This document shows, piece after piece, positions 1-64,000 of a stretch of 64,000 nt of DNA. Below the pieces are notes generated by a model. That model did no database searches and had not been told where the DNA came from. It saw nothing but the letters and a program-made list of their open reading frames with translations. The DNA lies in assembly GCA_049303905.1 (NCBI GenBank), contig JBAQNP010000020.1, positions 5,584 to 69,583 of the forward strand, written 5' to 3'. Source of the DNA: Candidatus Moraniibacteriota bacterium (GTDB lineage: Bacteria > Patescibacteriota > Minisyncoccia > Moranbacterales > UBA2206). The position numbers were made by a program, and so were the translations under genes. Position 1 is the first letter of the stretch, and every line of letters starts with the position of its first letter.

Positions 1-146
1 AAAAAAAGCCCCAAATAAAAGCGATGTGTATGTCCGGTTTTAATAAAGAAGCTGAAAGTGGTTTTGATGAATTTATTTCAAAGCCGTTTACTTTCAAAGA
101 ATTTAAAGCGAAGGTGGATAAATTATTTCCACCACTGTTGAAATAA
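1..146 (+). CDS. Partial CDS, 3' end only: C-terminus of a response-regulator receiver (REC) domain protein
   Basis: Open frame from position 3 to TAA at 144-146. Translation ...KPQIKAMCMSGFNKEAESGFDEFISKPFTFKEFKAKVDKLF resembles the C-terminal helix region of CheY-like receivers (DDYISKPF-type motif). Confidence 0.4.
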   Translation, partial: KKPQIKAMCMSGFNKEAESGFDEFISKPFTFKEFKAKVDKLFPPLLK

Positions 147-162
147 AAAAATCTTGAAAAAG

Positions 163-210
163 AGAGGCGTCTCGTTGCAGATTCATTGCGACGGGCGCCT
201 TTTTGTTTTT
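163..210 (+). terminator. Rho-independent terminator after the partial upstream gene
   Basis: GC-containing inverted repeat gaggcgtctcgttgc...gcgacgggcgcct followed by tttttgttttt. Confidence 0.6.
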
Positions 211-234
211 GGGGAAAGATAGTAGAATGGATAT

Positions 235-960
235 ATGGAATATAAATATAATGCGATTGTGCTAAATAAGATTGATACTGGCGAAACTGACCGAGTATAT
301 GTGGTGTATACCAAGGAAGCTGGGCGGATTTTGGCGCGAGCGATTGGGGTCAAAAAGCCCAATGCGAAATTGGCAGGCAATTTGGAATCAATAACGCAGT
401 GTGAGATTTTCTTGGCGAAAGGTAAAGGGCGAGGCAATGTGACGGGTGTGATCGGGGTGGAAAATTTCTTGGCAATCAAAGAAGACATTGATGCTCTGGA
501 AAAAGTTTTTGGGGCGTTGAAAATTTTCAATCGTTTGATGACGCAAGAGGAAAAAGACGAAAAAACTTTCCAACTACTGTTGGATTATTTATCCGCGATG
601 AACGAGGGGGCTGGAAAAACCGAGGGGGATTTTTTTAAATTCGATATTTATACTCTAGGATTTATTTTTAAGCTTTTGCAAAATTTAGGCTACAAGCAAG
701 AAGTCAAAAAATGCTCTGCTTGCGCAGGCAAATTGGTTTCAGGAGAAAATTATTTTAGCGCCCAGAGAGGCGGGATAATTTGTCCAAATTGTGCCAAGCT
801 TGAAATGAGAAAAATAAGAGTAATGGATGAGGCGGTAAAATTCATTCGAATTGTGCTGGATAATAAGATTGAAAATCTTGGCAAGATAAAGTTGGGAAAA
901 AAGAGTTTGAATAATTTGAAGATTGTCGCACAGGAGGCGGTGAGGTGGATAACGGGGTAG
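235..960 (+). CDS. recO: DNA repair protein RecO
   Basis: 241 aa. N-terminal OB-fold-like region and C-terminal C4 zinc motif CSACAGKL...CPNC typical of RecO. Confidence 0.8.
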   Translation: MEYKYNAIVLNKIDTGETDRVYVVYTKEAGRILARAIGVKKPNAKLAGNLESITQCEIFLAKGKGRGNVTGVIGVENFLAIKEDIDALEKVFGALKIFNRLMTQEEKDEKTFQLLLDYLSAMNEGAGKTEGDFFKFDIYTLGFIFKLLQNLGYKQEVKKCSACAGKLVSGENYFSAQRGGIICPNCAKLEMRKIRVMDEAVKFIRIVLDNKIENLGKIKLGKKSLNNLKIVAQEAVRWITG

Positions 961-966
961 CTCTTC

Positions 967-998
967 GCCACTTTCTTTTTGCCCAAAAAGAAAGTGGC
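967..998 (+). terminator. Perfect 14-bp stem hairpin directly after recO stop (gccactttcttttt / aaaaagaaagtggc)
   Basis: Inverted repeat seen directly. No clean T-run follows, so terminator function is uncertain. Confidence 0.4.
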
Positions 999-1255
999 AG
1001 AAAGAAAAAAGGCCACCCTAATAAAATAAAGAAATAAATTTTCGATTTTATCGCTAAATTTACTAACTCCCCTTAGGCACAGAATGAGTAAATTCTTAAC
1101 GCTCTAAAATCTCAATTTATAATTCTTTATTTTATGGGGTGGATTTAAAAGACAAAAAACAATATTGAAAAACTCAATGTTAGGGAAATGTTATCCTTAT
1201 TGTTAAAAATCAAAAAATCTAGTATTATAGTAGTATAAAAAACAAAGATAATCCT

Positions 1256-3154
1256 ATGTCATTACGAGATATTAAGAATAATTTATACAAGAAAGATGCG
1301 CCGGAGAATTTGTCGGAGCATGAGATTAGCAAATACGATCCAGCTGTTGCTAAAGACACCGGAGAGATGAATAAGGGTGAGAGCGATCTTTGGGCAAAAA
1401 AAACAGGACTGGATCAAACCGAAAAAAAAGCCATCAAAAAAGGCGTGATTGCTTTTGCAATTGTTATCGGGATAATTATCGCTTTGGCTATTTTTGCGAT
1501 AGTTCGACAAATTATTTTTCAATCGGGCAATGCCACTATTGAAATTTCTGGCCCTATGCAAGTAAACAGCGGGAAACTTTTGACTTATGAGATAAATTAT
1601 AAAAATGACAATCGACTCACGATAAAAAATGCAGTTTTGCGTATCAATTATCCGGAAAATTTCAAACCGGAAAACAATCCAAATTTCAAGTCTGATAACC
1701 TTACTTCAGGAAGTTTCAATATCGGAACGATCAAGGGTAAAACTCAGGGAAAAATTATTCTAAATGGAAAAGCTTATAGTCCTAAGGGCGCGCTAATTTA
1801 CCTTAAAGCTTCAATGTCGTATAATCCTTCGGGCTATTCCAGTCAATTTCAAACCAATGGACAGTTAGGTGTGAATATTAATTCTGCGCCAATTATTTTG
1901 GAAGTATTGGCTCCTCAAAACGCTTCAAATGGTGATGCAGTTGACTATCAGATAAACTATAAAAACGATGGAGCAGAGGTAATAGAAAATTTGTCAGTTA
2001 AGATAAAATATCCTGATGGGTTCACTTTTTCTTCCGCTAGCCCCAAGACTTCGACGGATAATAATATTTGGAATATTGGAAATATCCCCGCTGGGCATAG
2101 CGGAAAAATAGTTGTGAGTGGAAAACTGGAGGGAGAAAGGGAGAATGTCAAGATGGTTGAGGCAGAAATTGGCGTAATGGAACAAAATGAATTCGTGGCC
2201 TATAACAGTGAAAGCGCTGAAACTAAAATTATTTTTTCTCCATTGACAATTATACAGAGAGTTAACAAAAAAGATAATCTTGTTGTGAATGCGGGAGAGA
2301 CATTGGAATTTGAAGTTGCTTATAAAAACAATGGTAGTGTGGGACTACGCGATGTTATTATCACGGAAAAAATAGATAGCGCACTATTGGATTATTCATC
2401 ACTAAGATTGAAAAATGGAAGTTTTGATACTGACAACAAGACGATTACCTGGAAAGCTTCAGATATAAAAGAGTTAGCCAATTTGGGGGCTAATCAAAGT
2501 GGGATGTTAAATTTTACTATTAAAGTCTCAAATACTTTTCCAGTAGGAGAAGAAAAAGACAAAAATTTTATCATAAAAAGTGTGGCTAAAATTGACAGTC
2601 CAGATGTGCCAACGCCAATTTCTATGAACAAGATAATTTCAAGCAATGAGATTAATATGAAAGTTAACTCAAAAGTGGCGGTGAGTGTCAAGGGATATTA
2701 TGCCGATAAGAGTATTCCAAACTCTGGTCCAATCCCGCCAAAAGTCGGTCAAGAAACAACCTATACAATTCATTGGAAAGCATTGAATATTTCTAATGAT
2801 GTTTCTGGTGCTAAGGTTGTTGCGACTTTGCCAACTAATGCGCAAATGACTGGAAAATTTTTCCCAGAGGGCGCAAATTTGAATTATAATTCCAGAACCA
2901 ATGAAATGGTTTGGACAATTGGGAATATGAAATCTGGCACAGGACTACTTTTTGATTCGCCAGAAGTATCTTTCCAAGTGAAAATAAAACCATCGCCGGA
3001 TCAAGTCGGCAGAGAGGTGGGGCTTCTGGAAAAAACAAACATATTTGCCAAAGATCTTTTTACCGGAGAGGATATCAAAGGAGAATATGAGGCAAAAAAT
3101 ACCAACCTCACAGAAGATAGTTCAATCGTAGGCGGAAATCGGGTAGAGGGTTAG
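1256..3154 (+). CDS. Membrane-anchored surface protein with tandem DUF11/CARDB-like beta-sandwich repeats
   Basis: 632 aa with an N-terminal TM helix (IAFAIVIGIIIALAIFAIV). Repeated blocks (INYKNDN..L.I, INYKNDGAEVIENLSVKIKYPDGF, EFEVAYKNNGSVGLRDVII) match the conserved-repeat-domain pattern. Confidence 0.7.
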   Translation: MSLRDIKNNLYKKDAPENLSEHEISKYDPAVAKDTGEMNKGESDLWAKKTGLDQTEKKAIKKGVIAFAIVIGIIIALAIFAIVRQIIFQSGNATIEISGPMQVNSGKLLTYEINYKNDNRLTIKNAVLRINYPENFKPENNPNFKSDNLTSGSFNIGTIKGKTQGKIILNGKAYSPKGALIYLKASMSYNPSGYSSQFQTNGQLGVNINSAPIILEVLAPQNASNGDAVDYQINYKNDGAEVIENLSVKIKYPDGFTFSSASPKTSTDNNIWNIGNIPAGHSGKIVVSGKLEGERENVKMVEAEIGVMEQNEFVAYNSESAETKIIFSPLTIIQRVNKKDNLVVNAGETLEFEVAYKNNGSVGLRDVIITEKIDSALLDYSSLRLKNGSFDTDNKTITWKASDIKELANLGANQSGMLNFTIKVSNTFPVGEEKDKNFIIKSVAKIDSPDVPTPISMNKIISSNEINMKVNSKVAVSVKGYYADKSIPNSGPIPPKVGQETTYTIHWKALNISNDVSGAKVVATLPTNAQMTGKFFPEGANLNYNSRTNEMVWTIGNMKSGTGLLFDSPEVSFQVKIKPSPDQVGREVGLLEKTNIFAKDLFTGEDIKGEYEAKNTNLTEDSSIVGGNRVEG

Positions 3155-3180
3155 GATGATTTAGTTTCTTTATTTTTCTA

Positions 3181-3245
3181 AATTAACTCACGGTCTAATT
3201 TTCTGGCTAAAAATTTTCCTCAATCGACGGCTGGAGGAAGGGACT
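3181..3245 (+). repeat. Copy 1 of a recurrent hairpin motif (loop core CTCAATCGACGGCTGG) in the tgt 5' region
   Basis: Shares aattaactc...ttctggctaaaaattttcctcaatcgacggctgg with copies at 3297, 4596, 14690 and 60375. Confidence 0.5.
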
Positions 3246-3296
3246 GAAGATTGTTATTAAAAATTAAAAAATAACTCGAAAGCGTATTTTAATAAT

Positions 3297-3340
3297 CAGA
3301 AATTTTCCCTCAATCGACGGCGGATAAGGAAAATTTCTGA
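3297..3340 (+). repeat. Copy 2 of the hairpin motif: 11-bp stem agaaattttcc/ggaaaatttct with 19-nt loop ctcaatcgacggcggataa
   Basis: Perfect inverted repeat around the conserved loop. Itself enclosed by a 19-bp long-range inverted repeat (3246-3265 / 3373-3391). Confidence 0.55.
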
Positions 3341-3414
3341 ATAAAATACACTTTCTCAAACAGGATTTTTTAAATTTTAATAACAATCTTCTTGTAAGTA
3401 TAGATAGAAAAAGT

Positions 3415-4590
3415 ATGTTTGAGATAATTTCAAAAAATCCCGCCTCGACTCGCGGAGACGGTCACTCGTCGATGCGAGGCGGGAGCAATAGTCGAGTTGG
3501 AAAAATTAGACTTAAAAACGGAGAAGTTAACACTCCGTTTTTTATGCCTGATGCGACGCGTGGTTTTGTGCGATCAATTGACAATGAAATTTTAAATTCC
3601 ATAGGTCTCGAAGCGATTCTCATTAACACCTATCATTTGTTTTTAAATCCTGGAATGAAAATAATCAAAGAAGCGGGTGATGCTCATGGCTTTATGAATT
3701 GGTCGCGTCCACTGCTTTCTGATTCGGGTGGATATCAGGTTTTTTCGCTTATTCATAAAAATCCGCGTCTTGGGAAGATTACTGATAATGAGGTGATTTT
3801 TAAATCTCCCCATAGTGGAGAAAAACATATTTTAACACCAGAAATTGCCATTCAAATTCAGTTTGATTTGGGGGTGGACATGATGGTTTGTTTGGATGAT
3901 CCACCACCGAATGATTATTCAAAAGATAAAATTGAAAAAGCAGTTTTGCGGACTATTCGTTGGGCAAAGAGGTGTAAAGATGAATATGAAAAACAAATTC
4001 AAGAAAGAAAAATATCTGAAAAAAATCGACCGTTAATTTTTGGGGTTATTCAGGGCGGGGAATATTTAGATCTTAGAAAACATTGTACCGAGGAACTAGT
4101 GAAAATCGGGTTCGATGGTTATGGTTTTGGAGCGAGACATATCGATGTTGATGGAAATTTCATGGAAGAAGTGGTGCGAGAAACCGCTGGCTTTATCCCA
4201 GAAAATTCATTGCGTTTTGCTTTGGGAGTTGGTACACCGGAGGATATTGTGAAATGTTTTTCATATGGCTGGGATATGTTTGATTGTGTGATTCCTACTA
4301 GAGAAGGGCGACATGGGCGTTTGTTTTTGCGAAAAGGAAAGAGTCTCACTGAATATGAAACAATTAATATTAATAACGGAAAATATAAAAATGATTTTTC
4401 GCGAATTGACGAGAATTGTGATTGTATGTTATGTAAGAATCACACTCGAGCCTATTTGCACCATCTTTTTTCTTCCAAAGAAATGCTTGGGATGAGACTC
4501 TCTGCAATTCATAATTTGAAGTTTTATGTGGATTTACTGGCGTCACTCCGAAATGGCGTAAATTCAAAAAAAATTGAACTCAAACCTTAA
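3415..4590 (+). CDS. tgt: Queuine tRNA-ribosyltransferase
   Basis: 391 aa with the DSGGYQ motif and a C-terminal CDCMLC zinc site. The N-terminus carries a 15-aa insertion encoded by a GC-rich palindrome. Confidence 0.9.
   Translation: MFEIISKNPASTRGDGHSSMRGGSNSRVGKIRLKNGEVNTPFFMPDATRGFVRSIDNEILNSIGLEAILINTYHLFLNPGMKIIKEAGDAHGFMNWSRPLLSDSGGYQVFSLIHKNPRLGKITDNEVIFKSPHSGEKHILTPEIAIQIQFDLGVDMMVCLDDPPPNDYSKDKIEKAVLRTIRWAKRCKDEYEKQIQERKISEKNRPLIFGVIQGGEYLDLRKHCTEELVKIGFDGYGFGARHIDVDGNFMEEVVRETAGFIPENSLRFALGVGTPEDIVKCFSYGWDMFDCVIPTREGRHGRLFLRKGKSLTEYETININNGKYKNDFSRIDENCDCMLCKNHTRAYLHHLFSSKEMLGMRLSAIHNLKFYVDLLASLRNGVNSKKIELKP
3439..3483 (+). repeat. GC-rich palindromic element family 1, 45 nt, in-frame inside tgt (encodes PASTRGDGHSSMRGG)
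   Basis: cccgcctcgactcgcggagacggtcactcgtcgatgcgaggcggg has terminal inverted repeats cccgcctcg/cgaggcggg. It is the reverse-orientation match of the copies at 37026, 29539 and 62138. Confidence 0.75.
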
Positions 4591-4595
4591 ATTTT

Positions 4596-4650
4596 CTTGC
4601 CAAAATTTTTTTGACAAGCAACGGCGGAACAAAATAATTTTGGAGAAAAT
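4596..4650 (+). repeat. Copy 4 of the hairpin motif (ttgccaaaatttttttgacaagcaacggcggaacaaaataattttgg) between tgt and the U32 peptidase gene
   Basis: Conserved ACGGCGG core between inverted AAAATTTT arms. Also reads as TTGACA-17-ATAATT, a sigma70-like promoter. Confidence 0.5.
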
Positions 4651-4712
4651 TTAGGTTTTCAAACAGTAATTTTTCTCGAATTTACGCCATTTCTCCGTTT
4701 TATAAAAAAATA

Positions 4713-6080
4713 ATGAAAAATTCAATTAATAATAAAAAAATAGAATTACTGGCTCCAGCTGGCTTGCCTCGCCAAAGCAAAAAAAAGACAAAAGTCGAAT
4801 TGCTTGCGCCGGCGGGCAGTATTGAAAAAATGAAATATGCCTTTGCCTATGGCGCGGACGCGGTTTATTTTGGTGTGCCGGATTTTTCTCTTCGTGTAAG
4901 GATTAATAAATTTAGCGAAAAAGATATTTTGGAAGCTGTCTCCTATGCTCATAAGTTAGGCAAAAAAATATATGTGACACTTAATATTTATGCGCATAAT
5001 CAACATTTGGAAAAAGTAGAAAAACATTTGAAGTTTCTTAGGAATATAAAAATCGACGGAATTATCGCTAGTGATCCGGGGATAATAAATTTGGTCAAAA
5101 AATATTTGCCGAAAGTGGACATCCATCTTTCCACTCAAGCTAATGCGACCAATTTTGAGGCGGTGAAATTTTGGAAAAGTTTGGGAGTGAAAAGAATAAT
5201 TTTGGCGCGCGAAGTGACGCTCAAGGAAATTGAAGAAATCGGAAAAAAAGTGAAAGGTATTGAGCTGGAGTATTTTGTTCACGGGGCAATGTGTATGAGT
5301 TATTCCGGTAGGTGTATTCTTTCTAAATGGATAAATGACAAGAGTGCAAACCTTGGAGATTGTACTCAGCCTTGCAGGTGGAAATATCATGAAGCATGTA
5401 GCATGAAACATGAAACAAAAGAAATATCTTTGATAGACAATCAAAAAAGATTCGAGATGGATATTGAAGAGGATCAGCACGGGACATATTTTTTTAATAG
5501 TTACGATATGAATCTGATTTCTCACATGGAAGAATTGGTGAAGGCCGGAATAAGTTCAATGAAAATTGAAGGACGAGCCAAAAGCGTCTATTATGTTGCG
5601 GTAGTGACACGGGCATATAGAAAAGTTTTGGACGCAATTTTGAATAAAAAAAATAGCTCAAAGGAAATTAGGAAAATAATTTCAGAACAAAAGAAAGAGT
5701 TGGATAATTTGGTTCATCGCGGTTATTCCACAGGTTTTCTTTTAGGCAACGAGCCGGCGCATAATTTTGAAGGAAAAATACAAAAGGGAAATTGGGAATT
5801 TGTTGGAGAGGTCATGGGCGTAAATGCAGGGACAGGTTTAAAACCTGTCCGTACTAATATTATGAAAATTCATAATGCAGTTTTGAGGCAGGATAAAATC
5901 GAAGCTATTACGCCGGAGAAAAATATTACACTCAAAATTAAAAAGATATTTAACGATCAGAAAAAAGAAATTTCTGAGGCTCACGGTGGGCATGAAAAAT
6001 TATATTACTTTGAGTTTGATAAGGTTTTGCCGGAGGGGAGTTTGATTAGGAAAAAAATAATTCTACAAAATACAAATTAA
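4713..6080 (+). CDS. Peptidase U32 family protein (PrtC/RlhA-like)
   Basis: 455 aa with ELLAPAG...AVYFG and EYFVHGAMCMSYSGRC motifs typical of U32. The ELLAPAG motif is duplicated at the N-terminus, and the CDS holds an MKHET element at 5388-5421. Confidence 0.8.
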   Translation: MKNSINNKKIELLAPAGLPRQSKKKTKVELLAPAGSIEKMKYAFAYGADAVYFGVPDFSLRVRINKFSEKDILEAVSYAHKLGKKIYVTLNIYAHNQHLEKVEKHLKFLRNIKIDGIIASDPGIINLVKKYLPKVDIHLSTQANATNFEAVKFWKSLGVKRIILAREVTLKEIEEIGKKVKGIELEYFVHGAMCMSYSGRCILSKWINDKSANLGDCTQPCRWKYHEACSMKHETKEISLIDNQKRFEMDIEEDQHGTYFFNSYDMNLISHMEELVKAGISSMKIEGRAKSVYYVAVVTRAYRKVLDAILNKKNSSKEIRKIISEQKKELDNLVHRGYSTGFLLGNEPAHNFEGKIQKGNWEFVGEVMGVNAGTGLKPVRTNIMKIHNAVLRQDKIEAITPEKNITLKIKKIFNDQKKEISEAHGGHEKLYYFEFDKVLPEGSLIRKKIILQNTN

Positions 6081-6108
6081 TTACAAATTTACAAATATAC
6101 AAAACTCT

Positions 6109-6492
6109 ATGAATAATGATGGGGTAATTTATAAAGAATTGAGTTATAAAATAATGGGTGCTATATTTGAAGTATATAATGAGTTGGGGTATGGCTTTAA
6201 AGAAAGATATTATGAAGATGCTATTGCAAAGGAGTTTGATAGGATAAAGTTGGTTTATAAAAGACAATTACCATATAAATTAAAATATAAAAATGAAATA
6301 ATTGGTATTTATAGATTTGATTTTTTGGTTGACGATAAAATTATTATAGAATTAAAACAAGGCGATTTTTATTCAAAGCAAAATTTCACGCAAGCTTTGC
6401 AATATCTGAAGGCAACAAAATTAAAATTAGCAATTTTGATAAATATAACACAAAAAGGAGTAAAATTTAAAAGAATATTAAACATTAAATAG
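6109..6492 (+). CDS. GxxExxY family protein (PD-(D/E)xK nuclease superfamily)
   Basis: 127 aa. The start YKELSYKIMGAIFEVYNELGYGFKERYYEDA and FDFLVDDKIIIELK match the GxxExxY family pattern. Flanked by inverted tacaaat/atttgta word arrays. Confidence 0.75.
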   Translation: MNNDGVIYKELSYKIMGAIFEVYNELGYGFKERYYEDAIAKEFDRIKLVYKRQLPYKLKYKNEIIGIYRFDFLVDDKIIIELKQGDFYSKQNFTQALQYLKATKLKLAILINITQKGVKFKRILNIK

Positions 6493-6549
6493 AATTGCAA
6501 AAATTTGTACATTGGTAAATTTGTATAAATTTGTAATTTGTAGGAAAGT

Positions 6550-7947
6550 ATGGAAAAAGAACAATCGATGATGGAAAAAATAGTGTCGCTTGCCAAGCGC
6601 CGAGGTTTCGTTTACCCAAGCTCGGAAATTTATGGGGGTATGAGTGCGATTTATGATTATGGGCATTATGGAACACTTTTGAAAAATAATATTCGCGACG
6701 CTTGGTGGAAAGAGATGGTGCAAAAACGAATGGATGTTGTTGGGCTTGATAGCGCAATTTTCATGCATCCAAAAACCTGGGTGGCCTCAGGACACGTGAG
6801 TGGTTTTAATGATCCACAAGTCGATTGCAAAAAATGCAAATCTCGTTATCGAGCCGATCATTTACTAGAAGAATTCGGAATTATTATTGATGACAAAACT
6901 CCGATTGAGGAGATAAACAAGAATCTGGATAAATTGCGAGAAGAAAAGAAACTAAAATGTCCTAACTGTGGCTCGATTGAATTGACCGAAGCGAAAGTTT
7001 TTTCTTTGATGGCGAAATCTAATATAGGTTCGCCAACTGACGAACTTAGCGAGGAAAATGTGGTGTATCTTCGGCCGGAAACTTGCGGAGGAATTTATTT
7101 GGAATATAAAAATACGCTTGATTCTCTTCATCCGAAATTGCCGTTTGGCATTGCGCAAGTTGGCAAAGCTTTTAGAAACGAAATTGTGGCGCGTCAATTT
7201 GTTTTCCGCACGCGAGAATTTGAACAAATGGAAATGCAATATTTTTTGCGTCCCGAAATGATGAAGGAAAAATATGAAATGTGGAAAGGGGAACGTTGGA
7301 AATGGTATTTGGAATATGGAATTTCCGAGGAAAATATTCAATGGCACAAACATGAGAAACTAGCGCATTATGCTTCAGAAGCTTATGACATTGAATTTAA
7401 TTTCAAAAGCCTTGGTGGATTTCGTGAAGTGGAAGGAATTCATGCGCGGGGCGATTGGGATTTGTCTCAGCACTCCAAATTTTCTGGCGCTGATCTAACT
7501 TATTTTGATCAAGAAAAAAATGAAAGATTAATCCCACATATCATGGAAACTTCAGTTGGATTGGGTCGGTTATTTTTAATGTTTTTGGATAACGCGTACA
7601 CAGAAGAAGAAGTGAATGGAGAACTGCGAACAGTTTTGAAAATTGACAAGAGACTTGCTCCAATTAAGGTTGCAATTTTGCCCCTATCCAAAAAAGAAGA
7701 ATTGACCATGCCAGCCAAAGAAATTTGGGAAACACTCAAAGAAAATTTTATGGTTGAATATGACGAAACACAATCAATCGGCAAGCGCTATCGTCGACAA
7801 GATGAAATTGGTACGCCCTATTGTGTGACGGTAGATTTCGAAACATTAAATGATCAAGCTGTCACAGTTCGTGATCGTGATACGATGACGCAAGAAAGAA
7901 TTACTATCTCGGAACTTTCAAAGTATTTTGAGGAAAAGTTAAAATAG
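6550..7947 (+). CDS. glyQS: Glycine--tRNA ligase, alpha2 dimeric type
   Basis: 465 aa. N-terminal VSLAKRRGFVYPSSEIYGG and class II core motifs. The true start may be the internal MMEKIV. Confidence 0.9.
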   Translation: MEKEQSMMEKIVSLAKRRGFVYPSSEIYGGMSAIYDYGHYGTLLKNNIRDAWWKEMVQKRMDVVGLDSAIFMHPKTWVASGHVSGFNDPQVDCKKCKSRYRADHLLEEFGIIIDDKTPIEEINKNLDKLREEKKLKCPNCGSIELTEAKVFSLMAKSNIGSPTDELSEENVVYLRPETCGGIYLEYKNTLDSLHPKLPFGIAQVGKAFRNEIVARQFVFRTREFEQMEMQYFLRPEMMKEKYEMWKGERWKWYLEYGISEENIQWHKHEKLAHYASEAYDIEFNFKSLGGFREVEGIHARGDWDLSQHSKFSGADLTYFDQEKNERLIPHIMETSVGLGRLFLMFLDNAYTEEEVNGELRTVLKIDKRLAPIKVAILPLSKKEELTMPAKEIWETLKENFMVEYDETQSIGKRYRRQDEIGTPYCVTVDFETLNDQAVTVRDRDTMTQERITISELSKYFEEKLK

Positions 7948-7972
7948 TTGATAAGGCTAAAAAGTTCATAAA

Positions 7973-8002
7973 AAGCAAGGAATCAATCCTTGCTTTTTTC
8001 TT
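7973..8002 (+). terminator. Rho-independent terminator after glyQS
   Basis: Hairpin gcaagga-tcaat-tccttgc followed by ttttttc. Confidence 0.7.
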
Positions 8003-8239
8003 GCAAAATTTATCCCCCACCACTTTATTTAGTTTATTTAATCAAGCATTATATTTATTTTTAACACCCTCAAAGCAAAGCGAAAAGTGGTGAGGGAGTT
8101 ATCCACAACTACCAAGATTTTTTCTTGAATTTGTGATATAATAAAAACGTGAAAAGACAGTATGGGAAATCAAAAGCAAAATCTTAAAACAAAGATAATA
8201 TTTTATCTTAATTTTTAGTGTTGAAGTAAAAACAATAAA

Positions 8240-8863
8240 ATGAAAAATAAAAAAACTATACCAAAACAAAAATCACTTTCAATTATTCCGGACGAAAGAA
8301 TTGTAGGAAAAATATATCTGATTCGAGGAGAAAAGGTGATGTTTGATCGTGATTTAGCGGAGCTTTATGAAGTGGAAACAAAAGCATTGAACAGAGCGGT
8401 TAAAAGAAATATAAAAAGATTCCCAGCTGATTTTATGTTTCAGTTGGATAAAAATGAATCTGAAATATTTTCAAGGTACCATTCTGGCACCTTGAAAGAG
8501 GATGCTAACTTGAAGTCACAAATTGTGACTTCAAGAGATGACAAAAACTTGAGGTACCAAATTGGCACTTCAAGGTCACAAATTGTGACCTTGAAGAAAG
8601 GGCAGAATATAAAGTATCGCCCTTATGTTTTTACCGAACAAGGTGTAGCCATGCTGTCAGCTGTTTTGAAGAGTGAGAGAGCAATTGAAGTAAGCATCCA
8701 AATTGTTCGAGTTTTTATAAAAATGAAAAAATTATTGACTACTCATAAAGAACTGCGAGAAAAAATTGAGAAAATGGAAAAATCGAACAAAGAAAATTTC
8801 ACCCCGTTAGAAATTTTTAAAAATAAATATTATGAAATGGTGGTACATTTATGTTTTGCTTAG
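8240..8863 (+). CDS. ORF6N (KilA-N-like) domain protein
   Basis: 207 aa. N-terminus IRGEKVMFDRDLAELYEVETKALNRAVKRNIKRFPADFMFQL is the canonical ORF6N signature, and the C-terminal YVFTEQGVAMLSAVLKSERAIEVSIQIVRVF is conserved. Has an internal duplicated SQIVT segment. Confidence 0.75.
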   Translation: MKNKKTIPKQKSLSIIPDERIVGKIYLIRGEKVMFDRDLAELYEVETKALNRAVKRNIKRFPADFMFQLDKNESEIFSRYHSGTLKEDANLKSQIVTSRDDKNLRYQIGTSRSQIVTLKKGQNIKYRPYVFTEQGVAMLSAVLKSERAIEVSIQIVRVFIKMKKLLTTHKELREKIEKMEKSNKENFTPLEIFKNKYYEMVVHLCFA

Positions 8864-9098
8864 TCTAAAGGATAATAAATGGTATACTGGATATACTGGT
8901 AATCTAAAAAATAGAATTGCAAAACATAATTCTGGAGAAGTATTTTCTACAAAAAACAGGAAGCCATTTAAACTGATATATTCAGAAGCTTGTTTAAATA
9001 AATTAGACGCCCAAGCTCGAGAAAGATATTTAAAATCAGGAATGGGCAAAAGATATCTTAGGAATAGATTAAGATGTTATTTTGATAAAAATGATTAA
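8832..9098 (+). CDS. GIY-YIG nuclease domain protein, small stand-alone
   Basis: 88 aa. YIYVLLS...KWYTGYTGNLKNRIAKHN matches the GIY-YIG motif. Overlaps the 3' end of the ORF6N gene by 32 nt. Confidence 0.7.
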   Translation: MKWWYIYVLLSLKDNKWYTGYTGNLKNRIAKHNSGEVFSTKNRKPFKLIYSEACLNKLDAQARERYLKSGMGKRYLRNRLRCYFDKND

Positions 9099-9162
9099 AA
9101 TTTCTAACGGGGTCCAATCATATTTAAGGTTATTGCGAAATTTATGACAACTAACCCGAAGA

Positions 9163-12100
9163 ATGAAAAAGAAACTGAACGCATTGGGTTTAGAGATAAA
9201 GATTAAAATTAAAAATTACTCCAGAATGTTTCTAAAATCAAAAATAAAATTACTAATATTTTTCTTCTCAATAACTGTGTTATTGGTTTTGACGTCGAAT
9301 GATGCAAGTGCTTATACCTGTACTTGGACCGGAACAACTTCTACTGCTTGGGCGATAGCCACCAACTGGTCTGGGTGTAATTCAACTATTCCACAAACGA
9401 CGGATGATGTGGTGATTAATGTTGCTTCAGCCAATCAACCAATCCTTGATCTCATAGGAGGGAAAACAATAAATTCTCTTTCGATCGGATCGACACTAGC
9501 TTCAACCCTTACTCTTTCCAATGGTTTAGTAGATGTTAATGTTAATAAATTAACCATCACTAATAATCTAACTATTGGAGGTTCTGGCACAATTACCAGC
9601 ACCGCCAACACCACCGCCCAAACTCACAGTGTGAATATGTCGGTGGGAGGGAATGTGGGTATTGAGAGTGGGGGGAAGATTGATGTGACGGGGAAGGGGT
9701 TGAGTGGAGGAGCGGGGGGGGCTGTATATACTAGTGGTTCACCCGGTTACCTTATTAATGGTGGCGGTGGCAGCGGTGGCGGTTATGGCGGTTATGGTGG
9801 CAGTTGCGGTGGCGGTGGCGGTTATGGAGGGGCAGGAGGAGGTGGCACTGGCGGAGCAGGCGGAATAGTACATGATCAAGTTGATAATTCTCACCCAACT
9901 GTTCTTGGCTCTGGAGGTGGTGGTGGGTCAGGAGATGGAGCTGGTCATGCTGGGAGTGCAGGTGGCAAAGGGGGTGGATCAATAAAATTAAATGTGCTAG
10001 GAATACTAACTTTGAATTCCGGTAGTGGGATATACTCCAATGGAAGCAATGGAATCAACGGAGGAGCTAGTGGCGGAGGCGGAGGAGGCGCTGGCTCTGG
10101 TGGTTCAATTTGGATCCAAGCCGGAACAATTACTGGCACAGGAACGGTTCGGGCTAATGGAGGAACAGGAGGAACTGTCACTGCTTTTAGTATAACAGCA
10201 ATAGGTGGTGGTGGAGGAGCAGGTGGAAGAATTGCAATTTCAAGCACGAGAGGATTAACAATAACAGCTGCTGGTGGTCTCGGATACGATAGTCTATATG
10301 GCGGAACCGGCACAATATACTACAACGCTTCCGGAATATACACTTCCGAAGTTTTGGATTTTTCTGGAGCTAGAGATTTTACTACATCTGACATTACTAA
10401 ATCAGAACCTGGGACTTCTACAGTAGTAGTTTCACTTCACGGTGGTGACACCGATAATCCAAATGACTGGGCAGACAATTGGACAGTTATAAATGACAAC
10501 GACGACATCTCAGTTTTTGATAATTTCAGATATTTGCAATACAAAGTAGAATTTTCCTTTACTGGTTTGTCGACTGAAGATAAACCTAGTTTGCAAGATA
10601 TTTCAATAAACTATAACGCTTATCTTGACAAAACCCTCACCTCCTCAGTATACAATTCCAATTCCGACGCTAACTTAATCGGAGGAATATCTTGGGATGA
10701 AACTCTAAGCTCAAACACTAACATTAAATTCCAAATCCAAACTTCCGCCGACGGAGTCACTAATTGGTCAGGATGGTTTGGACCAGACGAAACTGACACT
10801 ACATATTTTGACGAAACTGATTCCCCTGACTTTTGCACAAAAACTGATTCAATTGTCACTTGCACAGTAGACGCTATCCCCTCAGCTTTCAAAGACGGAG
10901 CCAATGATCAATACTACCAATACAAAGCCTATCTAGATACTACCGATGGACTGGCTACTCCAACTCTAAATTCTGTCACCGTCACCTACGTAGTCAACGC
11001 CAACCCGGAAATTGAAGCCAGTCAAACTACCGCTGTCCCGGATGCCAATCAAAGAGTTAATGTTTCATATAACGTCCGAGACACCGACTCAGTTTCCGGC
11101 ACCATCACTCCAAGTTTTGAATATTCCCTAGATGGCGGATCTAGTTGGGTATCCATAACTTCCGGTTGTCTTGGTGCTACTGACTTAGCTGCTAAAACAG
11201 TCAATACCACCGAAGAAACTAAAAACAATTATATAACTTACACTGCCGTTTGGACTCCTGCTTGTGAAGCTGGTATCTCCACCACTACTTATGAAATCGA
11301 CGTTCAAATCCGAGTGAGAGCTGATGATGGTCAAGCCGCTAATCGCTATGGGTATGGAACAACAGAAAATTTCACCCTCGACACCAAAGCACCAATTCCC
11401 GACACCAAATCCATTATTATCTCCGCCAGAAAAACTACTGACAACCTCGCTCTCAATGCTGTCGATGATTCAACCAAACAAATGCGAGTAGGATTAGAAT
11501 CAGATCTATCTGACGGAACTTGGATAGACTACAACACTCTAGCTACAATTGATATTACCGACAACCCTGAAACTGCCTATGTTCAATTTCGAGATATCTT
11601 TGGCAACACTTCCGAAATTGAGAGTGTCACTGCTCCTGTTGCTCCTCAAAGCCTGATGATTCAAGACACTTCCAACACTCTTCTTGCCGAACCCGAATAC
11701 CGACTCTTCATAGCTTGGCAAGTACTCGACAATGACCAATACGGAGCATTATTTGATAAATATGTCATCTACCGCAGTGCCGACAATGGGGCTACCTATA
11801 CAGAAGTTCACACTATTTCCGACATCAGCACCAACTATTGGGCTGACAATACTGTAGTAGGAGAAGCCACTTACTATTATCGCGTCACTCACAAAAACGA
11901 CTACGGCATTGAAAGTTTTGGCAATGAATCCGCCTACAGCGACCCAGTCTATGGCAATGCCAACGGAGTTGAAGATGCCGGCGAAGGTGGAGGAGGAACA
12001 TCATCTGTTCCACCGGTTATTTCCAATGTTGCTATTCCCGAAGATTCCATCTATTCCACCCAAGCCACTATCACTTGGGACACTGACACTCTCTCTGACT

Positions 12101-14652
12101 CAACAGTCAAATACAGCGCTGATGCCGGAGTCTTTACTACCGGTAAAGTGATAACCACTTTACGAAACAACGGCACTCCCTACGGACCGCACACGGTTAC
12201 TCTTACCAATCTCAGTCCTAATACTACCTACTATTTCCAAGTTCAATCGGCTGATCAAAATGACAACGAAGCTACTAAACCCCAATCTGGTGATGATGAG
12301 TATCCAGACGGCTACAGTTTCACTACCGATCCTGGGCCACCAATTCATAGTGCTTGGACCACTCGAGTGACCAATCATAGCGCCACCATTGCTTGGAGCA
12401 CTGCCGGCACTCCTCCGGAAACATCCGTACCTTCTAATTCTGTGGTCACTTATTCCAAAAACTTTGACTTAGGCGAACCAACCACCATTGGAGGTTCTGA
12501 TGACTTAGTGACTTATCACGAAGTAACTATTAATGATCTTGATCAAGGAACTCTCTATTATTACCAAGTTCAATCCAGTGACGGCAACTATACTTCAATT
12601 GGAAAAAATGGTGACAGCTATTTCAGTTTCACCACCGACATTGACAACGTCGCCCCAACAATTACTTTCGATCCCGACACCGATATTACTAAAACTGACA
12701 CTACCGCCAGAGTTTCTTGGACAACCTCTAGTGAATCAGCTAGATCAACTCTGGAATATGGTACTGATACTGATTATGATTTAGGTACGCTCACCAATGC
12801 TAATTACAATACTAATCACATTTTTGATTTAGAAGATCTTACTCCAGAAACTACTTACTATATCCGACTTACCTCGACTGATATTAATGACAATGCGACT
12901 GTAGTAAGTGGAAATAGTTTTACTACTTTGGCGATAGCTGATGAGAGTGGGCCGACTATTTCAGACGTGGTAGTGAGTGATCTTAAGTATAATGAAGCGA
13001 CAGTTAGTTGGGAGACAGACACAGCCAGTGATTCTCGAGTGGAATATATTACAGCTACAGGCGGGGATTTTAGTGAGGCACCCTTTGCGGGAATAGCTAC
13101 ATCAAAAAACAACGCATCCGATCTTGGTCTTCACTCTGTAATTCTCTCTGGCCTCAACTCCATCACCACCTACTATTTCCAAGTTAAATCCACTGATCAA
13201 GATGGTAACACTTCTACATTAAAAGAAGGAACCAATGGCTACACCTTCACCACCACCTCCCCAACCACCGACTCTGACTCCAACGGCGAAGGAGATCAAC
13301 TCACCGACATCATGTCTCAAATCCAAGATATGATCGACAACTACTATTTCACCGAAGCCGAAATCCAAGACGCTCTCTCCGGACTCTATTCCATCTCCAT
13401 AACCAGTAGTGGCCCATCTGTAGATATCACTGACACCACCGCTACTTTCACCTGGACCACTAACCGACCAGCTATCGGCAAGATTTACTATTGGCAAGAC
13501 ACTGACAACGAGGACACGGCCGTAAGCCAAGCCGAAAACATCACTGCGGCTAGAACTGACCATGAAATCATAATTAAAAACCTCAACGCTAACACCAAGT
13601 ATAATTTCTACGCTTACTCCGAAGGACTCCTAGGTACCACCACCCAATCAGAAAACAAATCTTTCTCCACGGAAGACACCGCCAGTCTCTCTGGCATCTC
13701 CATTTCCAACCTTACTCTTAACTCCGCCGATATCTCTTGGACCACCACTGGCTCCATTGACTCTTCCCAACTTGAATACGGCGAATCAATTAAATATGGC
13801 AACGAAAACAAAGGTAAAACAGACGGCAATCTCCATACTGTCAATTTAACCAACCTCAAAGAAAACACCACTTACCACCTAAGAGTCACTGCTACCGACT
13901 CTGACGGTCAAACCCTCACCAGTGACGACTACTCCTTCACCACCACTTCTCTCCCCGTAATCTCCAACGTTACCATCAAAGATATCCAAATCGAATCCGC
14001 CACCATTAATTGGCAAACTAACGTCAAAACAGACTCCCGAGTAGAATTCAAAAAAGAAAACCAAGACCAAGGGACTACCACCGGTAAACTCGAAGCAGTG
14101 ACTGACCACTCCTTCACTCTTACCAACCTTTTCCCTGGAACTAGATATACTTTCAAAGTCTCTTCCAAAGACACCTTCAACAATGAATCTAGTAGTGAAG
14201 AACAATCTTTCACTACCAACGAAGATCTCAACGCTCCCCAAATCACCAACGTTAAATCTGACACCACCGTCTTTCCTGGTAAAGAAGCTCAAATCCAAAC
14301 CATCATTAGTTGGAATACTGACAAAGATTCTAATTCTATCCTGGCTTACCGCGAAGGAGTCGAAAAAGACCCTAACCTAATTGACCAACTTAAAAACCCT
14401 GACATAACTAAAATTGATAACTGGAAACTAATCAAAAAACAAGATCTCACCAAAAACCATCTCTTTGTCCTGACTGATCTAAAACCTGCCAGTGTCTATC
14501 AATTCAGAACTGCTTCATATGACAAACACAACAATGTCTCAGTCTCAGAAAACTATTCCTTACTCACCCCCACTAAACAACAATCCGTCCTAGATCTCAT
14601 CATCCAAAACTTTGAATCTACCTTTGGATGGGTGAAGAGGATTGGGAATTAA
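9163..14652 (+). CDS. Giant cell-surface protein (1829 aa) with N-terminal TM/signal, a glycine-rich (GGxGG)n module and about 10 tandem Fn3-like domains
   Basis: N-terminal hydrophobic segment. Residues about 190-330 are Gly repeats (GGGGSGGGYGGYGG...). Repeated units of about 90 aa follow the pattern ATITW.T...S.V.YG......LT.L.P.T.YYFQV.S.D..N. C3-rich codon usage is unlike neighbouring genes. Reverse-strand Pro-rich ORFs here are artefacts. Confidence 0.8.
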   Translation: MKKKLNALGLEIKIKIKNYSRMFLKSKIKLLIFFFSITVLLVLTSNDASAYTCTWTGTTSTAWAIATNWSGCNSTIPQTTDDVVINVASANQPILDLIGGKTINSLSIGSTLASTLTLSNGLVDVNVNKLTITNNLTIGGSGTITSTANTTAQTHSVNMSVGGNVGIESGGKIDVTGKGLSGGAGGAVYTSGSPGYLINGGGGSGGGYGGYGGSCGGGGGYGGAGGGGTGGAGGIVHDQVDNSHPTVLGSGGGGGSGDGAGHAGSAGGKGGGSIKLNVLGILTLNSGSGIYSNGSNGINGGASGGGGGGAGSGGSIWIQAGTITGTGTVRANGGTGGTVTAFSITAIGGGGGAGGRIAISSTRGLTITAAGGLGYDSLYGGTGTIYYNASGIYTSEVLDFSGARDFTTSDITKSEPGTSTVVVSLHGGDTDNPNDWADNWTVINDNDDISVFDNFRYLQYKVEFSFTGLSTEDKPSLQDISINYNAYLDKTLTSSVYNSNSDANLIGGISWDETLSSNTNIKFQIQTSADGVTNWSGWFGPDETDTTYFDETDSPDFCTKTDSIVTCTVDAIPSAFKDGANDQYYQYKAYLDTTDGLATPTLNSVTVTYVVNANPEIEASQTTAVPDANQRVNVSYNVRDTDSVSGTITPSFEYSLDGGSSWVSITSGCLGATDLAAKTVNTTEETKNNYITYTAVWTPACEAGISTTTYEIDVQIRVRADDGQAANRYGYGTTENFTLDTKAPIPDTKSIIISARKTTDNLALNAVDDSTKQMRVGLESDLSDGTWIDYNTLATIDITDNPETAYVQFRDIFGNTSEIESVTAPVAPQSLMIQDTSNTLLAEPEYRLFIAWQVLDNDQYGALFDKYVIYRSADNGATYTEVHTISDISTNYWADNTVVGEATYYYRVTHKNDYGIESFGNESAYSDPVYGNANGVEDAGEGGGGTSSVPPVISNVAIPEDSIYSTQATITWDTDTLSDSTVKYSADAGVFTTGKVITTLRNNGTPYGPHTVTLTNLSPNTTYYFQVQSADQNDNEATKPQSGDDEYPDGYSFTTDPGPPIHSAWTTRVTNHSATIAWSTAGTPPETSVPSNSVVTYSKNFDLGEPTTIGGSDDLVTYHEVTINDLDQGTLYYYQVQSSDGNYTSIGKNGDSYFSFTTDIDNVAPTITFDPDTDITKTDTTARVSWTTSSESARSTLEYGTDTDYDLGTLTNANYNTNHIFDLEDLTPETTYYIRLTSTDINDNATVVSGNSFTTLAIADESGPTISDVVVSDLKYNEATVSWETDTASDSRVEYITATGGDFSEAPFAGIATSKNNASDLGLHSVILSGLNSITTYYFQVKSTDQDGNTSTLKEGTNGYTFTTTSPTTDSDSNGEGDQLTDIMSQIQDMIDNYYFTEAEIQDALSGLYSISITSSGPSVDITDTTATFTWTTNRPAIGKIYYWQDTDNEDTAVSQAENITAARTDHEIIIKNLNANTKYNFYAYSEGLLGTTTQSENKSFSTEDTASLSGISISNLTLNSADISWTTTGSIDSSQLEYGESIKYGNENKGKTDGNLHTVNLTNLKENTTYHLRVTATDSDGQTLTSDDYSFTTTSLPVISNVTIKDIQIESATINWQTNVKTDSRVEFKKENQDQGTTTGKLEAVTDHSFTLTNLFPGTRYTFKVSSKDTFNNESSSEEQSFTTNEDLNAPQITNVKSDTTVFPGKEAQIQTIISWNTDKDSNSILAYREGVEKDPNLIDQLKNPDITKIDNWKLIKKQDLTKNHLFVLTDLKPASVYQFRTASYDKHNNVSVSENYSLLTPTKQQSVLDLIIQNFESTFGWVKRIGN

Positions 14653-14689
14653 GGAGAGAACTAAAAACAAAAAAATATTCTTGAAATTA

Positions 14690-14755
14690 ACTCGCCCTTG
14701 ATTTTTATAGCTAAAAATATCCCTCAATCAACGGCGGGAAAGGATATTTTAAGAT
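14690..14755 (+). repeat. Copy 3 of the hairpin motif (aattaactcgcccttgatttttatagctaaaaatatccctcaatcaacggcgggaaaggatatttt)
   Basis: 9-bp stem aaaatatcc/ggatatttt around the 19-nt loop ctcaatcaacggcgggaaa. The upstream arm aattaactc...gctaaaaat is shared with copy 1. Confidence 0.55.
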
Positions 14756-15027
14756 AAAAATCTAGGGCTCAAACAAGAATTTCGGCGAATATTTTTTGTT
14801 TTTAGTGGAGAGGAGGGAGAGAGGCGAGATATGAAGCATGAAAAAAGAGGGGTTCAATTTTATCGATAAAATTACAAAAAGGCTTATATAAAGCAAAATA
14901 GAATAACGGCTATTGCGTAAAAAACTGCCACATGGTAGGATATTTAGGTCGTTTTGAAAACTGGGTGGCAGGGAGGTTTAGCAAAAGCTTAGGCTAAAAA
15001 GGGGACATTCCAGACAAACTGAAAATA

Positions 15028-15711
15028 ATGAGCGGACAACTTCGGCTCGGGGGGATAAGGAGGATAAAAAAACATAATATTCTAGTACTAATAATTCTCG
15101 CGGTAGTCGTGAGGTTGTTTTTTTCTATCTTTTTAGGCGATAATGCTTTGGCAAAAAAGCCAGAAGACATTTCTAATAGTCAAAAATTCAGTTCAATTGA
15201 TCCATTAAAAAACATTAATCCTGAAAATCTTTTTGAAAAAAGTGATGTAAAAGCTAGCTATAATAAATCAACCCTTAAAAAAGATAAAGAATCTAATAAT
15301 AAACAAGAAGAGATCTATGATGAGCTAGTAAAAGGCTATCCTTTGGCTGTTATGACTTTGGAAATTTCTAAACAGGACAAATCAGTAGCAGCCTTTCTCA
15401 TCGCCATCGCCAAAAAAGAAAGTGATTGGGGGAAACATTCTCCAAAAAAGAATGGTGAAGATTGTTATAATTATTGGGGGTATCGTGGAGGTTATAATGC
15501 CACTGAATCAGGATATAGTTGTTTTGACAGTCCAAGTCAAGCTATTGCAGTCGTGGGAGGAAGAATTGAAAATTTAATTGATCAAGGAATTAATACGCCA
15601 GAGAGAATGATTGTTTGGAAATGCGGGCGGGATTGTTCTTGGGATAATCCAGTAGCCGTCAAAAAATGGGTGAGTGATGTGAGTGCCTATTATCATAAAT
15701 TGAATTCATAG
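15028..15711 (+). CDS. Secreted or membrane-anchored protein, possibly GH73-like N-acetylglucosaminidase domain
   Basis: 227 aa with an N-terminal TM. KESDWGKH...NYWGYRGG loosely resembles the ESGWG...NNLFGI motif of FlgJ/LytD glucosaminidases. Cys-rich C-terminus. The family call is weak. Confidence 0.45.
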   Translation: MSGQLRLGGIRRIKKHNILVLIILAVVVRLFFSIFLGDNALAKKPEDISNSQKFSSIDPLKNINPENLFEKSDVKASYNKSTLKKDKESNNKQEEIYDELVKGYPLAVMTLEISKQDKSVAAFLIAIAKKESDWGKHSPKKNGEDCYNYWGYRGGYNATESGYSCFDSPSQAIAVVGGRIENLIDQGINTPERMIVWKCGRDCSWDNPVAVKKWVSDVSAYYHKLNS

Positions 15712-15720
15712 TGGGTGAAA

Positions 15721-15861
15721 CTTATTCAATTAAATATGCCGAACGCGCTTCGGCGCGGAAGCATTCTAGTGATAAAAAGTCTCGACATGCTTGTAATAAA
15801 TAATCTATGTGAATAATTTTTAAGCGCCTCCGTAAGCTCTCGACATATTTAATTGAATAAG
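15721..15861 (+). repeat. MITE-like element A: 141 bp bounded by perfect 17-bp terminal inverted repeats CTTATTCAATTAAATAT/ATATTTAATTGAATAAG
   Basis: Interior carries the hairpin cgcgcttcggcgcg and the block ttaagcgcctccgtaagctctcgacat, shared with element B at 32655-32807. Confidence 0.7.
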
Positions 15862-15920
15862 TTCCAGATAAAAAATAAACCTCAGTGGTTTATTTTTTAA
15901 TTTTAGTGTAAAATAATAGT

Positions 15921-16862
15921 ATGAATTGGATAGGTATTGCTATTATTGCATATTTTCTTTTGGCACTGGAAATTGTTCTGGACAAATTTTTGCTTTCTTC
16001 CAAGCGCGTTTCTCATCCTGCTATCTATGCTTTCTATTCTGGAACGATGGGGATGTTTGTAATTCTTCTAATTCCTTTTGGTTTTCATTGGATAGGTTTA
16101 TCCAAAATTATCTTGAGTTTTATCGCAGGAATCGTTTTCATTTACGGGATGCTTTCCCTTTTTTGGGCAATTAAAAGAGGAGAGGCGAGTCGAGTACTCC
16201 CTATTGTGGGCGCGGTTGTGCCGATTGTATCCTTTTTTCTAGCTATAATTTTTCTGGGAGAAAATTTAGGTCTCAGAGGTATTCTTGGTATCAGTGCTTT
16301 GATTTTTGGTGGAATATTAATTTCTTTTAATTTAGCTAAGAATAGAGCAAGAATATTTTTTGAGGGTTTTCGTGCTTCAATTTTAGCTGGATTTCTTTTA
16401 GCTGTTTCAACAATTATTATCAAAGCACTTTATAATGAAGACAGTTTTATAAATGTTTTTGTCTGGACAAGAACAGGCGCATTTTTGGGAGTATTGAGTT
16501 TTTTCTTGATTCCTATTTGGCGAAAACCAATTTTAGAGTCGCTATTAAAATTTAAAAAATCTGAAAAAGAAGAAAAAAAATCTGGCGCTTCTTTTGTTCT
16601 AGCTAAAACACTCGGCGGAAGCGGATCATTTCTCAAAGAAAATGCAGTGTCAACATCCTTGGCAAGTGTGACCGTAGTGAATGCCTTGGTCTCAGTAGAG
16701 TATGTTTTTATTTTTATTTTGAGTATTATCTTCTCTGCCTGGATGCCAAAAATAATGCGAGAAGAAAAAGATTTTAAGATAATAGTTCAAAAAATTATAG
16801 CTATTGCTATTATTACTCTCGGATTAATTTTAGTTTCTTCACCCTATGGAGTACGGGCATAG
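15921..16862 (+). CDS. Integral membrane protein, DMT/EamA-like transporter fold
   Basis: 313 aa, about 10 predicted TM helices, two-half organisation. Confidence 0.6.
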   Translation: MNWIGIAIIAYFLLALEIVLDKFLLSSKRVSHPAIYAFYSGTMGMFVILLIPFGFHWIGLSKIILSFIAGIVFIYGMLSLFWAIKRGEASRVLPIVGAVVPIVSFFLAIIFLGENLGLRGILGISALIFGGILISFNLAKNRARIFFEGFRASILAGFLLAVSTIIIKALYNEDSFINVFVWTRTGAFLGVLSFFLIPIWRKPILESLLKFKKSEKEEKKSGASFVLAKTLGGSGSFLKENAVSTSLASVTVVNALVSVEYVFIFILSIIFSAWMPKIMREEKDFKIIVQKIIAIAIITLGLILVSSPYGVRA

Positions 16863-16917
16863 TGATAAATAAGAATTTAAATTAGATTTATTTTTTTAAC
16901 ATTAACTGTGGTTTATC

Positions 16918-17967
16918 GTGAAATTACTCCATGGGGTAAAGTCCTTAAATATGAAATATATAAAAAAATTTTTAAGAATTCTTGGTAAAACAGTCGTGAT
17001 TATTTTTGTTGTGATTCTAGGTTTTTTTGTTTATTTTAATATTCCTGTGAGCGATCAAAATGATCGGGCGAAATTGGGCGTAACTTTTTCTAGTCGTTAT
17101 GCGACAAATATTGGGTTGGATTGGAAAGAAGCCTATCTGGCAATGTTGGATGATCTGGAAGTGAGAAGTGTGCGGTTGCCGGTTTATTGGGATTTAGTGG
17201 AAAAAAAGGAAGGTAATTTTGATTTTTCTGAAGTGGACTGGCAACTGGAGGAAGCGCAAAAAAGAAATGTAGATGTTATTTTGACAATTGGACAAAAAGT
17301 TCCGCGTTGGCCAGAATGTGCTATTCCGGATTGGGCGATGACCAGTGATCAAAAAAGAAAAGACTCTCTTTTGAATTTTATTTCAGTGGTGATGGAGCGG
17401 TATAAAAATAATCCGGAGATAAAATATTGGCAAATTGAAAATGAACCATTTTTGCTTTTTGGCATTTGTCCGGCGCCGGATGCAGATTTGCTTGACAGCG
17501 AAATTTCACTGGCTCGAAAAATTGATGATAGTCGGAAAATAATTGTTTCAGATAGTGGAGAATTGAGTTTGTGGGTGCGAGCAGCCAGAAGAGCGGATGT
17601 TTTTGGCACGACGATGTATCGCAATGTTTATAAAGAAGGTTGGGGTTATTATTCCTATCCAATCGGACCACGCTTCTTTCGTTTCAAATACGGTCTTATT
17701 AGTCTTTTCGCGGAACAAAAAAATGCCATTGTGGCGGAACTGCAAGCTGAACCGTGGATTGCCGGTTGGACAGTGGATGCAACACTCGAAGAACAATTCA
17801 AATCAATGAATGAGGAAAAATTGAGAGGGAATGTGACTTATGCTCGGCAAGTTGGTTTTCCGGAAATTTATCTGTGGGGTGTGGAATGGTGGTATTGGCT
17901 GAAAGTAGAAAAAAATTATCCGGCAGTTTGGGATACCGCTAGAGAATTATTCAATGAAGTTAAATAA
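16918..17967 (+). CDS. Membrane-anchored glycoside hydrolase, TIM-barrel, GH5-like clan
   Basis: N-terminal TM. WQIENEP catalytic-acid motif and RLPVYW region. The ATG at 16951 (MKYIKK) is a more likely start than the GTG at 16918. Confidence 0.65.
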   Translation: MKLLHGVKSLNMKYIKKFLRILGKTVVIIFVVILGFFVYFNIPVSDQNDRAKLGVTFSSRYATNIGLDWKEAYLAMLDDLEVRSVRLPVYWDLVEKKEGNFDFSEVDWQLEEAQKRNVDVILTIGQKVPRWPECAIPDWAMTSDQKRKDSLLNFISVVMERYKNNPEIKYWQIENEPFLLFGICPAPDADLLDSEISLARKIDDSRKIIVSDSGELSLWVRAARRADVFGTTMYRNVYKEGWGYYSYPIGPRFFRFKYGLISLFAEQKNAIVAELQAEPWIAGWTVDATLEEQFKSMNEEKLRGNVTYARQVGFPEIYLWGVEWWYWLKVEKNYPAVWDTARELFNEVK

Positions 17968-17982
17968 ATTTGAGGATAATAA

Positions 17983-19140
17983 ATGATAAGACATCACATC
18001 GGTGTGCATCATATTAACACGCCACAAAAATTCATTCTAATTTTAGCAGTTATAACGCTGGGAGTTTTTGGTATTGTTTTTAGCATAAGAGCTTACCCGG
18101 AAGTTTTTAAAACTAGTGTGACCTTGGGAAATTCCAAAGAGATTCGTCCTGAGGAATCGATCGTGATTAATTTTTCTTTTCCAGTATTTACCGAAGATTA
18201 TAGTTCGAAAATTAGGATTAGTCCGAGTGTGGGGTATAAGGTCCAGTGGAAAGATTCCAATAAAAAATTGGAAATAATCCCACAAAAATTTTGGCAACCA
18301 GGGACACAATACGAAATAATTTTGCCAATAGGAGAGAATATAATGTTTTCTGATGTGGAAAAACAAACACTAAGTTTTTCCACCGAAAAATATCCGCAAG
18401 TTAGAAAAATAATTCCGGAAAATGGAACACAAAATGTGGCCATTGATATTGAGGATCCGATAATAGTAAATTTTTCCAAATCCACCGCAGATTTTTCTTT
18501 GAAATTTATGCTAAATCATGCGGGTGAAACTTTTTTTGAAACCAATTTCAATCGAGACGAATTTAAATTAATGCCCAAAGATGGCATGAAATACGGTGAA
18601 GAATATATTTTGGAAATTTATGCTAAATATAAAAATGCTAAAGATGAGGAGTATAAGAAAATTTTTGCAAGTTCTTTCGAGACAATTATGCCACCAAAAA
18701 TTGTTTGGGATAAGGATAAAAATATCAGATTAGAACAAGCTAAAAGATATACGACGGCTAAAATAAAAACCGGAAAATATATCGATATAAATTTGTCCGC
18801 TCAAGTTATGAGTATTTTTCAAGATGGAAAAATTCTAGATTCCTTTATGGTTTCCAGTGGGAAAAAAGGAATGGATACGCCCAAAATGGAAACAAAAATT
18901 TATAACAAATTTCCTCGACCATTTTCCAAAGCCTATGGACTGTTTATGCCCAATTGGATGGCATTGGTATCGGATGGAAAATACGGCATTCACGAGCTTC
19001 CTGAGTGGCCGGGAGGTTACAAGGAAGGGGCGAATCATCTTGGAATTCCGGTTTCTCACGGTTGCGTGAGACTTGGCGTGGGTTCAGCTAAGCGAGTTTA
19101 TGATTTTGCCGAAGTTGGTACGCCGGTGGTGATATATTAA
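17983..19140 (+). CDS. L,D-transpeptidase (YkuD catalytic domain) with N-terminal TM and Ig-like domains
   Basis: C-terminal GIHELPEWPGGYKEGANHLGIPVSHGCVRLGV contains the HGC(V)R catalytic motif. Confidence 0.8.
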   Translation: MIRHHIGVHHINTPQKFILILAVITLGVFGIVFSIRAYPEVFKTSVTLGNSKEIRPEESIVINFSFPVFTEDYSSKIRISPSVGYKVQWKDSNKKLEIIPQKFWQPGTQYEIILPIGENIMFSDVEKQTLSFSTEKYPQVRKIIPENGTQNVAIDIEDPIIVNFSKSTADFSLKFMLNHAGETFFETNFNRDEFKLMPKDGMKYGEEYILEIYAKYKNAKDEEYKKIFASSFETIMPPKIVWDKDKNIRLEQAKRYTTAKIKTGKYIDINLSAQVMSIFQDGKILDSFMVSSGKKGMDTPKMETKIYNKFPRPFSKAYGLFMPNWMALVSDGKYGIHELPEWPGGYKEGANHLGIPVSHGCVRLGVGSAKRVYDFAEVGTPVVIY

Positions 19141-19283
19141 GATTTAAGAAATCAGTAAAAAGGAAAAAAGAGATTGGTTTAAGAAAGTGGAAAATAGAAA
19201 AAGGTTATTAATATTAAACTCTACTTTCTGATTTCAAATTTCCTGAACTATTTTCTAATTTCCAATAATTATTCTCCAAAAAC

Positions 19284-20522
19284 TTGCGGTTTATAAATCA
19301 TATTCTTCATCTTTTTTCTATTATGTTTAAAAAATTTATAAAATATTATCTGCCAGCAATAATTTGGGCTGGCATTATTTTCTATCTTTCTTCTATCCCT
19401 GGGCTCAGGTATTCCAAAAGTGCAACCGAAGAGATAATTTTGCGCAAAGGCGCGCATTTTATGGAATTCTCTATTCTGGTTATTCTTTTGTGGAGAATCG
19501 TCTATTTGGCGCATAATATAAAAATAAAAAAAGCGTATTGGCTAGCATTACTTTTGGCGATAGTCTATAGCATTAGCGACGAATTCCATCAATCTTTAGT
19601 TTTAGGAAGAGCAGGGAAGATAATCGATGTTATTTTTGATAGTTTTAGTGTAATTTTTAGTGCAGAGATAATTTTAATTTCAAATCTGAAAAAGATAAAA
19701 ATAAAAAATATTTTAATTTTATTTTTATCTGCGCTGGCTTTGATTGGCCTTGGAACAAAAATGATTCATGATGGAAAAAGTGAAGATAAAAAATCGGTGA
19801 GTGTTATCTTGGAAAATGAGGCAAAAAAGGTGAAAGAAGATTTGGAAAATAGAATCGGTACCTCGAAAAAAGAAATTATTTTAAATAATGATAAAACAGA
19901 AGATGAGGCAGTAGTGAAGTCGGAAGAAATAGTGGAGGAAATTCCTGAAAAAATTCTCATGGAAGTTCCATTTACAACTCAAGCGCCTTTTGCTAAGTGG
20001 GACGAAATTCATGAGGAGGCTTGCGAGGAAGCCTCAATAATCATGCTTCGATATTATTTTTCCAAAGAAAAGTTGACGCCGGAAATTGCTGAAGCTGAAA
20101 TTCAAGCTTTGGTGAAATTTCAAAATAAAAATTCTGGGGATTATAAGGATACGACGGCAGAACAAACCGCGGATTTATTTTTAGATTTTTATGGGGAGCT
20201 TCCTGAGGGAAAAAAACTCAAGGTGGTTTATGATTTTGATAAAGCAGACTTAAGAAAATATTTAGCAAAAGGCAGTCCTATTATTATTCCAGCTGCTGGC
20301 AGAGAATTAGACAATCCAAATTTCACCGCTCCGGGGCCACTCTATCACAATTTAGTTTTAACTGGTTATGACGGCGACACAATTATCACTAACGATCCTG
20401 GAACGCGAAAAGGGGAAGGATATAGATATAATATTGACGTTTTGTATAGCGCCATTCATGATTTCCCTGGGACACTAGAAAAAATAAAACAAGGCAGAAG
20501 ATCGATGATTGTGGTGGAGTAA
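19284..20522 (+). CDS. VanZ-like membrane domain fused to a C39-like (papain-fold) peptidase domain
   Basis: N-terminal VanZ signatures (KGAHFMEFSIL, SDEFHQSLVLGR). C-terminal PFTTQAPFAKW...EACEEASIIMLRYYF and HNLVLTGYDGD resemble Peptidase_C39_2 Cys/His regions. Confidence 0.65.
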   Translation: MRFINHILHLFSIMFKKFIKYYLPAIIWAGIIFYLSSIPGLRYSKSATEEIILRKGAHFMEFSILVILLWRIVYLAHNIKIKKAYWLALLLAIVYSISDEFHQSLVLGRAGKIIDVIFDSFSVIFSAEIILISNLKKIKIKNILILFLSALALIGLGTKMIHDGKSEDKKSVSVILENEAKKVKEDLENRIGTSKKEIILNNDKTEDEAVVKSEEIVEEIPEKILMEVPFTTQAPFAKWDEIHEEACEEASIIMLRYYFSKEKLTPEIAEAEIQALVKFQNKNSGDYKDTTAEQTADLFLDFYGELPEGKKLKVVYDFDKADLRKYLAKGSPIIIPAAGRELDNPNFTAPGPLYHNLVLTGYDGDTIITNDPGTRKGEGYRYNIDVLYSAIHDFPGTLEKIKQGRRSMIVVE

Positions 20523-20578
20523 AATTTGTTATAAGGCATAAAACGTGATATTATAAAAATGTTAAAAAGTATAAAATT

Positions 20579-20983
20579 ATGCGTATAACGAAAGAACAAA
20601 AAGCGAATACGGCTAAAATTGCCAAAAAGCATAAACTAAAATTGGTCGTCATTTTTGGTTCTTTTGCCAGTGGAAAAAACAGAAAAGACAGTGATTTGGA
20701 TATGGGCGTGATTGGGGAAAAAGAAATTTCTTTTGAAAAGCAAATTGTCTTGACAAATGAATTATCTCAAATTTTCAAAAAGGATATCGATCTTTCAGTT
20801 TTAAATAGAGCTAATCCGCTATTACTTTTTGAGGCCAGTAGAAATGCTGTTTTAGTCTATGGCGAGAATAGTGAATTGGCCAAATTCAAGTTGTATGCTT
20901 TTCGAGTATACAATGACTATGCACCATATTTCAAAATTGAAAATGAATTGAATAAAAGATTAATAAAATCTTATGCCAGTTGA
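20579..20983 (+). CDS. Nucleotidyltransferase (MNT) antitoxin component of a HepT/MNT toxin-antitoxin pair
   Basis: 134 aa. GSFASGKNRKDSDLDMGV is the minimal nucleotidyltransferase GS...D.D motif. Confidence 0.8.
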   Translation: MRITKEQKANTAKIAKKHKLKLVVIFGSFASGKNRKDSDLDMGVIGEKEISFEKQIVLTNELSQIFKKDIDLSVLNRANPLLLFEASRNAVLVYGENSELAKFKLYAFRVYNDYAPYFKIENELNKRLIKSYAS

Positions 20984-21395
20984 TAAAAATATTATCATTA
21001 GAAAAATAACTTTGATAAACAAGGATTTAAAAAGTTTGGAAAAACTTAGTAAGCTTTCATTGAAAACTTATCTGAGCAAATCGGAATACGAAGCAATGGC
21101 GGAAAGATATCTGGAGAGAATAATTGGTCGGATGATTGATATTAATTATCATATTTTGTCAGAAAAAGAGAATAAAACTGCGGTAGATTTCTATAATTCC
21201 TTTATTGAAATGGGTAAGAAAAAATATTTGCCATCAAAGCTAGCACTTGTTATGGCTAATTCAGCAGGACTTAGGAATAGGTTAGCTCATGAATATGATG
21301 AAATTGATGAGAAAAAAGTTTTTGAAGCGATAGCTTCATGCTTGCGAGATGTTCCGAAATATTTAAAAAGTATTATGAAAGTTTTGAATTTGTAA
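20973..21395 (+). CDS. HepT-like (DUF86) toxin component
   Basis: 140 aa. The RNRLAHEYDEID sequence carries the R(x)4HxY motif. Overlaps the MNT gene by 11 nt, the usual toxin-antitoxin operon arrangement. Confidence 0.8.
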   Translation: MPVDKNIIIRKITLINKDLKSLEKLSKLSLKTYLSKSEYEAMAERYLERIIGRMIDINYHILSEKENKTAVDFYNSFIEMGKKKYLPSKLALVMANSAGLRNRLAHEYDEIDEKKVFEAIASCLRDVPKYLKSIMKVLNL

Positions 21396-21432
21396 GGAGA
21401 TAAAAAAATAAAAATAGATTGGAGGTGTTAAT

Positions 21433-21606
21433 ATGATGAAAAATTATAGTGATATTTTGGTGGGGCTTTCAGTTTTAGCAGTATTGATTTCTGGTTATGA
21501 TTCTCTTTACCAAACAAATGTTTTGAATTTGGCGGGAACACAATGGATGTTGATTGCTTTGGTTTTGGGCGTGTATGGAATTTACGCTAAAATGCGAATG
21601 AACTAA
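21433..21606 (+). CDS. Small hydrophobic protein (57 aa), not in the ORF track
   Basis: ATG 11 nt downstream of ggaggtg. MMKNYSDILVGLSVLAVLISGYDSLYQTNVLNLAGTQWMLIALVLGVYGIYAKMRMN has two predicted TM segments. Confidence 0.45.
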   Translation: MMKNYSDILVGLSVLAVLISGYDSLYQTNVLNLAGTQWMLIALVLGVYGIYAKMRMN

Positions 21607-21659
21607 CGCGATGCGAATTTTGCGAACTGACATGCGAATCTACGAATAAAATAAATACA

Positions 21660-22370
21660 ATGCATATGAAAAATAAGATTGCTGTTTTTGATATTGACGG
21701 AACAATCTTTAGAAAAAACTTAGCTTTTGAACTGATCAATGAATTAGCTTGGATGAAAGTTTTTAGGCGTGAAGTGCGCAATGAGTTGGTGCAACTTTAT
21801 ACAAAATGGCTAGATCATCATGGCACATATGAAGAATATAGAAAGGCTTTGGTCAAGCTTTATGTAGAAAACATTAAAGGTTGTACGCGAGAGCAGATAA
21901 TAGAAGCTAGCAAAATTGTGGTGCCTTTTTTCAAGGATCGTACCTATATTTTTGCCAATAATTTAATAACAGAACTAAAAAAGAAAGGTTATCATCTCAT
22001 TGCCGTTTCTGGTTCGCCAATTGAAATTGTGGAAGAATATAACAAACACTTGAAGTTTGACGCAGTTTTCGGCACGGTTTATGAGCTTGATGACAAGGGT
22101 CTCTATACAGGCAAAGAAGCTTTTGCGCCAACAGCGCATAAGGGTCATGTTGTTCGTCAATATGCAACTGAAAATAAACTTACCCTAGAAGATTCCTATG
22201 GCGTGGGCGATACAGAATCAGATGCGAAATTTTTGGAAATAGTGGATAACCCCATTGCATTTAATCCTAATTTGAATTTGAAAAATATCGCAGAGGAACA
22301 TGGTTGGCGAATCGTGGTTGAGAAAAAAGATGTGATTTATGATATTACCAGTTGCGCAAAAATAATTTAA
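21660..22370 (+). CDS. HAD-IB family hydrolase (SerB-like fold)
   Basis: 236 aa with AVFDIDGTI motif I, the GDTESD motif and a capping domain. Confidence 0.8.
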   Translation: MHMKNKIAVFDIDGTIFRKNLAFELINELAWMKVFRREVRNELVQLYTKWLDHHGTYEEYRKALVKLYVENIKGCTREQIIEASKIVVPFFKDRTYIFANNLITELKKKGYHLIAVSGSPIEIVEEYNKHLKFDAVFGTVYELDDKGLYTGKEAFAPTAHKGHVVRQYATENKLTLEDSYGVGDTESDAKFLEIVDNPIAFNPNLNLKNIAEEHGWRIVVEKKDVIYDITSCAKII

Positions 22371-22388
22371 TATCTTAATATAAAAAAT

Positions 22389-22580
22389 ATGGAAGCGTAT
22401 ATAATTATTGGAGCGATTGCATTTATCTTTTTCTTTGTCATTTATTTGCTTTTGGATTTTGCAATGATAAAAGGAGGCGCTAATGCTTTTTGGGATAAGT
22501 GGGTAAGAAAAACTCTTTGGATCTGGTTGCCATTTTATGCGCTTCAAAGACTGATTAAAGAGGTGATACTAAAGAAGTAG
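22389..22580 (+). CDS. Small membrane protein (63 aa)
   Basis: A single long hydrophobic helix. No family recognised. Confidence 0.4.
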   Translation: MEAYIIIGAIAFIFFFVIYLLLDFAMIKGGANAFWDKWVRKTLWIWLPFYALQRLIKEVILKK

Positions 22581-22639
22581 AAAGCTTGCCTGCCGATGAG
22601 GCATGGTAGAAATTAGAAAGCGATAAATAGTAAGCGAAT

Positions 22640-22670
22640 ATAAAAAAATCCTCTTACGAGGATTTTTTGC
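22640..22670. terminator. Bidirectional rho-independent terminator between convergent genes
   Basis: aaaaaaatcctcttacgaggattttttg: hairpin aatcctc/gaggatt with an A-run and a T-run on either side. Confidence 0.75.
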
Positions 22671-22702
22671 TTTCTACTTACTACATAATACTTTCTACTT
22701 TT

Positions 22703-23047
22703 TTATTTAGCGCTTTCGACGAATTTCTTGAATACTTCAGGATTTTCCATAGCCATTTGTGAGAGAACCTTTCGGTCCACTTCAATTTTTTTGTCAGTTA
22801 GAATTTTGATAAACGAGCTGTATTTTTGGCCAACTTCACGAAGAGCGATGTTGAGGCGGGTGATCCAAAGCGCTCGCATAGTTCTTTTTTTCACTCGACG
22901 GTCGCGATAAGCATAAGCGCCAGCCTTAATCACAGCTTGTTTAGCTGCAGCGTAGTGAGATTTTCTTTTCCAGCGATAACCCTTGGCGTCTTCTAATAGA
23001 TTCTTTCTCCTTTTTGAGGCGGAAACTCCGCGTTTTACTCGTGTCAT
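22703..23047 (-). CDS. rplT: 50S ribosomal protein L20
   Basis: 114 aa, MTRVKRGVSASKRRKNLL... Confidence 0.95.
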   Translation of the reverse strand: MTRVKRGVSASKRRKNLLEDAKGYRWKRKSHYAAAKQAVIKAGAYAYRDRRVKKRTMRALWITRLNIALREVGQKYSSFIKILTDKKIEVDRKVLSQMAMENPEVFKKFVESAK

Positions 23048-23058
23048 TTTTTTTGTGA

Positions 23059-23259
23059 TTAGTGATTATAAGGTAAACCTTTCAAAATATTATGTTCATC
23101 AGCTTTAAACAATCTTGTGTCACCCTTTTTCGCTCGACCAACTTTGCCATTTTCTTTGGAATTATAATGGTTTTGTCCAGTTTTTCGACGAGTGACTTTC
23201 TTGTTCTTGGTAATTTTGATTTTCTTAATCAAAGCTTTCTTGGTTTTTAGTTTAGGCAT
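23059..23259 (-). CDS. rpmI: 50S ribosomal protein L35
   Basis: 66 aa, MPKLKTKKALIKKIKITKNKKVTRRK... Confidence 0.9.
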   Translation of the reverse strand: MPKLKTKKALIKKIKITKNKKVTRRKTGQNHYNSKENGKVGRAKKGDTRLFKADEHNILKGLPYNH

Positions 23260-23260
23260 A

Positions 23261-23818
23261 TTATTGTGATGTTATTATTATATTAAATCCTCCAGGAAAT
23301 CTTTTTATTTCTTGTTCTATTTTATTAGGTACGGAAATGCTTTTTACAAATTCAATCAGATTTTGTCTAGCTAGATCACCATGGGCTTTTTCCCGACCCT
23401 TTAGAATTATTTCAATTTTTACTTTATTGCCTTTGGTGAGAAATTTTTCCGTTTGATCTTTCTTGAAATTCAAATCATGTTCATCAGTTCTAACGCTCAA
23501 GCGAATGCCTTTAGTTTCAAATTTTTTCTGTTTGGATTTATTCTGTCTTTCTTCTTTGGATTTTTGGTATTGAAATTTTCCAAAATCCATAATCTTGCAA
23601 ACAGGTGGTACGGCCTTGGGGGATATTTCAACCAAATCAAGCATTTTTTCTTTTGAAAGAATCAAAGCTTCCGGCACAGTCATTACTCCAAGCAACCCTC
23701 CATCCTCGTCAATGACGCGAATTTCTTTAGCCCAGATACCTTCATTTATTCTTGTTTTTGATGCCTTTTGTACAAAAGGCTTGCGATATATTCTTCTAAT
23801 GGTTTTTTTGTTAATAAT
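23261..23818 (-). CDS. infC: Translation initiation factor IF-3, probably with a non-AUG (AUU/AUA) start
   Basis: The ORF-track fragment starts at TTG 23695. The frame stays open upstream to a TAA at 23825-23827 and encodes ...TRINEGIWAKEIRVIDEDGG, homologous to the IF-3 N-domain (RINGEIRAQEVRL in E. coli). The only in-frame candidates are ATT/ATA codons at 23813-23824, consistent with the known infC AUU autoregulatory start. Confidence 0.8.
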   Translation of the reverse strand: MINKKTIRRIYRKPFVQKASKTRINEGIWAKEIRVIDEDGGLLGVMTVPEALILSKEKMLDLVEISPKAVPPVCKIMDFGKFQYQKSKEERQNKSKQKKFETKGIRLSVRTDEHDLNFKKDQTEKFLTKGNKVKIEIILKGREKAHGDLARQNLIEFVKSISVPNKIEQEIKRFPGGFNIIITSQ

Positions 23819-23906
23819 TATTATTTACGAAAATACGAATTTAGCGAAAGTACGAATAAAATTCAAAAAGGATTAGTAATTTCGTTCGATTCGTATTTTC
23901 GTAAAT

Positions 23907-24295
23907 TTGTGGAGATGATGGGAATTGAACCCATGTCCAAAGCTATTCATCTAAAATCCTCTACAAGCTTAGTTAGTTTGTTTAGGTTGGAAGTTATGAA
24001 CTAACAAAATATTCCAACCTTTTTTCTAGTTTAATTTTACTAAATTTGCCTAGAAAATGCAATTTTAGCTATCCTAATGTATAACACCGAGCTCTATCTA
24101 TTAGGAGTGGATAGTTCGATGGCCTCGGCAATTAAGCCAAAGCGTAGGCAAAGTTAGCTGAGAAAGCTTGCGCAATCGCAGTTTTTGCTTTTGAAAATAA
24201 GTTTGCACTTATTGATTTGGTAAAATTTTAACGAGTGATTACCATTCTCGGCTTGCATATTTTAAACGTACAACTTGTCGAAACCAAACATCCCC
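23907..24295 (-). ncRNA. ssrA: tmRNA (SsrA), one-piece
   Basis: The 5' end GGGGATGTTTGGTTTCGACAAG (reverse complement of 24274-24295) matches the tmRNA 5' consensus. The 3' end has T-arm atggg-ttcaatt-cccat and acceptor strand catctcc pairing with ggggatg, including a G3:U wobble. An internal frame reads GCA AAA ACT GCG ATT GCG CAA GCT TTC TCA GCT AAC TTT GCC TAC GCT TTG GCT TAA (tag ending ...ANFAYALA). Sits directly downstream of smpB. Confidence 0.8.
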
Positions 24296-24297
24296 AT

Positions 24298-24744
24298 TTA
24301 TAAATTTTTGAGGATTCGTCTCATTCCTCTCTCGTCTTCTCTTTTCTTGATTTTATCTCGTTTGTCGTATTCCTTTTTGCCTTTTCCGAGACCAAATTCC
24401 AGCTTGATGAGACGTCTTTTAGTATATAATTTAATTGGCACTAATGTCAAGCCTTGGGTGCGAGCTTTGCCAATTAAATGCTTTATTTCTGATTTCTTGA
24501 GCAGAAGCTTTCTTGGGCGAGTCGGATTATGATTGTCGAGCTTGCCAGCGTGAATATAGGGCGGAACATGGGCATTAGTTAAATACAATTCATTGCCATG
24601 GATTGTCACAAAAGACTCTTTGAGGCTCACATGCTTGGTTTTTATCGATTTTACCTCATGACCAAAAAGCTCAATCCCGGCTTCATAGTTTTCCAGAATC
24701 GCATAATCGAAATTCGCGCGCTTGTTTATAGCTAAAATACTCAT
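24298..24744 (-). CDS. smpB: SsrA-binding protein SmpB
   Basis: 148 aa, ...NKRANFDYAILENYEAGIEL.G.EVKS... is typical of SmpB. Confidence 0.9.
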   Translation of the reverse strand: MSILAINKRANFDYAILENYEAGIELFGHEVKSIKTKHVSLKESFVTIHGNELYLTNAHVPPYIHAGKLDNHNPTRPRKLLLKKSEIKHLIGKARTQGLTLVPIKLYTKRRLIKLEFGLGKGKKEYDKRDKIKKREDERGMRRILKNL

Positions 24745-24811
24745 GTGTATAGTCTAGCATTTCCTGTTTATTTTTGCTAGAATTAATGTACTAAGTCTTA
24801 AGTTAATATTT

Positions 24812-25423
24812 ATGGAACAAACAGGACAACAAATTTTTCAATTTCTTTCACATTATGGTTATGCTATAATGTTGCCTTTGATGATTATTGAAGGACCGGT
24901 AGTGACAATTATCTCGGCTATGTTGGCGAGCCTCGGAGCGTTCAATGTTTTTGTGGTTTTGATTTTGTCGATAATTGGCGATATGGGTGGGGATATAATT
25001 TTTTATGGGTTAGGTTATAAATATGGAATGGGGTTTGTGCGACGAGTGGGAAAATATATGGGCATCACAGAAAGTTTGGTTCTTCGGATGGAGAAATATT
25101 TTTTGAGTCATGGAGGAAAAACAATTTTTGCCGTCAAATCTACTACGGGACTTTGCTGGGCAACATTTACGGCAGCGGGAATTGTGAAAATGGATTTCAA
25201 GAAATTTGTGAAATATTCTTTTCTTGGCGGAATAATTTGGAGCGGATTTTTGGTGGCGATGGGATATTTTTATGGTTATCTTTGGCGGGAAATTCAAGTC
25301 TATATCAAATGGATCGGCTGGATTATTTTTACTCTAGCTATTGGTTCTTTTATTTTTATGAATATTTATAAGGGCTATCAAGCAAAAAAACTTTTAGAAA
25401 AAAACGGTAATAATGGAAAATAA
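24812..25423 (+). CDS. DedA/TVP38 (SNARE-associated) family membrane protein
   Basis: 203 aa, multiple TM helices, GYAIMLPLMIIEG..V and the GYKYG region. Confidence 0.7.
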   Translation: MEQTGQQIFQFLSHYGYAIMLPLMIIEGPVVTIISAMLASLGAFNVFVVLILSIIGDMGGDIIFYGLGYKYGMGFVRRVGKYMGITESLVLRMEKYFLSHGGKTIFAVKSTTGLCWATFTAAGIVKMDFKKFVKYSFLGGIIWSGFLVAMGYFYGYLWREIQVYIKWIGWIIFTLAIGSFIFMNIYKGYQAKKLLEKNGNNGK

Positions 25424-25495
25424 AAATAATATATTAAGGACCTTGTGTTTATAAATGGATTGATTTTGTGTGAAATATGTAGTAAGATATGATAT

Positions 25496-26317
25496 ATGGT
25501 AAATAAGATATATCATAAGGTTAAAAGCGTTCTATTTTCAGACCCTAAAGAATTATACAAAGAAGAGCATGGTTTATTAAAAGAACCTTTTTATTTTCCT
25601 GGCACTAATGGCAAGGCGGTTTTGCTTATCCATGGCTGGACATCTGTGCCATATGAGCTTCGACGACTTGGAAAATATCTCAACGAAAATGGCTATACTG
25701 TTTTTGGGCCGATGCTTCGTGGACACGGGACAACTTCAAAAGATTTGGAAAATGTTTACTGGGAAGATTGGATGTGCGATGCCAATAAGGCCTATGAAGA
25801 GTTGGCTAAAAATCACAAAGATATTTATGTGTCAGGAACTTCCATCGGAGCTAATCTCACAGTGATGTTGGCAAAAAATAAGCCAAAAATTTCAGGGATT
25901 ATCCTTATGGCGATGCCGTATAAAGTTAGGCTTGAGAAATTGGGAGAAATTATTTTGAAATTTTTTAATATTTTTATAAAATATGGACGGAAATTTTATC
26001 CACCTTTCTTTGGAAGTCCGCGTCTAATTACTAGAAGAATTTCCTATCGAACATATCCGATTAAGAGCGTCTTGGAAGTCGCTAAGCTTATAAAAATTTC
26101 TCGGCAGGAAATTCCCAAAATTACACAGCCTTGTTTCGTGATGCAATCAAGCAGTGATAGTGTTGTTTCGGGAAATAGTTTAGAAAAAATTTATGAAAAA
26201 ATAAGTTCTAAAGTCAAAGAAAAAAAATATATTCACAAAGCTTACCATACTTTTATTTCTGACATTAGAAACGAGCATATTTTTCAAGATATCCTTGATT
26301 TTATAAACAATAACTAG
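25496..26317 (+). CDS. Alpha/beta hydrolase (esterase/lysophospholipase-like)
   Basis: VLLIHGW...GHG and the nucleophile elbow GTSIGA. Confidence 0.7.
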   Translation: MVNKIYHKVKSVLFSDPKELYKEEHGLLKEPFYFPGTNGKAVLLIHGWTSVPYELRRLGKYLNENGYTVFGPMLRGHGTTSKDLENVYWEDWMCDANKAYEELAKNHKDIYVSGTSIGANLTVMLAKNKPKISGIILMAMPYKVRLEKLGEIILKFFNIFIKYGRKFYPPFFGSPRLITRRISYRTYPIKSVLEVAKLIKISRQEIPKITQPCFVMQSSSDSVVSGNSLEKIYEKISSKVKEKKYIHKAYHTFISDIRNEHIFQDILDFINNN

Positions 26318-26371
26318 CGATGCCAATCTACGAATGCATGCGAATGCCACGAATAATTTCGCATCATTCGC

Positions 26372-27724
26372 ATGAAATTCGCATTGTTCGTATCGCTTAT
26401 GCGTATTGCAATTTTTACTAATAACTATTTACCTAATCCCTATGGCGTGACGCGGTCGATTGAAACATTTCGACGCGAGATGGAAAAACAGGGGAATGAG
26501 GTCTTTATTTTTGCTCCGTACTGGAAAAATTATAAGGATGTCAATAAAAATGTTTTTCGTTTTCCTTCATTTGATATTGAAATTAAATTTCGCTTTCCTT
26601 TGGCGATTCCATATTCCTGGAAAATTGATAAGATAATAAAGAATCTTGATCTGGATGTGATTCATGCTCAGCATCCCAATCTTCTTGGAAGCGTGGCAAT
26701 GAAATGGGCGAAGAGGAAAAAGATTCCCTTGATTTTTACTTGGCACACTCTTTATGATCAATATACTAATTTTGTGCCGTTTGTCCCAGCAAAAATTTCG
26801 GCCGGATATATTATCAAAAAAGCGGTTAAATTTGCTAACTTGGCGGACGCCGTAATTGTGCCGACAGATTCAATCATTCCAATTATTCGAAAATGGGGGG
26901 TGAAAAATTGTCATCCTGAATTTACCTTGCCTACCGGCAGGCAGGTTTCAGGATCTAAAAAAGAGATGCTGAAACAAGTTCAGCATGACAGAATATATGC
27001 TATCCCGACAGGAGTTCTTGAGGAAGAATTTGAAAATCCTGATAGAAATAAAATAAGAAAAAAATATAATATAAAAGATGATGAAACTGTTCTGTTTATG
27101 GTTTCCCGATTAACTGCGGAAAAAAATGTTGAATTTATTTTTCGATCAATTAAGAATATTCTAGCGGACAGTCCGCTAGAGGGCGGACTGTCCGCGCTTA
27201 ATGTTAAATTTCTAGTTGTAGGAGATGGGTATCTCAGGAATAATTTAGAAGAATATTGCCGACGGGAAAATATTTCAGAAAAAATAATTTTTTGCGGAGA
27301 AGTAGAAAGGCAAGAAATTAAAAATTATTTTGCTTCTGCGGATATTTTTGTCTATGGCTCAAAATCAGAAACGCAAGGAATGATAATCACCGAGGCGATG
27401 TATATGGGGCTCCCAATCGTGGCAGTTTCGGCGACCGGGATAAATAGTTTAGTTTTGAATAATGGCAATGGATTTTTAGTAGAAGAAAATTCACCCTGTG
27501 GAATACCGCTACGCGGTAGCGACAAAGTCGCTATTCCACAGGGCGAGAAAGAATTTGAAAAAGCAGTTTTTAAATTGATTAACGACAAAGATTTACGAAA
27601 AAAATTTGGCGAAACTTCCGCGCGTATCGCTAGAATTAATTTCACCTCTTCGATTTGCGCCGAGAAAATTTTGAAAGTTTATAATAACCTTATTGAAAGT
27701 AAAAAAAGACATTATTCTAGATGA
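26372..27724 (+). CDS. Glycosyltransferase family 4 (GT-B, group 1)
   Basis: The C-terminal domain has GSKSETQGMIITEAMYMGLPIVA (the EX7E region). The true start is probably MRIAIF at 26399, because the first 9 codons lie inside a gcgaat-repeat array. The CDS holds three different palindromic insertions (26909-26990, 27160-27196, 27493-27545). Confidence 0.8.
   Translation: MKFALFVSLMRIAIFTNNYLPNPYGVTRSIETFRREMEKQGNEVFIFAPYWKNYKDVNKNVFRFPSFDIEIKFRFPLAIPYSWKIDKIIKNLDLDVIHAQHPNLLGSVAMKWAKRKKIPLIFTWHTLYDQYTNFVPFVPAKISAGYIIKKAVKFANLADAVIVPTDSIIPIIRKWGVKNCHPEFTLPTGRQVSGSKKEMLKQVQHDRIYAIPTGVLEEEFENPDRNKIRKKYNIKDDETVLFMVSRLTAEKNVEFIFRSIKNILADSPLEGGLSALNVKFLVVGDGYLRNNLEEYCRRENISEKIIFCGEVERQEIKNYFASADIFVYGSKSETQGMIITEAMYMGLPIVAVSATGINSLVLNNGNGFLVEENSPCGIPLRGSDKVAIPQGEKEFEKAVFKLINDKDLRKKFGETSARIARINFTSSICAEKILKVYNNLIESKKRHYSR
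26909..26990 (+). repeat. Double-hairpin element family 2 copy, in-frame inside the GT4 gene (encodes CHPEFTLPTGRQVSGSKKEMLKQVQHD)
   Basis: tgtcatcctgaattt...ttcaggatc...gagatgctgaaacaagttcagcatgaca. The same element is intergenic at 31308, 40896 and 53703. This copy also carries an inner ccggcaggcagg palindrome. Confidence 0.7.
27160..27196 (+). repeat. GC-rich perfect 13-bp hairpin (gcggacagtccgc-tagagg-gcggactgtccgc) in-frame in the GT4 gene
   Basis: Seen directly. Encodes LADSPLEGGLSAL. Confidence 0.6.
27493..27545 (+). repeat. Composite palindrome ccctgtggaata...tattccacaggg (family 5) in-frame in the GT4 gene
   Basis: 12-bp terminal inverted repeats enclose two inner palindromes (gctacgcggtagc, agcgacaaagtcgct). 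The same terminal repeat bounds a 94-nt region upstream of glmS. Confidence 0.6.
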
Positions 27725-29976
27725 ATTTTTTCTGAAAACTTTTTAAGGGAATCAGCTATTAGCGGATGCTCTTTTAACTTGGGATCGTTTTCTAATAAAT
27801 ATGCGGCTTCGGCACGGGCGAATTTAATGAGTTTTGTATTGCCTAAATTTTCCATAGCAATATCAGGCAAGCCTGATTGAATGGTGCCAAAGAATTGTCC
27901 TGGACCACGTAATTTCAAATCATGCTCAGAAATTTCAAAACCATCATTGGTTTTTTCCATTATTCTTAAACGCGTAGGGACTAAGCCCCCAATTGGGGAC
28001 TTAGTCCCTGAATTGGCAAACAAAAAACAATAAGATTGCTCTTTTCCTCGTCCAACTCGTCCGCGAAACTGATGCAATTGGGTGAGACCAAATCTCTCGG
28101 CGTTTTCAATGACTATTACAGTTGCATTGGGAATATCGATGCCAACTTCTACTACAGATGTAGAAACTAAAATATCAAAATTTTTATTTTTAAAATCTTC
28201 CATCACTTCTTCTTTTTCTTTAGCTTTCATTTTCCCATGAAGAAGCCCAAGCTTAAATTCAGAAAATATAACTTGGGATAATCTCTCGTGTTCCTCTTTG
28301 ACGGCTTTGACATCGATCATACTTTCAGAAAGTGATTCCTCGACTAATGGCAAAATAACAAAAGCTTGTCGACCTTTTTTTATTTCACTGCGAATGAAAT
28401 CATAGACTTTTTCTCGATCATTCGGGGTAATTATTTTAGTAATAATATTTTTTCTATTTTTAGGCATTTCATCTAAAATTGACAAATCTAAACTGCCAAA
28501 ATAGGCGATGGCCAGCGTTCGTGGAATTGGCGTAGCGGTCATAGTTAAAAGATGGGGGATAACTTTTTTATTCCCATCATCGATATTCATAGTTTCACTT
28601 TGGAGTGTTGCGCGTTGATTGACGCCAAAACGATGCTGTTCATCGATAATCACCAGTGCTAGATTTTTAAATCGAACATCTTTTTGAATTAGCGCGTGAG
28701 TGCCGATAACTAACTGCACTTCATCTGTTTGGATAGATGATAGCAACTCAGAGCGAGTTGTGTTTTTTATAGTTCGAGTATAATTTTTAATTTTCAATTT
28801 GCAATTTTCAATCAATTTTAAATTTTCAATTTTCAAATCTTGATTTACTTTTGGTTCTGAAATTAATTTATATGAGCTAGTTAACAAAGCTATTTTTATA
28901 TTGTAATTTTTAAAAATATCACAAAAACTTTCAAAATGTTGGCGAGCCAAGACTTCTGTTGGCGCCATAAGAGCCGTTTGATATCCGGCGGAAATTGTTT
29001 GTAGTGCGGAAATGGCGGAAACAATTGTTTTTCCAGAACCAACATCACCATTAAGCAGTCGATTCATGGGGCATGGTCTTTCTAAATCTTTCAAAATTTC
29101 GAAAGTTGCCTTTCTTTGAACGTCAGTGAGCTTGAAGGGTAATTCGAGCGTGAATTTCTTAATTAATTTTTCATCAAATTTTATTTTGTTAGAATCTTTT
29201 TCTTTCCAGTTTTTTCTAATTTCCAAAGTTCTGATTTGCACTAGAAACATTTCTTGAAAGGCCATTCTTTTTTGGGCGCGAATAAGCTTTTCCATATCAT
29301 CAGGGAAATGAATTTGCGAGAGGGTAGTATAGATATCGGATAGATTATATTTTTTTCGAATTTCAATAGACAAAATATCAGGTATATTTTTAGCTAAAGG
29401 CAAGAGGGTTTTTATCTGCCAGCGAATCCATTTGGAAGTTATGCCGGAAGTTTCACTGTAGATTGGGACGAGTCTTCCAGTGTTAGTGGCATCGCGAGTG
29501 GATTTTTCAAAGGCAGGATTACTCATAGAAAAATATTTCCCGCCTCGCGCCTGCCTCGCCGAGTCAAGGCGGGTCGACGAGCAGTTGTCTCCGCGAGTCG
29601 AGGCGGGCCCACTCATTCCAAGTTTTCCAGAAAATCTTGCGGTGGAGCCAATGGGAAAATTTTCTAATATATAAGGCTGATTAAACCATACAGCCTTGAG
29701 AAGATTTCCATTTTGATCCTCGAGGACGATTTCCGTGATGGTCATTTTTCGACGAAAGAGTCGATTGTTTTTGGCTTTGATAATTTTGCCTTCGACTGTA
29801 ATAGCTTGCCCAACGAAATCATTTGAAAGCGAAACGGTTTTGGAAAAATCATCATAACGAAAAGGAAGATATAATAAAAGATCTTTGATTGTAAGAAGTC
29901 CGAGTTTTTCCAAAACACGGATATATTTAGGTGTAATGCGGGGGACAGATTTTAGTGAAGTGTTTATGTCTAGCAT
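27712..29976 (-). CDS. recG: ATP-dependent DNA helicase RecG
   Basis: 754 aa with the wedge domain and helicase motifs (DVGSGKT, DEQHRFGV). Contains in-frame insertions: a nested family 1 GC palindrome (29539-29608) and an AT-rich attttcaa repeat block (28783-28838). Confidence 0.9.
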   Translation of the reverse strand: MLDINTSLKSVPRITPKYIRVLEKLGLLTIKDLLLYLPFRYDDFSKTVSLSNDFVGQAITVEGKIIKAKNNRLFRRKMTITEIVLEDQNGNLLKAVWFNQPYILENFPIGSTARFSGKLGMSGPASTRGDNCSSTRLDSARQARGGKYFSMSNPAFEKSTRDATNTGRLVPIYSETSGITSKWIRWQIKTLLPLAKNIPDILSIEIRKKYNLSDIYTTLSQIHFPDDMEKLIRAQKRMAFQEMFLVQIRTLEIRKNWKEKDSNKIKFDEKLIKKFTLELPFKLTDVQRKATFEILKDLERPCPMNRLLNGDVGSGKTIVSAISALQTISAGYQTALMAPTEVLARQHFESFCDIFKNYNIKIALLTSSYKLISEPKVNQDLKIENLKLIENCKLKIKNYTRTIKNTTRSELLSSIQTDEVQLVIGTHALIQKDVRFKNLALVIIDEQHRFGVNQRATLQSETMNIDDGNKKVIPHLLTMTATPIPRTLAIAYFGSLDLSILDEMPKNRKNIITKIITPNDREKVYDFIRSEIKKGRQAFVILPLVEESLSESMIDVKAVKEEHERLSQVIFSEFKLGLLHGKMKAKEKEEVMEDFKNKNFDILVSTSVVEVGIDIPNATVIVIENAERFGLTQLHQFRGRVGRGKEQSYCFLFANSGTKSPIGGLVPTRLRIMEKTNDGFEISEHDLKLRGPGQFFGTIQSGLPDIAMENLGNTKLIKFARAEAAYLLENDPKLKEHPLIADSLKKFSEKIHLE
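29539..29608 (+). repeat. Family 1 GC-rich palindromic element, nested/duplicated copy, in-frame in recG
   Basis: cccgcctcgcg + cctgcctcgccgagtcaaggcggg + tcgacgagcagttgtctccgcgagtcgaggcggg. On the - strand it encodes PASTRGDNCSSTRLDSARQARGG. Confidence 0.75.
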
Positions 29977-30063
29977 AAACTAAGTATAAGATAAAAAGGG
30001 AAAAGGAGAAAGTTTGAATAGAATAGTTGTAAAAAAACATTATTTATAGTAGTGTAAATCTAT

Positions 30064-30136
30064 GTCCTTATAGCTCAGTGGATAGAGCGTCTGGTTGCGG
30101 TCCAGAAGGTCGCAGGTTCGATTCCTGCTAAGGACA
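30064..30136 (+). tRNA. tRNA-Arg, anticodon read as GCG
   Basis: 73-nt cloverleaf: acceptor gtcctta/taaggac, D-arm gctc-agtggata-gagc, anticodon stem tctgg/ccaga with loop ttGCGgt, T-arm gcagg-ttcgatt-cctgc. CCA is not encoded. Confidence 0.8.
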
Positions 30137-30309
30137 CATTTATTATATAAAAATACGTAATTAATCACGTATTCTTTTTTATTAAAAACGCGAAACAGCG
30201 ATCAGGATAATCGCCGATAAAATCAAAAGTATAATTGTGAAAGCATATCTTTTCATAAAACATAATACAATCAGAACCGGCTTTTGTTTCTTGAAAAATA
30301 CTAGGGGGC

Positions 30310-31299
30310 GTGATAGACTCGAATTATAAGCAATCTAAATTAAAAATTATGAAAATTCAAGAAATATTTAATGAAGCGGTTAAAATAGGAATTGAAAATG
30401 ATTTTCGTAACCAAGAGGAGATCCAAAACTATTTAAAAAGACAAAAAGAGCTATATGAAAAAATGCCCAAAGAGGAAAAGGACTATTTTGACAAGGAAAA
30501 ACTGACCAATCCCTATTCTGATACCAGAATTCATAATGATAATGGAGTAAAAAATATCAAAAAAGCAATAGTCGGAATTGACCTTTCAATGGGCGGATTG
30601 CTTTTGGCCAAAGAATTGGGCGTGGATTTGGTTATCAATCATCATCCAATCGGGCTGGCTTTGACAGGCCTAGATGATGTGATGAATTATCAAATTGATT
30701 TTTTGGAAAAATTCGGCATTCCAGTTAACATCGCGGAAAAATTATTGCACAAAAGAATTTCTGAAGTAGCGCGTGGGATAAATCCGGCTAATCATTATGT
30801 GACGGTGGACGCAGCCAGGCTTTTGAAAATAAATTTGATGAATATACATACTCCGGGGGATAATTGTGGGGCGATGTACCTGACAAAACTTATTGAAAAA
30901 AATAACCCGCGTTATGTGAGTGATATTTTGGAAATTCTTATGAAAATTCCAGAATACCAAGAAGCCAAAAGACAAGGCGCAGGGCCAATGCTTTTTGCTG
31001 GTACGCCTAATAATCGGGCGGGAAAAGTTGTAGTTTCTGAATTTACCGGCGGGACAGAAGGCTCCAAAGAAATATATCAAGCCATGGCTAATGTTGGCAT
31101 TGGAACAATAATTGCCATGCATCTGAGCGAAGATCACAAGAAAGAAGCCGAAAAAGCTAATATCAATGTGGTAGTGGCTGGGCATATCTCCAGTGATTCA
31201 TTGGGAATGAATATTATTTTGGATAAATTAGAAAAGAAAGGACTTGAGATAATTCCATTTAGTGGACTAATCAGAATAAAACGCAATAAGAAAAAATGA
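30310..31299 (+). CDS. Nif3 (YqfO/YbgI) family metal-binding protein
   Basis: INHHPIG near the N-terminus and VAGHISSDSLGMN near the C-terminus, the conserved His clusters of Nif3. Confidence 0.65.
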   Translation: MIDSNYKQSKLKIMKIQEIFNEAVKIGIENDFRNQEEIQNYLKRQKELYEKMPKEEKDYFDKEKLTNPYSDTRIHNDNGVKNIKKAIVGIDLSMGGLLLAKELGVDLVINHHPIGLALTGLDDVMNYQIDFLEKFGIPVNIAEKLLHKRISEVARGINPANHYVTVDAARLLKINLMNIHTPGDNCGAMYLTKLIEKNNPRYVSDILEILMKIPEYQEAKRQGAGPMLFAGTPNNRAGKVVVSEFTGGTEGSKEIYQAMANVGIGTIIAMHLSEDHKKEAEKANINVVVAGHISSDSLGMNIILDKLEKKGLEIIPFSGLIRIKRNKKK

Positions 31300-31307
31300 C
31301 ACGCAAG

Positions 31308-31371
31308 TGTCATCCTGAATTTATTTCAGGATCTAAACAATAGAGATGCTGAAAGCAAGTTCAGCATGACA
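31308..31371 (+). repeat. Double-hairpin element family 2 copy (intergenic, between the nif3-like and M16 genes)
   Basis: tgtcatcctgaatttatttcaggatc...gagatgctgaaagcaagttcagcatgaca. Confidence 0.7.
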
Positions 31372-31376
31372 ATATT

Positions 31377-32651
31377 ATGAAACATAAAAAAACTACTCTC
31401 AAAAATGGTCTCAAGATAATCACGGCCCCAATGCGGGAAACTCAAACAGTGACAGTAATGGTGATGATTGGTGTGGGGTCGCGCTACGAAAGTGAAAAAG
31501 AAGCGGGACTTTCGCATTTTATCGAACATATGTTTTTTAAGGGTACCAAAAAAAGACCAACGACTCTTATGATTTCAGAAGAGTTGGAATCAATCGGTGG
31601 AGAATTCAACGCTTTTACTGCCAAAGACAAAACAATGTATTATGTCAAAGTTGATGCTAAGCACATTGAAACGGCAATGGATGTGTTGAGTGATATGTAT
31701 CTAAATTCCAAATTAGAAACGGTGGAAATTGAAAAAGAAAAAGGCACAATTGTTCAGGAGCTCAATATGTATGAGGATTTGCCGATGAGAAAAGTAGAAG
31801 AAGTTTTTGAAGAGATGCTTTATCCAAAAAACAGCTTAGGGCGAGAAATTGTAGGTAGTAAAAAAACAATCAATTCATTCAAGCGTCAAGATTTTGTTGG
31901 ATTTATGAAAAAGTTCTATGTGGCTAATGATACGGCTGTATCAGTAGCCGGAAATTTTAATGAAAAGAAAATAGTTGAAAGGATTGGAAAATATTTTTCC
32001 AAAATGCCAAAAGGAAAGAAGATAAAAATTTCTAGCGTTAAGGAGGAACAAAAAAAACCAGAAGTGAAAATTAAATTTAAAAAAACCGACCAGACGCATT
32101 TGGTTTTGGGAGTGCGAGCTTACAAAAGAAATCACAAGGATCGATATGCTTTGGCGTTAATGTCAATTATTCTTGGCGGTGGAATGTCTAGTCGACTTTT
32201 CATTGAAGTACGAGAAAAAAGAGGTTTGACCTATTATGTGCGAACAGGCATTGAAACTTATGAAGATGCGGGTTATGTTTCAACTAGCGCTGGAGTGGAA
32301 CACAAAAATTTAGAAGAAGCTGTTCGAGTTATTCTTACTGAATATAAAAAAATCGCCGAGGAGAAGGTGAGCGAAAAAGAATTGCAAAAAGCCAAGGATT
32401 TTGTCAAAGGCCGAGCGGTTATGGGCATGGAATCATCGGACGAAGTGGCAATGTTTTTTGTTGATCAAGAAGTTTCTAATGGAAAGATTTCCACCCTGGA
32501 AGAGAAATTCAAGCTTATTGATAAAGTCAGTATAGATGATATACTAAGAGTAGCAAAAGATGTTTTTCGCCAAAATAGGCTTAATTTAGCAGTTATTGGA
32601 CCGCACAAAAATAGTGAAAAGTTGAAAAAGGAATTAGAGAAATTGGTCTGA
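31377..32651 (+). CDS. Peptidase M16 family (pitrilysin-like) zinc protease
   Basis: HFIEH inverted zincin motif (HxxEH) and the downstream E. Confidence 0.8.
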   Translation: MKHKKTTLKNGLKIITAPMRETQTVTVMVMIGVGSRYESEKEAGLSHFIEHMFFKGTKKRPTTLMISEELESIGGEFNAFTAKDKTMYYVKVDAKHIETAMDVLSDMYLNSKLETVEIEKEKGTIVQELNMYEDLPMRKVEEVFEEMLYPKNSLGREIVGSKKTINSFKRQDFVGFMKKFYVANDTAVSVAGNFNEKKIVERIGKYFSKMPKGKKIKISSVKEEQKKPEVKIKFKKTDQTHLVLGVRAYKRNHKDRYALALMSIILGGGMSSRLFIEVREKRGLTYYVRTGIETYEDAGYVSTSAGVEHKNLEEAVRVILTEYKKIAEEKVSEKELQKAKDFVKGRAVMGMESSDEVAMFFVDQEVSNGKISTLEEKFKLIDKVSIDDILRVAKDVFRQNRLNLAVIGPHKNSEKLKKELEKLV

Positions 32652-32654
32652 GAT

Positions 32655-32807
32655 GAGGACTTGCATATTTAAAAATACTGAACGCGCTACGGCGCGAAAA
32701 ATATTTTTAAAAATAAAGTCCCGACATATTCGTAAAGATTAAATTAATGCTAGAATTTCTTAAGCGCCTCCGTAAGCTCTCAATATTTTTAAATATACAA
32801 GTCCTAA
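32655..32807 (+). repeat. MITE-like element B, about 153 bp, terminal inverted repeats AGGACTTGcATATTTAAAAATA / TATTTTTAAATATACAAGTCCT
   Basis: Interior matches element A (gaacgcgctacggcgcg..., aaagtcccgacat, ttaagcgcctccgtaagctctcaat). Confidence 0.7.
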
Positions 32808-32827
32808 AAGAAAGGAAATAAAATTTC

Positions 32828-33835
32828 ATGGAAACACAATCAAAAAAAGTAGAAATTTCAACTAGTATTGTGCTCAAAACTATAGTGATTCTTTTGGGTC
32901 TGTGGTTTTTGTTTTTGGTGCGGGATATTATAATCTTGGTTTTTATCGCGGTTATTATCGCAGCCTCAATTGATCCGGGGGTGGATCTTCTTCAAAGAAA
33001 AAAAATTCCGCGTTCGGCTGGAGCAATGCTCATTTATGTGCTTTTGTTTTCCGTTCTAGCACTTATCGTGTCTTTTATGGTGCCGTCTATCGTCAGTCAA
33101 TTTAATGATTTTTCTCATAATTCTTCACAATATTTTGGAGACTTTGGAAGTATCATTAATTCTTCACAAAATTCTGGTATCAATAGAATCATCCAAGGTC
33201 TGGCTAATAATATTGAAAGTAGTTTTACTAACATTTCAACAAATATTTTTTCCAAAACCCTCGGAGTATTTTCTGGTTTGCTTTCGGTAGTGGTAGTTTT
33301 TTCAATGGCTTTCTATATGGTGATGGAAGAAAGCGGGATCAAAAAATTTATCGTTTCGATTATGCCGGAAAAAAACAAAACTTACGCCGCTAGTCTCACT
33401 GATAGAATTGAAGGTAAGATTGGAAAGTGGATGCTCGGGCAACTTTTTTTGATGCTCGTAATTTTTGTTTTGGATTTTATCGGGCTATATTTAGTTGGCG
33501 TGCCCTATCCTTTGCTTTTGGCGCTTTTTGCTGGAATTTTAGAAGTGGTGCCATATGTCGGACCGATAATCTCTGCCGTTCCGGGGATAATTTTGGGATT
33601 TTTGGTTTCTCCAACTGTGGGAATGATGGCTTTTGTGGTCTATCTTATTGCACAACAATTCGAGAGTCATGTGGTTATTCCGCTTACGATGAAAAAAGCA
33701 GTCGGACTCAATCCTGTGGTGACAATTGTCGCAATTCTAATCGGTTTCAAATTGGCGGGAGTGCTCGGCGCCATTATCTCTGTGCCGGCGGCTACAGCAG
33801 TCAGCTTGGTAGTTTCTGATTTAATGGAAAAATAG
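32828..33835 (+). CDS. AI-2E family transporter (PerM/UPF0118)
   Basis: 335 aa, 7-8 TM helices and the conserved PY.GPII region. Confidence 0.7.
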   Translation: METQSKKVEISTSIVLKTIVILLGLWFLFLVRDIIILVFIAVIIAASIDPGVDLLQRKKIPRSAGAMLIYVLLFSVLALIVSFMVPSIVSQFNDFSHNSSQYFGDFGSIINSSQNSGINRIIQGLANNIESSFTNISTNIFSKTLGVFSGLLSVVVVFSMAFYMVMEESGIKKFIVSIMPEKNKTYAASLTDRIEGKIGKWMLGQLFLMLVIFVLDFIGLYLVGVPYPLLLALFAGILEVVPYVGPIISAVPGIILGFLVSPTVGMMAFVVYLIAQQFESHVVIPLTMKKAVGLNPVVTIVAILIGFKLAGVLGAIISVPAATAVSLVVSDLMEK

Positions 33836-33855
33836 ATTATAAATAAATTTAATTT

Positions 33856-34569
33856 ATGGATAAAAATGCTCTGTATATAGTGGCAACTCCAATTGGGAAT
33901 TTAGCGGATATGACTTTTCGCGCTGTTGAGGTTTTGAAAAAAGTTGATTTGATTGTGTGTGAGGATACGCGAAACTCCAGAAAACTTCTAGATCACTACG
34001 AAATCAAAACTCCAACAATGTCATTCTATCAGAATATCAGGAAAGGTGGCGCGACCAAGCCAGTGCCAAAGTTAGATTTGATAATTCATGAGTTGAAAAA
34101 TGGGAAAAATGTGGCGCTCATAACTGACGCTGGAACCCCCGGAATTTCTGATCCAGGCAATCAACTGGTGGCAAGTGCTGTGGAAAATGATATTGTAATT
34201 GTGCCAATTCCAGGAGCGTCTACTATTTCTGCTATGATAAGTGTAGCCGGAATTGATTTGACGCAATTTGTTTTTTTAGGTTTTCCGCCCCACAAAAAAG
34301 GCCGAGAAACTTTTTTCAAAAAAGTTGTGGCTTTTGAGATGCCAGTTATTTATTTTGAATCTCCTCATCGCGTGATTAAGAATTTAAAGCTTTTAACAAG
34401 CTTATCAGGAGCTTGCCTGTCGATGAGGCAGGAAAAGAAAATTATTCTCGGCAGAGAACTCACAAAAATATTTGAAGAAATTGTGCGAGGAAGTTCGCAA
34501 GAAGTTTTGGAATATTTTCAAAACAATCAGGATAAGGTTAGAGGGGAATTTGTTGTAATAGTGCATTAA
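33856..34569 (+). CDS. rsmI: 16S rRNA (cytidine1402-2'-O)-methyltransferase RsmI
   Basis: LYIVATPIGNLADMTFRAVEVLKKVDLIVCEDTR is the RsmI N-terminus (tetrapyrrole methylase fold). Confidence 0.85.
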   Translation: MDKNALYIVATPIGNLADMTFRAVEVLKKVDLIVCEDTRNSRKLLDHYEIKTPTMSFYQNIRKGGATKPVPKLDLIIHELKNGKNVALITDAGTPGISDPGNQLVASAVENDIVIVPIPGASTISAMISVAGIDLTQFVFLGFPPHKKGRETFFKKVVAFEMPVIYFESPHRVIKNLKLLTSLSGACLSMRQEKKIILGRELTKIFEEIVRGSSQEVLEYFQNNQDKVRGEFVVIVH

Positions 34570-34601
34570 GAATCTTAAGTTACTTAAGTATCTTAGAAAA
34601 T

Positions 34602-35168
34602 ATGCAACCGTATAAAAAACTTTTTACATATTGGTTTTCAGTTGTTATTTATGATCATACTGTGGAATTTTGCAATCGGTGGATAAAAAGCTATAAATTA
34701 AAAGAGCAAATGAATGGTGCAGCTAGGAGCGGAAAACAAAACATCGTCGAAGGATCTGATGATATGGGAACCTCACTTAAAATTGCTATAAAACTTTCTG
34801 GCACATCTAAAGGTTCCTTAGAGGAATTAACTGGCGATTTAGAGGATTTTTTAAGGCAAAATAATCTTCGAAAATGGGATAAAAATAATCCAGGGACGCA
34901 AAAATTTCGCCAAGAAAGTTCAAAGTTGATAAAATATTTAGCAGAAACAAGAAATGAGGAAATTTTGAAAACGGTCAAATTACCGAAAGATCAGGAGAGA
35001 GCTACTAATTGGCTTTTGACTCTCTGTCATCAAGCAACATATCTTTTGAGTCGACAGATAAAAGCTCTTGAAGAAAAACATATGAAAGAAGGTGGCTTTA
35101 CGGAGAAATTATATAGCAAGAGAATAGAATATCGTGAAAAGCAAAGAAATAATTATTTAGAAGCTTAA
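34602..35168 (+). CDS. Four-helix-bundle protein (23S rRNA IVS / Avd-like family) with C-terminal extension
   Basis: ...AARSGKQNIVEGS...KGSLEELTGDLEDF matches the TIGR02436 pattern (S.P.NIAEG...GSL.EL.T). Confidence 0.55.
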   Translation: MQPYKKLFTYWFSVVIYDHTVEFCNRWIKSYKLKEQMNGAARSGKQNIVEGSDDMGTSLKIAIKLSGTSKGSLEELTGDLEDFLRQNNLRKWDKNNPGTQKFRQESSKLIKYLAETRNEEILKTVKLPKDQERATNWLLTLCHQATYLLSRQIKALEEKHMKEGGFTEKLYSKRIEYREKQRNNYLEA

Positions 35169-35184
35169 AATACTTAAGAAACCT

Positions 35185-36603
35185 ATGAAACAGAATAAAT
35201 TTTATATTACAACTCCTATATATTACGCTAATGCATCGCCTCACATTGGGCATGCTTATACCACAATTGCGGCGGATGTTTTGGCTCGATGGCATAGATT
35301 ACAGGGCGATGAAACTTTTCTCCTGACTGGAATGGATGAGCATGGAGCAAAAATTCAAAAAAAAGCGGCAGAAGTTAAAAAAGATCCTCAAAAATTTGTG
35401 GATGAAATTTCCGTGGAATTTGAAGATATCTGGAAAAAATTAAATGTTCAATACAATGGTTTTATCAGAACTACTAGTGAAAAACACAAAAAAGCCGTGC
35501 AAAAAGTTTTGCAAACGCTATATGATAAAGGTGCAATTTATAAAGGTGAATATGAAGGATTGTATTGCGTTGGCTGCGAGCAATTTCTAAATGAAAGCGA
35601 TTTGGTGGATGGAAAATGCCCTGATCACAATACAGTTCCGGAAAAAATGAAAGAAGAATGCTACCTTTTGAAAATGACCGAAATGCAAGAAAAGCTTATT
35701 GAAAAAATAAAAAAAGATGAGATGAAAATTTCTCCGGAAAGATATAAGAATGAAATTTTGTCTTTCTTGGAGAATCAAGAATTAAAAGATATTTCAATTT
35801 CTAGAAAAAATGTTTCTTGGGGAATATCATTGCCATTTGATGATCAGCATACAACCTATGTTTGGGTGGATGCTTTCTTAAATTATCTTACCGGTCTTGG
35901 CTGGGATGGAGATGAAAAAAATATTCCGAAGGAGTGGCCAGTCGACATAAATTTAATTGGCAAAGATATTTTGCGAGTGCATGCCACAATTTGGCCAGCA
36001 ATCTTACTTCATCTCGGCATAGAATTGCCAAAAATGATTTTTACTCATGGACATATTCTTTCGGGTGGAAAGAAAATGAGCAAAACTTTGGGTAATGTAA
36101 TTTCTCCTCAAGAAATGATAGAAAAATTTGGCACAGACGGAACGCGATATTTGCTTTTAAGCGCTGGAACTTTTGGTGAAGATGTTGATATGACGATGGA
36201 AAGAATGGTTGAAAAATATAATGCGGATTTAGCGAATGGATTGGGAAATTTAGTTTCAAGAGTTTTGAAACTTAGTGAAAAATCTGAAATTTCTTACAAT
36301 AAATTTGAATATAAGATTGATCCTGATATAGCCCACAGAATAAACAAAATGGGATTAGGAGTGGAATTAAATAAAATTATAAAAATGGTTTCAGATGCTA
36401 ATAAATATATGGGAGACACAAAACCATGGGAATTAGTAAAGGATAATCAAGAATCTTTTAATGAAGTAATGAAAAAACTTTTTATTGATTTATTTTCTAT
36501 AGCTTTTCAGTTGGAGTATTTTATGCCAGAAACTTCAGAAAAAATTAAAAAAGCAATAGATTCAAAAAAACTAGAAGAAGTTTTATTTCAAAGGATAAAA
36601 TAA
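35185..36603 (+). CDS. metG: Methionine--tRNA ligase, short form
   Basis: HIGH-type motif (ASPHIGHAYT), KMSKT motif (KMSKTLGNV) and Zn-knuckle cysteines. Confidence 0.9.
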   Translation: MKQNKFYITTPIYYANASPHIGHAYTTIAADVLARWHRLQGDETFLLTGMDEHGAKIQKKAAEVKKDPQKFVDEISVEFEDIWKKLNVQYNGFIRTTSEKHKKAVQKVLQTLYDKGAIYKGEYEGLYCVGCEQFLNESDLVDGKCPDHNTVPEKMKEECYLLKMTEMQEKLIEKIKKDEMKISPERYKNEILSFLENQELKDISISRKNVSWGISLPFDDQHTTYVWVDAFLNYLTGLGWDGDEKNIPKEWPVDINLIGKDILRVHATIWPAILLHLGIELPKMIFTHGHILSGGKKMSKTLGNVISPQEMIEKFGTDGTRYLLLSAGTFGEDVDMTMERMVEKYNADLANGLGNLVSRVLKLSEKSEISYNKFEYKIDPDIAHRINKMGLGVELNKIIKMVSDANKYMGDTKPWELVKDNQESFNEVMKKLFIDLFSIAFQLEYFMPETSEKIKKAIDSKKLEEVLFQRIK

Positions 36604-36620
36604 ATTTCATATAATCTATA

Positions 36621-36674
36621 GCATGTAGCATAAAACATATTTTGTTTCATGCTTCATGTTTCATGCTTCATGTT
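36621..36674 (+). repeat. MKHET-type AT-rich element (catgaaacatg word array), palindromic arrangement in the tatD 5' leader
   Basis: gcatgtagcataaaacat...tttcatgcttcatgtttcatgcttcatg shares gcatgtagcat and catgaaacatg words with the in-CDS copies at 5388, 54003, 54747 and 59741. Confidence 0.6.
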
Positions 36675-37539
36675 GATCGATACCCATGCTCATCTAAATT
36701 TCTCTGCATATAAAAATGATGCGGAAGAAGTAATTGGAAAAACTCTCGCGGAGGGTGTTTTTGTGATTAATGTGGGGTCGCAATATTCGACTAGTGTGCG
36801 GGCGGTGAAGTATGCCAAGAAGTATAATGGGCTATATGCGGCAATTGGAATTCATCCGCTTCATCTTCAGGCGCAAAAATTTTCCTATCATGACCCAGAT
36901 GAAATTGAAGAGGTGGAAATTGAAACAGCTGGAGAAATTTTTGAAAAAGAAAAATATTTGGAATTGGCTAAGAATTCAAAGGTGGTGGCGATTGGAGAAG
37001 TTGGTTTAGATTATCATCATTTCGACCCGCCTCGCGTCGACGAAGCGTCTCCACGAGTCGAGGCGGGTGCCGAGGATAACATTGAAAAATTAAAAGAAAA
37101 GCAGAAAGAAATATTTTTAGAATTTATCAAACTGGCGAATGCTGTGGAAAAACCGATCATGATTCATTGTTGGGACGCCTATGACGATCTATATGAAATG
37201 CTGGAAAAAAATCCAGTAGAGAAAAGAGGTGTGATTCATAGTTTTGTAGGAAGCTATAAAACTGCTAAGAAATTTATCGAGCTTGGCTATTTAATTGGAC
37301 TTAACGGTATAGTGACTTATGGGATAAGTTATGATAAGCTTATTCGCGAAGTTGATTTACGAAATATCATTTTAGAAACGGACTGCCCCTATCTTACTCC
37401 TGTGCCAAAAAAAGGTGAGAGGAATGAGCCGATGTATGTGAAATATGTTGCAATGAAGATAGCGGAAGTTAAGGGAATTCCATTAGAAGAAGTGGAGAAA
37501 ATAACAACAGAAAATGCTAAAAAATTATTTGGAATATAA
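36649..37539 (+). CDS. tatD: TatD family metal-dependent hydrolase
   Basis: IDTHAHL at the N-terminus (likely start ATG 36670), GEVGLDYH motif. Carries a 14-aa in-frame insertion, PPRVDEASPRVEAG, from a GC palindrome. Confidence 0.85.
   Translation: MLHVSCFMLIDTHAHLNFSAYKNDAEEVIGKTLAEGVFVINVGSQYSTSVRAVKYAKKYNGLYAAIGIHPLHLQAQKFSYHDPDEIEEVEIETAGEIFEKEKYLELAKNSKVVAIGEVGLDYHHFDPPRVDEASPRVEAGAEDNIEKLKEKQKEIFLEFIKLANAVEKPIMIHCWDAYDDLYEMLEKNPVEKRGVIHSFVGSYKTAKKFIELGYLIGLNGIVTYGISYDKLIREVDLRNIILETDCPYLTPVPKKGERNEPMYVKYVAMKIAEVKGIPLEEVEKITTENAKKLFGI
37026..37067 (+). repeat. Family 1 GC-rich palindromic element (42 nt) in-frame in tatD
   Basis: cccgcctcgcgtcgacgaagcgtctccacgagtcgaggcggg, 14 codons exactly. 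Confidence 0.75.
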
Positions 37540-37558
37540 AAATATGGAGGAATACCCT

Positions 37559-38251
37559 ATGCGAATAAATAAATATCTGGCGCTAAAAAACATTTGCTCT
37601 CGGCGAGAAGCGGATGGGCTGATTGAGGCCGGAAAAATCAAGATAAACAACAAGCGAGCAGTTTTGGGCGACAAAGTTCAGGAAAATGATGTGGTTAAAG
37701 TAGCGCAAAATTGTCAAAAAAAACTTTTCTACTATGCCTATAACAAGCCGATGGGGATAATCACACATAGTCCCCAAGGCGAGAAGGAAAAAAGTATTAT
37801 GGATATAGTGAAAATCCCTCAAAAAGTTTATCCGATTGGAAGACTCGACAAAGATTCTTGGGGACTCATAATTCTCACAAATGATGGTCGGATAACTGAC
37901 AAAGTTTTGAATCCGGAAAAGAAGCATGAAAAAGAATATGCTGTGAGAGTTAACAAAATTATGAAAGACAGCTTTATTGATAAAATGGCGCGCGGAGTAA
38001 GATTGGATGATGGGTATAAAACCAAGGAATGCAAAGTGCAAAAAATCAATGAAGGGATGTTTTCTATCATCCTTACGGAAGGAAAAAAGCGACAAATTAG
38101 GCGGATGTGTTCCGCTTTGGGATATAATGTGGTTGATCTAAAAAGAGTGAGAATTATGAGTATTAAAATTAAAGGCCTAAAACCGGGTGAATTTCGGGAA
38201 ATTAAGGGTGATGAACTCAAGAATTTCCTACTGGAATTGGGGTTAAGTTAA
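37559..38251 (+). CDS. Pseudouridine synthase, RsuA/RluB family
   Basis: The S4 domain starts at MRINKYLA. The motif YAYNKPMGIITH and the catalytic Asp (GRLDKDSWGLII) are present. The ORF track's upstream start at 37514 would overlap tatD. Confidence 0.8.
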   Translation: MRINKYLALKNICSRREADGLIEAGKIKINNKRAVLGDKVQENDVVKVAQNCQKKLFYYAYNKPMGIITHSPQGEKEKSIMDIVKIPQKVYPIGRLDKDSWGLIILTNDGRITDKVLNPEKKHEKEYAVRVNKIMKDSFIDKMARGVRLDDGYKTKECKVQKINEGMFSIILTEGKKRQIRRMCSALGYNVVDLKRVRIMSIKIKGLKPGEFREIKGDELKNFLLELGLS

Positions 38252-38301
38252 TCAAAATTTCCAACTCTTGACTTTTTTTCAAAAACACATAAGAATATAT
38301 A

Positions 38302-38616
38302 GTGGCTCCTAAAAAGAAAGTTTTTTATTTAAATATGGAAAAAGAAAAAAACAATTCGAAGGCGCCTTGGTGGCAGCCGGGTTTATTGCTTTTTTATCGG
38401 CTTTCTGGTTGGATTGCGGGACCGATAATTCTGGCAATTTTTGTCGGCAGATGGCTAGATAAGAAATATCAAACTGAACCTTGGCTTTTTCTTCTCTCTG
38501 TTGGCATTGCCTTTATCATTTCAACAATAGGCATAACTAAAGATGCAATGCGTGAACTAAAAAGAATAGAAAACGAAGATAAAAAAGAAGCGCAGGATAA
38601 AATAGCAAAAAAATAG
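38302..38616 (+). CDS. Small membrane protein directly upstream of atpB (AtpI/AtpZ-like)
   Basis: 104 aa with two TM helices. The position is conserved in F-ATPase operons. Confidence 0.5.
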   Translation: MAPKKKVFYLNMEKEKNNSKAPWWQPGLLLFYRLSGWIAGPIILAIFVGRWLDKKYQTEPWLFLLSVGIAFIISTIGITKDAMRELKRIENEDKKEAQDKIAKK

Positions 38617-38619
38617 CAT

Positions 38620-39471
38620 ATGGCAGAACACGAAATACAAACGAATAGTCATGAGTCTAATCAGGAATTTTCCCACGAAGCAACTTTGTTTGCTGAGCCG
38701 ATTTTTCATTTCGGTAGTTTTACTGTCACCAACTCTTTGATTATGAGTTGGATAACAGTTCTAATTCTGGTCGCTTTTTTTGTTATGACTGGAAAGAAAA
38801 TTAAAAAAATTCCAAAAGGTTTGCAGAATGTTTTTGAAATTTTACTCGAGAAGGCTTTGGAATTGGGCGACAGTATCACGGGAGAAAGAAAAAGAACAGA
38901 AAAGTTCCTGCCAATCTCAATGGCTCTTTTTTTGTTTATACTGGTGAATAATTGGCTCGGGCTTTTGCCGGGTGTGGGAACAATCGGATTTAATGAAGTT
39001 GACGGCGCGCATAGAGTTTTTGTGCCGATTCTTCGTGGTGGAACAGCTGACATCAACACCACCTTGGCACTGGCACTTTTTGCAGTAGTGGCTTCACATG
39101 TTATGGGAGTACTTGCGATTGGTGTTTGGAGTCATTTGAATAAATTTATAAATATAGAAGCATTTTTGGAAATTCCGAGTAAGATAAAAAAAGATGTAAC
39201 CATTGTCTTAGTCAATCCAATCAAAGCCTTTGTGGGAATAGTGGAAGTGATTGGAGAAATTGCCAAGGTAGCCTCGCTCACCTTCCGGCTTTTTGGGAAT
39301 ATTTTTGCTGGGGAAGTGCTGTTGGCTTCGATGATGGCGCTGTTTGCCTATTTTCTGCCACTACCATTTATGTTTTTGGAAATGATTGTAGGGATAATTC
39401 AGGCGCTCATATTTGCAATACTCACCATGGTTTTTATGACAATAGCTACCGAAAAACATGCTGAGCATTAA
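38620..39471 (+). CDS. atpB: ATP synthase F0 subunit a
   Basis: LTFRLFGNIFAGEVLL (the essential Arg region). Confidence 0.9.
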   Translation: MAEHEIQTNSHESNQEFSHEATLFAEPIFHFGSFTVTNSLIMSWITVLILVAFFVMTGKKIKKIPKGLQNVFEILLEKALELGDSITGERKRTEKFLPISMALFLFILVNNWLGLLPGVGTIGFNEVDGAHRVFVPILRGGTADINTTLALALFAVVASHVMGVLAIGVWSHLNKFINIEAFLEIPSKIKKDVTIVLVNPIKAFVGIVEVIGEIAKVASLTFRLFGNIFAGEVLLASMMALFAYFLPLPFMFLEMIVGIIQALIFAILTMVFMTIATEKHAEH

Positions 39472-39549
39472 TTTATAGTTAATTAATTTTTTAAATTTTA
39501 TTTTTCAAGCGACTTTAAAAACATAAAAACAAGTCGACTTCAAAAGTAG

Positions 39550-39774
<225 letters not shown>

Positions 39775-39932
39775 TTTCAGATGCTCCATCTAACGAGGTG
39801 GGGCAAAATGAGATTGTTAAAAATTCCAAGATACAAGAAACAAGAAACAAACAAATCACAATTTTAAAAATTCAATAATCAAACAGTGTTAATTTGTAAG
39901 TTGATTATTGAAAATTATTTGTATCTTGTAGC

Positions 39933-40445
39933 TTGTTTCTTGATTATTATAATTTTATGGATGAACTAATAAAAACATTTCACATTGAAGTTAACTTACT
40001 CTTAGCGCAGATGGTCAATTTTGTCATCGTGCTTTTGGTGCTGTATAAATTTGCCTACAAACCGATTTTGAAAACATTAAATGACAGGACGAAAAAAATT
40101 GAAAAAGGTTTGAAAGATAGTGCTGATGCTTCACAAAAATTGGAGGAAATAACTGAAAAAGAAAAAGAAGTTTTACTAAACGCCAAAAAAGAAGCCCAAG
40201 AAATTATCAAAAAATCTGAAAATGAAGCTAGGAAAAATGCTGAAAACATCACGACCGAAATGAAAGAAAAAAATGCCAAAATGCTTGAAGACGCCAAGGC
40301 AATGATTGAAGAAGAGAAAAAGAAAATGCTTTCTGAGATAAAATCAGAAGTGGCTGATCTTGTGGTGATGGCGACGGAAAAAGTGATTGCGGAGAAATTA
40401 GATTTAAATAAGGACAAAGAAATAATTGAAAAAGCGATAAAATAA
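39933..40445 (+). CDS. atpF: ATP synthase F0 subunit b
   Basis: N-terminal TM followed by a long charged coiled-coil. Confidence 0.8.
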   Translation: MFLDYYNFMDELIKTFHIEVNLLLAQMVNFVIVLLVLYKFAYKPILKTLNDRTKKIEKGLKDSADASQKLEEITEKEKEVLLNAKKEAQEIIKKSENEARKNAENITTEMKEKNAKMLEDAKAMIEEEKKKMLSEIKSEVADLVVMATEKVIAEKLDLNKDKEIIEKAIK

Positions 40446-40847
40446 ATGAAAATCACAGCCACGCAATACGCGAAAAGTTTATATGAAGTGACACGGGAAA
40501 AATCTCAAAACGAGATTGGTGTTGTGATAGAAAATTTTGTGAAAATTTTGACGAAAAATAGGCAAACTAAATTGGTTGTGAAAATTATCAAGAAATTTGA
40601 AGAGTTATATAACAGAGAAAGTGGTATTGCGGAAGTGGAAATAATAACAAGATACAAGATACAAGATACAAGATACAAACAAATTGAGGAATTTATTAAG
40701 AAGAAATACGGGGCGAAAGAAGTTGTGATTGAAAATAAAATTGACGAAAGCATCAAGGGTGGAATAATTTTGAAAATCGGCGATGAAATTTTGGACGCGA
40801 GCGTGGAGAGACAGTTAGTAGAGTTGAAGAAAAGTCTGAACCACTGA
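40446..40847 (+). CDS. atpH: ATP synthase F1 subunit delta (OSCP)
   Basis: Position and size fit. Start overlaps the atpF stop. Contains an (AAGATAC)x4 tandem heptamer encoding TRYKIQDTRYK. Confidence 0.7.
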   Translation: MKITATQYAKSLYEVTREKSQNEIGVVIENFVKILTKNRQTKLVVKIIKKFEELYNRESGIAEVEIITRYKIQDTRYKQIEEFIKKKYGAKEVVIENKIDESIKGGIILKIGDEILDASVERQLVELKKSLNH

Positions 40848-40895
40848 TTATCACGTGAGCTCACATGATTTCACTGAATTAAAAATAGAAAAAAT

Positions 40896-40964
40896 TGTCA
40901 TCCTGAACTTGTTTCAGGATCTCCGAAACTAAGTACGAGATTCCGAAACAAGTTCGGAATGACA
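40896..40964 (+). repeat. Double-hairpin element family 2 copy (variant) downstream of atpH
   Basis: tgtcatcctgaacttgtttcaggatc...gattccgaaacaagttcggaatgaca. Hairpin B arms have changed (ccgaa instead of gctgaa) but the inverted repeat is preserved. Confidence 0.65.
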
Positions 40965-41063
40965 TAATAGAGATAGAAGTTCTTTGGAAAATTAAAAATA
41001 AAAAAGCCACGTCATCCTAATAATACAGGAATCAGTGGCTTTCGGCTGGCGAGGCGACGATAA

Positions 41064-41279
41064 TTAAGGGGCTGTCTTGATGGCTTGGGCAAGTTCCTCG
41101 TATGTTTTGTACATACTTGGCACCATATTAACCAAGGTCATTGCCCAGCCACCATCAGATATGCAGTTCTCAAGAGAGTGTCCATTGGTTTTCACGAAAT
41201 TTATTTTCTCTTTGGGCGTGCAACCCGCTTCTTTCATTGCCTTTTCGTATGCTTGCAATTTTTCTGCTAAACTGTCCAT
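41064..41279 (-). CDS. Small protein (71 aa) encoded antisense within the atpH-atpA spacer
   Basis: Strong SD aaggaggtg 7 nt upstream of the ATG (MDSLAEKLQAYEKAMKEAGCTPKE...). Its own rho-independent terminator lies downstream (hairpin gccacgtcatcct...aggaatcagtggc + T-run at 41000-41050 on -). No family recognised. Confidence 0.55.
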   Translation of the reverse strand: MDSLAEKLQAYEKAMKEAGCTPKEKINFVKTNGHSLENCISDGGWAMTLVNMVPSMYKTYEELAQAIKTAP

Positions 41280-41475
41280 ATTCTTCACCTCCTTTATAAA
41301 AAAGTTTTAAGGTTATTGAGATGATTACATTGAATCAAATCGTATAAATATAGTATGAAATTAATAAAAAGTCAAATTTTTACTAACATACGAATCTTTC
41401 TAAAATACTAATTCGTACTTTCGCTAGATTCGTACTTTCGTAAATTATAATCTAACTAAAATTTATAAAAACATT

Positions 41476-43014
41476 ATGAGCAAAGACTACATCATCGAAC
41501 AACTAAAAAAGCAAATTGAAAATTTTGAGACTAAAACTCAGACTGAAAAAGTCGGAACCGTATTGGAAGTTGGGGACGGCGTGGCGAAAGTTTCCAGCCT
41601 CTCTGACGTGATGGCTTCGGAGATGTTGGAATTCTTGCCTCGCCAAAGTGAAGCGAAGGCGGGTTCTAATGGAATTTATGGCGTGGCGCTCAACTTGGAA
41701 GAAGGCCAAATCGGAGCCATGATTTTGGGTGAATTTTCTGGTATCAAAGAAGGTGATCAAGTCAAATCAACGGGAAAAATTTTGTCGATTCCAGTGGGGG
41801 AGAATATGATTGGCCGAGTAATCAATCCGCTTGGACAAGCGATTGATGGCAAAGGCGAAATCGTCTCCGAAAAATTCTATCCAATTGAAAAAATTGCTCC
41901 GGGAGTTATCACTCGTCAATCCGTCAATCAACCGGTGCAAACAGGAATTAAAGCGATTGATGCAATGATCCCAGTGGGGCGAGGTCAAAGAGAGCTTATC
42001 ATTGGCGACCGCCAAACTGGAAAAACTGCCATTGCGATTGATGCCATCATCAATCAGAAAGGTCAAAACATGAAATGCATCTATGTCGCCATTGGACAAA
42101 AAGAATCCAAGATTGCTCGAATTGTAGCAGAACTTGAAAAGAAAGGGGCGATGGAATATACCACGATTGTTTTGGCGGGTGCATCTGATCCAGCTGCTTT
42201 TTCTTTTATCGCTCCCTATTCTGGTTGCGCGCTGGGAGAATATTTTATGGATAAAGGTGAAGATGTTTTGGTGATTTACGATGATCTTTCCAAACACGCT
42301 TGGGCTTATCGCCAAATTTCTTTAATTCTCAAGCGTCCACCAGGGCGTGAAGCTTATCCGGGAGATGTTTTCTATTTGCATTCTCGACTTTTGGAGAGAA
42401 GTGCAAAACTTAACAAGGATTTCGGTAGTGGATCAATCACAGCCTTGCCGATCATTGAAACGCAAGCAGGTGATGTGTCAGCTTACATTCCAACTAATGT
42501 TATCTCAATTACTGACGGACAAATTTATTTGGAATCGGATCTTTTCTACAAAGGAATTCGTCCAGCCTTGAACGTGGGACTTTCTGTGTCTCGCGTGGGA
42601 TCAGCAGCGCAAACTAAGGCGATGAAAAAAGTGGCCGGAAAACTTCGTTTGGACTTGGCTCAATTTCGAGAATTGGAAGCTTTTGCACAATTTGGATCTG
42701 ATTTGGATGAAAACACTCGTCGTCAAATCGAACGGGGACGAAGAACAGTGGAAATTTTAAAACAAGATCAATACGCACCGATGCTAATGGAAAACCAAGT
42801 CGCGATTCTTTATGCTCTCACTAATGGATTCATAGATGATGTAGCAGTAGAAAAAATTCGAACATGGGAAACTGATTTTCAAAAATATCTAAATTCTAGC
42901 GCGAAAGAAGTGTTGACTCTGATTGCCGAAAAGAAAGAATTGACGGAAGACGTGATTGAAAAATTAGAAAAAGCGATCAAAGATTTTAAGGATATATATC
43001 AAAACGGGGTATAA
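41476..43014 (+). CDS. atpA: ATP synthase F1 subunit alpha
   Basis: GDRQTGKT Walker A, 512 aa. Confidence 0.95.
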
Positions 43015-43108
43015 TCTTTACTAATTACGAATCAAGTACGAACATAACTAATAAAAAAATTCGTAATTCGTATATTAGTAAATAATTAGTAATTCGTAAA
43101 GAAAAGCT

Positions 43109-44068
43109 ATGGCTTCAGGTAAAGAAATTAAAAGACGAATAAAATCCATTCAGAACACCGGAAAAATTACTCGGGCAATGGAAATGGTGAGTGCGGCTAA
43201 AATGCGCCGAGCTATTTCAAGTGTGCTCGCAATCAGACCATATGCTCATAGCGCTTGGAGTGTGCTTACGAATTTAGCGCGTTCATTTAGGGAGAAGCAA
43301 GACGGTTTATTAGCTGTGCGTGAAGTGAGGAGTGTTTTGGCAATCGCAATCACATCGAACCGCGGACTTTGCGGATCATTCAATTCTCAATTGACAAAAA
43401 AAATCAGAGAGGAATTGGCGAGTCCGAAAAATTTGAAAATAAATCGAATCGGTAACAAAAAAATAGAATCAAAAATCACTGATGAAGAATTGAAAATCGA
43501 TTTTATTACTGTCGGTAGAAAAGGTGAGAATGTTGTGAAGAGAACCGGCAAGGAAATCATCGCCTCATTTAATGATTTGACCTATTTGCCAAAATTTGAA
43601 GCCGTGCGAGCAGTAGGAAAGGTCGTAATTGATGATTATTTGGGCAAAAAATATGACAAGGTAGTTATTTTCTATACTGATTATGTTTCCGCTATCAAGC
43701 AAGAAACAAAAGTGCGCCAAATTTTGCCACTTTCAAAGATTGATTTGGAAAAACAATTAGCTGAAATGGATGTTTTGGCGGAAGAATACGGACTTAAAAA
43801 GCCAAAATCTGAATATAAAGTTGAGCCGAGTCCGGAGGAAGTTTTGGATCATATTATCCCGCGTCTCATTGAAATGCAGATCTATCATGCAATTTTGGAA
43901 TCGAATGCTTCCAAAGAATCCGCCCGAATGGTTGCTATGAGAAATGCCACCGATGCTGCCAAAGAAATGGCCGATGATTTCACTCTGGCCTATAATCAAA
44001 TTAGACAGATGAAAATTACTCAAGAGATAGCGGAGATTAGTGCGGGGATGGCGGCATTAGAACAATGA
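43109..44068 (+). CDS. atpG: ATP synthase F1 subunit gamma
   Basis: IKRRIKSIQNTGKITRAMEMVSAAKMRRA N-terminus and C-terminal helix. Confidence 0.9.
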   Translation: MASGKEIKRRIKSIQNTGKITRAMEMVSAAKMRRAISSVLAIRPYAHSAWSVLTNLARSFREKQDGLLAVREVRSVLAIAITSNRGLCGSFNSQLTKKIREELASPKNLKINRIGNKKIESKITDEELKIDFITVGRKGENVVKRTGKEIIASFNDLTYLPKFEAVRAVGKVVIDDYLGKKYDKVVIFYTDYVSAIKQETKVRQILPLSKIDLEKQLAEMDVLAEEYGLKKPKSEYKVEPSPEEVLDHIIPRLIEMQIYHAILESNASKESARMVAMRNATDAAKEMADDFTLAYNQIRQMKITQEIAEISAGMAALEQ

Positions 44069-44244
44069 CCAATAACCAAGATACAATAACCAAAAAAATT
44101 CCAATACTCAAAATCCAAATTGGTAATTGTATCTTGTGTCCTTGGTGATTGCGAAGACTGTTCTTTGGAAAATTTAAAATAAAAAAGCCATCAAATCTAG
44201 AAGTAGATGATGACTTTAAGTTTAAATTACCGCCTTTTGGTGAT

Positions 44245-44397
44245 TTAGTGGGATGAGTTATTAATGACTGCGCCCGCAATATAACTTACAGCTATGATAA
44301 TAGGCGCTGCTATACCCACAACATAGTAGCCTATCCAGCCAACAACGCAGGATAGAATAACGAAGACTAGTCGTTCCCCAGGTCTCAATGTTTGCAT
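44245..44397 (-). CDS. Small hydrophobic protein (50 aa) antisense within the atpG-atpD spacer
   Basis: SD ggaggta 6 nt upstream of ATG. MQTLRPGERLVFVILSCVVGWIGYYVVGIAAPIIIAVSYIAGAVINNSSH, checked codon by codon. Not in the ORF track. Preferred over the overlapping low-complexity 44037-44279 ORF. Confidence 0.5.
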   Translation of the reverse strand: MQTLRPGERLVFVILSCVVGWIGYYVVGIAAPIIIAVSYIAGAVINNSSH

Positions 44398-44640
44398 ATG
44401 TACCTCCTTTTAAGGTTAAAAAATACGTTGATTTTCACTAACCTAATATTATACTCCAAATCAACTAAAAAGTCAACCCTTAAATCCTAATCAGTGAATA
44501 ATTGGCTAAAATAAAGCAAAGAATAACTTTTTTACGAATTACGAATTTTATACGAATATACTAATAATATTTTTTTAAAGATTAGTATATTAGTAAAGAG
44601 ATTAGTAATTAGTAAAGACATAACTTAAAATTAATTCTAA

Positions 44641-46080
<1,440 letters not shown>

Positions 46081-46093
46081 TTTTTTAACTTCA

Positions 46094-46135
46094 GAATTTC
46101 TAATTTCTAATTTCTAATTTCTAATTTCTAATTTC
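46094..46135 (+). repeat. Tandem heptamer (AATTTCT)x6 ending 3 nt before the atpC start codon
   Basis: gaatttctaatttctaatttctaatttctaatttctaatttctaaATGG. No Shine-Dalgarno sequence in this spacer. Confidence 0.8.
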
Positions 46136-46138
46136 TAA

Positions 46139-46579
46139 ATGGAGAATTTACAAATAAAATTTAAGATAGTCACTCCCGAAAAAACTGTCTTCGAAGATAT
46201 CGTCGATCAGGCGACTTTGCCGACCACGGATGGGGAAATAACAATCCTGCCAAATCATCGTAGTTATATTTCCAGTTTGAAAGCTGGAGAATTGATGCTT
46301 CGAAAAGGTGAGGAAGAAATTTTGCTTTCTATTTCTGGTGGATTTATTGAATTTCATGAAAATGAATTGATTATTTTGGCAGATACAGCGGAACGAGCCG
46401 AGGAAATTGATCTAGCTCGCGCCGAAGAAGGCCGAAAGAAGGCTGAGGAGCTGAAAACTCAAAGAGTTTCGATGGATGAAAATGAATATGCTCGCGTAGC
46501 GGCTGCCATTCAAAAAGAATCCGCCCGAATTCGCGTAGCGAGAAAGCATTATACAAAAAGAGGAATGAAGATTGATTAG
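46139..46579 (+). CDS. atpC: ATP synthase F1 subunit epsilon
   Basis: Beta-sandwich N-domain (KIVTPEKTVFEDIVDQATLPTTDGEITILPNH) and helical C-terminus. Confidence 0.85.
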   Translation: MENLQIKFKIVTPEKTVFEDIVDQATLPTTDGEITILPNHRSYISSLKAGELMLRKGEEEILLSISGGFIEFHENELIILADTAERAEEIDLARAEEGRKKAEELKTQRVSMDENEYARVAAAIQKESARIRVARKHYTKRGMKID

Positions 46580-46612
46580 ATTTATTTTTACTAATTATTA
46601 ATTTATTTTTTT

Positions 46613-47044
46613 ATGGAATTTATGGAAACAAAAATACAAACAACCACCGTTGGGGAAGGAGAAAAAGAAAAAATGATTATTGAAAAAGCTCACGAAATTT
46701 TTGCCAACTGGAATGAATCTTTACAAACTAAAGATCCGCAAAAAGTTGCGGCACTTTATTCCAAAGATTGCACATTTTTGCCAACAGTTTCACCTGAATT
46801 TAAAAGGGGTCAGGATGGAGCGGAAGAATACTTTCATCATTTTCTTGAAAAAGATCCCAATGGGACAATTGTAGAAGATGCAGTTCAAGTTATCCCCGCA
46901 GGATCAATTCTTCATTCTGGACGATATGATTTTGAAGTTGGCCCAGAAAATGAAAGACAAATCGTAGAGGCCAGATTTTCTTTCGTATATAAACCAGATG
47001 GTGAAATTATGCATCATCATTCATCAAAAAAACCAGTAGCCTAA
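46613..47044 (+). CDS. NTF2-like (SnoaL/DUF4440, SgcJ/EcaC-type) protein
   Basis: 143 aa, LYSKDCTFLPT...G...RFSFVYKP.DG...HHHSS pattern. Confidence 0.55.
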   Translation: MEFMETKIQTTTVGEGEKEKMIIEKAHEIFANWNESLQTKDPQKVAALYSKDCTFLPTVSPEFKRGQDGAEEYFHHFLEKDPNGTIVEDAVQVIPAGSILHSGRYDFEVGPENERQIVEARFSFVYKPDGEIMHHHSSKKPVA

Positions 47045-47071
47045 GGGTCGCTGGATTACACTTTCTAAGAC

Positions 47072-47116
47072 GGCGTTTTTCGGGTATCATTCCGGAAAAC
47101 GCTGTTTTTGTTTTTC
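47072..47116 (+). terminator. Rho-independent terminator
   Basis: ggcgtttttcggg-tatcatt-ccggaaaacgctg followed by tttttgtttttc. Confidence 0.7.
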
Positions 47117-47169
47117 TTGAAATAAATGAAAAAATAGGATAGAATAGGAAAGTATTAAAACTTTACTTT

Positions 47170-49608
47170 ATGGAAAAATACGAACCTAAAGAAATCGAGC
47201 CTAAATGGCAAAAAAAGTGGGCAGAAAACCCGGATAATTTTAGCGCTAAAAATGACTCTGACAAGGAAAAAGCCTTTATATTAGACATGTTTCCCTATCC
47301 GTCAGGGGCGGGGCTACACGTGGGGCATGTGGAAAGCTATACGGCGACGGACATATATTCTCGCTATCTTCGAATGAATGGGAAAAATGTGCTTCATCCG
47401 CAGGGTTTTGACGCTTTTGGTCTTCCAGCGGAAAATTATGCGATAAAGACGGGAATTCATCCAAAAGAAACAATTTCCAACGCGGTAGAAGTTTTCAAGC
47501 GTCAAATTGATTCACTTGGTTTTTCTTATGATTGGTCGCGCGAAGTTAATTCATCAGTACCTGAATATTATAAATGGACACAGTGGTTGTTTCTTTTGTT
47601 TTATAAAAATGGTTTGGCGTACAAGAAAAAAGCCAAGGTGAATTGGTGTCCAAAATGTCAAACGGTTCTGGCAAATGAGCAGGCGGAAAATGGCAAATGC
47701 GAAAGATGCGAATCGGAAGTTATTCAAAAAGATCTCGAGCAATGGTTTTTCAAAATTACTGATTTCATTGAAGACAAAGGAAAAACTTCTGGGCTATTAA
47801 ACGGCTTAGAAAAAATTGATTGGCCAAATTCAACAAAGCTTTTGCAAAAAAATTGGATTGGAAAATCAGAGGGCGCAGAAGTTTATTTTAAATTTGAGAA
47901 TAGCGATGAAGTGGTTTCTGTTTATACTACTCGAGTGGACACTATTTTTTCTTGTACTTATATAATTCTAGCTCCTGAGCTTGAGCTAGTTGAAAAAATA
48001 ACAACAAAAGAACAAAAAGAGGAAGTTGATGCATATATTAAACAAGCTAATTCCAAAACTGATTTAGAGCGAACTGGAACACAAAAAAATAAAACTGGAG
48101 TTTTCACGGGAGCCTTTGTTATTAATCCAGCTACAAATGAAAAAATTCCTGTTTGGATTTCTGATTTTGTTTTGGCTGGATATGGAACTGGTTCTGTTTT
48201 TGCTGATGCTCATGATGAAAGAGATTTCGAAATGGCAAAAAAATATAATATTCCACTTAAAGTTTCTATTAAGCCAGCGGACGAAAGTTTATGGGAAAAA
48301 GTAAAAAATCTTGAAGAGTGTTATCCGGATGATGGCGTCCTAGTAAATTCCGAGCAATTTGATGGCTTGACTTCATCTGAAGCAAGAGCCGAAATTACAA
48401 AATGGCTAGAAGAAAATAATTCAGGTAAAAGAGCGATAAAATATAAACTTCGAGATTGGCTAGTTAGCCGACAAAGATATTGGGGCGCGCCTATTCCAAT
48501 TATATATTGTGAAAAATGCGGTGAGGTGCCAGTGCCAGAAATTGATTTGCCAGTTGAATTGCCGGATGATGTGGATTTCAAACCGACCGGGGAATCTCCT
48601 CTAAAATATTCCAAAAAATTTCAAGAAGTGAAATGTCCAAAATGTGGAGGGGAAGCAAGAAGAGAATCGGACACGATGGACACTTTTGTTTGCTCTAGCT
48701 GGTACTATTTACGCTACGCTGACCCAAAAAATGAAAAAGAATTTGCTTCCAAAGAAAAACTGGAAAAATGGCTTCCGGTGGATCTTTATGTCGGCGGAGC
48801 GGAGCACAGTGTGCTTCATCTTCTTTACGCCCGATTTTTCACGAAAGTTTTGCATAATTTGGGGTACCTAAATTTCGATGAACCATTTTTGAAACTGCGT
48901 CACCAAGGAACAATTCTGGCGGAAGACGGAACGAAAATGTCAAAATCAAAAGGCAATGTGGTCAATCCGGATGATGTTGTGAAAGAATTTGGCGCGGATG
49001 CTCTTCGATTTTTTGAAATGTTTATGGGGCCTTTGGAAGATATGAAGCCGTGGCAGACAAAAGGTATTGTGGGAGTGAGGAGATTTTTGGAAAAAATATG
49101 GAAAATTCAGTATAAAGTATCAAGTATAAAGTATCAGGTATCAAATAAAAAGCTAGAATCCCTGATGCATAAAACAATTAAAAAGGTTAGTGGGGATATT
49201 GAAGAAATGAAATTTAATACTGCAATAAGTCAATTAATGATTTTGGCTAATGTTTTTGATAAAGAAGATGAAATAAACTTAATACATTATACTTTATACT
49301 TACTACTGCTTAGTCCTTTCGCACCGCATCTAGCTGAAGAACTCTGGGAAAAATTAGGGCACAATGAGTCGATATTTTTGCAAAAATGGCCTGTGTATGA
49401 TCCGGAAATGATTAAGGACGAAGAAATAGAACTTATTATTCAAATCAATGGAAAAGTGCGCGATAAGATAACTGTGAATGCAGATATTTCAGAAGACGAA
49501 GCAAAAATGATTGTGCTTGAAAGAGAAAAAGTTAAGATTCATATCGCAGAAAAAGAGATAAAAAAAATTATATTTGTTAAGGGGAGATTAATAAACATAG
49601 TAGTTTGA
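47170..49608 (+). CDS. leuS: Leucine--tRNA ligase
   Basis: HVGHVESYTATD (HIGH motif), KMSKSKGN motif, 812 aa. Contains an in-frame heptamer repeat block (agtataa/agtatca) at about 49100-49140. Confidence 0.95.
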   Translation: MEKYEPKEIEPKWQKKWAENPDNFSAKNDSDKEKAFILDMFPYPSGAGLHVGHVESYTATDIYSRYLRMNGKNVLHPQGFDAFGLPAENYAIKTGIHPKETISNAVEVFKRQIDSLGFSYDWSREVNSSVPEYYKWTQWLFLLFYKNGLAYKKKAKVNWCPKCQTVLANEQAENGKCERCESEVIQKDLEQWFFKITDFIEDKGKTSGLLNGLEKIDWPNSTKLLQKNWIGKSEGAEVYFKFENSDEVVSVYTTRVDTIFSCTYIILAPELELVEKITTKEQKEEVDAYIKQANSKTDLERTGTQKNKTGVFTGAFVINPATNEKIPVWISDFVLAGYGTGSVFADAHDERDFEMAKKYNIPLKVSIKPADESLWEKVKNLEECYPDDGVLVNSEQFDGLTSSEARAEITKWLEENNSGKRAIKYKLRDWLVSRQRYWGAPIPIIYCEKCGEVPVPEIDLPVELPDDVDFKPTGESPLKYSKKFQEVKCPKCGGEARRESDTMDTFVCSSWYYLRYADPKNEKEFASKEKLEKWLPVDLYVGGAEHSVLHLLYARFFTKVLHNLGYLNFDEPFLKLRHQGTILAEDGTKMSKSKGNVVNPDDVVKEFGADALRFFEMFMGPLEDMKPWQTKGIVGVRRFLEKIWKIQYKVSSIKYQVSNKKLESLMHKTIKKVSGDIEEMKFNTAISQLMILANVFDKEDEINLIHYTLYLLLLSPFAPHLAEELWEKLGHNESIFLQKWPVYDPEMIKDEEIELIIQINGKVRDKITVNADISEDEAKMIVLEREKVKIHIAEKEIKKIIFVKGRLINIVV

Positions 49609-49719
49609 ATCATTTTAACATCCTAGCATTTTAACATATTAGCATCGCTAAAGTAGCATTATTTGATAAAATGCTAAAATGTTAATATGTTAATATGTTA
49701 ATATGTTAAATGAACTTTT

Positions 49720-50400
49720 ATGCAAGCAGTCATACTCGCGGCGGGTCGGGGGAAGAGAATGGGAAATTTGACAACGGCAACAACCAAGCCAATGCTTAAA
49801 ATCAAAGGCAAACCGATCTTGGAACATAAAATAAATGCTTTGCCAAAAAAAATCAAAGAGATTATTTTTATCGTGGGTTATCGAAGCGAGGATATAATTC
49901 GTCACTTCAAAAGATATTACAATGGTCGAAAAATTATTTATGTTTTTCAAACTAATCTAAATGGTACTGGTGGCGCGATTCATTTGGCGAAAAGTATTTT
50001 GCGGGATAAATTCTTAGTAATGATGGGCGATGATTTATACACTAAAAAAGATTTGAACAATCTCCTGAAACATGATTTGGCAATTTTGGGTTTTGAAGTT
50101 GACAATCCGAGTGCTTTTGGAGTGATTAAGGTTAATAAAAATAAACATATGATAGACGTGGTTGAAAAACCTAAGAATATGAAAAAAGCCTTAGCTAACA
50201 CTGGAGTATATGTTTTGAATCGTAATTTTTTTGATTATGAATTAGTTTCTGTGGGTAATGGAGAATTTGGACTGCCACAAACTATGGCTAAAATGGCGAA
50301 GGATCATAAAATAAAAGTGGAAAAAGCGACATATTGGCATGCGATTGGTAATCCTGAAAACCTAAAAGAAGCCGAAAAAGTTTTGAATAAATTTATTTAA
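49720..50400 (+). CDS. Sugar-phosphate nucleotidyltransferase (NTP_transferase fold)
   Basis: AVILAAGRGKRMG and GTGGAI motifs. Confidence 0.75.
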   Translation: MQAVILAAGRGKRMGNLTTATTKPMLKIKGKPILEHKINALPKKIKEIIFIVGYRSEDIIRHFKRYYNGRKIIYVFQTNLNGTGGAIHLAKSILRDKFLVMMGDDLYTKKDLNNLLKHDLAILGFEVDNPSAFGVIKVNKNKHMIDVVEKPKNMKKALANTGVYVLNRNFFDYELVSVGNGEFGLPQTMAKMAKDHKIKVEKATYWHAIGNPENLKEAEKVLNKFI

Positions 50401-50404
50401 TTTT

Positions 50405-51745
50405 ATGAAATTATTTGGTACTGATGGAATTCGAGCTTTGGTAAATGAAGAAATGATGAGTCCGGAAATGGGAGTTAAAATGGGAATAGCTCTGGTTTCA
50501 TATTGTCAAAAAAGAAATGCGCCATTGAAAATTGTCATTGGGCGAGACACACGAGAGTCGGGCGTGATGTTGGAAGAAGCGATTGTTTGTGGAATAATTT
50601 CTATGGGTGGGACGGCGGTTTTGGCTGGAATAATTCCAACTCCTGGTGTGGCATATTTAGTCGGCGAACAAAAAGCTGGGGCGGGGATAGTAATTTCTGC
50701 TTCACATAATTCTTTTGAATATAATGGACTAAAGCCTTTCAATGCTGACGGCACAAAACTTAATGATGAACAAGAATTGGAGTTGCAAAAATATATCCTA
50801 GAAGGAGTGACAAAAAAAACAGGAAAGGATTTTGTTTTGGGGCAAAAAACAGTTTTGCCTGATGCTAAAGAAAAATATACTAATTTTCTCCTAAACAAAG
50901 TTTCTAATTTAGAATTGGTAAGCTTAAAAATAGTTTTGGATTGCGCTAATGGAGCGACTTTTGAAACGGCTCCGATGGTATTTGAAAAAAAAGCCAGTGA
51001 AGTGGAAATTTTTTTTGCCAGTCCAAATGGGAAAAATATTAACAGTGATTGCGGTTCTCAGCACGTTGAAGCGCTCAAGAAAAAAGTTTTGGAAAAAAAA
51101 GCTGATCTTGGATTGGCTTTCGATGGTGATGGAGACAGACTAATTGTAGTTGACGAAAAAGGTAATGTGCTAAATGGCGATCAGATAATTTATATTATCG
51201 CTAAGATGATGCATGAAAAAGGAGAATTGAAAAATGAGGCCGTTGTTACGACAGTTATGAGTAATATTGGGTTTATTAGTAGTTTGAAAAAAATTGGAAT
51301 CAAACATTTTGTGGTTGGCGTGGGCGATCGGCAAGTGTCTCAGGAGATGAAAAAAAGAGAGATTGTTCTTGGCGGGGAAGAATCTGGCCATATTATTATG
51401 TCTAATTTTCAACCAACAGGCGACGGAATGGCTTCGGGATTGATGTTGATTTCGGCTATTAATTATTTCAAGAAAAATTTGTCAGAATTAGTTCGTGAGA
51501 TAACACTGTTTCCAAAAATTTTGGTCAATGTTTCGGTGAAAAAAAAGCCAGAATTAGAAACCATTCCAGAAATTATGGAGATTATAAAAAAAATTGAAAA
51601 TATCTTAGGAGAGAACGGACGCGTGCTTGTGAGATATTCTGGTACGGAAAGTTTGTGTCGAGTTATGATTGAAGGCAGAGACAAAGAAGAAATTAAAAAT
51701 TATGCCGATCAAATAGTGGAAATTATAAATAATTATTTGGGCTGA
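50405..51745 (+). CDS. glmM: Phosphoglucosamine mutase
   Basis: MKLFGTDGIRALVNEEM and the SASHNSFEYNGLK active-site Ser loop. Confidence 0.9.
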   Translation: MKLFGTDGIRALVNEEMMSPEMGVKMGIALVSYCQKRNAPLKIVIGRDTRESGVMLEEAIVCGIISMGGTAVLAGIIPTPGVAYLVGEQKAGAGIVISASHNSFEYNGLKPFNADGTKLNDEQELELQKYILEGVTKKTGKDFVLGQKTVLPDAKEKYTNFLLNKVSNLELVSLKIVLDCANGATFETAPMVFEKKASEVEIFFASPNGKNINSDCGSQHVEALKKKVLEKKADLGLAFDGDGDRLIVVDEKGNVLNGDQIIYIIAKMMHEKGELKNEAVVTTVMSNIGFISSLKKIGIKHFVVGVGDRQVSQEMKKREIVLGGEESGHIIMSNFQPTGDGMASGLMLISAINYFKKNLSELVREITLFPKILVNVSVKKKPELETIPEIMEIIKKIENILGENGRVLVRYSGTESLCRVMIEGRDKEEIKNYADQIVEIINNYLG

Positions 51746-51856
51746 AAATTCACCCCAGTGGAATACGGACTTATAAAATAATCAAAATTAAATTAAATTT
51801 ATTTTTTAATATCGCTTCGGGTTTAATATATTATTATTCCACGGGGTAAAAATATT

Positions 51857-53695
51857 ATGTGTGGAATAATTGCTTATATTGGAAAACAAAAAGCGGTGCC
51901 AATTCTTCTGGAAGGACTAAAGCAACTTGAATATCGAGGCTATGATAGCGCTGGAATTTCTGTTATTCAAAATGAGAAAATAACTACCATAAAAGCGGTA
52001 GGAAAAGTGGTGGAATTGCAAAATAAAATTGGTAGCCTAGAATTTATTGGAAATATTGGTATTGCTCATACGCGGTGGGCAACACATGGGAAGCCAAGCG
52101 ATGTGAATTCTCATCCGCATGGAGATTGTCAGGGAAATATTTTTTTGGTGCATAATGGGATAATTGAAAATTATCAAGAACTTAAAAAATTGCTTCAAAA
52201 GAAAAAACATAAATTTGTTTCAGAAACCGACTCGGAAGTTTTGGCGCATCTCATTGAAGAATTTAATAAGAAGTTTGATTTTAAAAAATCTGTTTTGGAA
52301 GCTTTGAAACTTATTCGTGGAACTTATGGTTTAGCGATAATTTCTGCGCGAGAGCCGGACAAAATAATTATCGCTAGAAATGGTTCACCCTTGATACTTG
52401 GAATTGGCAAAGATGAATTTATTGTAGCATCCGACGCCAGCGCCATTGTGCGCCACACTGACAAAGTGATTTATTTGGATGATGGAGAAATGGCCGAGAT
52501 TAGTGCGGATGATTTTGAAATTAGCAATATTAAAAACAAGGTCGTGAGCAAGGAAATTTCTAAATTAAATTGGACATTAGAGGAGTCAAAAAAAGGTGGA
52601 TTCTCGCACTTTATGCTCAAAGAAATTTTCGAACAACCAGAGGTGATTGCAAACGGTCTGCGTGGCAGAGTAGAGCATTTCTTGTCGGAAGATAATTTTC
52701 CGATTCTTGGTGGACTTCGTCCGATAGAAAAAAGACTTCGGCGTATCAAAAAAATTATCATCGTCGCTTGTGGTACTTCATATTATTCCGGATTAGTCGG
52801 AGAATATATGCTCGAAGAATATGCCGGAATTCCAACGGAAGTGGAATATGCCTCTGAGTTTCGCTATCGGAAACCAATTTTAGATTCTTCAACAGCTGTT
52901 GTGGCAATTTCTCAATCAGGTGAAACAGCCGATACATTGGCGGCCATTCGTGAAGCTAAAAACAAAGGAGCGCTGACACTGGGAATTGTGAATGTGGTTG
53001 GTTCAACCATTGCACGCGAAACAGATGCAGGAACTCACACACTATCTGGTCCGGAAATTGGGGTAGCTTCAACCAAGGCTTTCACTACGCAACTTGTAGT
53101 TTTGGCGCTGTGGACAATGATGCTTGGGCGACAAAGAGACATGTCAAATGTGATGAATAAACGAATTGCAATGGAGCTAAAAAATATGCCAAAAATCATT
53201 GAAGGAATTTTAAAAAAATCTAAGGAGATAAAAAAGATTGCTAAAAAATATTCGAGCGCTAAAGATTTTTTGTATCTAGGTAGAAAATATAATTTTCCGA
53301 TTGCACTTGAAGGAGCGCTAAAGATAAAAGAAATTTCCTATGTGCACGCTGAAGGCTATGCGACAGGAGAAATGAAACACGGTCCAATTGCACTAATTGA
53401 CGAAAACTTCCCTTCAATTTTCATTTGCCCGAAAGACAGTGTCTATGAAAAAAATATTTCTGGCATGCAAGAAATCAAAGCGCGTGGTGGAAAAATAATT
53501 GCCATTGCTACGATGGGCGACAAAGAAATTGCGCGCATTGCCGACGACGTAATTTATATTCCAAAAACTTTGGAAATGCTTACGCCCTTTATTTCAGTTA
53601 TTCCTTTGCAACTCTTTGCCTATTATTTTGGCGTGGCCAAAGGTTATGATGTGGACAAGCCAAGGAATTTAGCTAAGAGTGTGACGGTAGAATAA
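51857..53695 (+). CDS. glmS: Glutamine--fructose-6-phosphate aminotransferase
   Basis: MCGIIAYIG Ntn start and two SIS domains. Confidence 0.95.
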   Translation: MCGIIAYIGKQKAVPILLEGLKQLEYRGYDSAGISVIQNEKITTIKAVGKVVELQNKIGSLEFIGNIGIAHTRWATHGKPSDVNSHPHGDCQGNIFLVHNGIIENYQELKKLLQKKKHKFVSETDSEVLAHLIEEFNKKFDFKKSVLEALKLIRGTYGLAIISAREPDKIIIARNGSPLILGIGKDEFIVASDASAIVRHTDKVIYLDDGEMAEISADDFEISNIKNKVVSKEISKLNWTLEESKKGGFSHFMLKEIFEQPEVIANGLRGRVEHFLSEDNFPILGGLRPIEKRLRRIKKIIIVACGTSYYSGLVGEYMLEEYAGIPTEVEYASEFRYRKPILDSSTAVVAISQSGETADTLAAIREAKNKGALTLGIVNVVGSTIARETDAGTHTLSGPEIGVASTKAFTTQLVVLALWTMMLGRQRDMSNVMNKRIAMELKNMPKIIEGILKKSKEIKKIAKKYSSAKDFLYLGRKYNFPIALEGALKIKEISYVHAEGYATGEMKHGPIALIDENFPSIFICPKDSVYEKNISGMQEIKARGGKIIAIATMGDKEIARIADDVIYIPKTLEMLTPFISVIPLQLFAYYFGVAKGYDVDKPRNLAKSVTVE

Positions 53696-53702
53696 ATATT
53701 CT

Positions 53703-53775
53703 TGTCATCCTGAATTTATTTCAGGATCTTCTAAGGGCGCTTAATTGAGATGCTGAAAACAAGTTCAGTATGACA
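53703..53775 (+). repeat. Double-hairpin element family 2 copy, immediately downstream of glmS
   Basis: tgtcatcctgaatttatttcaggatc...gagatgctgaaaacaagttcagtatgaca. Confidence 0.7.
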
Positions 53776-53789
53776 GACCTTTTAATTTT

Positions 53790-54170
53790 ATGGATATTAG
53801 CTCAATCAAAAACACCCGAGAATTTTTTTGGACGAATCATTCTAAAATGAAACTTCTTCAGTATGGCTTGAGTCCGAGTTCTGTCAAAAGTGTGATCAGG
53901 CGACCTGATCGAACTGAAACTGGCATCGCGCCCAAAACTACGGCGGTGATGAAAAGAAAAGATTCGAAGAAAACTAAAAAAGAGGTTTGGGTGATGATAC
54001 AGAAACATAAAGCATATAACATGAAACATGAAACAAATAAAAAAGAAAAAATGCTTCATGGAGTTAGTTCAAAAACAAAAATAATTTCTGCGTGGATTTA
54101 TCCGGGGGTGAGTCCGAAAGGGAAGGATATTTATGTGCCGGAGGATGTGTGGGGTGCTTTGAATGAATAG
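53790..54170 (+). CDS. Hypothetical protein carrying an MKHET element insertion
   Basis: 126-aa ORF with no recognised family. The internal segment KAYNMKHETNKKEK is encoded by the AT-rich repeat at 54003-54060. Confidence 0.4.
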   Translation: MDISSIKNTREFFWTNHSKMKLLQYGLSPSSVKSVIRRPDRTETGIAPKTTAVMKRKDSKKTKKEVWVMIQKHKAYNMKHETNKKEKMLHGVSSKTKIISAWIYPGVSPKGKDIYVPEDVWGALNE

Positions 54171-54332
54171 AAAAGTTGTTTGGCTTTTTTCCTTACGAAT
54201 TACGAATTTATTACAAATATACGAATGTACGAATAATTAAAAGAATGGGAATGGGTTATTATTTTAAGGTCAAAACTTTATCGATAAAATTGAAATAGGC
54301 TTTATTTAAGGCAAAAAATATATAGAATAATT

Positions 54333-55430
54333 ATGAATATTGAGAAAATCGAACAAATATTAAAAGATCAAAAACAGCCGAAATTTCGCTTGGGGCAGAT
54401 TAAAAAAGCCGTCTATCAAGACGGGATTTCGAGTTTTTCTGAAATTTCGACGATTCCGAAAGAGTTGAGAAGTGTTTTGGAAAAAGAAAGAATACTTTCT
54501 TTTGAAGTGGAAAAAGTTTTAGTTTCAAAGGATGGAAATTCAGCCAAGGCGCTTTTGAAACTAGATGATGGAAACAAAATTGAAACAGTTTTGATTTCTC
54601 CGAAAGCGGATATCTGGTCAGTCTGCATTTCTTGTCAGGTTGGCTGTCCGATGAATTGCGCTTTTTGCGCGACGGGGCAGACGGGATTTAAAAGAAATCT
54701 AACAGCAGAAGAAATAACGGATCAGGTTTTGTTTTGGAAACAATACCTCATGAAGCATGAAACATATAACATGAAACAAAAAACAAATTCAAAATTAAAA
54801 TTATCCAATGTTGTCTATATGGGGATGGGGGAACCATTTTTGAATTGGGGGGAAGTTTTGGAAAGCTTGAAAATTTTGTCAGATCCTAAAGGTATGGCTT
54901 TTGGTTCGCGTTCAATTTCGATTTCGACCGTGGGAATTCCTGGTGGAATAGAAAAATTAACCGAAGATTTCCCACAAGTGAATTTGGCAGTGTCACTTCA
55001 TTTTTCCCAAGATAAAAACAGAAATGAATTTATGCCGGCGAACAAAAATCTAAATTTAGAAAAACTGAAAGTTGAGTTGGAAAAATATTTCGAAAAATCT
55101 AGTCGAAAAATTTTTTTGGAATATATTATGTTTTCCGGGCTCAATGACAGCGAGAAAGATGCAAAAAATCTATTAGAATATATTAAATCTTTCAAAAAAC
55201 CGCAACTCTTGCATGTGAATTTGATTCGATACAACTCTTCGAGCAATAATCAAGAAACAAGAGCCAAGAAACAAAAAATAACAAAAGCAGATAAATTCGT
55301 TTCTTCTAGTGCAGAGCAAGCAGTGAAATTTAGAAATTATCTTCTAGAGAACAAAATTAACTGCACAATCAGAAGAAGTCTTGGTACGGACATCGAAGGA
55401 GCTTGTGGACAGTTGGCAGGAAAAAAATAA
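54333..55430 (+). CDS. rlmN: 23S rRNA (adenine2503-C2)-methyltransferase RlmN (radical SAM)
   Basis: CISCQVGCPMNCAFC cluster and the C-terminal GTDIEGACGQL. Contains an MKHET insertion at 54747-54786. Confidence 0.9.
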   Translation: MNIEKIEQILKDQKQPKFRLGQIKKAVYQDGISSFSEISTIPKELRSVLEKERILSFEVEKVLVSKDGNSAKALLKLDDGNKIETVLISPKADIWSVCISCQVGCPMNCAFCATGQTGFKRNLTAEEITDQVLFWKQYLMKHETYNMKQKTNSKLKLSNVVYMGMGEPFLNWGEVLESLKILSDPKGMAFGSRSISISTVGIPGGIEKLTEDFPQVNLAVSLHFSQDKNRNEFMPANKNLNLEKLKVELEKYFEKSSRKIFLEYIMFSGLNDSEKDAKNLLEYIKSFKKPQLLHVNLIRYNSSSNNQETRAKKQKITKADKFVSSSAEQAVKFRNYLLENKINCTIRRSLGTDIEGACGQLAGKK

Positions 55431-55555
55431 TTTTTCATACTACCGTATTCTAGTATACGGTAGTGTTCTTGAGACTCTAAGGGTTTATAAATTCTTGACC
55501 CTTAGGGTCTGAAAAATTGGATTGCCTAATTCCCTTTTTTGACGTAGAATAAAGA

Positions 55556-57424
55556 TTGCAAAATATGGAAGAAAAAAAGGCTAAAAAAATATTAGATGAT
55601 ATTAACTTTCCGGCGGATTTGAAAAAAATTCCAGCTGAGAAATTACCGGAACTTTGCGACGAAGTCCGCAGTTTTTTGATTGAGAGCGTTTCAAAGTCTG
55701 GTGGACATTTTGGTTCAAATCTTGGGGTGGTGGAGCTCACAGTGGCTTTGCATTATATTTTCGATACCCCGAGAGATATTTTAATTTGGGATGTGGGTCA
55801 TCAAGCTTATCCTCATAAAATTTTAACTGGACGAAAAGATAGGTTGCATACGATCAGAAAAAAGGGAGGACTAGCACCTTTTCCAAAAAAAACTGAAAGT
55901 GAATACGATGCTTGTAGCGTTGGGCATACTAGCACCTCAATATCTTCAGCAGTTGGTATGGCAATTGCTAATCGAAACAAGAAAAATGCTCCGCAAATTG
56001 TGGCGGTGATTGGCGATGGGGCACTGGCGGGAGGAATGGCATTTGAAGCTTTGAATCACGCAGGAGATGTTGGCGCTGATATGTTAGTAGTTTTGAATGA
56101 TAATAAGATGTCGATTTCGCCTAATGTGGGAGGCTTGGAAAAATATCTCACAAAAATAATTTCCTCTTCTTCTTTTGTGAGGGTGCGCGAAAAAGGGCGG
56201 AAATTTTTTAGTCGGGTGCCCATTTTGGAAAAATTTTTGCGTCGAGCAGAAAAACAAGCTAAGGGAATGTTGGTGCCTTCCACGCTTTTTGAACAATTAG
56301 GTTTTGAATATTATGGTCCAATTGATGGGCATGATGTGAAAAATTTGGTGGAGGTTTTATCTAATCTAAAAAAGATTAAAGGTCCAAAATTTTTGCATGT
56401 AGTGACGACAAAAGGCAAGGGATATACGCACGCGGAAAAGGATGAATTTTCTTTGCATGCAGTGGCGCCTTTTGATTTGGAGACTGGCAAAAAAAATGGT
56501 GCTAGTGCCAAAAAAATAACTTTCTCGGATGTTTTTTCTGATTGGATTTGTGAGAAAGCCAGAAAAGATGAAAAGCTTCAGGCGATCACGCCGGCAATGT
56601 GCGAAGGTTCCGGTCTTTCGCAATTTCGCAAAATTTTTCCCAAGCGTTTTCATGATGTGGGAATTGCCGAACAACACGCTGTCACTTTTTCTGCGGGGCT
56701 TTCTGCTCAGGGCGCCAAACCAGTAGTTTCAATTTATTCTTCGTTTTTACAAAGAGCCTATGATCAAATCATTCATGACGTGGCTTTGGAAAATCTGGAT
56801 GTGCTTTTTGCCATTGACAGAGCGGGCGTTGTCGGACCAGATGGCGCCACACACAATGGAAGTTTCGATCTTTCCTTTCTTCGCGCGGTTCCAAATTTGG
56901 TCCTTATGACGCCATCCTGCGAAAATGAATGTTTTGCCATGCTCAGTGCCGGATACAAACATAAGGGGCCAGCCGTGGTGCGTTATCCAAGAGGGGGTGG
57001 AAGCGGAAAATATAATCAAGAAAAATATAATGCTCTTGAAATTGGCAAAGCAAAAATTGTTCGCGCTGGAAAAGACATTGCAATTTTGTCTTTTGGAATA
57101 CTCTTAGAAAATTGCAAAAAAACTGCAGAAGTTTTGGATGCGACTTTGGTGGATATGCGATTTGTGAAGCCACTAGATGAAGAAACGCTGAAAAATTTAT
57201 CCGAGACGCATAAATATTTTGTCACTATTGAAGACAATGTAATTGCCGGCGGAGCAGGTAGTGCGGTCAATGAATTTATCTTAAAAGAAAATTTGCAAGT
57301 TTCAGTTAGAAATTTAGGACTGCCCGACAAATTCCTAGAACACGGAACCCGCGAAGAGCTTCTCAAAGAAATTGGGCTCGACGAAGAGGGGATTTTAGAA
57401 GCGGTTAGAATTTTTATTTTATAA
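55556..57424 (+). CDS. dxs: 1-deoxy-D-xylulose-5-phosphate synthase
   Basis: GHFGSNLGVVELTVALHYIF and DVGHQAYPHKILTGR signatures, 622 aa. Confidence 0.85.
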   Translation: MQNMEEKKAKKILDDINFPADLKKIPAEKLPELCDEVRSFLIESVSKSGGHFGSNLGVVELTVALHYIFDTPRDILIWDVGHQAYPHKILTGRKDRLHTIRKKGGLAPFPKKTESEYDACSVGHTSTSISSAVGMAIANRNKKNAPQIVAVIGDGALAGGMAFEALNHAGDVGADMLVVLNDNKMSISPNVGGLEKYLTKIISSSSFVRVREKGRKFFSRVPILEKFLRRAEKQAKGMLVPSTLFEQLGFEYYGPIDGHDVKNLVEVLSNLKKIKGPKFLHVVTTKGKGYTHAEKDEFSLHAVAPFDLETGKKNGASAKKITFSDVFSDWICEKARKDEKLQAITPAMCEGSGLSQFRKIFPKRFHDVGIAEQHAVTFSAGLSAQGAKPVVSIYSSFLQRAYDQIIHDVALENLDVLFAIDRAGVVGPDGATHNGSFDLSFLRAVPNLVLMTPSCENECFAMLSAGYKHKGPAVVRYPRGGGSGKYNQEKYNALEIGKAKIVRAGKDIAILSFGILLENCKKTAEVLDATLVDMRFVKPLDEETLKNLSETHKYFVTIEDNVIAGGAGSAVNEFILKENLQVSVRNLGLPDKFLEHGTREELLKEIGLDEEGILEAVRIFIL

Positions 57425-57809
57425 ACCCAAAATGTTTTAGGGCTGGTAAGATATTTGGTGCAAGGTCTTGGGGAAGATTTTCAATATCTAAATAATCCCA
57501 TTTTCGAATGTCCTCTCCTGGTGTTATTTCTCCAATTCTCTTGGCTAAAAAGTGAACTAGAATGACATCAAGATTTCCTTCCAGAGTTTCTTTTTTTGTA
57601 TGGAGCAAGAATGGTTTTTCATCCAAAATTTCAATATCAATTCCCATTTCTTCTTTAACTTCGCGTCTGGCATTTTCAATTAAATCAGTTTCAAAATTTT
57701 CTACTTTTCCCCCGCAAAATTTCCAGAAAGTCGTGTCGCCGTGTTGATTGAGAAGTACTTTATTATTTTCCACGATTACTGGACCGGAAGCGATAATTAT
57801 TTTTTGCAT
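57414..57809 (-). CDS. NUDIX hydrolase
   Basis: Nudix box GGKVENFETDLIENARREVKEEMGI. Confidence 0.75.
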   Translation of the reverse strand: MQKIIIASGPVIVENNKVLLNQHGDTTFWKFCGGKVENFETDLIENARREVKEEMGIDIEILDEKPFLLHTKKETLEGNLDVILVHFLAKRIGEITPGEDIRKWDYLDIENLPQDLAPNILPALKHFGFIK

Positions 57810-57823
57810 ATTGTTTTTGTTAA

Positions 57824-58453
57824 TTATTTTTTAAAATATAATTCTCTAATAGATTCTTCAATTGCCTCTCTGATTATTTTTTCTAATTTTAAATAATTAT
57901 GATCATCCGCGAGTTGCAAGGCCTTGATATAATTATTTCTTCCAGAAATTGTTTCGACTTTCAACTCAACTGGTGGTAAATTTAGATTAAGCAAAATGAC
58001 ATTGTTTAGCAATCTGCCGAGTCTGCCATTGTAATCTTGAAATGGATGAATCCAAGAAAATCTATGATGTGCCCAAGCGATCAAAAAAATCAGTTCATCG
58101 AAAAATTTATTGTCATCAATTTTTGGTAGATGTTTTATCCTTATTTGCAGGTCTTGAGTAAATTCAAGCATGAGTTGCGGTACTAAATAAAATTTCGGCG
58201 GAATATGTTTTGAAACCTTGACCTCAATGTTCCGATATCGGCCACCCATTTTTGGGAAAATCCAACCGAAGCCAATTTTGTGAATTTGTTTTATAAATTC
58301 CGGTGTGAGGGGCAAATTGCCTTTCTCGTTTTTTTGCAAAACAAAATCCCACGCCTTTTTTATCCCTTCAATTTCTAAAGGAATTAATTTAGAGCGCGGG
58401 ATGATGCCGAAGGCTGTTTCTTTGTAACTAGTTTCGCCTCTGCGTTTTTTCAT
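57824..58453 (-). CDS. Fic/Doc family protein
   Basis: Fic motif HPFQDYNGRLGRLL (HPFx[DE]GNGR). Confidence 0.85.
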   Translation of the reverse strand: MKKRRGETSYKETAFGIIPRSKLIPLEIEGIKKAWDFVLQKNEKGNLPLTPEFIKQIHKIGFGWIFPKMGGRYRNIEVKVSKHIPPKFYLVPQLMLEFTQDLQIRIKHLPKIDDNKFFDELIFLIAWAHHRFSWIHPFQDYNGRLGRLLNNVILLNLNLPPVELKVETISGRNNYIKALQLADDHNYLKLEKIIREAIEESIRELYFKK

Positions 58454-58463
58454 TATATTTAAG

Positions 58464-58640
58464 TTAGGCTTTTTGCAGAACTTTTTTTACCATTTTTTGC
58501 GTTACTTCTGGATTCTCGCTTTTAGTTGTTCGATAAACCATTTTATTTATAAACATACCAAAATAATCCTGACGCATCTTGCTTTTCGCCGGTGATTTTT
58601 GAAAACTTTTTAAAATTTGAATCATTTGTTGTTTTGACAT
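58464..58640 (-). CDS. Small basic protein (58 aa) 10 nt upstream of the Fic gene on the same strand; candidate FicA-like partner
   Basis: ORF MSKQQMIQILKSFQKSPAKSKMRQDYFGMFINKMVYRTTKSENPEV.... Contains TTKSEN, which fits the (S/T)xxxE(G/N) inhibitory-helix motif. Not in the ORF track. Confidence 0.35.
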   Translation of the reverse strand: MSKQQMIQILKSFQKSPAKSKMRQDYFGMFINKMVYRTTKSENPEVTQKMVKKVLQKA

Positions 58641-58686
58641 ATTCTAAGATTAGCATAATTAGCTTGTTTTGTCCACTTTCGGGAGG

Positions 58687-60369
58687 TCATAAATTTTTCA
58701 CCATATAGCTATCTTTCAACTTATATCCTAATTTTCGATAATATCCACGCACGCCGACGCCTGAAATTACTACAATTTTATCAAGACGGAATTCTTTTTT
58801 GGCTATTTTTTCAGCCTCTAGGATTAGTTTTTTTCCAAGGCCGATGTGTTGAGGAGAGAGCGTATCTTTTTGATTGATCTGATTCATTTTGCCATAAGTA
58901 TGTACTTCCCTTATTATGGCAGAATTTTTCAGAACATTCGGGACTATACTTTTTTCGTTATTTATTCTTAGGCGTAAAAGCGCAAAAAGTTTAGACCTCA
59001 CCCCAGCCCTCTCCTTATTAAGGAGAGGGAGCGTTGAATACTCCAGGAATATTTCTTGGCCATCGCTAGCAGGATAATCAATACGATTTAGAATTATTTT
59101 TTCTTTGAGATTATAATCCGAACGAACTTCGCGACAACGAATGCAAGGACAGGTGGATTTTTTGGCAATTAGTTGGCGAAGATTAGAAATCTTTGGTCCG
59201 GCGATGATGGAACTTTCTGGCACATCGCGCACTAGGCGAGAGATGCGAACATAAGGTGGAATGATTTCATTTTTGACACGCAGGATAAATTTTTCAAAAC
59301 TTTTGTCGGTGAGGGCTTTATATTTTCCAGCTTTCCATATTTTATACAGTGGACTTTGACGGATAACGACAGTCGGATAAATCTTGAGCATATCTGGTTG
59401 GAAAGAGGAACTACTAAAAAGTTCTTGAAACATTTGAAAATCTTTTTTGATGCTAGAGCCAAGTAGCCCTGGCATAATATGATAGTTAATTTTGAAACCA
59501 AAATCTTTGAGCAGTTTTGTAGCTGTGACAGTTTTTTGAACGTTGTGTCCGCGTTTATTTTTTTCTAATACATCATTAAAAATACTTTGCACGCCAAGTT
59601 CAACTCGAGTGCATCCAAGATTTCTAAAATTAATTAGTTCCTCTACATTGATATAATCCGGTCGCGTTTCTAGTGTTAGCCCAACTATTCTATGCTTAGC
59701 CGTCTCATTCTTCCTTTGCTCTGTTTTTAAATTTTTTTCGGTTTTGTTATATGTTTCATGTTTCATGTTGCATGACTTAGGGTAGTCATTGCAAGCCCGA
59801 AAACAGTCTAAGATAAATTTATTCTGGTAGGCTTTTGGCAAATAGGAAAAGGTTCCGCCCATTACGATTAATTCAATCTTGTCAGTTTTGTGACCATTAA
59901 GTTCGAGAGCGTGAATTCTTCTTTGTACTTGAAGATAGGGATCAAACTTTGCGGAAATGGCGCGCATCACAGCTGGTTCATTTGAAAGATAGCTTTTAGG
60001 CATTTCTTTTTCGGTGGGGCAATAGATGCATTTTCCTGGACAAGGATAACTTTTAGTAAGCACTGCCACCACGGCTACACCAGAATCAGTGCGAATTTTT
60101 TTGCTAAAAAGACAATTTTCTAAATCCGGATTACGTTTGATTTTTTTCTCGAGAATCATTTTTTCATAAAGTTCGCGAATATCAGCATTGGTTGGAAGGG
60201 GTAATCCCAGCTCCTTGCAAATCTCTTTTTTCCGTTTCAAAAAAAGCGCAGGACTGGAAATCTTGGTTTGGGTTGCTAGTTTTATGAAATTGTCATAGGA
60301 TTTAAGCATGGGGGTGGGGTGGGTGAATTTAATTTTTGTAATTTGGAAAAAATAAACTTGAACGCGCAT
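58687..60369 (-). CDS. Elp3-like radical SAM + GNAT protein (tRNA wobble-uridine modification family)
   Basis: CPGKCIYCPTEKEM radical-SAM cluster region and a C-terminal GNAT domain. The likely true start is the internal MLKSYDNF at 60309. Contains an MKHET insertion (59741-59777). Confidence 0.8.
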   Translation of the reverse strand: MRVQVYFFQITKIKFTHPTPMLKSYDNFIKLATQTKISSPALFLKRKKEICKELGLPLPTNADIRELYEKMILEKKIKRNPDLENCLFSKKIRTDSGVAVVAVLTKSYPCPGKCIYCPTEKEMPKSYLSNEPAVMRAISAKFDPYLQVQRRIHALELNGHKTDKIELIVMGGTFSYLPKAYQNKFILDCFRACNDYPKSCNMKHETYNKTEKNLKTEQRKNETAKHRIVGLTLETRPDYINVEELINFRNLGCTRVELGVQSIFNDVLEKNKRGHNVQKTVTATKLLKDFGFKINYHIMPGLLGSSIKKDFQMFQELFSSSSFQPDMLKIYPTVVIRQSPLYKIWKAGKYKALTDKSFEKFILRVKNEIIPPYVRISRLVRDVPESSIIAGPKISNLRQLIAKKSTCPCIRCREVRSDYNLKEKIILNRIDYPASDGQEIFLEYSTLPLLNKERAGVRSKLFALLRLRINNEKSIVPNVLKNSAIIREVHTYGKMNQINQKDTLSPQHIGLGKKLILEAEKIAKKEFRLDKIVVISGVGVRGYYRKLGYKLKDSYMVKNL

Positions 60370-60374
60370 TTTTT

Positions 60375-60415
60375 TGCTAAAATTTTTCTAAGTCAACGGC
60401 TGGTACGAAAAATTT
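60375..60415 (+). repeat. Copy 5 of the hairpin motif (gctaaaatttttctaagtcaacggctggtacgaaaaattttag) in the divergent promoter region
   Basis: 11-bp stem ctaaaattttt/aaaaattttag around a loop containing TCAACGGCTGG. Confidence 0.55.
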
Positions 60416-60521
60416 TAGAAAAAATCCGCATTCTTCGAACAACAATTTTTTCCAAATTACAAAAATTAAATTAACAATAGAGAGGGAGAGGAGAAAATTT
60501 TAATCATTCAATTTATTTATT

Positions 60522-61187
60522 ATGGAAATGGAAGATAAAATTTTAAAAGATATTGAGAATGGCTATAATATGATGGCGGATAAATTTTCCGGTACTCGGA
60601 AGCATTTTTGGCCGGGTTTTGATTTTATTTTAGAAAATATTAAAAATGGGGATAAAATTTTGGATTTTGGCTGTGGCAACGGACGTTTTTTGGAAATGAT
60701 TAAAGATAGTAATCTTGAATATTTTGGCGTGGATGTTTCACAAAAACTGATTGATATCGCCAAGGAGAAATATGCAAAAAATGGGGTCAGTTTTCAAAAA
60801 ATATCCAGTTCGGACAGTCTACCATTTCCTGACAATTTTTTCAACAGTGTCGTGTCTATTTCAGTTTTTCATCATTTTCCTTCTGGGCACGCGCAAAAGA
60901 TGGCCAAAGAAATTTATCGCGTGACGGCGCCGGGAGGAATAATCATAATCAGCGTTTGGAATTTATGGCAAAATAAATATTGGAAATATTGGATAAGTCT
61001 AAAAGCCATTTGGAAAAAAGATATTATTATCCCTTTTAGAAACAATCAAGGCGAAATTTTCAATCGCTTTCATCATATGTTTAGAAAAAAAGAACTGGAA
61101 AAGCTTTTTGGGCAAGTCGGTTTCCAAATTGAAAAATCTCTTGTGCTTAACAAGAAGAACATTATTATAATAGGTAAGAAAATATAA
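60522..61187 (+). CDS. Class I SAM-dependent methyltransferase
   Basis: The ILDFGCGNGRF motif I. Confidence 0.8.
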   Translation: MEMEDKILKDIENGYNMMADKFSGTRKHFWPGFDFILENIKNGDKILDFGCGNGRFLEMIKDSNLEYFGVDVSQKLIDIAKEKYAKNGVSFQKISSSDSLPFPDNFFNSVVSISVFHHFPSGHAQKMAKEIYRVTAPGGIIIISVWNLWQNKYWKYWISLKAIWKKDIIIPFRNNQGEIFNRFHHMFRKKELEKLFGQVGFQIEKSLVLNKKNIIIIGKKI

Positions 61188-61193
61188 CTTTTG

Positions 61194-61277
61194 TGCCTCG
61201 AGAGAGACTCGAACTCTCAAGGGATTGCTCCCACGCGATTTTGAGTCGCGCGCGTATACCAATTCCGCCATCGAGGC
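61194..61277 (-). tRNA. tRNA-Leu (anticodon CAA), type II with long variable arm
   Basis: Reverse complement gives acceptor gcctcga/tcgaggc, anticodon stem cgcga/tcgcg with loop ctCAAaa, variable hairpin ggga-gcaa-tccc, T-arm gagag-ttcgagt-ctctc. Confidence 0.85.
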
Positions 61278-61333
61278 TTATTTATATTATTTTGTATTTG
61301 TCTACCTTTTATAGTATAATAGACCTATAGATT

Positions 61334-62125
61334 ATGGCAAAGATTATTTCATTAGTCAACCAAAAAGGCGGAGTGGGTAAAACCACCTCAGCCATCAACC
61401 TTGCGACCTATTTGGCGGAGCTGGGTAAGTTTGTTTTGCTTGTGGATCTTGACCCGCAAGGCAATGCTTCTTCGGGGTTAGGATTGAATGTCAGAGAAAT
61501 TGAAAAAAGTCTCTATCATTCAATGATACTTGGAGAGCATCCGTCGAAAATAATTATGCGTACTGAAACTTTCGGCCATGATTTGATTCCTGCTTCACAA
61601 GATTTGGCCGGAGCGGGAATTGAGTTGGTTCATTTGGATAATAGAGAATTTCGACTGTATAATGTTCTGCGAGAAATTAGAACTAATTATGACTACATTA
61701 TAATTGATTCTCCACCTAGTCTTGGACTTCTCACAATTAATGGTCTAGTAGCGAGCGACGAAATAATTATTCCTGTGCAAACTGAATATTTTGCTCTCGA
61801 GGGACTTAGTCAACTTTTAAACACAATTAATCTAATCAGAGAAAATCTTCAACCGCAACTCAAAATCATGGGAGCGCTTCTCACTATGTATGACAAGAGA
61901 AATCGTTTAGCGCGCCAAGTAGTCAAAGAAGTGCAAGATCATTTTCCGGGACATGTTTTTGATAGTGTTATTCCTCGTTCAATTCGTTTAGCAGAAGCAC
62001 CAGGATTCGGAAAATCAATTCTTAGTTTTGATTCGCTTTCCAAAGGTGCGCGGGCTTACAAGAATTTAGCCAGAGAAATTATTGAATTGGATAAAAATAA
62101 TAATAAAAAAGATTTTTCAGTTTAA
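61334..62125 (+). CDS. parA: ParA/Soj chromosome partitioning ATPase
   Basis: KGGVGKTT deviant Walker A. Confidence 0.9.
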   Translation: MAKIISLVNQKGGVGKTTSAINLATYLAELGKFVLLVDLDPQGNASSGLGLNVREIEKSLYHSMILGEHPSKIIMRTETFGHDLIPASQDLAGAGIELVHLDNREFRLYNVLREIRTNYDYIIIDSPPSLGLLTINGLVASDEIIIPVQTEYFALEGLSQLLNTINLIRENLQPQLKIMGALLTMYDKRNRLARQVVKEVQDHFPGHVFDSVIPRSIRLAEAPGFGKSILSFDSLSKGARAYKNLAREIIELDKNNNKKDFSV

Positions 62126-62137
62126 GCTTTACGAATT

Positions 62138-62178
62138 ACCCGCCTCGCGTCGACGAGCGTCTCCGCGAGTTGAGGCGG
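62138..62178 (+). repeat. Family 1 GC-rich palindromic element, intergenic copy between parA and parB
   Basis: cccgcctcgcgtcgacgagcgtctccgcgagttgaggcggg. Confidence 0.75.
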
Positions 62179-62236
62179 GCGAATTTATACGAATTTACAA
62201 ATAATTTGGTAATTAAAATATTTTAAAATAAAAATT

Positions 62237-63139
62237 ATGGTTCAGAATTATGGCTTAGGTCGAGGATTGTCATCACTCATTCCTCAAAAATCAAAAAAAA
62301 TCGATAAGCCAGCGGAAGATTTCAATTATTTTGGCGCTTCTGGCAAACCAATTTCAAATGTTTCGCAGGAGAAAAATGAAATCTCCGAAATTGAAATTTC
62401 AAAAATTGTGCCCAATCCCTACCAACCGCGAACGGTTTTTGATGAAATAAAACTTCAAGAATTAGCTGATTCAATAAAAGAGCATGGAATCATCCAACCG
62501 ATTGTGGTGAGTAAATCTGGTGGACAATACCAAATTATCGCTGGAGAAAGACGATTTCAAGCGGCTAAAATTGCCGGGCTTAATGTTGTGCCGGTAATTT
62601 TTCGAGAAACAAATGATCAACAAAAATTGGAATTAGCAATTATCGAAAATATTCAACGTCAAGATCTAAATTCAATTGAAGAAGCAAAGTCATACTTGAA
62701 ACTTACCAATGAATTTAGTCTCACTCAAGAAGAGGTTGCCAAAAAATTAGGAAAAAATCGAAGTTCAGTAGCCAATAAAGTTCGACTTTTGAATTTGCCA
62801 ATTGAAATTCAAAAAGCTCTAATAGAGGGAAAAATTACGGAAGGGCATTGTAAGTTGCTCTTGGCTATTCCTAATCCAGAAAAACAAAGAGCTTTTTATG
62901 AGCTCATAATTAAAAATGGTTTGACTGTGCGTCAAACGGAAGACAAGACCAAAGAAGTGACCGTTCACTCTCACAAAAGGAATATTATTGTTGATCCGGA
63001 AACCAAGAGTCTGGAAGATGAGCTCATTGGAATTCTTGGCACTAAGGTAAAAATCAAAAAATCCGGTGGCGGTGGGCAGATTGTGATTGAATATTATTCC
63101 AAAGAAGAATTGAATAATATTTTAGGGAAGATAAAATAA
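62237..63139 (+). CDS. parB: ParB/Spo0J partitioning protein
   Basis: The IIAGERRFQAAKIAGL ParB box and an HTH. Confidence 0.9.
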   Translation: MVQNYGLGRGLSSLIPQKSKKIDKPAEDFNYFGASGKPISNVSQEKNEISEIEISKIVPNPYQPRTVFDEIKLQELADSIKEHGIIQPIVVSKSGGQYQIIAGERRFQAAKIAGLNVVPVIFRETNDQQKLELAIIENIQRQDLNSIEEAKSYLKLTNEFSLTQEEVAKKLGKNRSSVANKVRLLNLPIEIQKALIEGKITEGHCKLLLAIPNPEKQRAFYELIIKNGLTVRQTEDKTKEVTVHSHKRNIIVDPETKSLEDELIGILGTKVKIKKSGGGGQIVIEYYSKEELNNILGKIK

Positions 63140-63143
63140 TTTG

Positions 63144-63332
63144 ATGTTTGAAAAAATTATTCAAGTAGGTGTTGAATTTTATGAAAAAGTTATTGGTGTA
63201 TATTGGCCGGCTTATTTTTCGTGGCTGACAAAAAAATTAAGTGGAGTAGAACCATTTTTTGTGCTTTCCGTTTCAATTTTTTTGATTTTCGCTCTAGTAA
63301 TTTATGCTTGGTTTCGCAATCGCGACGCTTGA
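63144..63332 (+). CDS. Small membrane protein
   Basis: About 62 aa, one TM helix. The ATG at 63144 is preferred over the TTG at 63141. Confidence 0.4.
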   Translation: MFEKIIQVGVEFYEKVIGVYWPAYFSWLTKKLSGVEPFFVLSVSIFLIFALVIYAWFRNRDA

Positions 63333-63433
63333 ATTTTTAATTACATATTTAATTACGTAATTAAATGATAATTATAAAATCCGCTTTGGGGCGGATTTTT
63401 TTGAAAATTGAAAATTAGAAATTGAAAATTTTT

Positions 63434-63955
63434 CTAAATCATCCCTTCTTTCTTCATGAACTTCTTAATATGTGATTTAGCGGCGGAGGTTTTGACGAAG
63501 GTGAGCCAACCTCGGCTGGGATTTTTGTGATCTTTAGTGGTAATTATTTCTATAACCTCGCCATTTCTAACTTTATAATCCAAAGGAACCATTTTACCAT
63601 TGACTTTGGCGCTTATGGCGCGATCGCCAATTTCACTGTGAACTCGATAGGCAAAATCAATAGGAGTGGATTCTTCAGGTAGATCAATCACATCGCCTTT
63701 TGGCGTGAAGGCAAAAATATGATTTTTAAAAAAATCAATTTTAAGACTTTCTATAAATTCTTTATCATCCTTGCCAAGCTCATTTTGCCATTCGCGTAGT
63801 TGCTTTACCCAAGCAATTTCTTTTTCCGGAATTTTTGCTTTTTCACGAAAAAAGAAATTTCTAAATCCTTTTTTCTTTTCCGAATATATCCAATGGGCGG
63901 CAATTCCAAATTCAGCTTCGTCGTGCATTTTTTTGGTACGAATTTGAATTTCCAA
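63434..63955 (-). CDS. RelA/SpoT family protein, partial (C-terminal synthetase end and TGS domain). The N-terminus probably lies beyond the window edge.
   Basis: EIQIRTKKMHDEAEFGIAAHWIYSEKK is the RelA/SpoT signature. A TGS-like region follows (DVIDLPEESTPIDFAYRVHSEIG). Confidence 0.75.
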   Translation of the reverse strand: MEIQIRTKKMHDEAEFGIAAHWIYSEKKKGFRNFFFREKAKIPEKEIAWVKQLREWQNELGKDDKEFIESLKIDFFKNHIFAFTPKGDVIDLPEESTPIDFAYRVHSEIGDRAISAKVNGKMVPLDYKVRNGEVIEIITTKDHKNPSRGWLTFVKTSAAKSHIKKFMKKEGMI

Positions 63956-64000
63956 AAAATTTCTCTCTGGTCCAAAAATTGTAGTATGAATGGATTGGTA

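Follow-up and report, generated by a model that had tools for sequence, protein, structure and literature searches.

The attC sites of integrons lie directly after the stop codon of the preceding open reading frame and reach up to about 140 nt. They work through a single folded strand, the bottom one, which in chromosomal integrons is on the leading-strand template. Correia elements, the MITEs of Neisseria, measure about 155 bp with 26-bp inverted ends, and their copies have common terminal repeats and a duplicated TA target. REPINs possess neither classical terminal repeats nor target duplications, probably act in the form of folded single strands, and show long vertical persistence. Within a REPIN, the spacer is constrained only in its length and its capacity to form a hairpin, and compensatory changes are common (PMC3116915). 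Correia elements are transcribed together with the genes beside them, fold into hairpins as RNA and can provide promoters (PMC2649163).

The 64-kb stretch of DNA analysed here (the window) contains six full hairpins, A to F, which are 148–155 nt long and all in one orientation. They are another interspersed palindromic repeat family, set apart by variable stems, fixed loops and one favoured strand. The main reading, to which we give a probability of roughly one half, is a lineage-specific family of noncoding hairpin insertions of a small Candidatus Moranbacteria clade, mobilised in trans as a folded strand. On the best reading, the elements appear closer to REPINs, Correia elements or attC sites than to classical MITEs, and the mechanism of their movement is one that we infer.

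Like REPINs, which are mobilised by RAYTs, the elements are noncoding, intergenic and apparently non-autonomous hairpins kept by compensatory change. However, REPIN copies carry highly conserved 16–25-mer REP ends and a variable spacer, whereas in the present elements it is the loops that are conserved and the ends that vary. At about 70–110 nt, REPINs are also shorter, no RAYT gene was seen here in the ORFs of the window or in neighbour loci, and literature searches found no REPINs in CPR bacteria. Correia elements, like those described here, show presence/absence differences between strains, but neither common terminal repeats nor a TA duplication is found in the present family. With attC sites the likeness is that structure is conserved and sequence is not. 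Unlike attC, the elements lack basal RYYYAAC/GTTRRRY boxes; inspection by eye shows no fit for the ends of A (GAAACTT...AAGTTCC), B (AGGACTT...AAGTCCT) or C–F. The basal helix is 26–31 bp here and about 7 bp in attC, the neighbours are syntenic housekeeping genes rather than cassettes, and there is no integrase in the window. ERIC/IRU, RUP, BOX and RPE repeats resemble the elements in being imperfect palindromes of ~100–150 bp in transcribed intergenic regions, and some ERIC/IRU-type repeats run into gene ends and alter C-termini, as D appears to do to TGT. Those repeats are recognised by sequence similarity between copies, whereas here the stems are at chance similarity and only the loops are conserved.

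Elements A and B

The first-pass annotation described two MITE-like elements, A and B. Both exist at the positions it gave, the only discrepancy being one base at the start of B. Their features are as follows, with conserved motifs written on the + strand and no strand assigned to hairpins and arms.

15716–15866, no strand: element A, full hairpin of the A/B subfamily
15716–15742, no strand: 5' arm of A, pairing with 15840–15866 (27 nt at 93% complementarity)
15840–15866, no strand: 3' arm of A (inverted-repeat search)
15741–15757, + strand: block 1 of A, GAACGCGCTTCGGCGCG (block search of the window)
15776–15788, + strand: block 2 of A, AAAGTCTCGACAT (A–B alignment)
15820–15841, + strand: block 3 of A, TTAAGCGCCTCCGTAAGCTCTC (exact-match search)
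15869–15899, + strand: A+T-rich hairpin and T-run after A, terminator-like and symmetric, ancestral to the locus and outside element A
32654–32807, no strand: element B, full hairpin of the A/B subfamily
32656–32681, no strand: 5' arm of B, pairing with 32780–32805 (26 nt at 92%)
32780–32805, no strand: 3' arm of B (inverted-repeat search)
32680–32696, + strand: block 1 of B, GAACGCGCTACGGCGCG (block search of the window)
32716–32728, + strand: block 2 of B, AAAGTCCCGACAT (A–B alignment)
32760–32781, + strand: block 3 of B, TTAAGCGCCTCCGTAAGCTCTC (exact-match search)

The perfect 17-bp ends claimed for A were confirmed at 15721–15737 and 15845–15861 and extend into the longer 27-nt arms, whose mismatches read as C.A on the + strand and as G.U on the minus strand. 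Inverted arms are likewise present in B, with the length and complementarity given above. Three interior blocks had been proposed as common to both elements, and they are real: the interiors align as GAACGCGCT[T/A]CGGCGCG, AAAGTC[T/C]CGACAT and TTAAGCGCCTCCGTAAGCTCTC (22/22 identical). The window search for further occurrences covered blocks 1 and 3, each of which was found exactly twice against 0–0.1 expected from shuffles. As had been suggested, the interior is far more conserved than the arms, both in the A–B alignment and among four A/B copies; the arms of A and B are ~66% alike by a hand count on the alignment.

Block 1 is constant in the four A/B copies save for its loop base, which is T in the A lineage and A in the B lineage, so that the loop on the + strand reads UUCG in A and UACG in B (UNCG-type). 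Block 3 shows a single change, CCTCC to CCTTC, in L098B. Block 1 of A can fold locally as CGCGC-UUCG-GCGCG or pair with block 3, and the two arrangements are not separable because blocks 1 and 3 are invariant or nearly so in the four copies. Compared with shuffled sequence, A and B fold with z-scores of -5.6 to -6.9 on either strand.

The hairpins begin 4–5 nt past upstream stop codons (15709–15711 for A and 32649–32651 for B), which bears out the reported placement directly after genes. A lies between a gene for a 227-aa protein without a Pfam match upstream and one for an EamA-type membrane protein downstream, while B lies between an M16 peptidase gene upstream and an AI-2E transporter gene downstream. 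Since these flanking genes are unrelated, the elements do not belong to a larger duplicated segment, the outcome that had been named as fatal to the first description. A and B are noncoding, hairpin-shaped, placed just after stop codons, and inserted. The terminator said to follow A is there as a hairpin and T-run, and is found in every relative, but its G+C content is under the cut-off of the terminator scan, and it is older than A.

A wider family defined by shape

The count of two elements was too low. An inverted-repeat search with 90–100 nt between arms and a scan for arms with at least 16/18 matches gave five hairpins (A–E). F is a sixth copy that the repeat scans missed; it was recovered at 100 bits by a covariance model built from nine C–F-type sequences, with F absent from the seed alignment. 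The window thus holds at least six full hairpins of equal size and orientation and one truncated copy, and the size range of the family is roughly 145–170 bp. The members of the C–F subfamily are listed below.

~3165–3243, no strand: truncated older copy with only the 5' arm, an AACTC loop motif and apical CGACGGCTG; its 3' end adjoins C
3244–3393, no strand: element C, between the DUF11 and TGT genes (124 bits)
4548–4695, no strand: element D, whose 5' arm supplies the last codons and stop of TGT (144 bits)
14659–14806, no strand: element F, beginning 7 nt past the stop of a 1829-aa ORF (100 bits)
60322–60476, no strand: element E, in a divergent intergenic region (126 bits)

The truncated copy aligns with the 5' halves of E and F and of two copies from relatives (L039C and L040C), and it ends where C begins. 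E is flanked by a + strand methyltransferase gene starting at 60522 and by a minus-strand radical SAM gene, the start of which probably lies near 60310, as read by eye from the sequence. The elements mark the ends of at least one short-read contig, L075, which begins inside F and finishes inside A.

Each copy is laid out as an outer arm of 26–31 bp, an asymmetric internal loop, inner stems and an apical loop. In C–F, the order on the + strand is 5' arm, AACTCGAA, inner stems, apical loop with CRACGGCKG, inner stems, TCTCAAACAG and 3' arm. By-eye reading indicates that the internal loop results from a short motif (CTCGAA / CTCAAA) common to both arms and repeated there directly instead of inversely. 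CRACGGCKG, the apical motif, was counted five times in the window, where 0.5 would be expected; all five are on the + strand and within elements, one of them in the truncated copy. Small ORFs in the elements or after their purine tails are not conserved between orthologs.

The C–F covariance model gives no score for A or B. Size, orientation, general layout and short strings are common to A/B and C–F, the strings being TGAACGCGC in B and E, ACGGCG, and CTCTCGAC, which resembles TCTCAAAC. A/B and C–F are likely two subfamilies of common origin; that this kinship rests on size, orientation, architecture and short strings counts against the main reading.

Pairing is conserved to a far greater extent than sequence. 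On the model alignment of 14 C–F copies, 96.6% of cells form standard pairs, 37/50 pairs are changed on both sides, and covariation scores 0.70 compared with 0.20 for shuffled alignments and at most 0.20 with slid partners. Among the four A/B copies, compensatory change affects 10 pairs, every one of them in the arms. The arms of C–F have no mutual resemblance and yield no consensus across copies; their ends vary, and the conserved parts are the internal-loop and apical motifs (AACTCGAA, TCTCAAACAG and CRACGGCKG). A copy is defined by its shape and a few unpaired motifs (C–F) or three GC-rich blocks (A/B), not by its arm sequence.

This pattern bears on the reading as classical MITEs, in which the elements would be deletion derivatives of an insertion sequence, with a transposase that binds terminal inverted repeats and leaves target-site duplications. 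In its favour, the elements are small, noncoding, multi-copy and intergenic, with inverted ends and with presence/absence differences between related genomes; B and two copies from relatives (L004-2 and L041) have the end sequence AGGACTT...AAGTCCT in common. However, the arm sequence is unique to each copy, the palindrome spans the whole element, the conserved parts are unpaired loops, and no parent insertion sequence was seen in the window. The first-pass annotation took the arms for terminal inverted repeats, but they do not behave as transposase-bound ones, since pairing is kept through compensatory change while sequence is not kept. It also proposed looking for TA or TTAA target-site duplications, but no consistent duplication of these or any other kind was found, either between filled and empty A and B junctions or in the flanks of 18 copies. 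An A-rich 7-mer flanks the element in L004 and is not repeated in the window or in L079. MITE-like therefore stands for a small, noncoding, inserted element and fails for the shared arm consensus and target-site duplication of a classical MITE, which makes this reading very unlikely.

Known families gave no match. Rfam contained no family for the elements at the gathering threshold, and across the whole window it returned only tmRNA and two tRNAs; permissive scans of A, B and C produced only chance-level miRNA or snoRNA-type matches. Ribozymes, 6S, SRP and tRNA-like RNAs were rejected as known RNA families without a match. BLASTN of A against plasmids and of D against phages found nothing, and a scan of viral contigs for the A/B core gave 17 matches, none with the other blocks. 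The internal loop was considered as a T-loop, an anticodon-like UGU or a kink-turn, and in each case the required bases are not invariant across copies. By eye, the consensus sequences of attC, DnaA boxes and IHF sites do not fit. The elements are not intrinsic terminators, as no T-run directly follows them on either strand; D and its counterpart L037D have a short GTTTT from 5 nt past the arm, not adjacent to it. Literature searches on hairpin or MITE-type repeats in Patescibacteria or Moranbacteria found nothing relevant.

Turnover at gene junctions among relatives

Relatives were taken as loci around homologs of TGT, the 227-aa protein and the AI-2E transporter, which form a graded series, several of them named Moranbacteria by their sources. 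The proposal that the core be sought beyond the window was followed in 185,579 species genomes. The scan gave 33 matches, of which one is true, L004 (a Candidatus Moranbacteria MAG, UBA4824); the other 32 are chance matches in G+C-rich coding DNA. Orthologs of the window elements were located at L004 840–984 (A), L098 5859–6007 (B) and L079 4027–4174 (F).

The B junction holds B in the window and in L098 (95% AI-2E identity). In L099 (89%) the same junction holds a different, unrelated 123-nt hairpin, and in L100, L101 and L102 (87–80%) it is empty, with 3–5 nt from the M16 stop to the AI-2E start. At the A junction, the element is present in the window and L004, whereas L077, L078 and L080 (82–67% identity) lack it and have the terminator-like hairpin; hairpin and T-run come directly after the stop in L077 and L078, and in L080 they follow it at 15 nt. 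As this site is kept in relatives without A, it predates A, which was inserted between the stop and the site. At the A junction of L079 (87%) there is only AACTTGC followed by TTAACTGCACAAGTT, which corresponds to the L004 version reduced to its outer arms by deletion of the core.

C is found in the window, L037, L038, L039, L040 and L099, and is missing from L034, L035 and L036. D is found in the window, L034, L035, L037 and L099, and is missing from L038, L039 and L040. The DUF11 3' ends of L037 and L038 are very similar (~250 nt, by eye), yet their C-junction elements are entirely different, L038 having a copy with a D-type apical half. L004 carries an extra 156-nt hairpin, with ends AGGACTT...AAGTCCT, between the terminator and EamA, and other hairpins of ~120–160 nt and different sequence occupy other junctions in relatives. 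Among the loci compared, no such hairpins were found in relatives more distant than about 66% TGT identity.

Insertion is the parsimonious direction, since repeated deletion restoring a 3–5-nt gene junction is improbable. Comparison of these orthologous junctions shows that elements have been gained, replaced, truncated and deleted among close relatives. The landing sites are few-nucleotide junctions of co-directional housekeeping genes, or the last codons of the upstream gene, and one junction can carry different elements in different genomes. TGT, the U32 and M16 peptidases and AI-2E are syntenic across relatives with or without a hairpin. No near-identical copies were found at different sites; the copies are old and diverged, with no sign of recent transposition.

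The same junctions dispose of the elements as riboswitches or 5' leaders of the transporter genes that follow them (EamA for A, AI-2E for B). This reading had drawn on the membrane transporters encoded by both downstream genes, on the terminator-like hairpin after A and on the ribosome-binding region after B. It effectively fails on the empty orthologous junctions, as the element is missing next to the EamA and AI-2E orthologs in near relatives. Furthermore, another hairpin lies between A and EamA in L004, the terminator predates A, riboswitch P1 helices do not resemble perfect stems of 17–27 bp, the genes after sister copies are unrelated, and Rfam gives no match; a regulatory leader is thus extremely unlikely.

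Many copies are followed by a purine-rich tail, as listed below for the window.

14807–14824, + strand: purine tail after F, GGAGAGGAGGGAGAGAGG (18 nt)
32806–32818, + strand: purine-rich tail after B, AAAAGAAAGGAAA (13 nt), 9 nt before the AI-2E start codon
60479–60497, + strand: purine tail after E, AGAGAGGGAGAGGAGAAAA (19 nt)

Relatives show purine runs of 22 nt in L034D and 40 nt or more in L039C. Across the right flanks (40 nt each), the longest such run had a median length of 10 nt, compared with 5 nt in 38 control upstream regions of the window (p = 3e-7). The tail of B is absent from empty B junctions and is therefore part of the inserted DNA, and it sits where the ribosome-binding site of AI-2E is expected. 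That of E lies 24 nt from the next start codon, too far to serve as its Shine-Dalgarno site, and the E and F tails are not positioned to serve a real gene.

The probable folded strand and a proposed mode of movement

To compare the strands neutrally, 18 copies were folded with Watson-Crick pairs only, and symmetric 1x1 and 2x2 mismatches were classed. A.C on the + strand (G.U on the minus strand) accounted for 25 mismatches, compared with 3 that were G.U on the + strand and 24 others. The model alignment gave 22 versus 3 in favour of minus-strand G.U, with 21 other mismatches and 624 Watson-Crick pairs. Minimum free energy was lower on the minus strand in 12 of 13 copies, and the A/B consensus energy was -49 kcal/mol on the minus strand and -34 kcal/mol on the + strand.

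GC skew is positive throughout the window and the + strand is G/T-rich at 4-fold degenerate sites, which identifies the + strand as the leading strand. The minus strand is accordingly the leading-strand template, and it is antisense to the flanking genes. Mutation pressure would predict G.T on the + strand, so the observed wobble pattern is the opposite of the mutation bias. We conclude that the pairing constraint probably acts on the strand of minus polarity, as RNA or single-stranded DNA, with the wobble pattern as our guide to the strand. Contrary to this trend, L098B has two + strand G.U pairs, the elements lie within strings of + strand genes, and A is upstream of its gene's own terminator-like site.

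Position fits + strand mRNA hairpins, intercistronic or in 3'-UTRs, that would be co-transcribed with the upstream gene and serve the host as exonuclease barriers, RNase III sites or translation modulators, like REP, ERIC and Correia elements. Transcription of the + strand is almost certain by position, with elements 1–10 nt after stops or over them in co-directional strings, and A and B have a UNCG-type loop on that strand. The purine tail can serve as the ribosome-binding site of the next gene, and Correia elements bind RNase III and create promoters (PMC2649163). However, G.U on the + strand should then be tolerated, yet it is the rarest class (3 versus 25). No + gene lies upstream of E, and orthologous junctions can do without the elements. 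A host-serving mRNA hairpin is consequently an improbable account. The small RNA or 3'-UTR element that was first suggested gains no support, for the + strand, from the wobble pairs, which favour the opposite strand.

Transcription of the minus strand would make the hairpin and its loops the functional product of structured antisense sRNA or cis-antisense RNA genes, in which a C/U-rich stretch upstream, complementary to the purine tail, might base-pair with Shine-Dalgarno regions. The almost exclusive minus-strand wobble pairs, the lower minus-strand folding energies, the strong covariation and the conserved loops are consistent with this, and E lies just upstream of a minus-strand gene in the same direction. 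Against it, no promoter-like site is conserved to the right of the elements, where -10/-35 sequences at a fixed distance were sought, and the gap to the next + gene is often only 14–22 nt. The symmetric terminator-like hairpin between A and its downstream gene should halt incoming antisense transcription, and no minus-strand terminator follows the hairpin. Near relatives also have orthologous junctions without elements, which would be unusual for a needed RNA gene. Antisense RNA genes are therefore considered rather unlikely.

In the main reading, by comparison, the hairpins would be non-autonomous and would be moved or copied by an enzyme acting in trans. Such an enzyme would read the folded single strand by its structure and loop motifs, not by terminal inverted repeats; REPINs with their RAYTs, the ends of IS200/IS605 elements and integron attC sites offer parallels. 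Folded-strand recognition would explain the lack of an arm consensus, the lack of a target-site duplication, the uniform orientation and the strand-specific wobble pairs. On the other side, no transposase, RAYT, integrase or reverse transcriptase was found among the 39 ORFs scanned in the window or among neighbouring genes with Pfam annotation across about 140 kb of related loci, and there are no young, near-identical copies. Minigenes of the PD-(D/E)XK and GIY-YIG nuclease types were noticed. Junctions could also gain an element by homologous recombination with an element-bearing relative, and template-switch correction can produce compensation within DNA palindromes even where no selection acts on a folded strand. 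As leading-strand template, the favoured strand is rarely single-stranded. The two + strand G.U pairs of L098B and the UUCG/UACG loop, a + strand RNA feature, also weigh against folded-strand mobilisation.

A related proposal is a mobile element specified by shape and copied via a single strand of minus polarity, either as ssDNA or by reverse transcription of read-through RNA. In the first version, a structure-specific enzyme would recognise the loop motifs of a single-strand DNA intermediate. In the second, a + strand read-through transcript comprising hairpin and purine tail would be reverse-transcribed and the hairpin cDNA would integrate. Such a bacterial SINE-like retro-element would explain why wobble pairs lie on the strand complementary to the transcript, why the 3' tail is rich in purines, why the elements are co-oriented with flanking genes and why terminal repeats and target duplications are lacking. 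We regard the proposal as possible but not probable.

CPR/Patescibacteria genomes are regarded as extremely streamlined. About 1.5% of the 64-kb stretch consists of structured noncoding insertions that turn over between close relatives, and nothing comparable was found in Rfam, in phage or plasmid collections or in the Patescibacteria literature searched. Similarity-based repeat finders would miss a family defined by structure and loops. The strand-specific wobble pattern offers a testable handle on the active form of the nucleic acid, and a cognate enzyme, if one exists, would be an activity that handles DNA or RNA in a structure-specific way, in a phylum about which little is known.

Some copies probably affect their neighbours, so that gene junctions would be rewritten by the purine tail as a ribosome-binding site (B), by a promoter-like site (D-type copies) and by altered last residues of TGT. 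D and its orthologs begin in the last TGT codons, and the C-terminal tails of TGT differ between genomes. The promoter-like site lies in the apical part of D.

4611–4638, + strand: putative sigma-70-like site TTGACA-16-AATAAT, near-consensus with 11/12 matches

The TTGACA-16-AATAAT site is retained in L037D, L038C and L099D.

A second hairpin subfamily and its flanks

Elements C, D, F and E form a second subfamily of hairpins, with lengths of 148-155 nt over the four copies in the window and an orientation identical to that of A and B, the first elements flagged. The loop motifs AACTCGAA, TCTCAAACAG and CRACGGCKG are common to all four. Full element C is adjoined by a truncated copy of the same type, which is closest in likeness to the copies at the C junction (between the DUF11 and TGT genes) of the related loci L039 and L040.

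Hairpins of the second subfamily and hairpin-associated sites in the window
3165-3243: truncated C-F type element, 5' half only
3244-3393: element C
4548-4695: element D
4611-4638, + strand: near-consensus sigma-70-like site (TTGACA-16-AATAAT), apical part of D
14659-14806: element F
14807-14824, + strand: purine tract after F
32806-32818, + strand: purine tract after B
60310-60325: G-run GGGGGTGGGGTGGGTG, directly left of element E
60322-60476: element E
60479-60497, + strand: purine tract after E

Many hairpins are followed immediately 3' on the + strand by a GA-rich purine tract, and in L039 this tract reaches at least 40 nt (about 10028-10075). The tracts that follow hairpins are longer than those found upstream of ordinary genes in the window (p = 3e-7). 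The sigma-70-like site within D is directed toward the downstream gene and is kept in D-type copies from three relatives. The G-run beside E lies around the likely start of a minus-strand radical SAM gene, and G-rich left flanks are also seen at other copies.

Other repeats at gene junctions

The gene junctions of relatives hold further hairpins of about 120-160 nt that differ in sequence (L004 1048-1203; L041 1841-1989; L099 9844-9966 and 15121-15261; L100 8580-8732 and 17635-17762), which suggests that several such families exist within the clade. Some of these carry B-like ends (AGGACTT...AAGTCCT).

Further repeats and the tmRNA gene in the window
23823-23906: TACGAA/ACGAAA-rich inverted repeats adjoining the tmRNA gene
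23907-24295, - strand: tmRNA gene
40896-40964: palindrome of about 69 nt, TGTCATCCTGAACTTGTTTCAGGATCTC / GAGATTCCGAAACAAGTTCGGAATGACA, shorter than the A-F hairpins

This shorter palindrome type, which also occupies the junction of the TGT and U32 peptidase genes in L036 (about 11180-11240), appears to be another repeat family. Inverted repeats similar to those beside the tmRNA gene occur at other junctions in relatives (L037 7108-7214; L038 about 11130-11200). The window also holds a hairpin of 115 nt (1021-1135) and two intergenic regions rich in repeats (49109-49307 and 49611-49710), with units of the AGTATCAAGTATAAAG and TTTAACAT...TAGCAT types.

Assembly, replication and accessory genes

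L075 and L076 are Logan contigs from the same strain as the window; L075 starts within hairpin F and ends within hairpin A. Short-read assemblies of such genomes are probably broken up by the palindromes. GC skew is positive across the entire window, which therefore contains neither origin nor terminus. Near its right end lie two genes:
61334-63139, + strand: parA and parB

Small genes of types frequently regarded as selfish or accessory (PD-(D/E)XK_3 nuclease, ORF6N, GIY-YIG nuclease, sub-threshold 23S rRNA IVP-like match, MNT/HepT pair and Fic) are found at 6109-6492, 8240-8863, 8832-9098, 34602-35168, 20579-21395 and 57824-58453. In the related contig L102, a GIY-YIG minigene (2619-2843) fills the TGT-U32 junction, elsewhere the site of hairpin D.

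Follow-up and report, generated by a model that had tools for sequence, protein, structure and literature searches.

Inverted pairs of TGTC-tagged hairpin units in a Candidatus Moraniibacteriota contig: a probable affiliation with CGTC-tagged and Ssn-related repeats

Four paired-hairpin elements in the window

The window (the whole stretch of 64,000 nt analyzed here, from a Candidatus Moraniibacteriota contig) contains four copies of a short element, one of them in frame within the coding sequence (CDS) of a GT4-family glycosyltransferase and the other three between genes (Table 1). An earlier note had located all four and had recognized in them a repeated family with two internal hairpins and terminal TGTCAT/ATGACA inverted ends that occurs in a CDS as well as downstream of genes; in these respects its description holds. 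Two of its details need adjustment. The GT4 copy is in frame, as had been proposed, but ends at 26989, with 26990 belonging to the next codon. The intergenic copies had been placed immediately after stop codons: this is so for copy 2, which starts 8 nt past the stop of a nif3-like gene (and ends 6 nt ahead of the ATG of an M16 peptidase gene at 31377), and for copy 4, 7 nt past the stop of glmS, but copy 3 lies 48 nt past the stop of atpH, between atpH and a small convergent ORF.

Table 1. Element copies, their units and the host gene of copy 1 (positions in the window)
Feature	Position	Strand	Description
Host gene of copy 1	26372-27724	+	GT4-family glycosyltransferase, 450 aa; homologues 381-420 aa
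Copy 1	26909-26989	+	Tags-outward inverted pair within the GT4 CDS, in frame; residues C180-D206
Copy 1, first unit	26910-26954	+	GTC 26910-26912; stem 26913-26920/26947-26954; 26-nt loop
Loop insert of copy 1, first unit	26925-26945	+	21 nt, CCTTGCCTACCGGCAGGCAGG; itself a small hairpin
Copy 1, second unit	26966-26989	-	
Copy 2	31308-31371	+	Inverted pair: units 31309-31332 (+) and 31346-31370 (-)
Copy 3	40896-40964	+	Inverted pair: units 40897-40920 (+) and 40940-40963 (-)
Copy 4	53703-53775	+	Inverted pair: units 53704-53727 (+) and 53750-53774 (-)

Each of the four elements is an inverted pair of 24-25-nt units with the tags outward (the HH layout). A mechanical scan of the 64 kb for GTC followed by an 8-bp stem with a 4-6-nt loop yields seven units and no other match; an eighth, the first unit of copy 1, is missed for the sole reason that its loop is 26 nt long, and this length is due to a secondary 21-nt insertion, of which the 64-kb window holds no further copies. 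(Loops are 5 nt long in five of the remaining units and 6 nt in two.) The tag ahead of the stem is TGTC in all seven scanned units as well as in the long-loop unit, where it starts at 26909; GTC upstream of the palindrome and C directly after it are present in all window units. Stems take the forms ATCCTGAA, ATGCTGAA, ATTCCGAA and ATACTGAA, and are 8 bp long with A-T and T-A as their first pairs. Pairing is perfect in 7 of the 8 units, the exception being the second unit of copy 4 (one mismatch, 6-nt loop), and tag, stem and tail are all intact in 7 of 8. The tails that follow the palindrome read CTC, CTA or CTT, that is to say C-first but matching a consensus CCA at the first C only; copies of the same hairpin in sphingomonads do end in CCA. 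Spacers between paired units measure 13-24 nt, and the four pairs are accompanied by no solo units within the 64 kb.

The recurrence is far above chance: GTCATCCTGAA, with at most one mismatch, occurs 8 times against 0.93 expected, a number that is reached in none of 100 shuffles. Moreover, a covariance model built solely from hairpins of other phyla, when run on the window, recovers the seven canonical units at 27-43 bits (E from 1e-7 to 3e-4), the next unrelated match having E > 1. A classical MITE has inverted repeats at its termini and, on either side of these, a target-site duplication. The elements were considered as such and the assignment was rejected, as the flanks of the four copies (AAAAAT..GAATAT, CGCAAG..ATATTA, AAAAAT..TAATAG and ATTCT..GACCTT) contain no direct repeat.

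The copy within the GT4 gene

Copy 1 is a genuine in-frame insertion of 27 aa (81 nt) in a low-confidence inter-domain loop of the glycosyltransferase. Alignment of GT4 homologues bears out what the earlier note had proposed: the segment is missing in 19 of 21, distant homologues included. It is shared with one Moranbacteria relative, at the same site and without the 21-nt loop segment (which, in copy 1, adds the residues TLPTGRQ), while another homologue (P0017) has a different insert at this site. In the predicted structure, inserted residues 180-205 have pLDDT below 50 and lie between two Rossmann-like halves. The elements of the two orthologues are identical at 59 of 61 positions (96.7%) versus 81.7% in the flanks (Fisher p = 0.0017), where third codon positions differ at 34%. 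This orthologous in-CDS copy, conserved above its flanks, is one of the modest new points of the analysis.

Presence in frame at the same site in two Moranbacteria could be taken to mean that the insertion is a selected protein module and the peptide CHPEF...EMLKQVQHD functional. That is barely credible, since the same DNA stands three times in non-coding positions of the window and elsewhere has a different reading frame or lies on the opposite strand; the peptide, moreover, is predicted to be disordered, and nearly all homologues do without it or, in the case of P0017, carry something else in its place.

A tagged repeat family and its GIY-YIG nuclease partners

To judge from its sequence and layout, the element is not new, a point that the earlier note had missed, and fits the CGTC-tagged REP super-family, which corresponds to the NTS or Ssn-related motifs (SRM). 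The super-family was described by Di Nocera, De Gregorio & Rocco (2013, BMC Genomics 14:522; PMC3733652). Its tag is often TGTC, its stems of 8-9 bp start with AT, its loops are 4-5 nt long and its 3-nt tail has the consensus CCA; most of its dimers are HH, the distance from a unit to the 3' end of the ORF upstream of it is under 20 bp, and intragenic dimers encode 20-30 aa (PMC3733652). Genomes hold from tens to thousands of units, and the super-family includes the Rickettsia RPE-4 (CGTC-4) and RPE-6 (CGTC-1) and the Neisseria dRS3 (Di Nocera et al. 2013). The window elements have the same unpaired tag, an 8-bp stem with A-T and T-A first, a 5-nt loop and a short tail; they are HH dimers, mostly heterodimers, placed just downstream of ORFs with no transposase nearby, and the in-frame intragenic dimer is of the 20-30-aa kind. 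They depart from the family in their CTN tail, in spacers that are short against its usual 20-100 nt, and in their host, Patescibacteria not being among the five phyla listed in 2013. By the text description, which is what the assignment goes by, the sub-class is probably CGTC-2 (8-bp stem, 5-nt loop). The Rickettsia RPEs offer a further parallel, by description and not by sequence and in a different host lineage: palindromes in frame within conserved protein genes of a reduced-genome bacterium, contributing about 20-30 residues at tolerated sites. (The best-known in-frame element, RPE-1, is longer and unrelated in sequence; PMC3733652.)

The exact first hairpin is present in more than 119 genome contigs, which represent at least 10 phyla and have 13 Patescibacteria MAGs among them; it is also present on 60 IMG/VR contigs and on plasmids of Sphingomonads, Treponema and Sulfurovum. 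A collection of annotated phages provided no match to the element, and a literature search with GTCATCCTGAA and the peptide LKQVQHD returned unrelated primer matches only. The ATCCTGAA/ATGCTGAA variant lies outside the published SRM pattern, yet its nucleotide sequence is identical across at least 10 phyla and also on plasmids and in viral contigs.

The second description of such hairpins connects NTS and SRM with the SsnA GIY-YIG single-stranded (ss) DNA nucleases (Chenal et al. 2025, Nat Commun 16:2388; PMC11893778). Ssn is a single-domain GIY-YIG protein of ~94 aa that binds and cuts the hairpin only as ssDNA, not as RNA; the cut is made a few nt upstream of the tag, with GTC needed for cutting and C for binding, and the hairpin loop is dispensable and can be extended (PMC11893778). 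Binding and cleavage have been shown for the Neisseria and Wolbachia homologues only, and the ssn gene typically has inverted units on either side, an arrangement that resembles a tiny insertion sequence (PMC11893778).

Window-type units associate with ssn-like genes in other genomes, and this association has been reproduced independently in a sample of 80 loci fetched solely by protein similarity to a small GIY-YIG protein. The density of perfect GTC-tagged units is 3.84 per kb within 150 nt of the gene versus 0.05-0.27 per kb beyond 600 nt. The control tags GAC, CTG, GTG and TCG reach at most 0.13 per kb; CAG reaches 0.57 per kb, which is attributed to incomplete copies of this repeat (tCAGGATGAC). 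Units stand on both sides of the gene in 29 of 48 evaluable loci, with tags outward the commonest layout (15 of these 29), and C follows the palindrome in 96 of 99 units near ssn-like genes. Of the stems flanking these genes, ATGCTGAA is the commonest and ATCCTGAA the third commonest; the gene products are Pfam GIY-YIG proteins. At one locus (L182) the ssn-like gene (3032-3322) is surrounded by the same A/B heterodimers as are found in the window.

The likeness to SRM extends to an oriented hairpin in which a conserved GTC precedes the palindrome and C directly follows it, to tolerance of loop extensions, and to the presence of both window stem types beside ssn-like genes in metagenomic contigs. 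On the other hand, the published SRM search pattern, HGTCWYN(0-2)YYVSBRHN(0-5)WNVSBRGN(0-2)RNCYNB, has no match anywhere in the window, while the Neisseria NTS control does match; the AT-rich window stems ATCCTGAA, ATGCTGAA and ATTCCGAA fail it. (The pattern was derived from G+C-rich stems and is therefore an aid to searching that does not define function.) The window differs also in that one of its four copies is intragenic, as against about 2% of NTS in N. meningitidis, and in lacking a flanked ssn gene: none with GTCAT units at its sides was found in the 64 kb. The only small GIY-YIG ORF of the window (8832-9098) shares no more than 33% identity with the SRM-flanked type; the nearest 17 kb contain no GTCAT unit, and the ORF is flanked instead by a different 15-bp inverted repeat. 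Homologues of this ORF in five other contigs are likewise flanked by a different inverted repeat (CCCCGTTAGAAATTT) and not by GTCAT units. In view of these flanks it is probably not the cognate nuclease but part of a different pairing.

Selection on the hairpins and the origin of the gene-less pairs

The second unit of copy 3 carries a covarying stem, ATTCCGAA/TTCGGAAT in place of ATGCTGAA/TTCAGCAT. This compensatory change had been noticed earlier and had been taken to argue for selection on RNA or DNA structure. Comparison with partner hairpins from other phyla points in the same direction: 95% of cells pair, both sides have changed in 7 of the 8 pairs, and these pairing statistics are equalled in none of 500 shuffles. 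G-U pairs are rare in the stems (2 cells versus 50 double changes). Thermodynamic prediction folds each whole element into one long hairpin rather than two, and these folds are very stable (z from -5.7 to -7.7). The long hairpin was rejected as the selected structure: it is preferred thermodynamically, yet heterodimers keep local pairing (local hairpins pair in 93.6% of cells versus 77.3% for long-range pairing). Selection would accordingly bear on the local hairpins, and the comparative pairing data support this strongly. Among wobble mismatches, when read in unit orientation, G·T outnumbers A·C (21 versus 8); the asymmetry hints that the tag-first strand folds, though too weakly to be of use.

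In the matter of RNA or DNA, the compensatory changes do preserve hairpins, as the earlier note had held, but the RNA half of its alternative is the less likely one, because Ssn acts on ssDNA only (PMC11893778), the orientation of units relative to flanking genes shows no transcription bias across taxa, and G-U pairs are rare. That the elements are mainly transcribed RNA structures, serving as terminators or as stabilizers of mRNA 3' ends and conserved through selection for RNA folding, is decidedly improbable. It would account for the position of two of the three intergenic copies, which begin 7-8 nt past a stop codon, and for the avoidance of divergent intergenic regions by units across taxa (18 divergent, 33 convergent and 92 unidirectional); the great stability of the whole-element folds is consistent with it, and many REPs have been argued to be transcribed (PMC3733652). 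However, one copy lies within a CDS, a start codon follows copy 2 at a distance of only 6 nt, and the associated nuclease ignores RNA (PMC11893778).

An intrinsic (Rho-independent) terminator has a G+C-rich stem and, behind it on the transcribed strand, a T-run. The suggestion that the intergenic copies double as terminators is not sustained: none of the four copies has a terminator-like score on the transcribed (+) strand, each stem holds only 3 G-C pairs, the second hairpin is followed not by a T-run but by ACAGAA, ACAATA, ACATAA or ACAGAC, and the gene that starts at 31377 leaves copy 2 little room. At Rfam gathering thresholds the window yields tmRNA and two tRNAs alone, with no match to the element, and a permissive Rfam scan of two copies produced generic hairpin (miRNA-precursor) matches only, far below threshold.

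The layout, a pair of inverted hairpin repeats that bear an unpaired tag, is also that of REPINs, and the likeness to the REPIN-RAYT system goes further, to non-autonomous pairs tied to a single-copy, repeat-flanked enzyme gene whose product recognizes ssDNA hairpins, as RAYT also does (PMC3337134, PMC6006769). That the window elements are REPINs in the strict sense, mobilized by RAYT (an IS200/IS605-like Y1 HUH transposase), is nevertheless very improbable. REPINs have the tag GTAG and a Y1 HUH enzyme; the tag in the window is (C/T)GTC and the associated family is GIY-YIG. Among CGTC units, Di Nocera et al. found none that flank a RAYT gene (PMC3733652). When 3137 ORFs from 179 element-bearing loci were clustered all against all, no recurrent transposase family emerged, the recurrent clusters being ABC transporters and phage structural genes only. 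Genes between inverted units are mostly ordinary; a GIY-YIG gene stands out as the only recurrent small one in that position.

In the reading that is preferred here, and with considerable confidence, the four elements are HH inverted pairs of CGTC/TGTC-tagged REP (NTS/SRM) units, gene-less derivatives of the Ssn arrangement. Its footing is in the anatomy, the family membership, the in-frame insertion, the covariation and the neighborhood of ssn-like genes in other genomes described above. The gene-less pairs of the window would be miniature, non-autonomous derivatives of an ssn gene placed between inverted units, and may have spread, or been inherited, as selfish DNA, persisting where they do little harm: just past stop codons and in a permissive inter-domain loop of the GT4 protein. 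Stem and tag would be what the nuclease reads; Ssn may act on the window copies in this way, which would explain why stem changes are compensated, why GTC and C are invariant, and why 21 additional nt are tolerated in a loop. We know of no copying mechanism that has been shown for CGTC or SRM repeats anywhere. CGTC repeats had no transposase in the study of Di Nocera et al. (PMC3733652), and Chenal et al. note only the resemblance to an insertion sequence (PMC11893778).

The pairs might, alternatively, be inert fossils of an ancient invasion, tolerated and without present interaction with a protein. This is possible though doubtful. The window contains no cognate nuclease gene and only the four copies, with no solo units, and there are stem mismatches in the second unit of copy 4 and in the orthologous GT4 copy (L120). 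Inertness does not sit well, however, with GT4 copies that have diverged so much less than their flanks, with the intactness of tag, stem and tail in all but one unit, or with the fully compensated stem of copy 3.

Patescibacteria depend on DNA uptake. A more far-reaching possibility, quite unlikely as matters stand, is that the AT-rich ATCCTGAA/ATGCTGAA units mark an Ssn-hairpin element that spreads actively and horizontally and has entered Patescibacteria. If so, the pairs might serve as self/non-self marks for single-strand restriction of incoming DNA, and it would be selection on its nucleotide sequence, and not mere tolerance, that preserves the in-CDS copy.

No new kind of element is revealed by these copies, and what is new is modest: the presence of the family in Patescibacteria, a stem variant that the SRM pattern misses, and the conserved orthologous in-CDS copy. 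A hairpin-repeat and nuclease system that was characterized only in 2025 is extended to the candidate phyla radiation, and the published SRM motif is seen to under-count an AT-rich variant with a wide distribution in Bacteroidota, Sphingomonads, Patescibacteria and viral contigs. The work on CGTC-REPs and RPEs (2013) and that on NTS/SRM and Ssn (2025), neither of which cites the other, are brought together. For annotation, the repeat accounts for odd 'hypothetical' peptides (CHPELVSGS, EMLKQVQHD) and for differences in length among conserved CPR proteins.

A known kind of paired hairpin in a new host phylum

The four elements (table) are of a known kind. They belong to the CGTC-tagged REP super-family (CGTC-REP), are equivalent to the SRM/NTS hairpin motifs of the small GIY-YIG ssDNA nuclease Ssn and, inside coding sequence, resemble Rickettsia palindromic elements (RPEs). 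What is new is the host phylum (Patescibacteria), a stem variant missed by the published SRM pattern, and an orthologous in-CDS copy conserved above its flanks. The earlier note had described a real feature and described it well; inspection of the sequence bears out its positions for all four copies. A protein with an NCBI name and 100% identity places the window in a Candidatus Moraniibacteriota (Patescibacteria) MAG.

Each copy is an imperfect palindrome of two units (single tagged hairpins) inverted relative to each other. A unit consists, 5' to 3', of TGTC, an 8-bp stem, a 5-6-nt loop, the complementary stem and a tail beginning with C. A mechanical scan of the whole 64 kb (GTC, 8-bp stem, 4-6-nt loop) yields exactly seven matches, every one within the four elements; the eighth unit is the first of copy 1, in the glycosyltransferase gene GT4, with a loop of 26 nt. 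The first-unit stem, ATCCTGAA, is constant in all elements. The second-unit stem is ATGCTGAA in two, ATACTGAA/TTCAGCAT with one mismatch in another, and the fully compensated ATTCCGAA/TTCGGAAT in the last. Tags point outward in 4/4 elements, which share a common orientation (+ strand). The 11-mer count in the window is 8 (0.93 expected; 0/100 shuffles as high).

This anatomy matches CGTC-REP as defined by Di Nocera et al. 2013 (PMC3733652): tag CGTC, often TGTC; stems of 8-9 bp opening A-T, T-A; 4-5-nt loops, with a tail of 3 nt; dimers that are mostly tags-outward; a location no more than about 20 bp from where the upstream ORF ends (3'); and intragenic dimers in frame that encode 20-30 aa. 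Rickettsia RPE-4/-6 and Neisseria dRS3 are members, and no dedicated transposase was found (PMC3733652). Neisseria NTS is oriented dRS3, CGTCATTCCCGCG...GCGGGAATC, and Ssn-related motifs have been defined in many phyla (Chenal et al. 2025, PMC11893778), in a paper that cites neither the CGTC-REP work nor RPEs and does not mention Patescibacteria.

Positions of elements, repeats and neighbouring features in the window
Feature	Position	Strand	Remarks
Copy 1	26909-26989	+	in GT4
21-nt insert in copy 1	26925-26945		first-hairpin loop
Copy 2	31308-31371	+
Copy 3	40896-40964	+
Copy 4	53703-53775	+
GT4	26372-27724	+	450 aa
Further GT4 inserts	27164-27195; 27491-27544		lineage-specific
GIY-YIG ORF	8832-9098	+	88 aa; sole one in window
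Perfect 15-bp inverted repeat around GIY-YIG ORF	8802-8816; 9098-9112		CCCCGTTAGAAATTT / AAATTTCTAACGGGG
ORF upstream of GIY-YIG ORF	8240-8863		3' end holds left arm of 15-bp repeat
Third palindromic family, G+C-rich, ACCCGCCTCGCGTCGACGAG-CGTCTCCGCGAGTCGAGGCGGG	29560-29607; 37025-37067; 62138-62179		in RecG gene (ORF 27712-29976, -); in ORF 36649-37539; intergenic; probably the earlier note's first in-CDS family
Small convergent ORF inserted between atpH and atpA	41064-41288	-	74 aa; ATP synthase operon interrupted (region 41005-41288)
Bidirectional terminator-like hairpin AAAAAAGCCAC...GTGGCTTT	~41005-41045		accompanies the 74-aa ORF
Short A+T-rich iterated motifs CATGAAACATGAAACAA, TTACGAATTACGAAT	5384-5432; 54002-54050; 54738-54800; 44532-44565; 54193-54226		intergenic, upstream of genes; may be promoter or regulatory repeats
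tmRNA gene (tag ANLFSKAKTAIAQAFSANFAYALA)	23907-24295	-	directly adjoins smpB
smpB	24298-24744	-

The same genome region is found in Logan assembly SRR28062879, assembled solely as ~1 kb contigs (L269, L270).

Structure under selection and the copy in GT4

Compensatory changes had suggested selection on structure to the earlier note, and this stands, on covariation and on local pairing in heterodimers; of RNA and DNA, the selected structure is most likely that of DNA. Partner hairpins were picked by anchor, with the inner six pairs left unconstrained. Pairing holds in 95% of cells, 7/8 pairs have changed on both sides (the third is seen as U-A, G-C, C-G and A-U), G-U pairs are nearly absent, and 0/500 shuffles and no slid control come close. 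For every complete element of the window, ViennaRNA favours a single long hairpin. Across 44 heterodimers, the local hairpin is paired in 93.6% of cells versus 77.3% for the long-range alternative, so that selection acts on each unit's own hairpin. The proposal that intergenic copies double as terminators finds no support: nothing terminator-like shows on the transcribed strand at any copy, nor does a T-run follow one. Copy 2 ends 6 nt before the ATG of an M16 peptidase gene; across taxa, unit orientation relative to neighbouring genes is unbiased and divergent intergenic regions are avoided. A role of the elements as RNA is unlikely, and none is needed.

An alignment of the 450-aa GT4 protein to 21 homologues, 381-420 aa long, confirms that C180-D206 (81 nt) is an insertion, as had been anticipated; 19/21 homologues have a single residue there. 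In P0002, which comes from a Moranbacteria MAG, the identical site holds an insertion that is seven residues shorter, the DNA difference being a clean 21-nt indel in the first-hairpin loop (the 21-mer is unique within the window). Because the orthologous elements are 59/61 identical and the flanking coding DNA is 81.7% identical (34% of third positions differ; Fisher p = 0.0017), the element's nucleotides are held tighter than the surrounding gene. Modelled by AlphaFold (mean pLDDT 79), the protein has pLDDT below 50 over residues 180-205, a stretch that follows helix 166-174, the last one in the N-terminal half, and precedes strand 208-210, the first one in the C-terminal half; in its predicted position it resembles a permissive linker.

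A different insert, VKSPQSGDAEGVFNRVK, occupies this inter-domain site in homologue P0017, and an insert GPASTRG...STRG is present near residue 42 in P0003 and P0088 (alignment A1). The two further GT4 inserts are a G+C-rich hairpin with a 14-bp stem, encoding ADSPLEGGLSA (patchily common to P0003, P0019, P0034 and P0064), and an 18-aa segment, SPCGIPLRGSDKVAIPQG, with partly low pLDDT (patchily in P0001, P0021, P0046, P0051 and P0097); with copy 1, GT4 alone therefore bears three different palindromic insertions. Proteins of this CPR family seem commonly to have gained peptides derived from repeats. Nested palindromes of unrelated sequence, resembling the 21-nt insert, occur inside unit loops on contigs from several phyla (L004, L006, L034, L062, L072, L077, L090, L103), of which a few long-gap pattern matches could be chance; secondary insertion or expansion thus appears to recur in the loops of hairpins.

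Spread across taxa

The exact first hairpin, GTCATCCTGAA-N5-TTCAGGATC, is present on more than 119 species-level genome contigs (a lower bound). Among the matches listed, hosts are Sphingomonads, Flavobacteriia and other Bacteroidota, Gastranaerophilales, Treponema, Elusimicrobiota, Campylobacterota, Gammaproteobacteria, Firmicutes and Acidobacteria, with Patescibacteria MAGs accounting for 13/80. Plasmids from cultured Sphingomonads, Treponema and Sulfurovum carry it too. At foreign loci an inverted partner ending ATGAC often lies 3-96 nt downstream, and a covariance model trained on 40 foreign partner hairpins only recovers the seven canonical units of the window at 27-43 bits, with no other match.

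The first hairpin also occurs on 60 IMG/VR contigs. Viral contigs with several copies have them in a single orientation per contig (L142, 7, and L158, 4, all +; L139, 5, and L141 and L156, 3 each, all -), and these hairpins adjoin genes for phage portal, terminase and capsid. Phages may carry the hairpin from one phylum to another.

Association with GIY-YIG nuclease genes

Clustering of 3137 ORFs from element-bearing loci gave no mobilising gene near the elements. In three loci a small GIY-YIG ORF lies within unit clusters. In 80 metagenomic loci retrieved solely by similarity to the small GIY-YIG protein, perfect GTC-tagged units number 3.84 per kb within 150 nt of the gene, 1.82 at 150-300 nt and 0.05-0.27 beyond 600 nt. 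Control tags GAC, CTG, GTG and TCG give <=0.13/kb and CAG gives 0.57/kb, attributed to incomplete copies of this repeat. Units stand on both sides of the gene in 29/48 evaluable loci, most often tags outward, and 96/99 units near these genes have a C directly following the palindrome. Among flanking stems, ATGCTGAA of the window ranks first, Neisseria ATTCCCGC second and ATCCTGAA of the window third; on contig L182 the gene sits amid heterodimers identical to those of the window. Chenal et al. 2025 had already published this association, which was found independently here. At L093 (5947-6819) an ssn-like GIY-YIG gene stands among densely arrayed CGTC-tagged units of three or more types, which include CGTCATTGCGGCGTAGGCCG.AATCTC in tandem runs and TCAGGATGACGATAAATG as short tandem fragments.

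The window's own GIY-YIG ORF shares 33% identity with the SRM-flanked type. Its 15-bp repeat differs from the units, has no further copies in the window and recurs around homologues on unrelated contigs from metagenomes (L262, L263, L267, L268). Together, ORF and repeat resemble a small mobile GIY-YIG cassette in its own right, which may be a further pairing of nuclease and motif.

SsnA is a 94-aa single-domain GIY-YIG protein that binds its hairpin solely as single-stranded DNA and leaves dsDNA, RNA and the reverse strand unbound; it cleaves a few nt upstream of the tag, with cleavage governed by the three bases preceding the palindrome and binding by the C after it; the loop is dispensable and extendable, and the system modulates natural transformation (PMC11893778). 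The window elements are tags-outward pairs of the ssn-flanking unit type. The features that the nuclease reads (GTC, stem, C) are precisely the invariant or covarying ones in window units, and a 21-nt loop extension is tolerated in copy 1. Pairs that lack the gene would derive from a unit-ssn-unit arrangement and persist at harmless positions, and an Ssn-type enzyme may act on those of the window in this organism.

Follow-up and report, generated by a model that had tools for sequence, protein, structure and literature searches.

Probable in-frame invasion of a GT4 glycosyltransferase gene of Moranbacteria by dispersed GC-rich palindromic repeats

How can one bacterial gene carry several palindromic elements and still read through as an intact open reading frame? 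This question is raised by a locus in a 64,000-nt stretch of DNA (in the following, the window), in which an ORF listed at 26372..27724 (+) encodes 450 aa without interruption. The answer which we consider probable is that a working GT4 glycosyltransferase gene has been invaded four times by dispersed GC-rich palindromic repeats, which measure 21-82 nt in this gene, while a fifth element has entered the upstream junction. The features concerned are the following:

26318..26398, no strand assigned: palindromic 'GCGAAT/ATTCGC word' element of 81 nt, filling the junction between hydrolase stop and GT4 start
26399..27724, plus strand: GT4 glycosyltransferase gene, likely true extent, 441 aa (Pfam, GT-B fold, orthologue N-termini, dN/dS, synteny)
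26909..26990, plus strand: insert 1, family-2 element, net +81 nt, encoding CHPEFTLPTGRQVSGSKKEMLKQVQHD; loop site D after helix 166-174
26925..26945, plus strand: nested mini-palindrome ccttgcctaccggcaggcagg, 21 nt, inside insert 1 and adding 7 codons
27164..27195, plus strand: insert 2, two inverted 13-mers GCGGACWGTCCGC with a 6-nt loop, net +27 nt, encoding ADSPLEGGLSAL; loop site E
27491..27544, plus strand: insert 3, Y-shaped element, +54 nt, encoding SPCGIPLRGSDKVAIPQG; loop site F between strand 367-370 and helix 390-404

That the ORF reads through over 450 aa and encodes a GT4 enzyme, as stated in an earlier note made from the sequence alone, is confirmed by the ORF listing, Pfam and fold comparison. 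Two Pfam domains score above the gathering score, Glyco_transf_4 at aa 25-179 (E 2.2e-25) and Glycos_transf_1 at aa 224-375 (E 2.5e-32). An AlphaFold (AF2) model built on 31 homologues (pLDDT 81, pTM 0.82) predicts a protein of two Rossmann-like domains with GT-B fold, and its best Foldseek matches are MshA, BshA, GlgM and PimB' (E 1e-23 to 1e-19; TM-scores on the target of 0.75-0.83 for these top matches, with MshA/BshA ranging from 0.65 to 0.83). GT4 enzymes are retaining glycosyltransferases whose signature is an EX7E motif in the C-terminal domain. This motif is kept as SETQGMIITE, the E333 and E341 of which (numbered on the 450-aa ORF) do not vary among the 31 aligned sequences, and S332-E333...E341 belong to the invariant residues retained in the window protein. 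The best NCBIfam match, alpha-monoglucosyldiacylglycerol synthase (NF049988), reaches 143.5 bits, far under the equivalog cut-off of 400 bits, and a specific substrate is therefore not assignable. All closest homologues, with approximately 70-73% identity, derive from MAGs of Candidatus Moranbacteria / Parcubacteria; judged by these best homologues, the host would be an uncultured, ultra-small bacterium of the Moranbacteria (CPR/Patescibacteria). The gene order SmpB - VTT - alpha/beta hydrolase - GT4 - RecG is kept in six relatives, hence their GT4 genes are regarded as orthologues. A second intact GT4 paralogue, which the same note had proposed to look for, was not found by phmmer within the window.

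The true gene is probably shorter than the listed ORF, the first nine codons of which fall inside the spacer at 26318-26398. This spacer holds five GCGAAT/ACGAAT-type words, and its inverted arms at 26337-26353 and 26358-26374 contribute to a fold with a z-score of -4.4. The orthologues all begin at the Met corresponding to ATG 26399 (M10 of the listed ORF), and seven out of ten close relatives have a junction of zero length, at which the stop codon of the hydrolase touches or overlaps the GT4 ATG. Going by these sequence comparisons, the fifth element has most likely given rise to the nine-codon N-terminal 'extension' as an artefact of ORF calling, and the true start would be ATG 26399. In L006, the same junction is occupied by a related 58-nt array, and in L010 by a different GC palindrome. 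The suggestion of a repeat-derived N-terminal extension thus stands insofar as the first nine codons do lie in the word array, but these codons are probably not part of the protein.

Within the gene, three palindromes had been described from the sequence, namely a family 2 double-hairpin (26909-26990), a perfect 13-bp GC hairpin (27160-27196) and a composite palindrome (27493-27545), and all of them were recovered. Insert 1 carries the terminal inverted repeats TGTCATCCTGAA / TTCAGCATGACA, and the folding energy of a 91-nt stretch is -34.8 kcal/mol (z -5.7). The arms of insert 2 (27164-27176 and 27183-27195) are 13 nt long and 100% complementary, giving a fold of -31.1 kcal/mol (z -7.1); the hairpin pattern was matched five times against 0.23 expected matches. 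In insert 3, an outer inverted repeat, (TT)CACCCTGTGGAATA...TATTCCACAGGG(T), encloses two inner hairpins. Its arms at 27494-27505 and 27532-27543 match perfectly along 12 nt and, when extended, to 89% along 18 nt, and the element folds at -33.4 kcal/mol (z -6.9). For each of the three inserts, none out of 200 dinucleotide shuffles folded as well. Inserts 2 and 3 moreover form local GC peaks of 0.55-0.65 in an AT-rich window with a GC content of 36.6% (0.37). Element end sequences are TTCACCCTGTGGAATA and, for insert 1, the above TGTCATCCTGAA.

Alignment with homologues, which had been suggested for locating the segments relative to the fold, identifies all three as true insertions. Inserts 1-3 face gaps in most sequences of three alignments comprising 31, 121 and 81 homologues (the last being species-level orthologues), orthologues are typically 381-388 aa long, and the alignment with BshA places a gap at insert 2. 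When syntenic orthologues are aligned codon by codon, the empty sites have exact boundaries, and the window gene gains 81, 27 and 54 nt net at the three sites, together with the nested 21 nt. The lengths of all four inserts are multiples of three, and all are stop-free. In the AF2 model, inserts 1-3 all lie in coil between secondary-structure elements, with insert 2 following helix 261-264, and some segments of inserts 1 and 3 (184-187, 192-195, 197-204 and 375-381) have a pLDDT of less than 50. They are hence predicted to sit in surface loops compatible with the fold; the predicted insert-junction peptides are NCHPEFTLPTGR, ILADSPLEGGLSALNVK and ENSPCGIPLR.

The copies found elsewhere bear on the origin of these segments. 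Family 2 is represented four times in the window, and the three copies outside the GT4 gene are all intergenic (31308-31371, 40896-40965 and 53703-53777). Site D is also filled in L001/P0002, where 61 of 63 nt are identical to insert 1 of the window, which is nearer to this GT4 copy (97%) than to its paralogues in the window (about 92%). The nested palindrome ccttgcctaccggcaggcagg is missing from the otherwise near-identical L001 copy as well as from the three intergenic family-2 copies of the window and is therefore interpreted as a later insertion into insert 1. Its core, CCTGCCTRCCGGYAGGCAGG, is scattered over many Moranbacteria loci, some of them within long ORFs, and the element is related to 'LARRRGG/LACRRG' inserts at GT4 site C. 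The nested palindrome had not been recorded in the earlier note.

Insert-2 type elements fill site E in five other species (L006, L015, L024, L016 and L027), with loops of 6-22 nt. A single 13-mer is present at this site in L019, and a non-GT4 copy of the element occurs in L077/L009. In the copies whose 13-mers are intact, those of the window, L006, L015, L024 and L027, the two units are oppositely oriented (A..T or T..A). An apparent 'compensatory A..T to T..A swap' in insert 2 was initially a candidate for covariation, but is better described as 13-mers in opposite orientation.

Insert 3 shares 52 of 54 nt with the copy at the same site in L005. Its ends were found in 49 metagenome stretches, mostly intergenic and with no common context, and members of the family lie in frame in RecG, UvrB, a DegT aminotransferase and a tRNA-editing protein (tRNA_edit). 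About half of the family copies fold as an outer stem with two inner hairpins. Inserts of the type 'HPVKSP..FNRV', located at GT4 sites D and E in other species, carry TTCACCCTGTTAAAT ends and, on account of these, look like members of the insert-3 superfamily in another reading frame. A further family, family 1 ('PASTRG'), is found in frame in TGT, TatD and RecG of the window and at GT4 site A elsewhere. Rfam, searched in gathering mode over the whole window and in E-value mode over 26250-27800, gave no match on the elements.

Alternatively, the segments could be native, lineage-specific linkers or loops of a GT4 subfamily instead of repeat insertions, as the earlier note had also considered. 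Their location in loops of variable length among GT4 enzymes is in line with such an origin. However, the segments are missing from most close orthologues, where the empty sites are precise, they form GC-rich palindromes within an AT-rich gene, and near-identical or same-family copies are present in intergenic DNA and in unrelated genes. The dispersed copies refute the native-linker reading, which we hold to be very improbable.

How far this gene is special in accepting insertions can be judged from its orthologues. In 22 of 81 species, 26 internal insert events of at least 6 aa were counted, falling into approximately six site clusters, and all six are loop positions in the model. Every one of the 26 events is in frame, none of the 81 orthologous genes is interrupted, and across species the same GT4 loop sites are reused by three different element families. 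Only the GT4 gene of the window has three sites filled (121 + 81 homologues). Such inserts were absent from the neighbouring hydrolase (0/60 orthologues) and VTT (0/42 orthologues), whereas RecG next door is hit at a rate similar to that of GT4 (0.090 vs 0.083 insert events per species per 100 aa). The hot spots therefore represent tolerant loops and a genome-wide behaviour not peculiar to GT4. Based on the window only, the enrichment of three inserts in one gene has a raw P of about 0.002, which becomes about 0.1 after correction for 54 genes, and it is thus not counted as evidence. The description of this gene as an insertion hot spot is hence correct with regard to the recurrently used loop sites and the empty hydrolase and VTT genes; an exceptional status of GT4 is contradicted by RecG, and the window test is non-significant after correction.

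A gene loaded in this way might also be a decaying pseudogene whose frame has survived by chance, the second of two options left by the earlier note. In favour of decay, four foreign inserts in a gene of 1.3 kb are more than any of the 121 + 81 homologues contains. Nevertheless, dN/dS is as low as 0.09-0.17 against nine syntenic orthologues (Nei-Gojobori, 381 codons), all invariant residues of the 31-sequence alignment are present, including those of the catalytic motif, and the model is a confident GT-B fold. Four frame-keeping lengths would arise by chance with a probability of only about (1/3)^4, stops not yet counted, and the same inserts are found in intact orthologues of other species. 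Taken together with the consistently in-frame orthologue inserts, these data make decay highly improbable. Judged from codon comparison, the GT4 gene is under purifying selection and is a working gene, not a decaying one. The other option, a protein tolerating unusual insertions, is the one that agrees with segments which are absent from most homologues and map to coil.

A further reading is that the inserts escape translation, either through excision from the mRNA or because the ribosome skips them, in the manner of the mitochondrial 'byp' GC clusters of Magnusiomyces. The resemblance lies in GC-rich hairpins within an AT-rich genome (PMC8811140). Byps, however, interrupt the frame of a functional gene, whereas every insert in the 81 orthologues is in frame and stop-free. 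Nothing would impose this on excised or bypassed elements, roughly two thirds of which should break the frame. Bypass or removal is accordingly given very little credence. An even smaller probability, practically a negligible one, is attached to an assembly or binning artefact by which repeats were mis-joined into the gene. Although the source is evidently of metagenome type and the exact window protein is not on record in the public collection, the same elements occur at the same codon positions in independent assemblies of other samples (L001/L002, L005 and L006/L077).

The preferred explanation, invasion of a working gene by dispersed repeats, may be envisaged as follows. Palindromic elements would land anywhere in the genome, while within useful or essential genes only whole-codon, stop-free copies in solvent-exposed loops would survive selection; this would account for the piling up of inserts at few loops and for the use of the same sites by different families in different species. 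The inserts would be transcribed and, as we infer from the open frame, translated as additional loop peptides, which are presumed to be neutral. Their mobility would be based on a transposition-like or gene-conversion process. No transposase was noticed near the GT4 gene. The target sites have A/T-rich flanks without a consistent direct repeat, with a possible AAAG repeat in one copy (L029).

The distribution of the elements between species adds a further aspect. Among close relatives, insert 1 is common only to L001, insert 2 only to L006 and insert 3 only to L005. Copy identities with the respective partner amount to 61/63, 37/40 and 52/54 nt (92-97%), compared to a gene-wide nucleotide identity of 75-81%, yielding P values of 3e-6 (insert 1), 0.04 (insert 2) and 4e-4 (insert 3), and this despite dS values between window and partner of 1.85 (L001), 0.76 (L006) and 1.08 (L005). 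The shared copies are far more conserved between species than expected of neutral selfish inserts. In a five-gene NJ tree, in which only three clades have usable support and other nodes are unsupported, each partner has a sister without the element (bootstrap 100, 100 and 76). In addition, one flank of each insert is raised in similarity toward the sharing partner, with 83% vs at most 63% over 30 nt to the right of insert 1, 83% vs at most 67% to the left of insert 2, and 97% vs at most 90% to the right of insert 3, these tracts being short (30-90 nt). The sharing might go back to an ancient insertion that was afterwards lost precisely many times while the hairpin stayed under constraint, to site-specific insertion occurring more than once, or to insert-bearing tracts that were transferred through recombination or gene conversion. 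The data favour some contribution of tract transfer/gene conversion or of structural constraint, without deciding between them, and suggest processes beyond simple insertion and drift, be it selection on nucleic-acid structure, gene conversion or lateral transfer of alleles.

Carried further, this leads to the proposal that the elements are not merely tolerated, but that their nucleic-acid structure is selected or that insert-bearing alleles spread between lineages. Selection could act on an RNA hairpin (mRNA stability, interdomain translation pausing) or on a recombinase or protein site in the DNA, while spread could occur by biased gene conversion or homologous recombination, as for the GC clusters in yeast mitochondrial var1. 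Besides the high element identity at such dS values and the raised flanks, this proposal draws on the patchy, non-tree-like distribution, each insert being shared with a different non-sister relative, and on the opposite orientation of the insert-2 13-mers in five species including that of the window. It also draws on the inner hairpins of the insert-3 family, which covary: in the 52-nt length class, six pairs have changes on both sides and 98% of cells are paired vs 32-45% in slid controls, although few independent lineages contribute and the orientation of the sequences was chosen so as to match the structure. Against it stand, apart from the short flank tracts, the mostly intergenic location of the metagenome copies with no common context and the lack of an Rfam match; moreover, in-frame survival needs no function. 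On balance, the proposal is rated as rather unlikely, and it is compatible with the invasion of a working gene by dispersed repeats, not exclusive of it. More specifically, and somewhat more doubtful still, the palindromic cassettes might be driven alleles in CPR, which pass by homing-like or biased conversion between Moranbacteria lineages or into empty orthologous sites and whose sequence is held by selection on structure. If true, such driven cassettes would constitute a bacterial counterpart of GC-cluster conversion in yeast mitochondrial var1, acting on loops of housekeeping proteins.

Several known systems invite comparison with the invading repeats. The Rickettsia palindromic elements (RPEs) reportedly go back to Ogata et al. 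in 2000. RPEs form dispersed families which are found intergenically as well as in frame in conserved genes, where they encode fold-compatible peptides; they are 100-150 bp long, and several families coexist in a reduced, AT-rich genome (PMC10969869, PMC1779305). In their working principle the window elements agree with RPEs. They likewise form several coexisting families in a reduced, AT-rich genome, occupy several non-homologous loci, both intergenic and genic, and are palindromic, fold-favoured and frame-keeping, lying in loops of a host gene under purifying selection. In contrast to RPEs, they measure only 21-82 nt and reside in Moranbacteria instead of Rickettsiales, they nest, several families reuse the same loop sites, and interspecies copies are unusually conserved. 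Since size and host differ, they fall outside the RPE families proper (RPE-1 to RPE-10). A closer match in size, GC contrast, nesting and possible conversion is provided by the yeast mitochondrial GC clusters. These are short GC-rich palindromes of an AT-rich genome, mostly intergenic with some in frame (var1), which shuffle or nest and whose insertion alleles can spread by gene conversion (PMC8811140). The yeast clusters, however, belong to an organelle and not to a bacterial chromosome as here, and conversion is only a possible parallel in the present case.

Bacterial MITEs with in-frame intragenic copies include ERIC, BOX, Correia and Nezha (PMC10969869). Like MITEs, the window elements are small, exist in several copies and are occasionally fused in frame with host ORFs, and inserts 1 and 3 have terminal inverted repeats. 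Yet, no target-site duplication is clearly seen at the window elements, most MITEs are longer, and neither insert 2 nor the nested element, both of them simple palindromes, possesses distinct repeats at its ends. REPs, on the other hand, are extragenic by definition, and REP/BIME elements are mobilised by RAYT transposases. With REP/BIME the window elements have in common a make-up of GC-rich imperfect palindromes of 20-40 nt, frequently paired in inverted orientation, insert 2 being REPIN-like in this respect; they differ in that the copies studied here are intragenic and that the conserved GTAG-type head was not seen. As no duplication, parent IS or RAYT has been established for the window elements, a MITE or REP label is not yet applicable. 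In general, the elements are an instance of the known selfish in-frame palindromic DNA in another phylum. In open-access text, nothing relevant was found on palindromic or in-frame inserts in CPR/Patescibacteria/Moranbacteria.

Selfish in-frame palindromic DNA of the Rickettsia type is thereby extended to the Candidate Phyla Radiation, with elements which are much smaller and nested. Such inserts lengthen and diversify CPR proteins, seed spurious N-terminal extensions and small ORFs, and can mislead gene callers, homology searches and phylogenies. As a natural map, the recurrent use of loops by different families furthermore shows where the GT-B fold tolerates insertions, and near-identical inserts with non-tree-like distribution at saturated dS provide a handle on recombination or a novel copying mechanism in uncultured bacteria.

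Two other loci of the window carry hairpins as well. A hairpin at 44752-44786 in atpD was considered as a clear insertion and dismissed, the PDB alignment being ambiguous and the loop variable among F1-beta sequences. The hairpins in the ORF at 8240-8863 are presumably native to that protein family.

A further family of GC-rich palindromes (cccgcctcgac...gtcgaggcggg), which encodes the peptide 'PASTRG...', is found in the window in frame in three housekeeping genes (TGT, TatD and RecG) and additionally as one intergenic copy.

'PASTRG' copies in the window
3438-3484, in frame in TGT
37025-37068, in frame in TatD
~29551-29610, in frame in RecG
62136-62180, intergenic

Among the related loci compared with the window, the family also occurs in the glycosyltransferase GT4 of L006/L023 at site A (one of about six loop sites where inserts recur), in RecG of L014/L020/L047 and in SmpB of L010. 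The tmRNA gene directly adjoins smpB in the window (pair at 23907-24295 and 24298-24744, both on the minus strand), an adjacency that is kept in related loci.

RecG, encoded on the minus strand, harbors an in-frame hairpin as well:

27976-28009, hairpin with a 15-bp stem within RecG

This hairpin is ~98% identical to the one that L006/L077 carry at this RecG position, while the window shares its other RecG insert (site 122) with L014 instead. These different partners represent another patchy sharing pattern. A kind of length variation other than GC palindromes is given by the hypervariable, AT-rich and low-complexity linker at RecG core position ~357 (window peptide LKIENLKLIENCKLKIKNYTR), which is filled by unrelated sequence in 23 of the 54 species with RecG orthologues.

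Longer elements of ~95-144 nt carry an AT-rich core between terminal repeats resembling those of insert 3, the Y-shaped palindromic element in the window's GT4, and may constitute a variant of the insert-3 superfamily that carries cargo or a promoter.

Longer elements with insert-3-like ends
Window 16840-16936, directly upstream of a gene start
Window 51752-51846, directly upstream of a gene start
L009 530-625
L077 4855-4998

At the hydrolase/GT4 junction, the window contains a GCGAAT-word element, whereas a different GC palindrome, ggaggctcaacctcc...ggaggttgagcctcc, is located in L010 ~58 nt before the GT4 ATG. Three other GCGAAT/ACGAAT-type word clusters in the window are intergenic:

21594-21642
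43027-43135
54195-54229

Their alignment to the array that precedes GT4 is poor (mean column identity 46%), so that a family common to all of them is unproven.

A perfect palindrome resides in atpD:

44752-44786, 16-bp stem, N-terminal barrel domain of ATP synthase beta

Its status as an insertion is ambiguous when the protein is aligned to solved structures. A strongly folding score is also displayed by an ORF of 1829 aa (9163-14652) with GC-rich, Gly-rich repeats (GGSGGGYGG...), probably reflecting repeat-protein coding rather than inserted palindromes.

Follow-up and report, generated by a model that had tools for sequence, protein, structure and literature searches.

How does the same GC-rich palindrome come to lie, in frame, within three unrelated housekeeping genes of a Candidatus Moraniibacteriota bacterium, and what put it there? 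A first-pass annotation of the 64-kb stretch of contig JBAQNP010000020.1 analysed here (the window) had reported a palindromic element of about 75% GC, in surroundings of about one-third GC, inserted into tgt, recG and tatD as well as between parA and parB, and had compared it with the Rickettsia palindromic elements (RPEs). We consider it very probable that the element represents a family of selfish mobile hairpin DNA, the genic copies of which are translated as insertions into their host proteins. Less certain is how the hairpin moves.

Four copies and their host genes

All four annotated copies of CCCGCCTCG…CGAGGCGGG were recovered, with lengths of 41-69 nt (Table 1); only the end of the recG copy and the coordinates of the intergenic copy had to be corrected by one position. 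A search of the window with an nhmmer profile of the element returned these four copies and no others. Their GC contents (73.3% tgt, 73.9% recG, 73.8% tatD, 75.6% parA/parB) compare with 36.6% for the window, in good agreement with the annotated contrast, and the 99.9th percentile of all 40-nt windows of the stretch is 70% GC. Allowing at most one mismatch, the 9-mer CCCGCCTCG occurs 14 times versus 3.5 expected occurrences, a number reached in 0 of 100 shuffles. The terminal inverted repeats span 9 bp, as had been noted, and are perfect; in the parA/parB spacer copy, the right one carries one mismatch. Other palindrome families likewise lie in frame within the 64-kb window.

Table 1. Positions of the element copies, their host genes and the nuclease gene within the window
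Feature	Coordinates	Strand	Description	Encoded peptide
tgt copy	3439..3483	-	45 nt, reverse relative to tgt	PASTRGDGHSSMRGG
recG composite copy	29539..29607	+	69 nt, 23 codons	PASTRGDNCSSTRLDSARQARGG
tatD copy	37026..37067	+	42 nt, forward orientation	PPRVDEASPRVEAG
parA/parB spacer copy	62139..62179	+	41 nt, not a multiple of 3	
tgt host gene	3415..4590	+	queuine tRNA-ribosyltransferase, PF01702	
recG host gene	27712..29976	-	wedge, DEAD and Helicase_C domains	
tatD host gene	36649..37539	+	TatD-family hydrolase, PF01026	
small GIY-YIG nuclease gene	8832..9098	+	88 aa; hairpin upstream of family members elsewhere	

Each copy folds into a hairpin, with energies of -12 to -14 kcal/mol for DNA and -23 to -26 kcal/mol for RNA and z values of about -2 to -3. 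Within the inner helix, 87% of the cells are paired but only one pair shows compensatory changes. Since this covariation is weak, we do not build any conclusion on it. The element contains no stop codon in any of the six frames, and a comparison with Rfam families gave no match at E up to 10 except noise.

In tatD, the copy separates the second from the third base of a GAT (Asp) codon, while the tgt copy is placed between codons 8 and 9. The recG copy is indeed nested, as annotated: an outer 45-nt element (29539-29549 plus 29574-29607) is split at CGCG|TCGA by an internally deleted mini-copy of 24 nt (29550-29573). In RecG, the insert corresponds to about residues 123-146, just past the Pfam RecG_wedge match (residues 10-111). 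The fourth copy, flanked by the ParA and ParB genes, is inserted at TA|CG within a TTACGAAT repeat. The reading frame is intact across the insert in all three genic copies, and the peptides previously quoted for them could be reproduced.

We compared the host proteins with their relatives. Most of the 120 TatD relatives are 275-276 aa long and are without the 14 residues. Deleting the 42 nt from tatD gives back HHFDAEDN; the corresponding stretch of relative P0008 reads HHFDAED. Of the Tgt relatives examined (120 scanned for the motif, 70 of them aligned across the insertion site), P0128 alone has the insert, apart from two decayed remnants. The RecG insert is unique among 57 aligned orthologues, i.e., those of the 60 top representatives that are shorter than 760 aa. 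That is, the segments are absent from most or all of the orthologues compared, as expected for the pure insertions that had been proposed. The alternative named beforehand, i.e., an ancestral feature, is excluded by ortholog alignment: across lineages, the peptide is found at no fewer than three positions of the TatD loop, in both orientations and including nested versions.

The location in loops, also part of the earlier claim, rests on different grounds for the three proteins. In the confident AlphaFold model of TatD (mean pLDDT 89), residues 127-140 lie within a coil (residues 122-144) with pLDDT values of 71 and 48 over the two blocks of 10 residues at the insert, and the alignment with solved TatD structures is interrupted there. 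For Tgt and RecG, positions in turns are inferred only, because the conserved segments flanking the inserts are otherwise 0-3 residues apart.

Spread, insertion and probable translation

Had the element been restricted to its four places in the window, the earlier interpretation would have been refuted. This is not the case. A scan by terminal pattern identified more than 118 loci, with more than 110 copies beyond those of the window, nearly all in Patescibacteria MAGs of 33-45% GC; one MAG harbours at least 13 copies. Matches from high-GC sources (Streptomyces, Microthrixaceae, Planctomycetota and others; 58-76% GC) were put down to chance agreement with the terminal pattern, and a single match in viral contigs, with unrelated interior, was also judged to be due to chance. 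The termini are extremely conserved over CPR lineages of phylum level, and identical 42- and 45-mers are found at unrelated loci of different MAGs. Among the matches listed, copies are 40-46 nt long with modal lengths of 42 and 45 nt, and 69 of 124 copies (56%) lie within stop-free ORFs of at least 150 codons. Hosts elsewhere comprise TopA, UvrA, UvrB, SecA, SecD, GyrB, GlmS, AtpA and the CCA-adding enzyme, among others; intergenic copies are found in repeated TACGAAT-type motifs.

Insertion of the element is precise, lacks a target-site duplication and prefers purine|pyrimidine (R|Y) junctions. Filled and empty sites of tatD and tgt differ by a clean insertion, and a 2-nt target duplication is present in 1 of the 120 copies listed. 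Of these 120 copies, 32 are flanked by G|T and 21 by A|C; CG|TA is the most frequent junction, and beyond a purine at -1 no fixed 5' motif was found at their insertion sites. The same and neighbouring sites have been struck repeatedly and in both orientations. For instance, the tatD site TTYGA|N holds a forward copy in the window and in locus L122, a reverse copy in L119 and none in L120, while L121 has its copy at a second site, 9 nt further downstream. Furthermore, the element nests in itself and decays via substitution and internal deletion; the alleles of the Tgt site comprise one intact copy, one with substitutions, one 21-nt remnant and one empty site. Recent activity in the source genome is not demonstrated, because no filled/empty polymorphism has been shown within a single population.

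Genic copies are distinguished by length and frame. Among the listed copies, the length is a multiple of 3 for 61/69 genic versus 30/55 non-genic ones (Fisher p = 3e-5), and a single reading frame holds 32 of the 69 genic copies (binomial p = 9e-9). Nearly all genic copies are 42 or 45 nt long and two of the six frames are favoured, whereas the hairpins of the non-coding cassettes described below show every length. The peptides of the favoured frames (PASTRGD..SSTRGG and PPRVDE..PRVEAG) are small, polar and nearly uncharged, with a net charge of 0 to +1 vs. +4 (45-nt consensus). Given these lengths and the two-frame bias, it is most likely that genic copies are translated and not spliced out; RNA or peptide data are not available, and junction peptides of host and insert, e.g., ..HHFDPPRVDEASPR.. 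and ..ISKNPASTR.., are predictions from sequence. We infer that genic copies persist only as whole codons, in loops or turns, and in the two favoured frames. In terms of these statistics, they would form RPE-like loop extensions of 14-15 residues in essential proteins.

Three other readings of the element have to be weighed here. The extreme conservation of the termini across phylum-level lineages and the intergenic copies in repeated motifs could mean that the element is no parasite but a signal selected by the host, such as one for DNA uptake, termination or protein binding. We regard this as very improbable, since presence per site is sporadic even in close relatives, copies occur in both orientations and decay, the hairpin in the parA/parB spacer is not followed by a T-run, and four copies per 64 kb were judged to be below the usual density of uptake sequences. 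Equally improbable is that genic copies are removed as mini-introns, as processed RNA hairpins or by translational bypassing, which would leave the proteins unaltered. CPR genomes are rich in introns within rRNA and tRNA genes (PMC13011429, PMC11270868), the RNA hairpin is stable, and related hairpins reside within tRNA-derived sequence. However, removal at the RNA level would leave length, orientation and phase free, while 88% of the genic copies are multiples of 3, with strongly biased frame; decayed remnants are still present in frame; and neither an Rfam match nor a stop codon in any frame was found. The criteria of introns and inteins (group I/II, bulge-helix-bulge, intein splicing motifs) are not met by the element, and an intein cannot be as short as 14-15 residues. 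A somewhat better, but still improbable, candidate is a single-strand hairpin of IS200/IS605 or REP/RAYT type, moved by a HUH tyrosine transposase encoded elsewhere. It would account for hairpin structure, small size, missing target duplication and missing classical transposase-type ends. Single-strand insertion at the lagging strand predicts a strong orientation bias, but 20 of 35 intergenic copies are on the G-rich strand, i.e., no bias relative to local GC skew is observed. Moreover, the copies lack a conserved 5' tetranucleotide, more than half of those listed are located in ORFs, unlike REPs, and no Y1/HUH transposase was seen beside any copy, albeit without a systematic search. We thus retain the mobile hairpin with translated genic copies and turn to its possible mobiliser.

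A nuclease gene linked to hairpins and tRNA fragments

Within element-centred loci, 10 of 16 GIY-YIG genes have the element directly upstream. We also inspected 80 metagenome loci that were picked by the GIY-YIG peptide motif alone, as derived from a 6-sequence alignment. The element is found at most 250 nt upstream in 41/80 of these loci, a same-strand tRNA at most 250 nt downstream in 58/80, and both features in 39/80. Where the element is missing, its position is mostly taken by a related hairpin of the CCCGCCCG or CCTGCCCG type. Overall, a GC-rich hairpin lies upstream in 69/79 GIY-YIG loci (87%) vs. 95/491 control windows (19%).

The cassette hairpin is located upstream of the nuclease gene within a duplicated tRNA 5' fragment, i.e., a direct repeat of 28-33 nt, and its insertion point varies between D-loop, D-stem, acceptor stem and T-loop. 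Particular hairpin subfamilies, with lengths of 40, 47 and 51-52 nt, are repeated where cassettes stand in tandem (L088, L046) or were encountered mainly next to a GIY-YIG gene, a tRNA fragment or a tRNA-like flank. Rfam searches over the cassettes gave tRNA matches only. We had also considered functional tRNAs that carry the hairpin. This idea was dropped, because ARAGORN restored no tRNA after removal of the element from D-loop-like loci; these loci are duplicated 5' fragments and not interrupted genes. The hairpin in a tRNA fragment upstream of a GIY-YIG gene is new here: our literature searches found no published description of the CPR elements or of such a GIY-YIG/tRNA cassette, and the annotated remark that the element was undescribed for CPR-type genomes stands within the scope of these searches.

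The encoded proteins of 77-88 aa consist of the catalytic domain only (PF01541, E = 5e-16 to 2e-13). Their closest solved relatives are UPF0213 proteins, with I-TevI and SLX1 being more distant. The window gene of this family has neither an element nor a tRNA adjoining, so that it is connected with the four copies by inference only. That the window holds no more than four copies in 64 kb and that its sole GIY-YIG gene is without element speaks against the main explanation.

Based on association alone, and without cleavage data, we tentatively propose the minimal GIY-YIG nuclease as a candidate mobiliser; we know of no GIY-YIG transposase that acts on hairpins. The stand-alone nuclease of ~80 aa would supply the cutting activity in trans, and its tRNA-linked cassette would include, as a constant part, a hairpin belonging to the element's family. 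The relation of hairpin and nuclease would then resemble that of REP and RAYT, or that of a miniature element and its parent insertion sequence. Still more speculative is the view that hairpin and 80-residue protein form an unrecognised kind of bacterial mobile element with a non-autonomous derivative. Here, the autonomous form would home into the 5' half of a tRNA gene, with the duplicated 5' part restoring the tRNA. The structure-specific nuclease would excise the non-autonomous hairpin and reinsert it with no target duplicated, and the hairpin may in this way have colonised CPR coding sequences and added loops to essential proteins.

Alternatively, the hairpin could be mobile and translated but moved by another enzyme or by a replication/repair route, such that hairpins merely pile up in the duplicated tRNA fragment upstream of GIY-YIG genes. 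The fragment would be a preferred GG|TA-type target without selective cost, and breaking the direct repeat would protect the cassette from deletion. This is in line with the differing insertion points within the fragment, with several hairpin families at the same cassette position and with D-loop junctions such as GG|TA, which fit the general R|Y preference. The hairpin-free GIY-YIG gene of the window also fits, as do the dispersed copies of one MAG that differ from the cassette copy of that MAG. Given hairpin frequencies of 87% vs. 19%, however, such a route needs near-saturating insertion at the cassettes despite about one element per 16 kb in the window, and particular hairpin subfamilies keep for the most part to cassettes, tRNA fragments or tRNA-like flanks. 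We hold it to be a possible but rather unlikely alternative. On balance, we lean towards the explanation as a whole, i.e., a selfish and translated hairpin of Moranbacteria and other Patescibacteria with a GIY-YIG nuclease acting in trans, with clearly less confidence than for the selfish hairpin itself.

Implications and relation to known systems

To our knowledge, there is essentially one textbook example of selfish DNA inside bacterial protein-coding sequence, i.e., Rickettsia. The element would provide a second, unrelated and far smaller in-gene family within the largest uncultured bacterial radiation, affecting core enzymes such as TopA, UvrA, SecA, GyrB and the ATP synthase alpha subunit. 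Streamlined genomes of ~1 Mb would thus carry active parasites too, given the above reservation on recent activity in the source genome. Some of the variation in protein length and some 'CPR-specific insertions' would be of parasitic origin, and sequence alignment, tree building and structure prediction may be misled by the inserts. With its exact, duplication-free boundaries and its module of hairpin, GIY-YIG gene and tRNA, the element offers a testable candidate mechanism. How GC-rich palindromes move in AT-rich genomes, including yeast mitochondria, is the same long-standing question.

Phage T4 SegB is a free-standing GIY-YIG homing endonuclease with its gene in a tRNA gene cluster (PMC2330249). 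The likeness is limited to the cassette: a GIY-YIG gene is found at tRNA genes, and protein clades differ by tRNA species. In contrast to SegB, the cassette duplicates the tRNA 5' part, usually with a GC hairpin, for which we encountered no earlier description. Seg and I-TevI enzymes possess a DNA-binding domain; the cassette protein is a catalytic domain alone and meets only the GIY-YIG domain criterion. MITEs (Correia/NEMIS, ERIC, RUP) duplicate their target site and descend from DDE insertion sequences that have the same ends. The element is similarly small and non-coding, meets the MITE-type criterion of terminal inverted repeats, and like MITEs is sometimes found in intragenic in-frame fusions. 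It differs by its lack of target duplication, and no DDE parent was seen beside the copies (complete genomes were not scanned). REPs are extragenic, have a conserved 5' tetranucleotide and depend on a HUH tyrosine transposase. With REP/RAYT systems the element shares short imperfect palindromes without target duplication, and the same hairpin beside a protein gene that is presumed to account for the spread. However, the enzyme candidate is of GIY-YIG and not of HUH type, the extragenic criterion is not met and no strand bias is observed; the IS200/IS605 criteria (fixed tetra-/pentanucleotide, orientation by replication strand) are not fulfilled either.

The yeast mitochondrial GC42 cluster is organellar, mostly intergenic and shows an AG target-site duplication; an endonuclease encoded elsewhere was proposed as mobiliser, with the mechanism being unresolved (PMC4478555). 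Both are GC-rich palindromes of ~42 nt in AT-rich genomes with stems more conserved than loops, and in both cases units merge and nest. In contrast to the yeast clusters, the element is found in bacterial genomes, without duplication and with more than half of its copies genic and in frame. RPEs are, as far as we know, confined to Rickettsia. They are ~100-150 bp long (Ogata et al. 2000, summarised in PMC10969869). RPEs and the element are both palindromic selfish DNA in frame within unrelated housekeeping genes of a small-genome bacterium, with an encoded peptide tolerated by fold and function, and with intergenic copies too. On the other hand, RPEs, at about 150 bp, are three times longer than the 42-45 nt of the element, which has twice the genomic GC content, occurs in several phylum-level CPR lineages, causes no target duplication and is linked to a GIY-YIG/tRNA cassette. 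In-frame and fold-compatible insertion is shared with RPEs, while neither the length nor, judged by the host, membership in a Rickettsia family fits, and the parallel drawn at first holds as an analogy and not as homology. In this sense of analogy, the element family is akin in kind to both the Rickettsia palindromic elements and the GC clusters of yeast mitochondria.

Element copies and their insertion into genes

We searched the window for the GC-rich palindromic element with a profile built from more than 60 family members and recovered exactly four copies. All copies reported by the first-pass annotation are present as placed, while two of its coordinates (recG and intergenic copy) were off by one. 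GC content of the copies is 73-76% compared to 36.6% for the window, of whose 40-nt windows just 0.1% reach 70%. With at most one mismatch, the terminal 9-mer is found 14 times in the window (3.5 expected), a count equalled by 0/100 shuffles. Each copy folds into a hairpin whose closing stem is formed by the 9-bp termini (DNA -12 to -14 kcal/mol, RNA -23 to -26 kcal/mol; z about -2 to -3). In recG, the copy is composite: at CGCG|TCGA, an outer element of 45 nt harbours an internally deleted one of 24 nt. The nesting point is G|T, the junction favoured by the element family. Pfam identifies the element-bearing ORFs as Tgt, RecG and TatD, with the fourth copy between ParA and ParB. As claimed by the annotation, the reading frame is kept in all genic copies (3/3), which encode the peptides PASTRGDGHSSMRGG, PASTRGDNCSSTRLDSARQARGG and PPRVDEASPRVEAG, respectively.

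Coordinates of element copies, other repeats and selected genes of the window
Feature	Positions	Length
Element copy in tgt	3439-3483	45 nt
Element copy in recG	29539-29607	69 nt
Element copy in tatD	37026-37067	42 nt
Element copy between ParA and ParB genes	62139-62179	41 nt
GT4 glycosyltransferase gene	26372-27724	
GT4 palindromic segments	26908-26990, 27163-27198, 27493-27545	
TGTCATCCTGAAyTTrTTTCAGGATCT family	31296-31339, 40884-40965, 53691-53734	
CAAGATA/CAAGAAA repeat	39827-39954, 40649-40686, 44070-44101, 55258-55289	
atpH	40446-40847	
CATGAAACATGAAACA family	5384-5432, 36640-36672, 54002-54050, 54738-54800, 59732-59779	
TTACGAATTACGAAT family	23817-23906, 41411-41451, 43018-43105, 44528-44576, 54187-54226, 62130-62200	
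AAATTTTCCCTCAATCRACGGCGG..AAGGAAAATTT motif	3180-3235, 3300-3347, 4604-4651, 14684-14761, 60379-60426	
GIY-YIG gene of the window	8832-9098	
ORF with Gly-rich region	9163-14652	1829 aa
GGYGG repeats	9680-10113	

The encoded segments had been read as pure insertions in loops, which comparison with orthologs supports. Most of the 120 TatD relatives have 275-276 aa and lack the segment. Across lineages, the element peptide occurs at no fewer than three separate points of the TatD loop (HHFD|..|AED, SED|..|NIE, QED|..|LKNK), and nested forms are also found. In tatD of the window and of L122 (L-numbers denote loci from other genomes), the element follows TTCGA in forward orientation and splits an Asp/Glu codon after its second base. 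In L119, the same point (after TTTGA) is occupied in reverse orientation, L121 has the element 9 nt downstream, and in L120 the site is empty. Deleting the 42 nt from the window's tatD results in HHFDAEDN, where the relative P0008 reads HHFDAED. Among the Tgt relatives (motif scan of all 120, site alignment for 70), the segment is absent except for one relative with the same 45 nt, substituted, one with a 21-nt remnant (CCCGCCTCG-CCAACA-GGTGGG) and one with a decayed insert peptide. The RecG insert (23-24 residues) is found in the window protein alone when compared to 57 aligned of the top 60 representatives. AlphaFold models TatD with confidence (mean pLDDT 89) and places the insert in coil 122-144 (block pLDDT 71 and 48), and the alignment to solved TatD structures is interrupted at the insert position. 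Given the relatives without segment as well as the TatD coil and alignment break, the Tgt, RecG and TatD segments are lineage-specific insertions and not ancestral, located in a loop of TatD and, by inference, in turns of Tgt and RecG.

Spread, junctions and inferred translation

The first-pass annotation had suggested looking for copies in related genomes. Scanning one genome per species for CCCGCCTCG-N18-34-GAGTYGAGGCGGG provided at least 118 loci. About 10 of the listed matches, from genomes of 58-76% GC, are due to chance; the remaining listed ones are from Patescibacteria metagenome-assembled genomes (MAGs) of 33-54% GC, mostly 33-45%. Moranbacteria are most frequent among the element-bearing MAGs listed, with at least 13 copies in a single MAG; further labels among the matches listed are Buchanan-, Roizman-, Gottesman-, Woese-, Nealson-, Pacei- and Saccharibacteria. 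Identical 42- and 45-mers are shared by unrelated loci of different MAGs. Pfam-confirmed hosts include TopA, UvrA, UvrB, SecA, SecD, GyrB, GlmS, the ATP synthase alpha subunit, the CCA-adding enzyme and an Elp3-like radical SAM protein. The four-copy observation is real, was read correctly and is general far beyond the window. Some element-bearing MAGs are labelled 'uncultured Bdellovibrionales' or 'Gammaproteobacteria' (L004, L018, L028, L039, L061, L063, L075, L093, L094, L098, L112; L021, L044, L048, L060). The flanks of these loci match Patescibacteria MAGs (e.g., L028 with L032, L004 with L090), and the labels are probably wrong.

No target-site duplication was found, with a 2-nt repeat at the flanks in 1/120 copies. 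A purine precedes the insertion (position -1) in 77% of copies, and a pyrimidine follows it (position +1), likewise in 77%. The commonest junctions are G|T with 32 copies and, as its complement, A|C with 21, often CG|TA within TACGAA repeats. The orientation of intergenic copies shows no bias with regard to local GC skew (20/35). Insertion is demonstrably precise, duplication-free and placed at R|Y steps; likewise, sites are reused in both orientations, the element nests in itself and copies decay.

Copies were counted as genic if located in an ORF running for at least 150 codons without a stop (n=69; 55 non-genic). Lengths are multiples of 3 for 61/69 genic vs. 30/55 non-genic copies (Fisher p = 3e-5), and the top one of six orientation/phase combinations covers 32/69 genic copies (binomial p = 9e-9), followed by 15 for the second. 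The 42- and 45-nt consensus has no stop codon in any frame, and of the peptides encoded by the latter, those from the two favoured frames carry the least charge (net 0 to +1 vs. +4). Removal of the inserts at the RNA level would leave length, frame and charge unconstrained, contrary to these data. We therefore infer that the inserts are read through, i.e., translated as in Rickettsia, which is a statistical inference and not a measurement.

A tRNA-linked GIY-YIG cassette

Several element copies have tRNA D-loop-like flanks. A reading as interrupted tRNAs was rejected, since deleting the element from such loci restored no tRNA. There is a recurrent cassette composed of a hairpin-interrupted tRNA 5' fragment (about 28-33 nt), a gene for a GIY-YIG nuclease of ~80 aa (PF01541, catalytic domain only) and an intact tRNA starting with the 28-33 nt of the fragment. 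This tie is unexpected, testable and was missed by the first-pass annotation. At non-coding cassette positions, element-family hairpins of all lengths are observed.

For a reverse test, 80 metagenome loci were picked by the GIY-YIG peptide motif alone, and elements were called within 250 nt upstream of the gene (at most one mismatch per terminus). An element is present in 41/80 loci, usually ending 9-40 nt before the start codon; a same-strand tRNA follows within 250 nt downstream in 58/80, and both are found in 39/80. In most other loci, the element's position is taken by a related hairpin, likewise GC-rich (CCCGCCCG..CGGGCGGG or CCTGCCCGAC..GTCAGGCGGG). When any GC-rich hairpin within 200 nt upstream is counted, 69/79 GIY-YIG loci are positive vs. 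95/491 control windows. The tRNA species (Glu, Gln, Leu, Arg, Asn, Ala) vary with the protein clade.

That the hairpin would be the recognised structure is inferred because element boundaries match the base of the terminal stem, which is invariant while the interior is variable. Our preferred enzyme candidate is the minimal GIY-YIG nuclease, since the hairpin is a near-constant part of its cassette. The lack of a DNA-binding domain suggests structure-specific rather than sequence-specific cutting, in analogy to SLX1-type enzymes. Speculatively, if an extruded hairpin or cruciform were cut symmetrically at its base, excision might leave no footprint. The main rival is a passive association of hairpin and nuclease gene, with the tRNA fragment being a preferred target free of selection, or with the insertion stabilising the cassette by breaking its direct repeat. 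While we favour the nuclease, its link to the element is tentative and, in our view, rather doubtful than probable.

Tandem cassette arrays are found in L088, L046 and L134, where the same hairpin-bearing tRNA 5' fragment precedes each cassette and the intact tRNA is at the array end; L088 shows two cassettes (ORF offsets 2033, 2359) and the 3' end of a third. Near the GIY-YIG ORF of L067 (minus strand), the duplicated tRNA copy reaches the T-loop, where two other hairpins (CCCCGTCATCCGACGGGG, CGCCATGTCGAATGACATGGCG) are inserted (GGTTCG|..|AATCC); a further tRNA 5' fragment with a 40-nt element lies upstream. Hairpin-bearing fragments beside an intact tRNA without GIY-YIG gene in between (L016 231-440; L082 753-918, two fragments in tandem) may be cassette remnants after loss of the nuclease gene. 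The window's own GIY-YIG gene is stand-alone, has a 16-bp inverted repeat on either side (ccccgttagaaatttt / aaaatttctaacgggg) and directly follows an ORF6N/Rha-type phage regulator gene. With a PD-(D/E)XK_3 nuclease gene nearby, regions 8240-9098 and 6109-6492 look like a small mobile patch.

Other repeats and relation to known systems

Palindromes of other, different families lie in frame in the GT4 gene, in no fewer than three segments: the hairpin GTCATCCTGAA..TTCAGGATC with the GC-rich palindrome ACCTTGCCTACCGGCAGGCAGGT nested, followed by the hairpin ATGCTGAA..TTCAGCAT, in the linker between the gene's two Pfam domains; a tandem pair of GCGGAC(A/T)GTCCGC palindromes; and a CCCTGTGGAAT..ATTCCACAGGG palindrome whose terminal repeats span 11 bp. 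It follows that in-frame palindromes are general in this genome. The intergenic TGTCATCCTGAAyTTrTTTCAGGATCT hairpin has 3 exact-pattern copies in the window (0 expected), the one at 40929-40965 being paired with a second hairpin (GATTCCGAAACAAGTTCGGAATGAC). The AT-rich CAAGATA/CAAGAAA heptamer is common in spacers; its second listed copy is in frame inside atpH (ATP synthase delta subunit) and encodes ..TRYKIQDTRYKQ.. there. The CATGAAACATGAAACA and TTACGAATTACGAAT spacer families occur in both orientations. The former overlaps the mechanical tatD ORF start (the public TatD entry begins 7 codons later), and the latter is the commonest intergenic target of the element (TA|CG). The conserved spacer motif AAATTTTCCCTCAATCRACGGCGG..AAGGAAAATTT (TTTTCC/GGAAAA stem, conserved loop) is located upstream of several genes including tgt and might serve as a regulatory hairpin or as a small RNA; it has no Rfam match at gathering score. 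The 1829-aa ORF combines its Gly-rich repeats with repeated purple-acid-phosphatase-N/FN3 units, and its region (10-14 kb) shows 44% GC and negative GC skew, unlike the rest of the window.

Literature searches on Candidate Phyla Radiation (CPR) bacteria turned up neither these hairpins nor the cassette; recent surveys of CPR rRNA/tRNA insertions report GIY-YIG inserts that are not introns, along with many short inserts left uncharacterised, with palindromes unmentioned. To our knowledge, Rickettsia palindromic elements are confined to Rickettsia. They are the closest functional analogue, sharing the in-frame lifestyle (PMC10969869), but are about three times longer. Structurally closest is the yeast mitochondrial GC42 cluster, likewise a 42-nt GC-rich palindrome of an AT-rich genome with merging units and unresolved mechanism, which differs in its AG duplication and mostly intergenic location (PMC4478555). 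REP/RAYT and IS200/IS605-derived elements also lack a duplication, while location, strand bias and enzyme class differ. Membership among classical MITEs fails given the missing target duplication. The CPR element is new, though kindred selfish elements are already known, and its reach extends well past the window.
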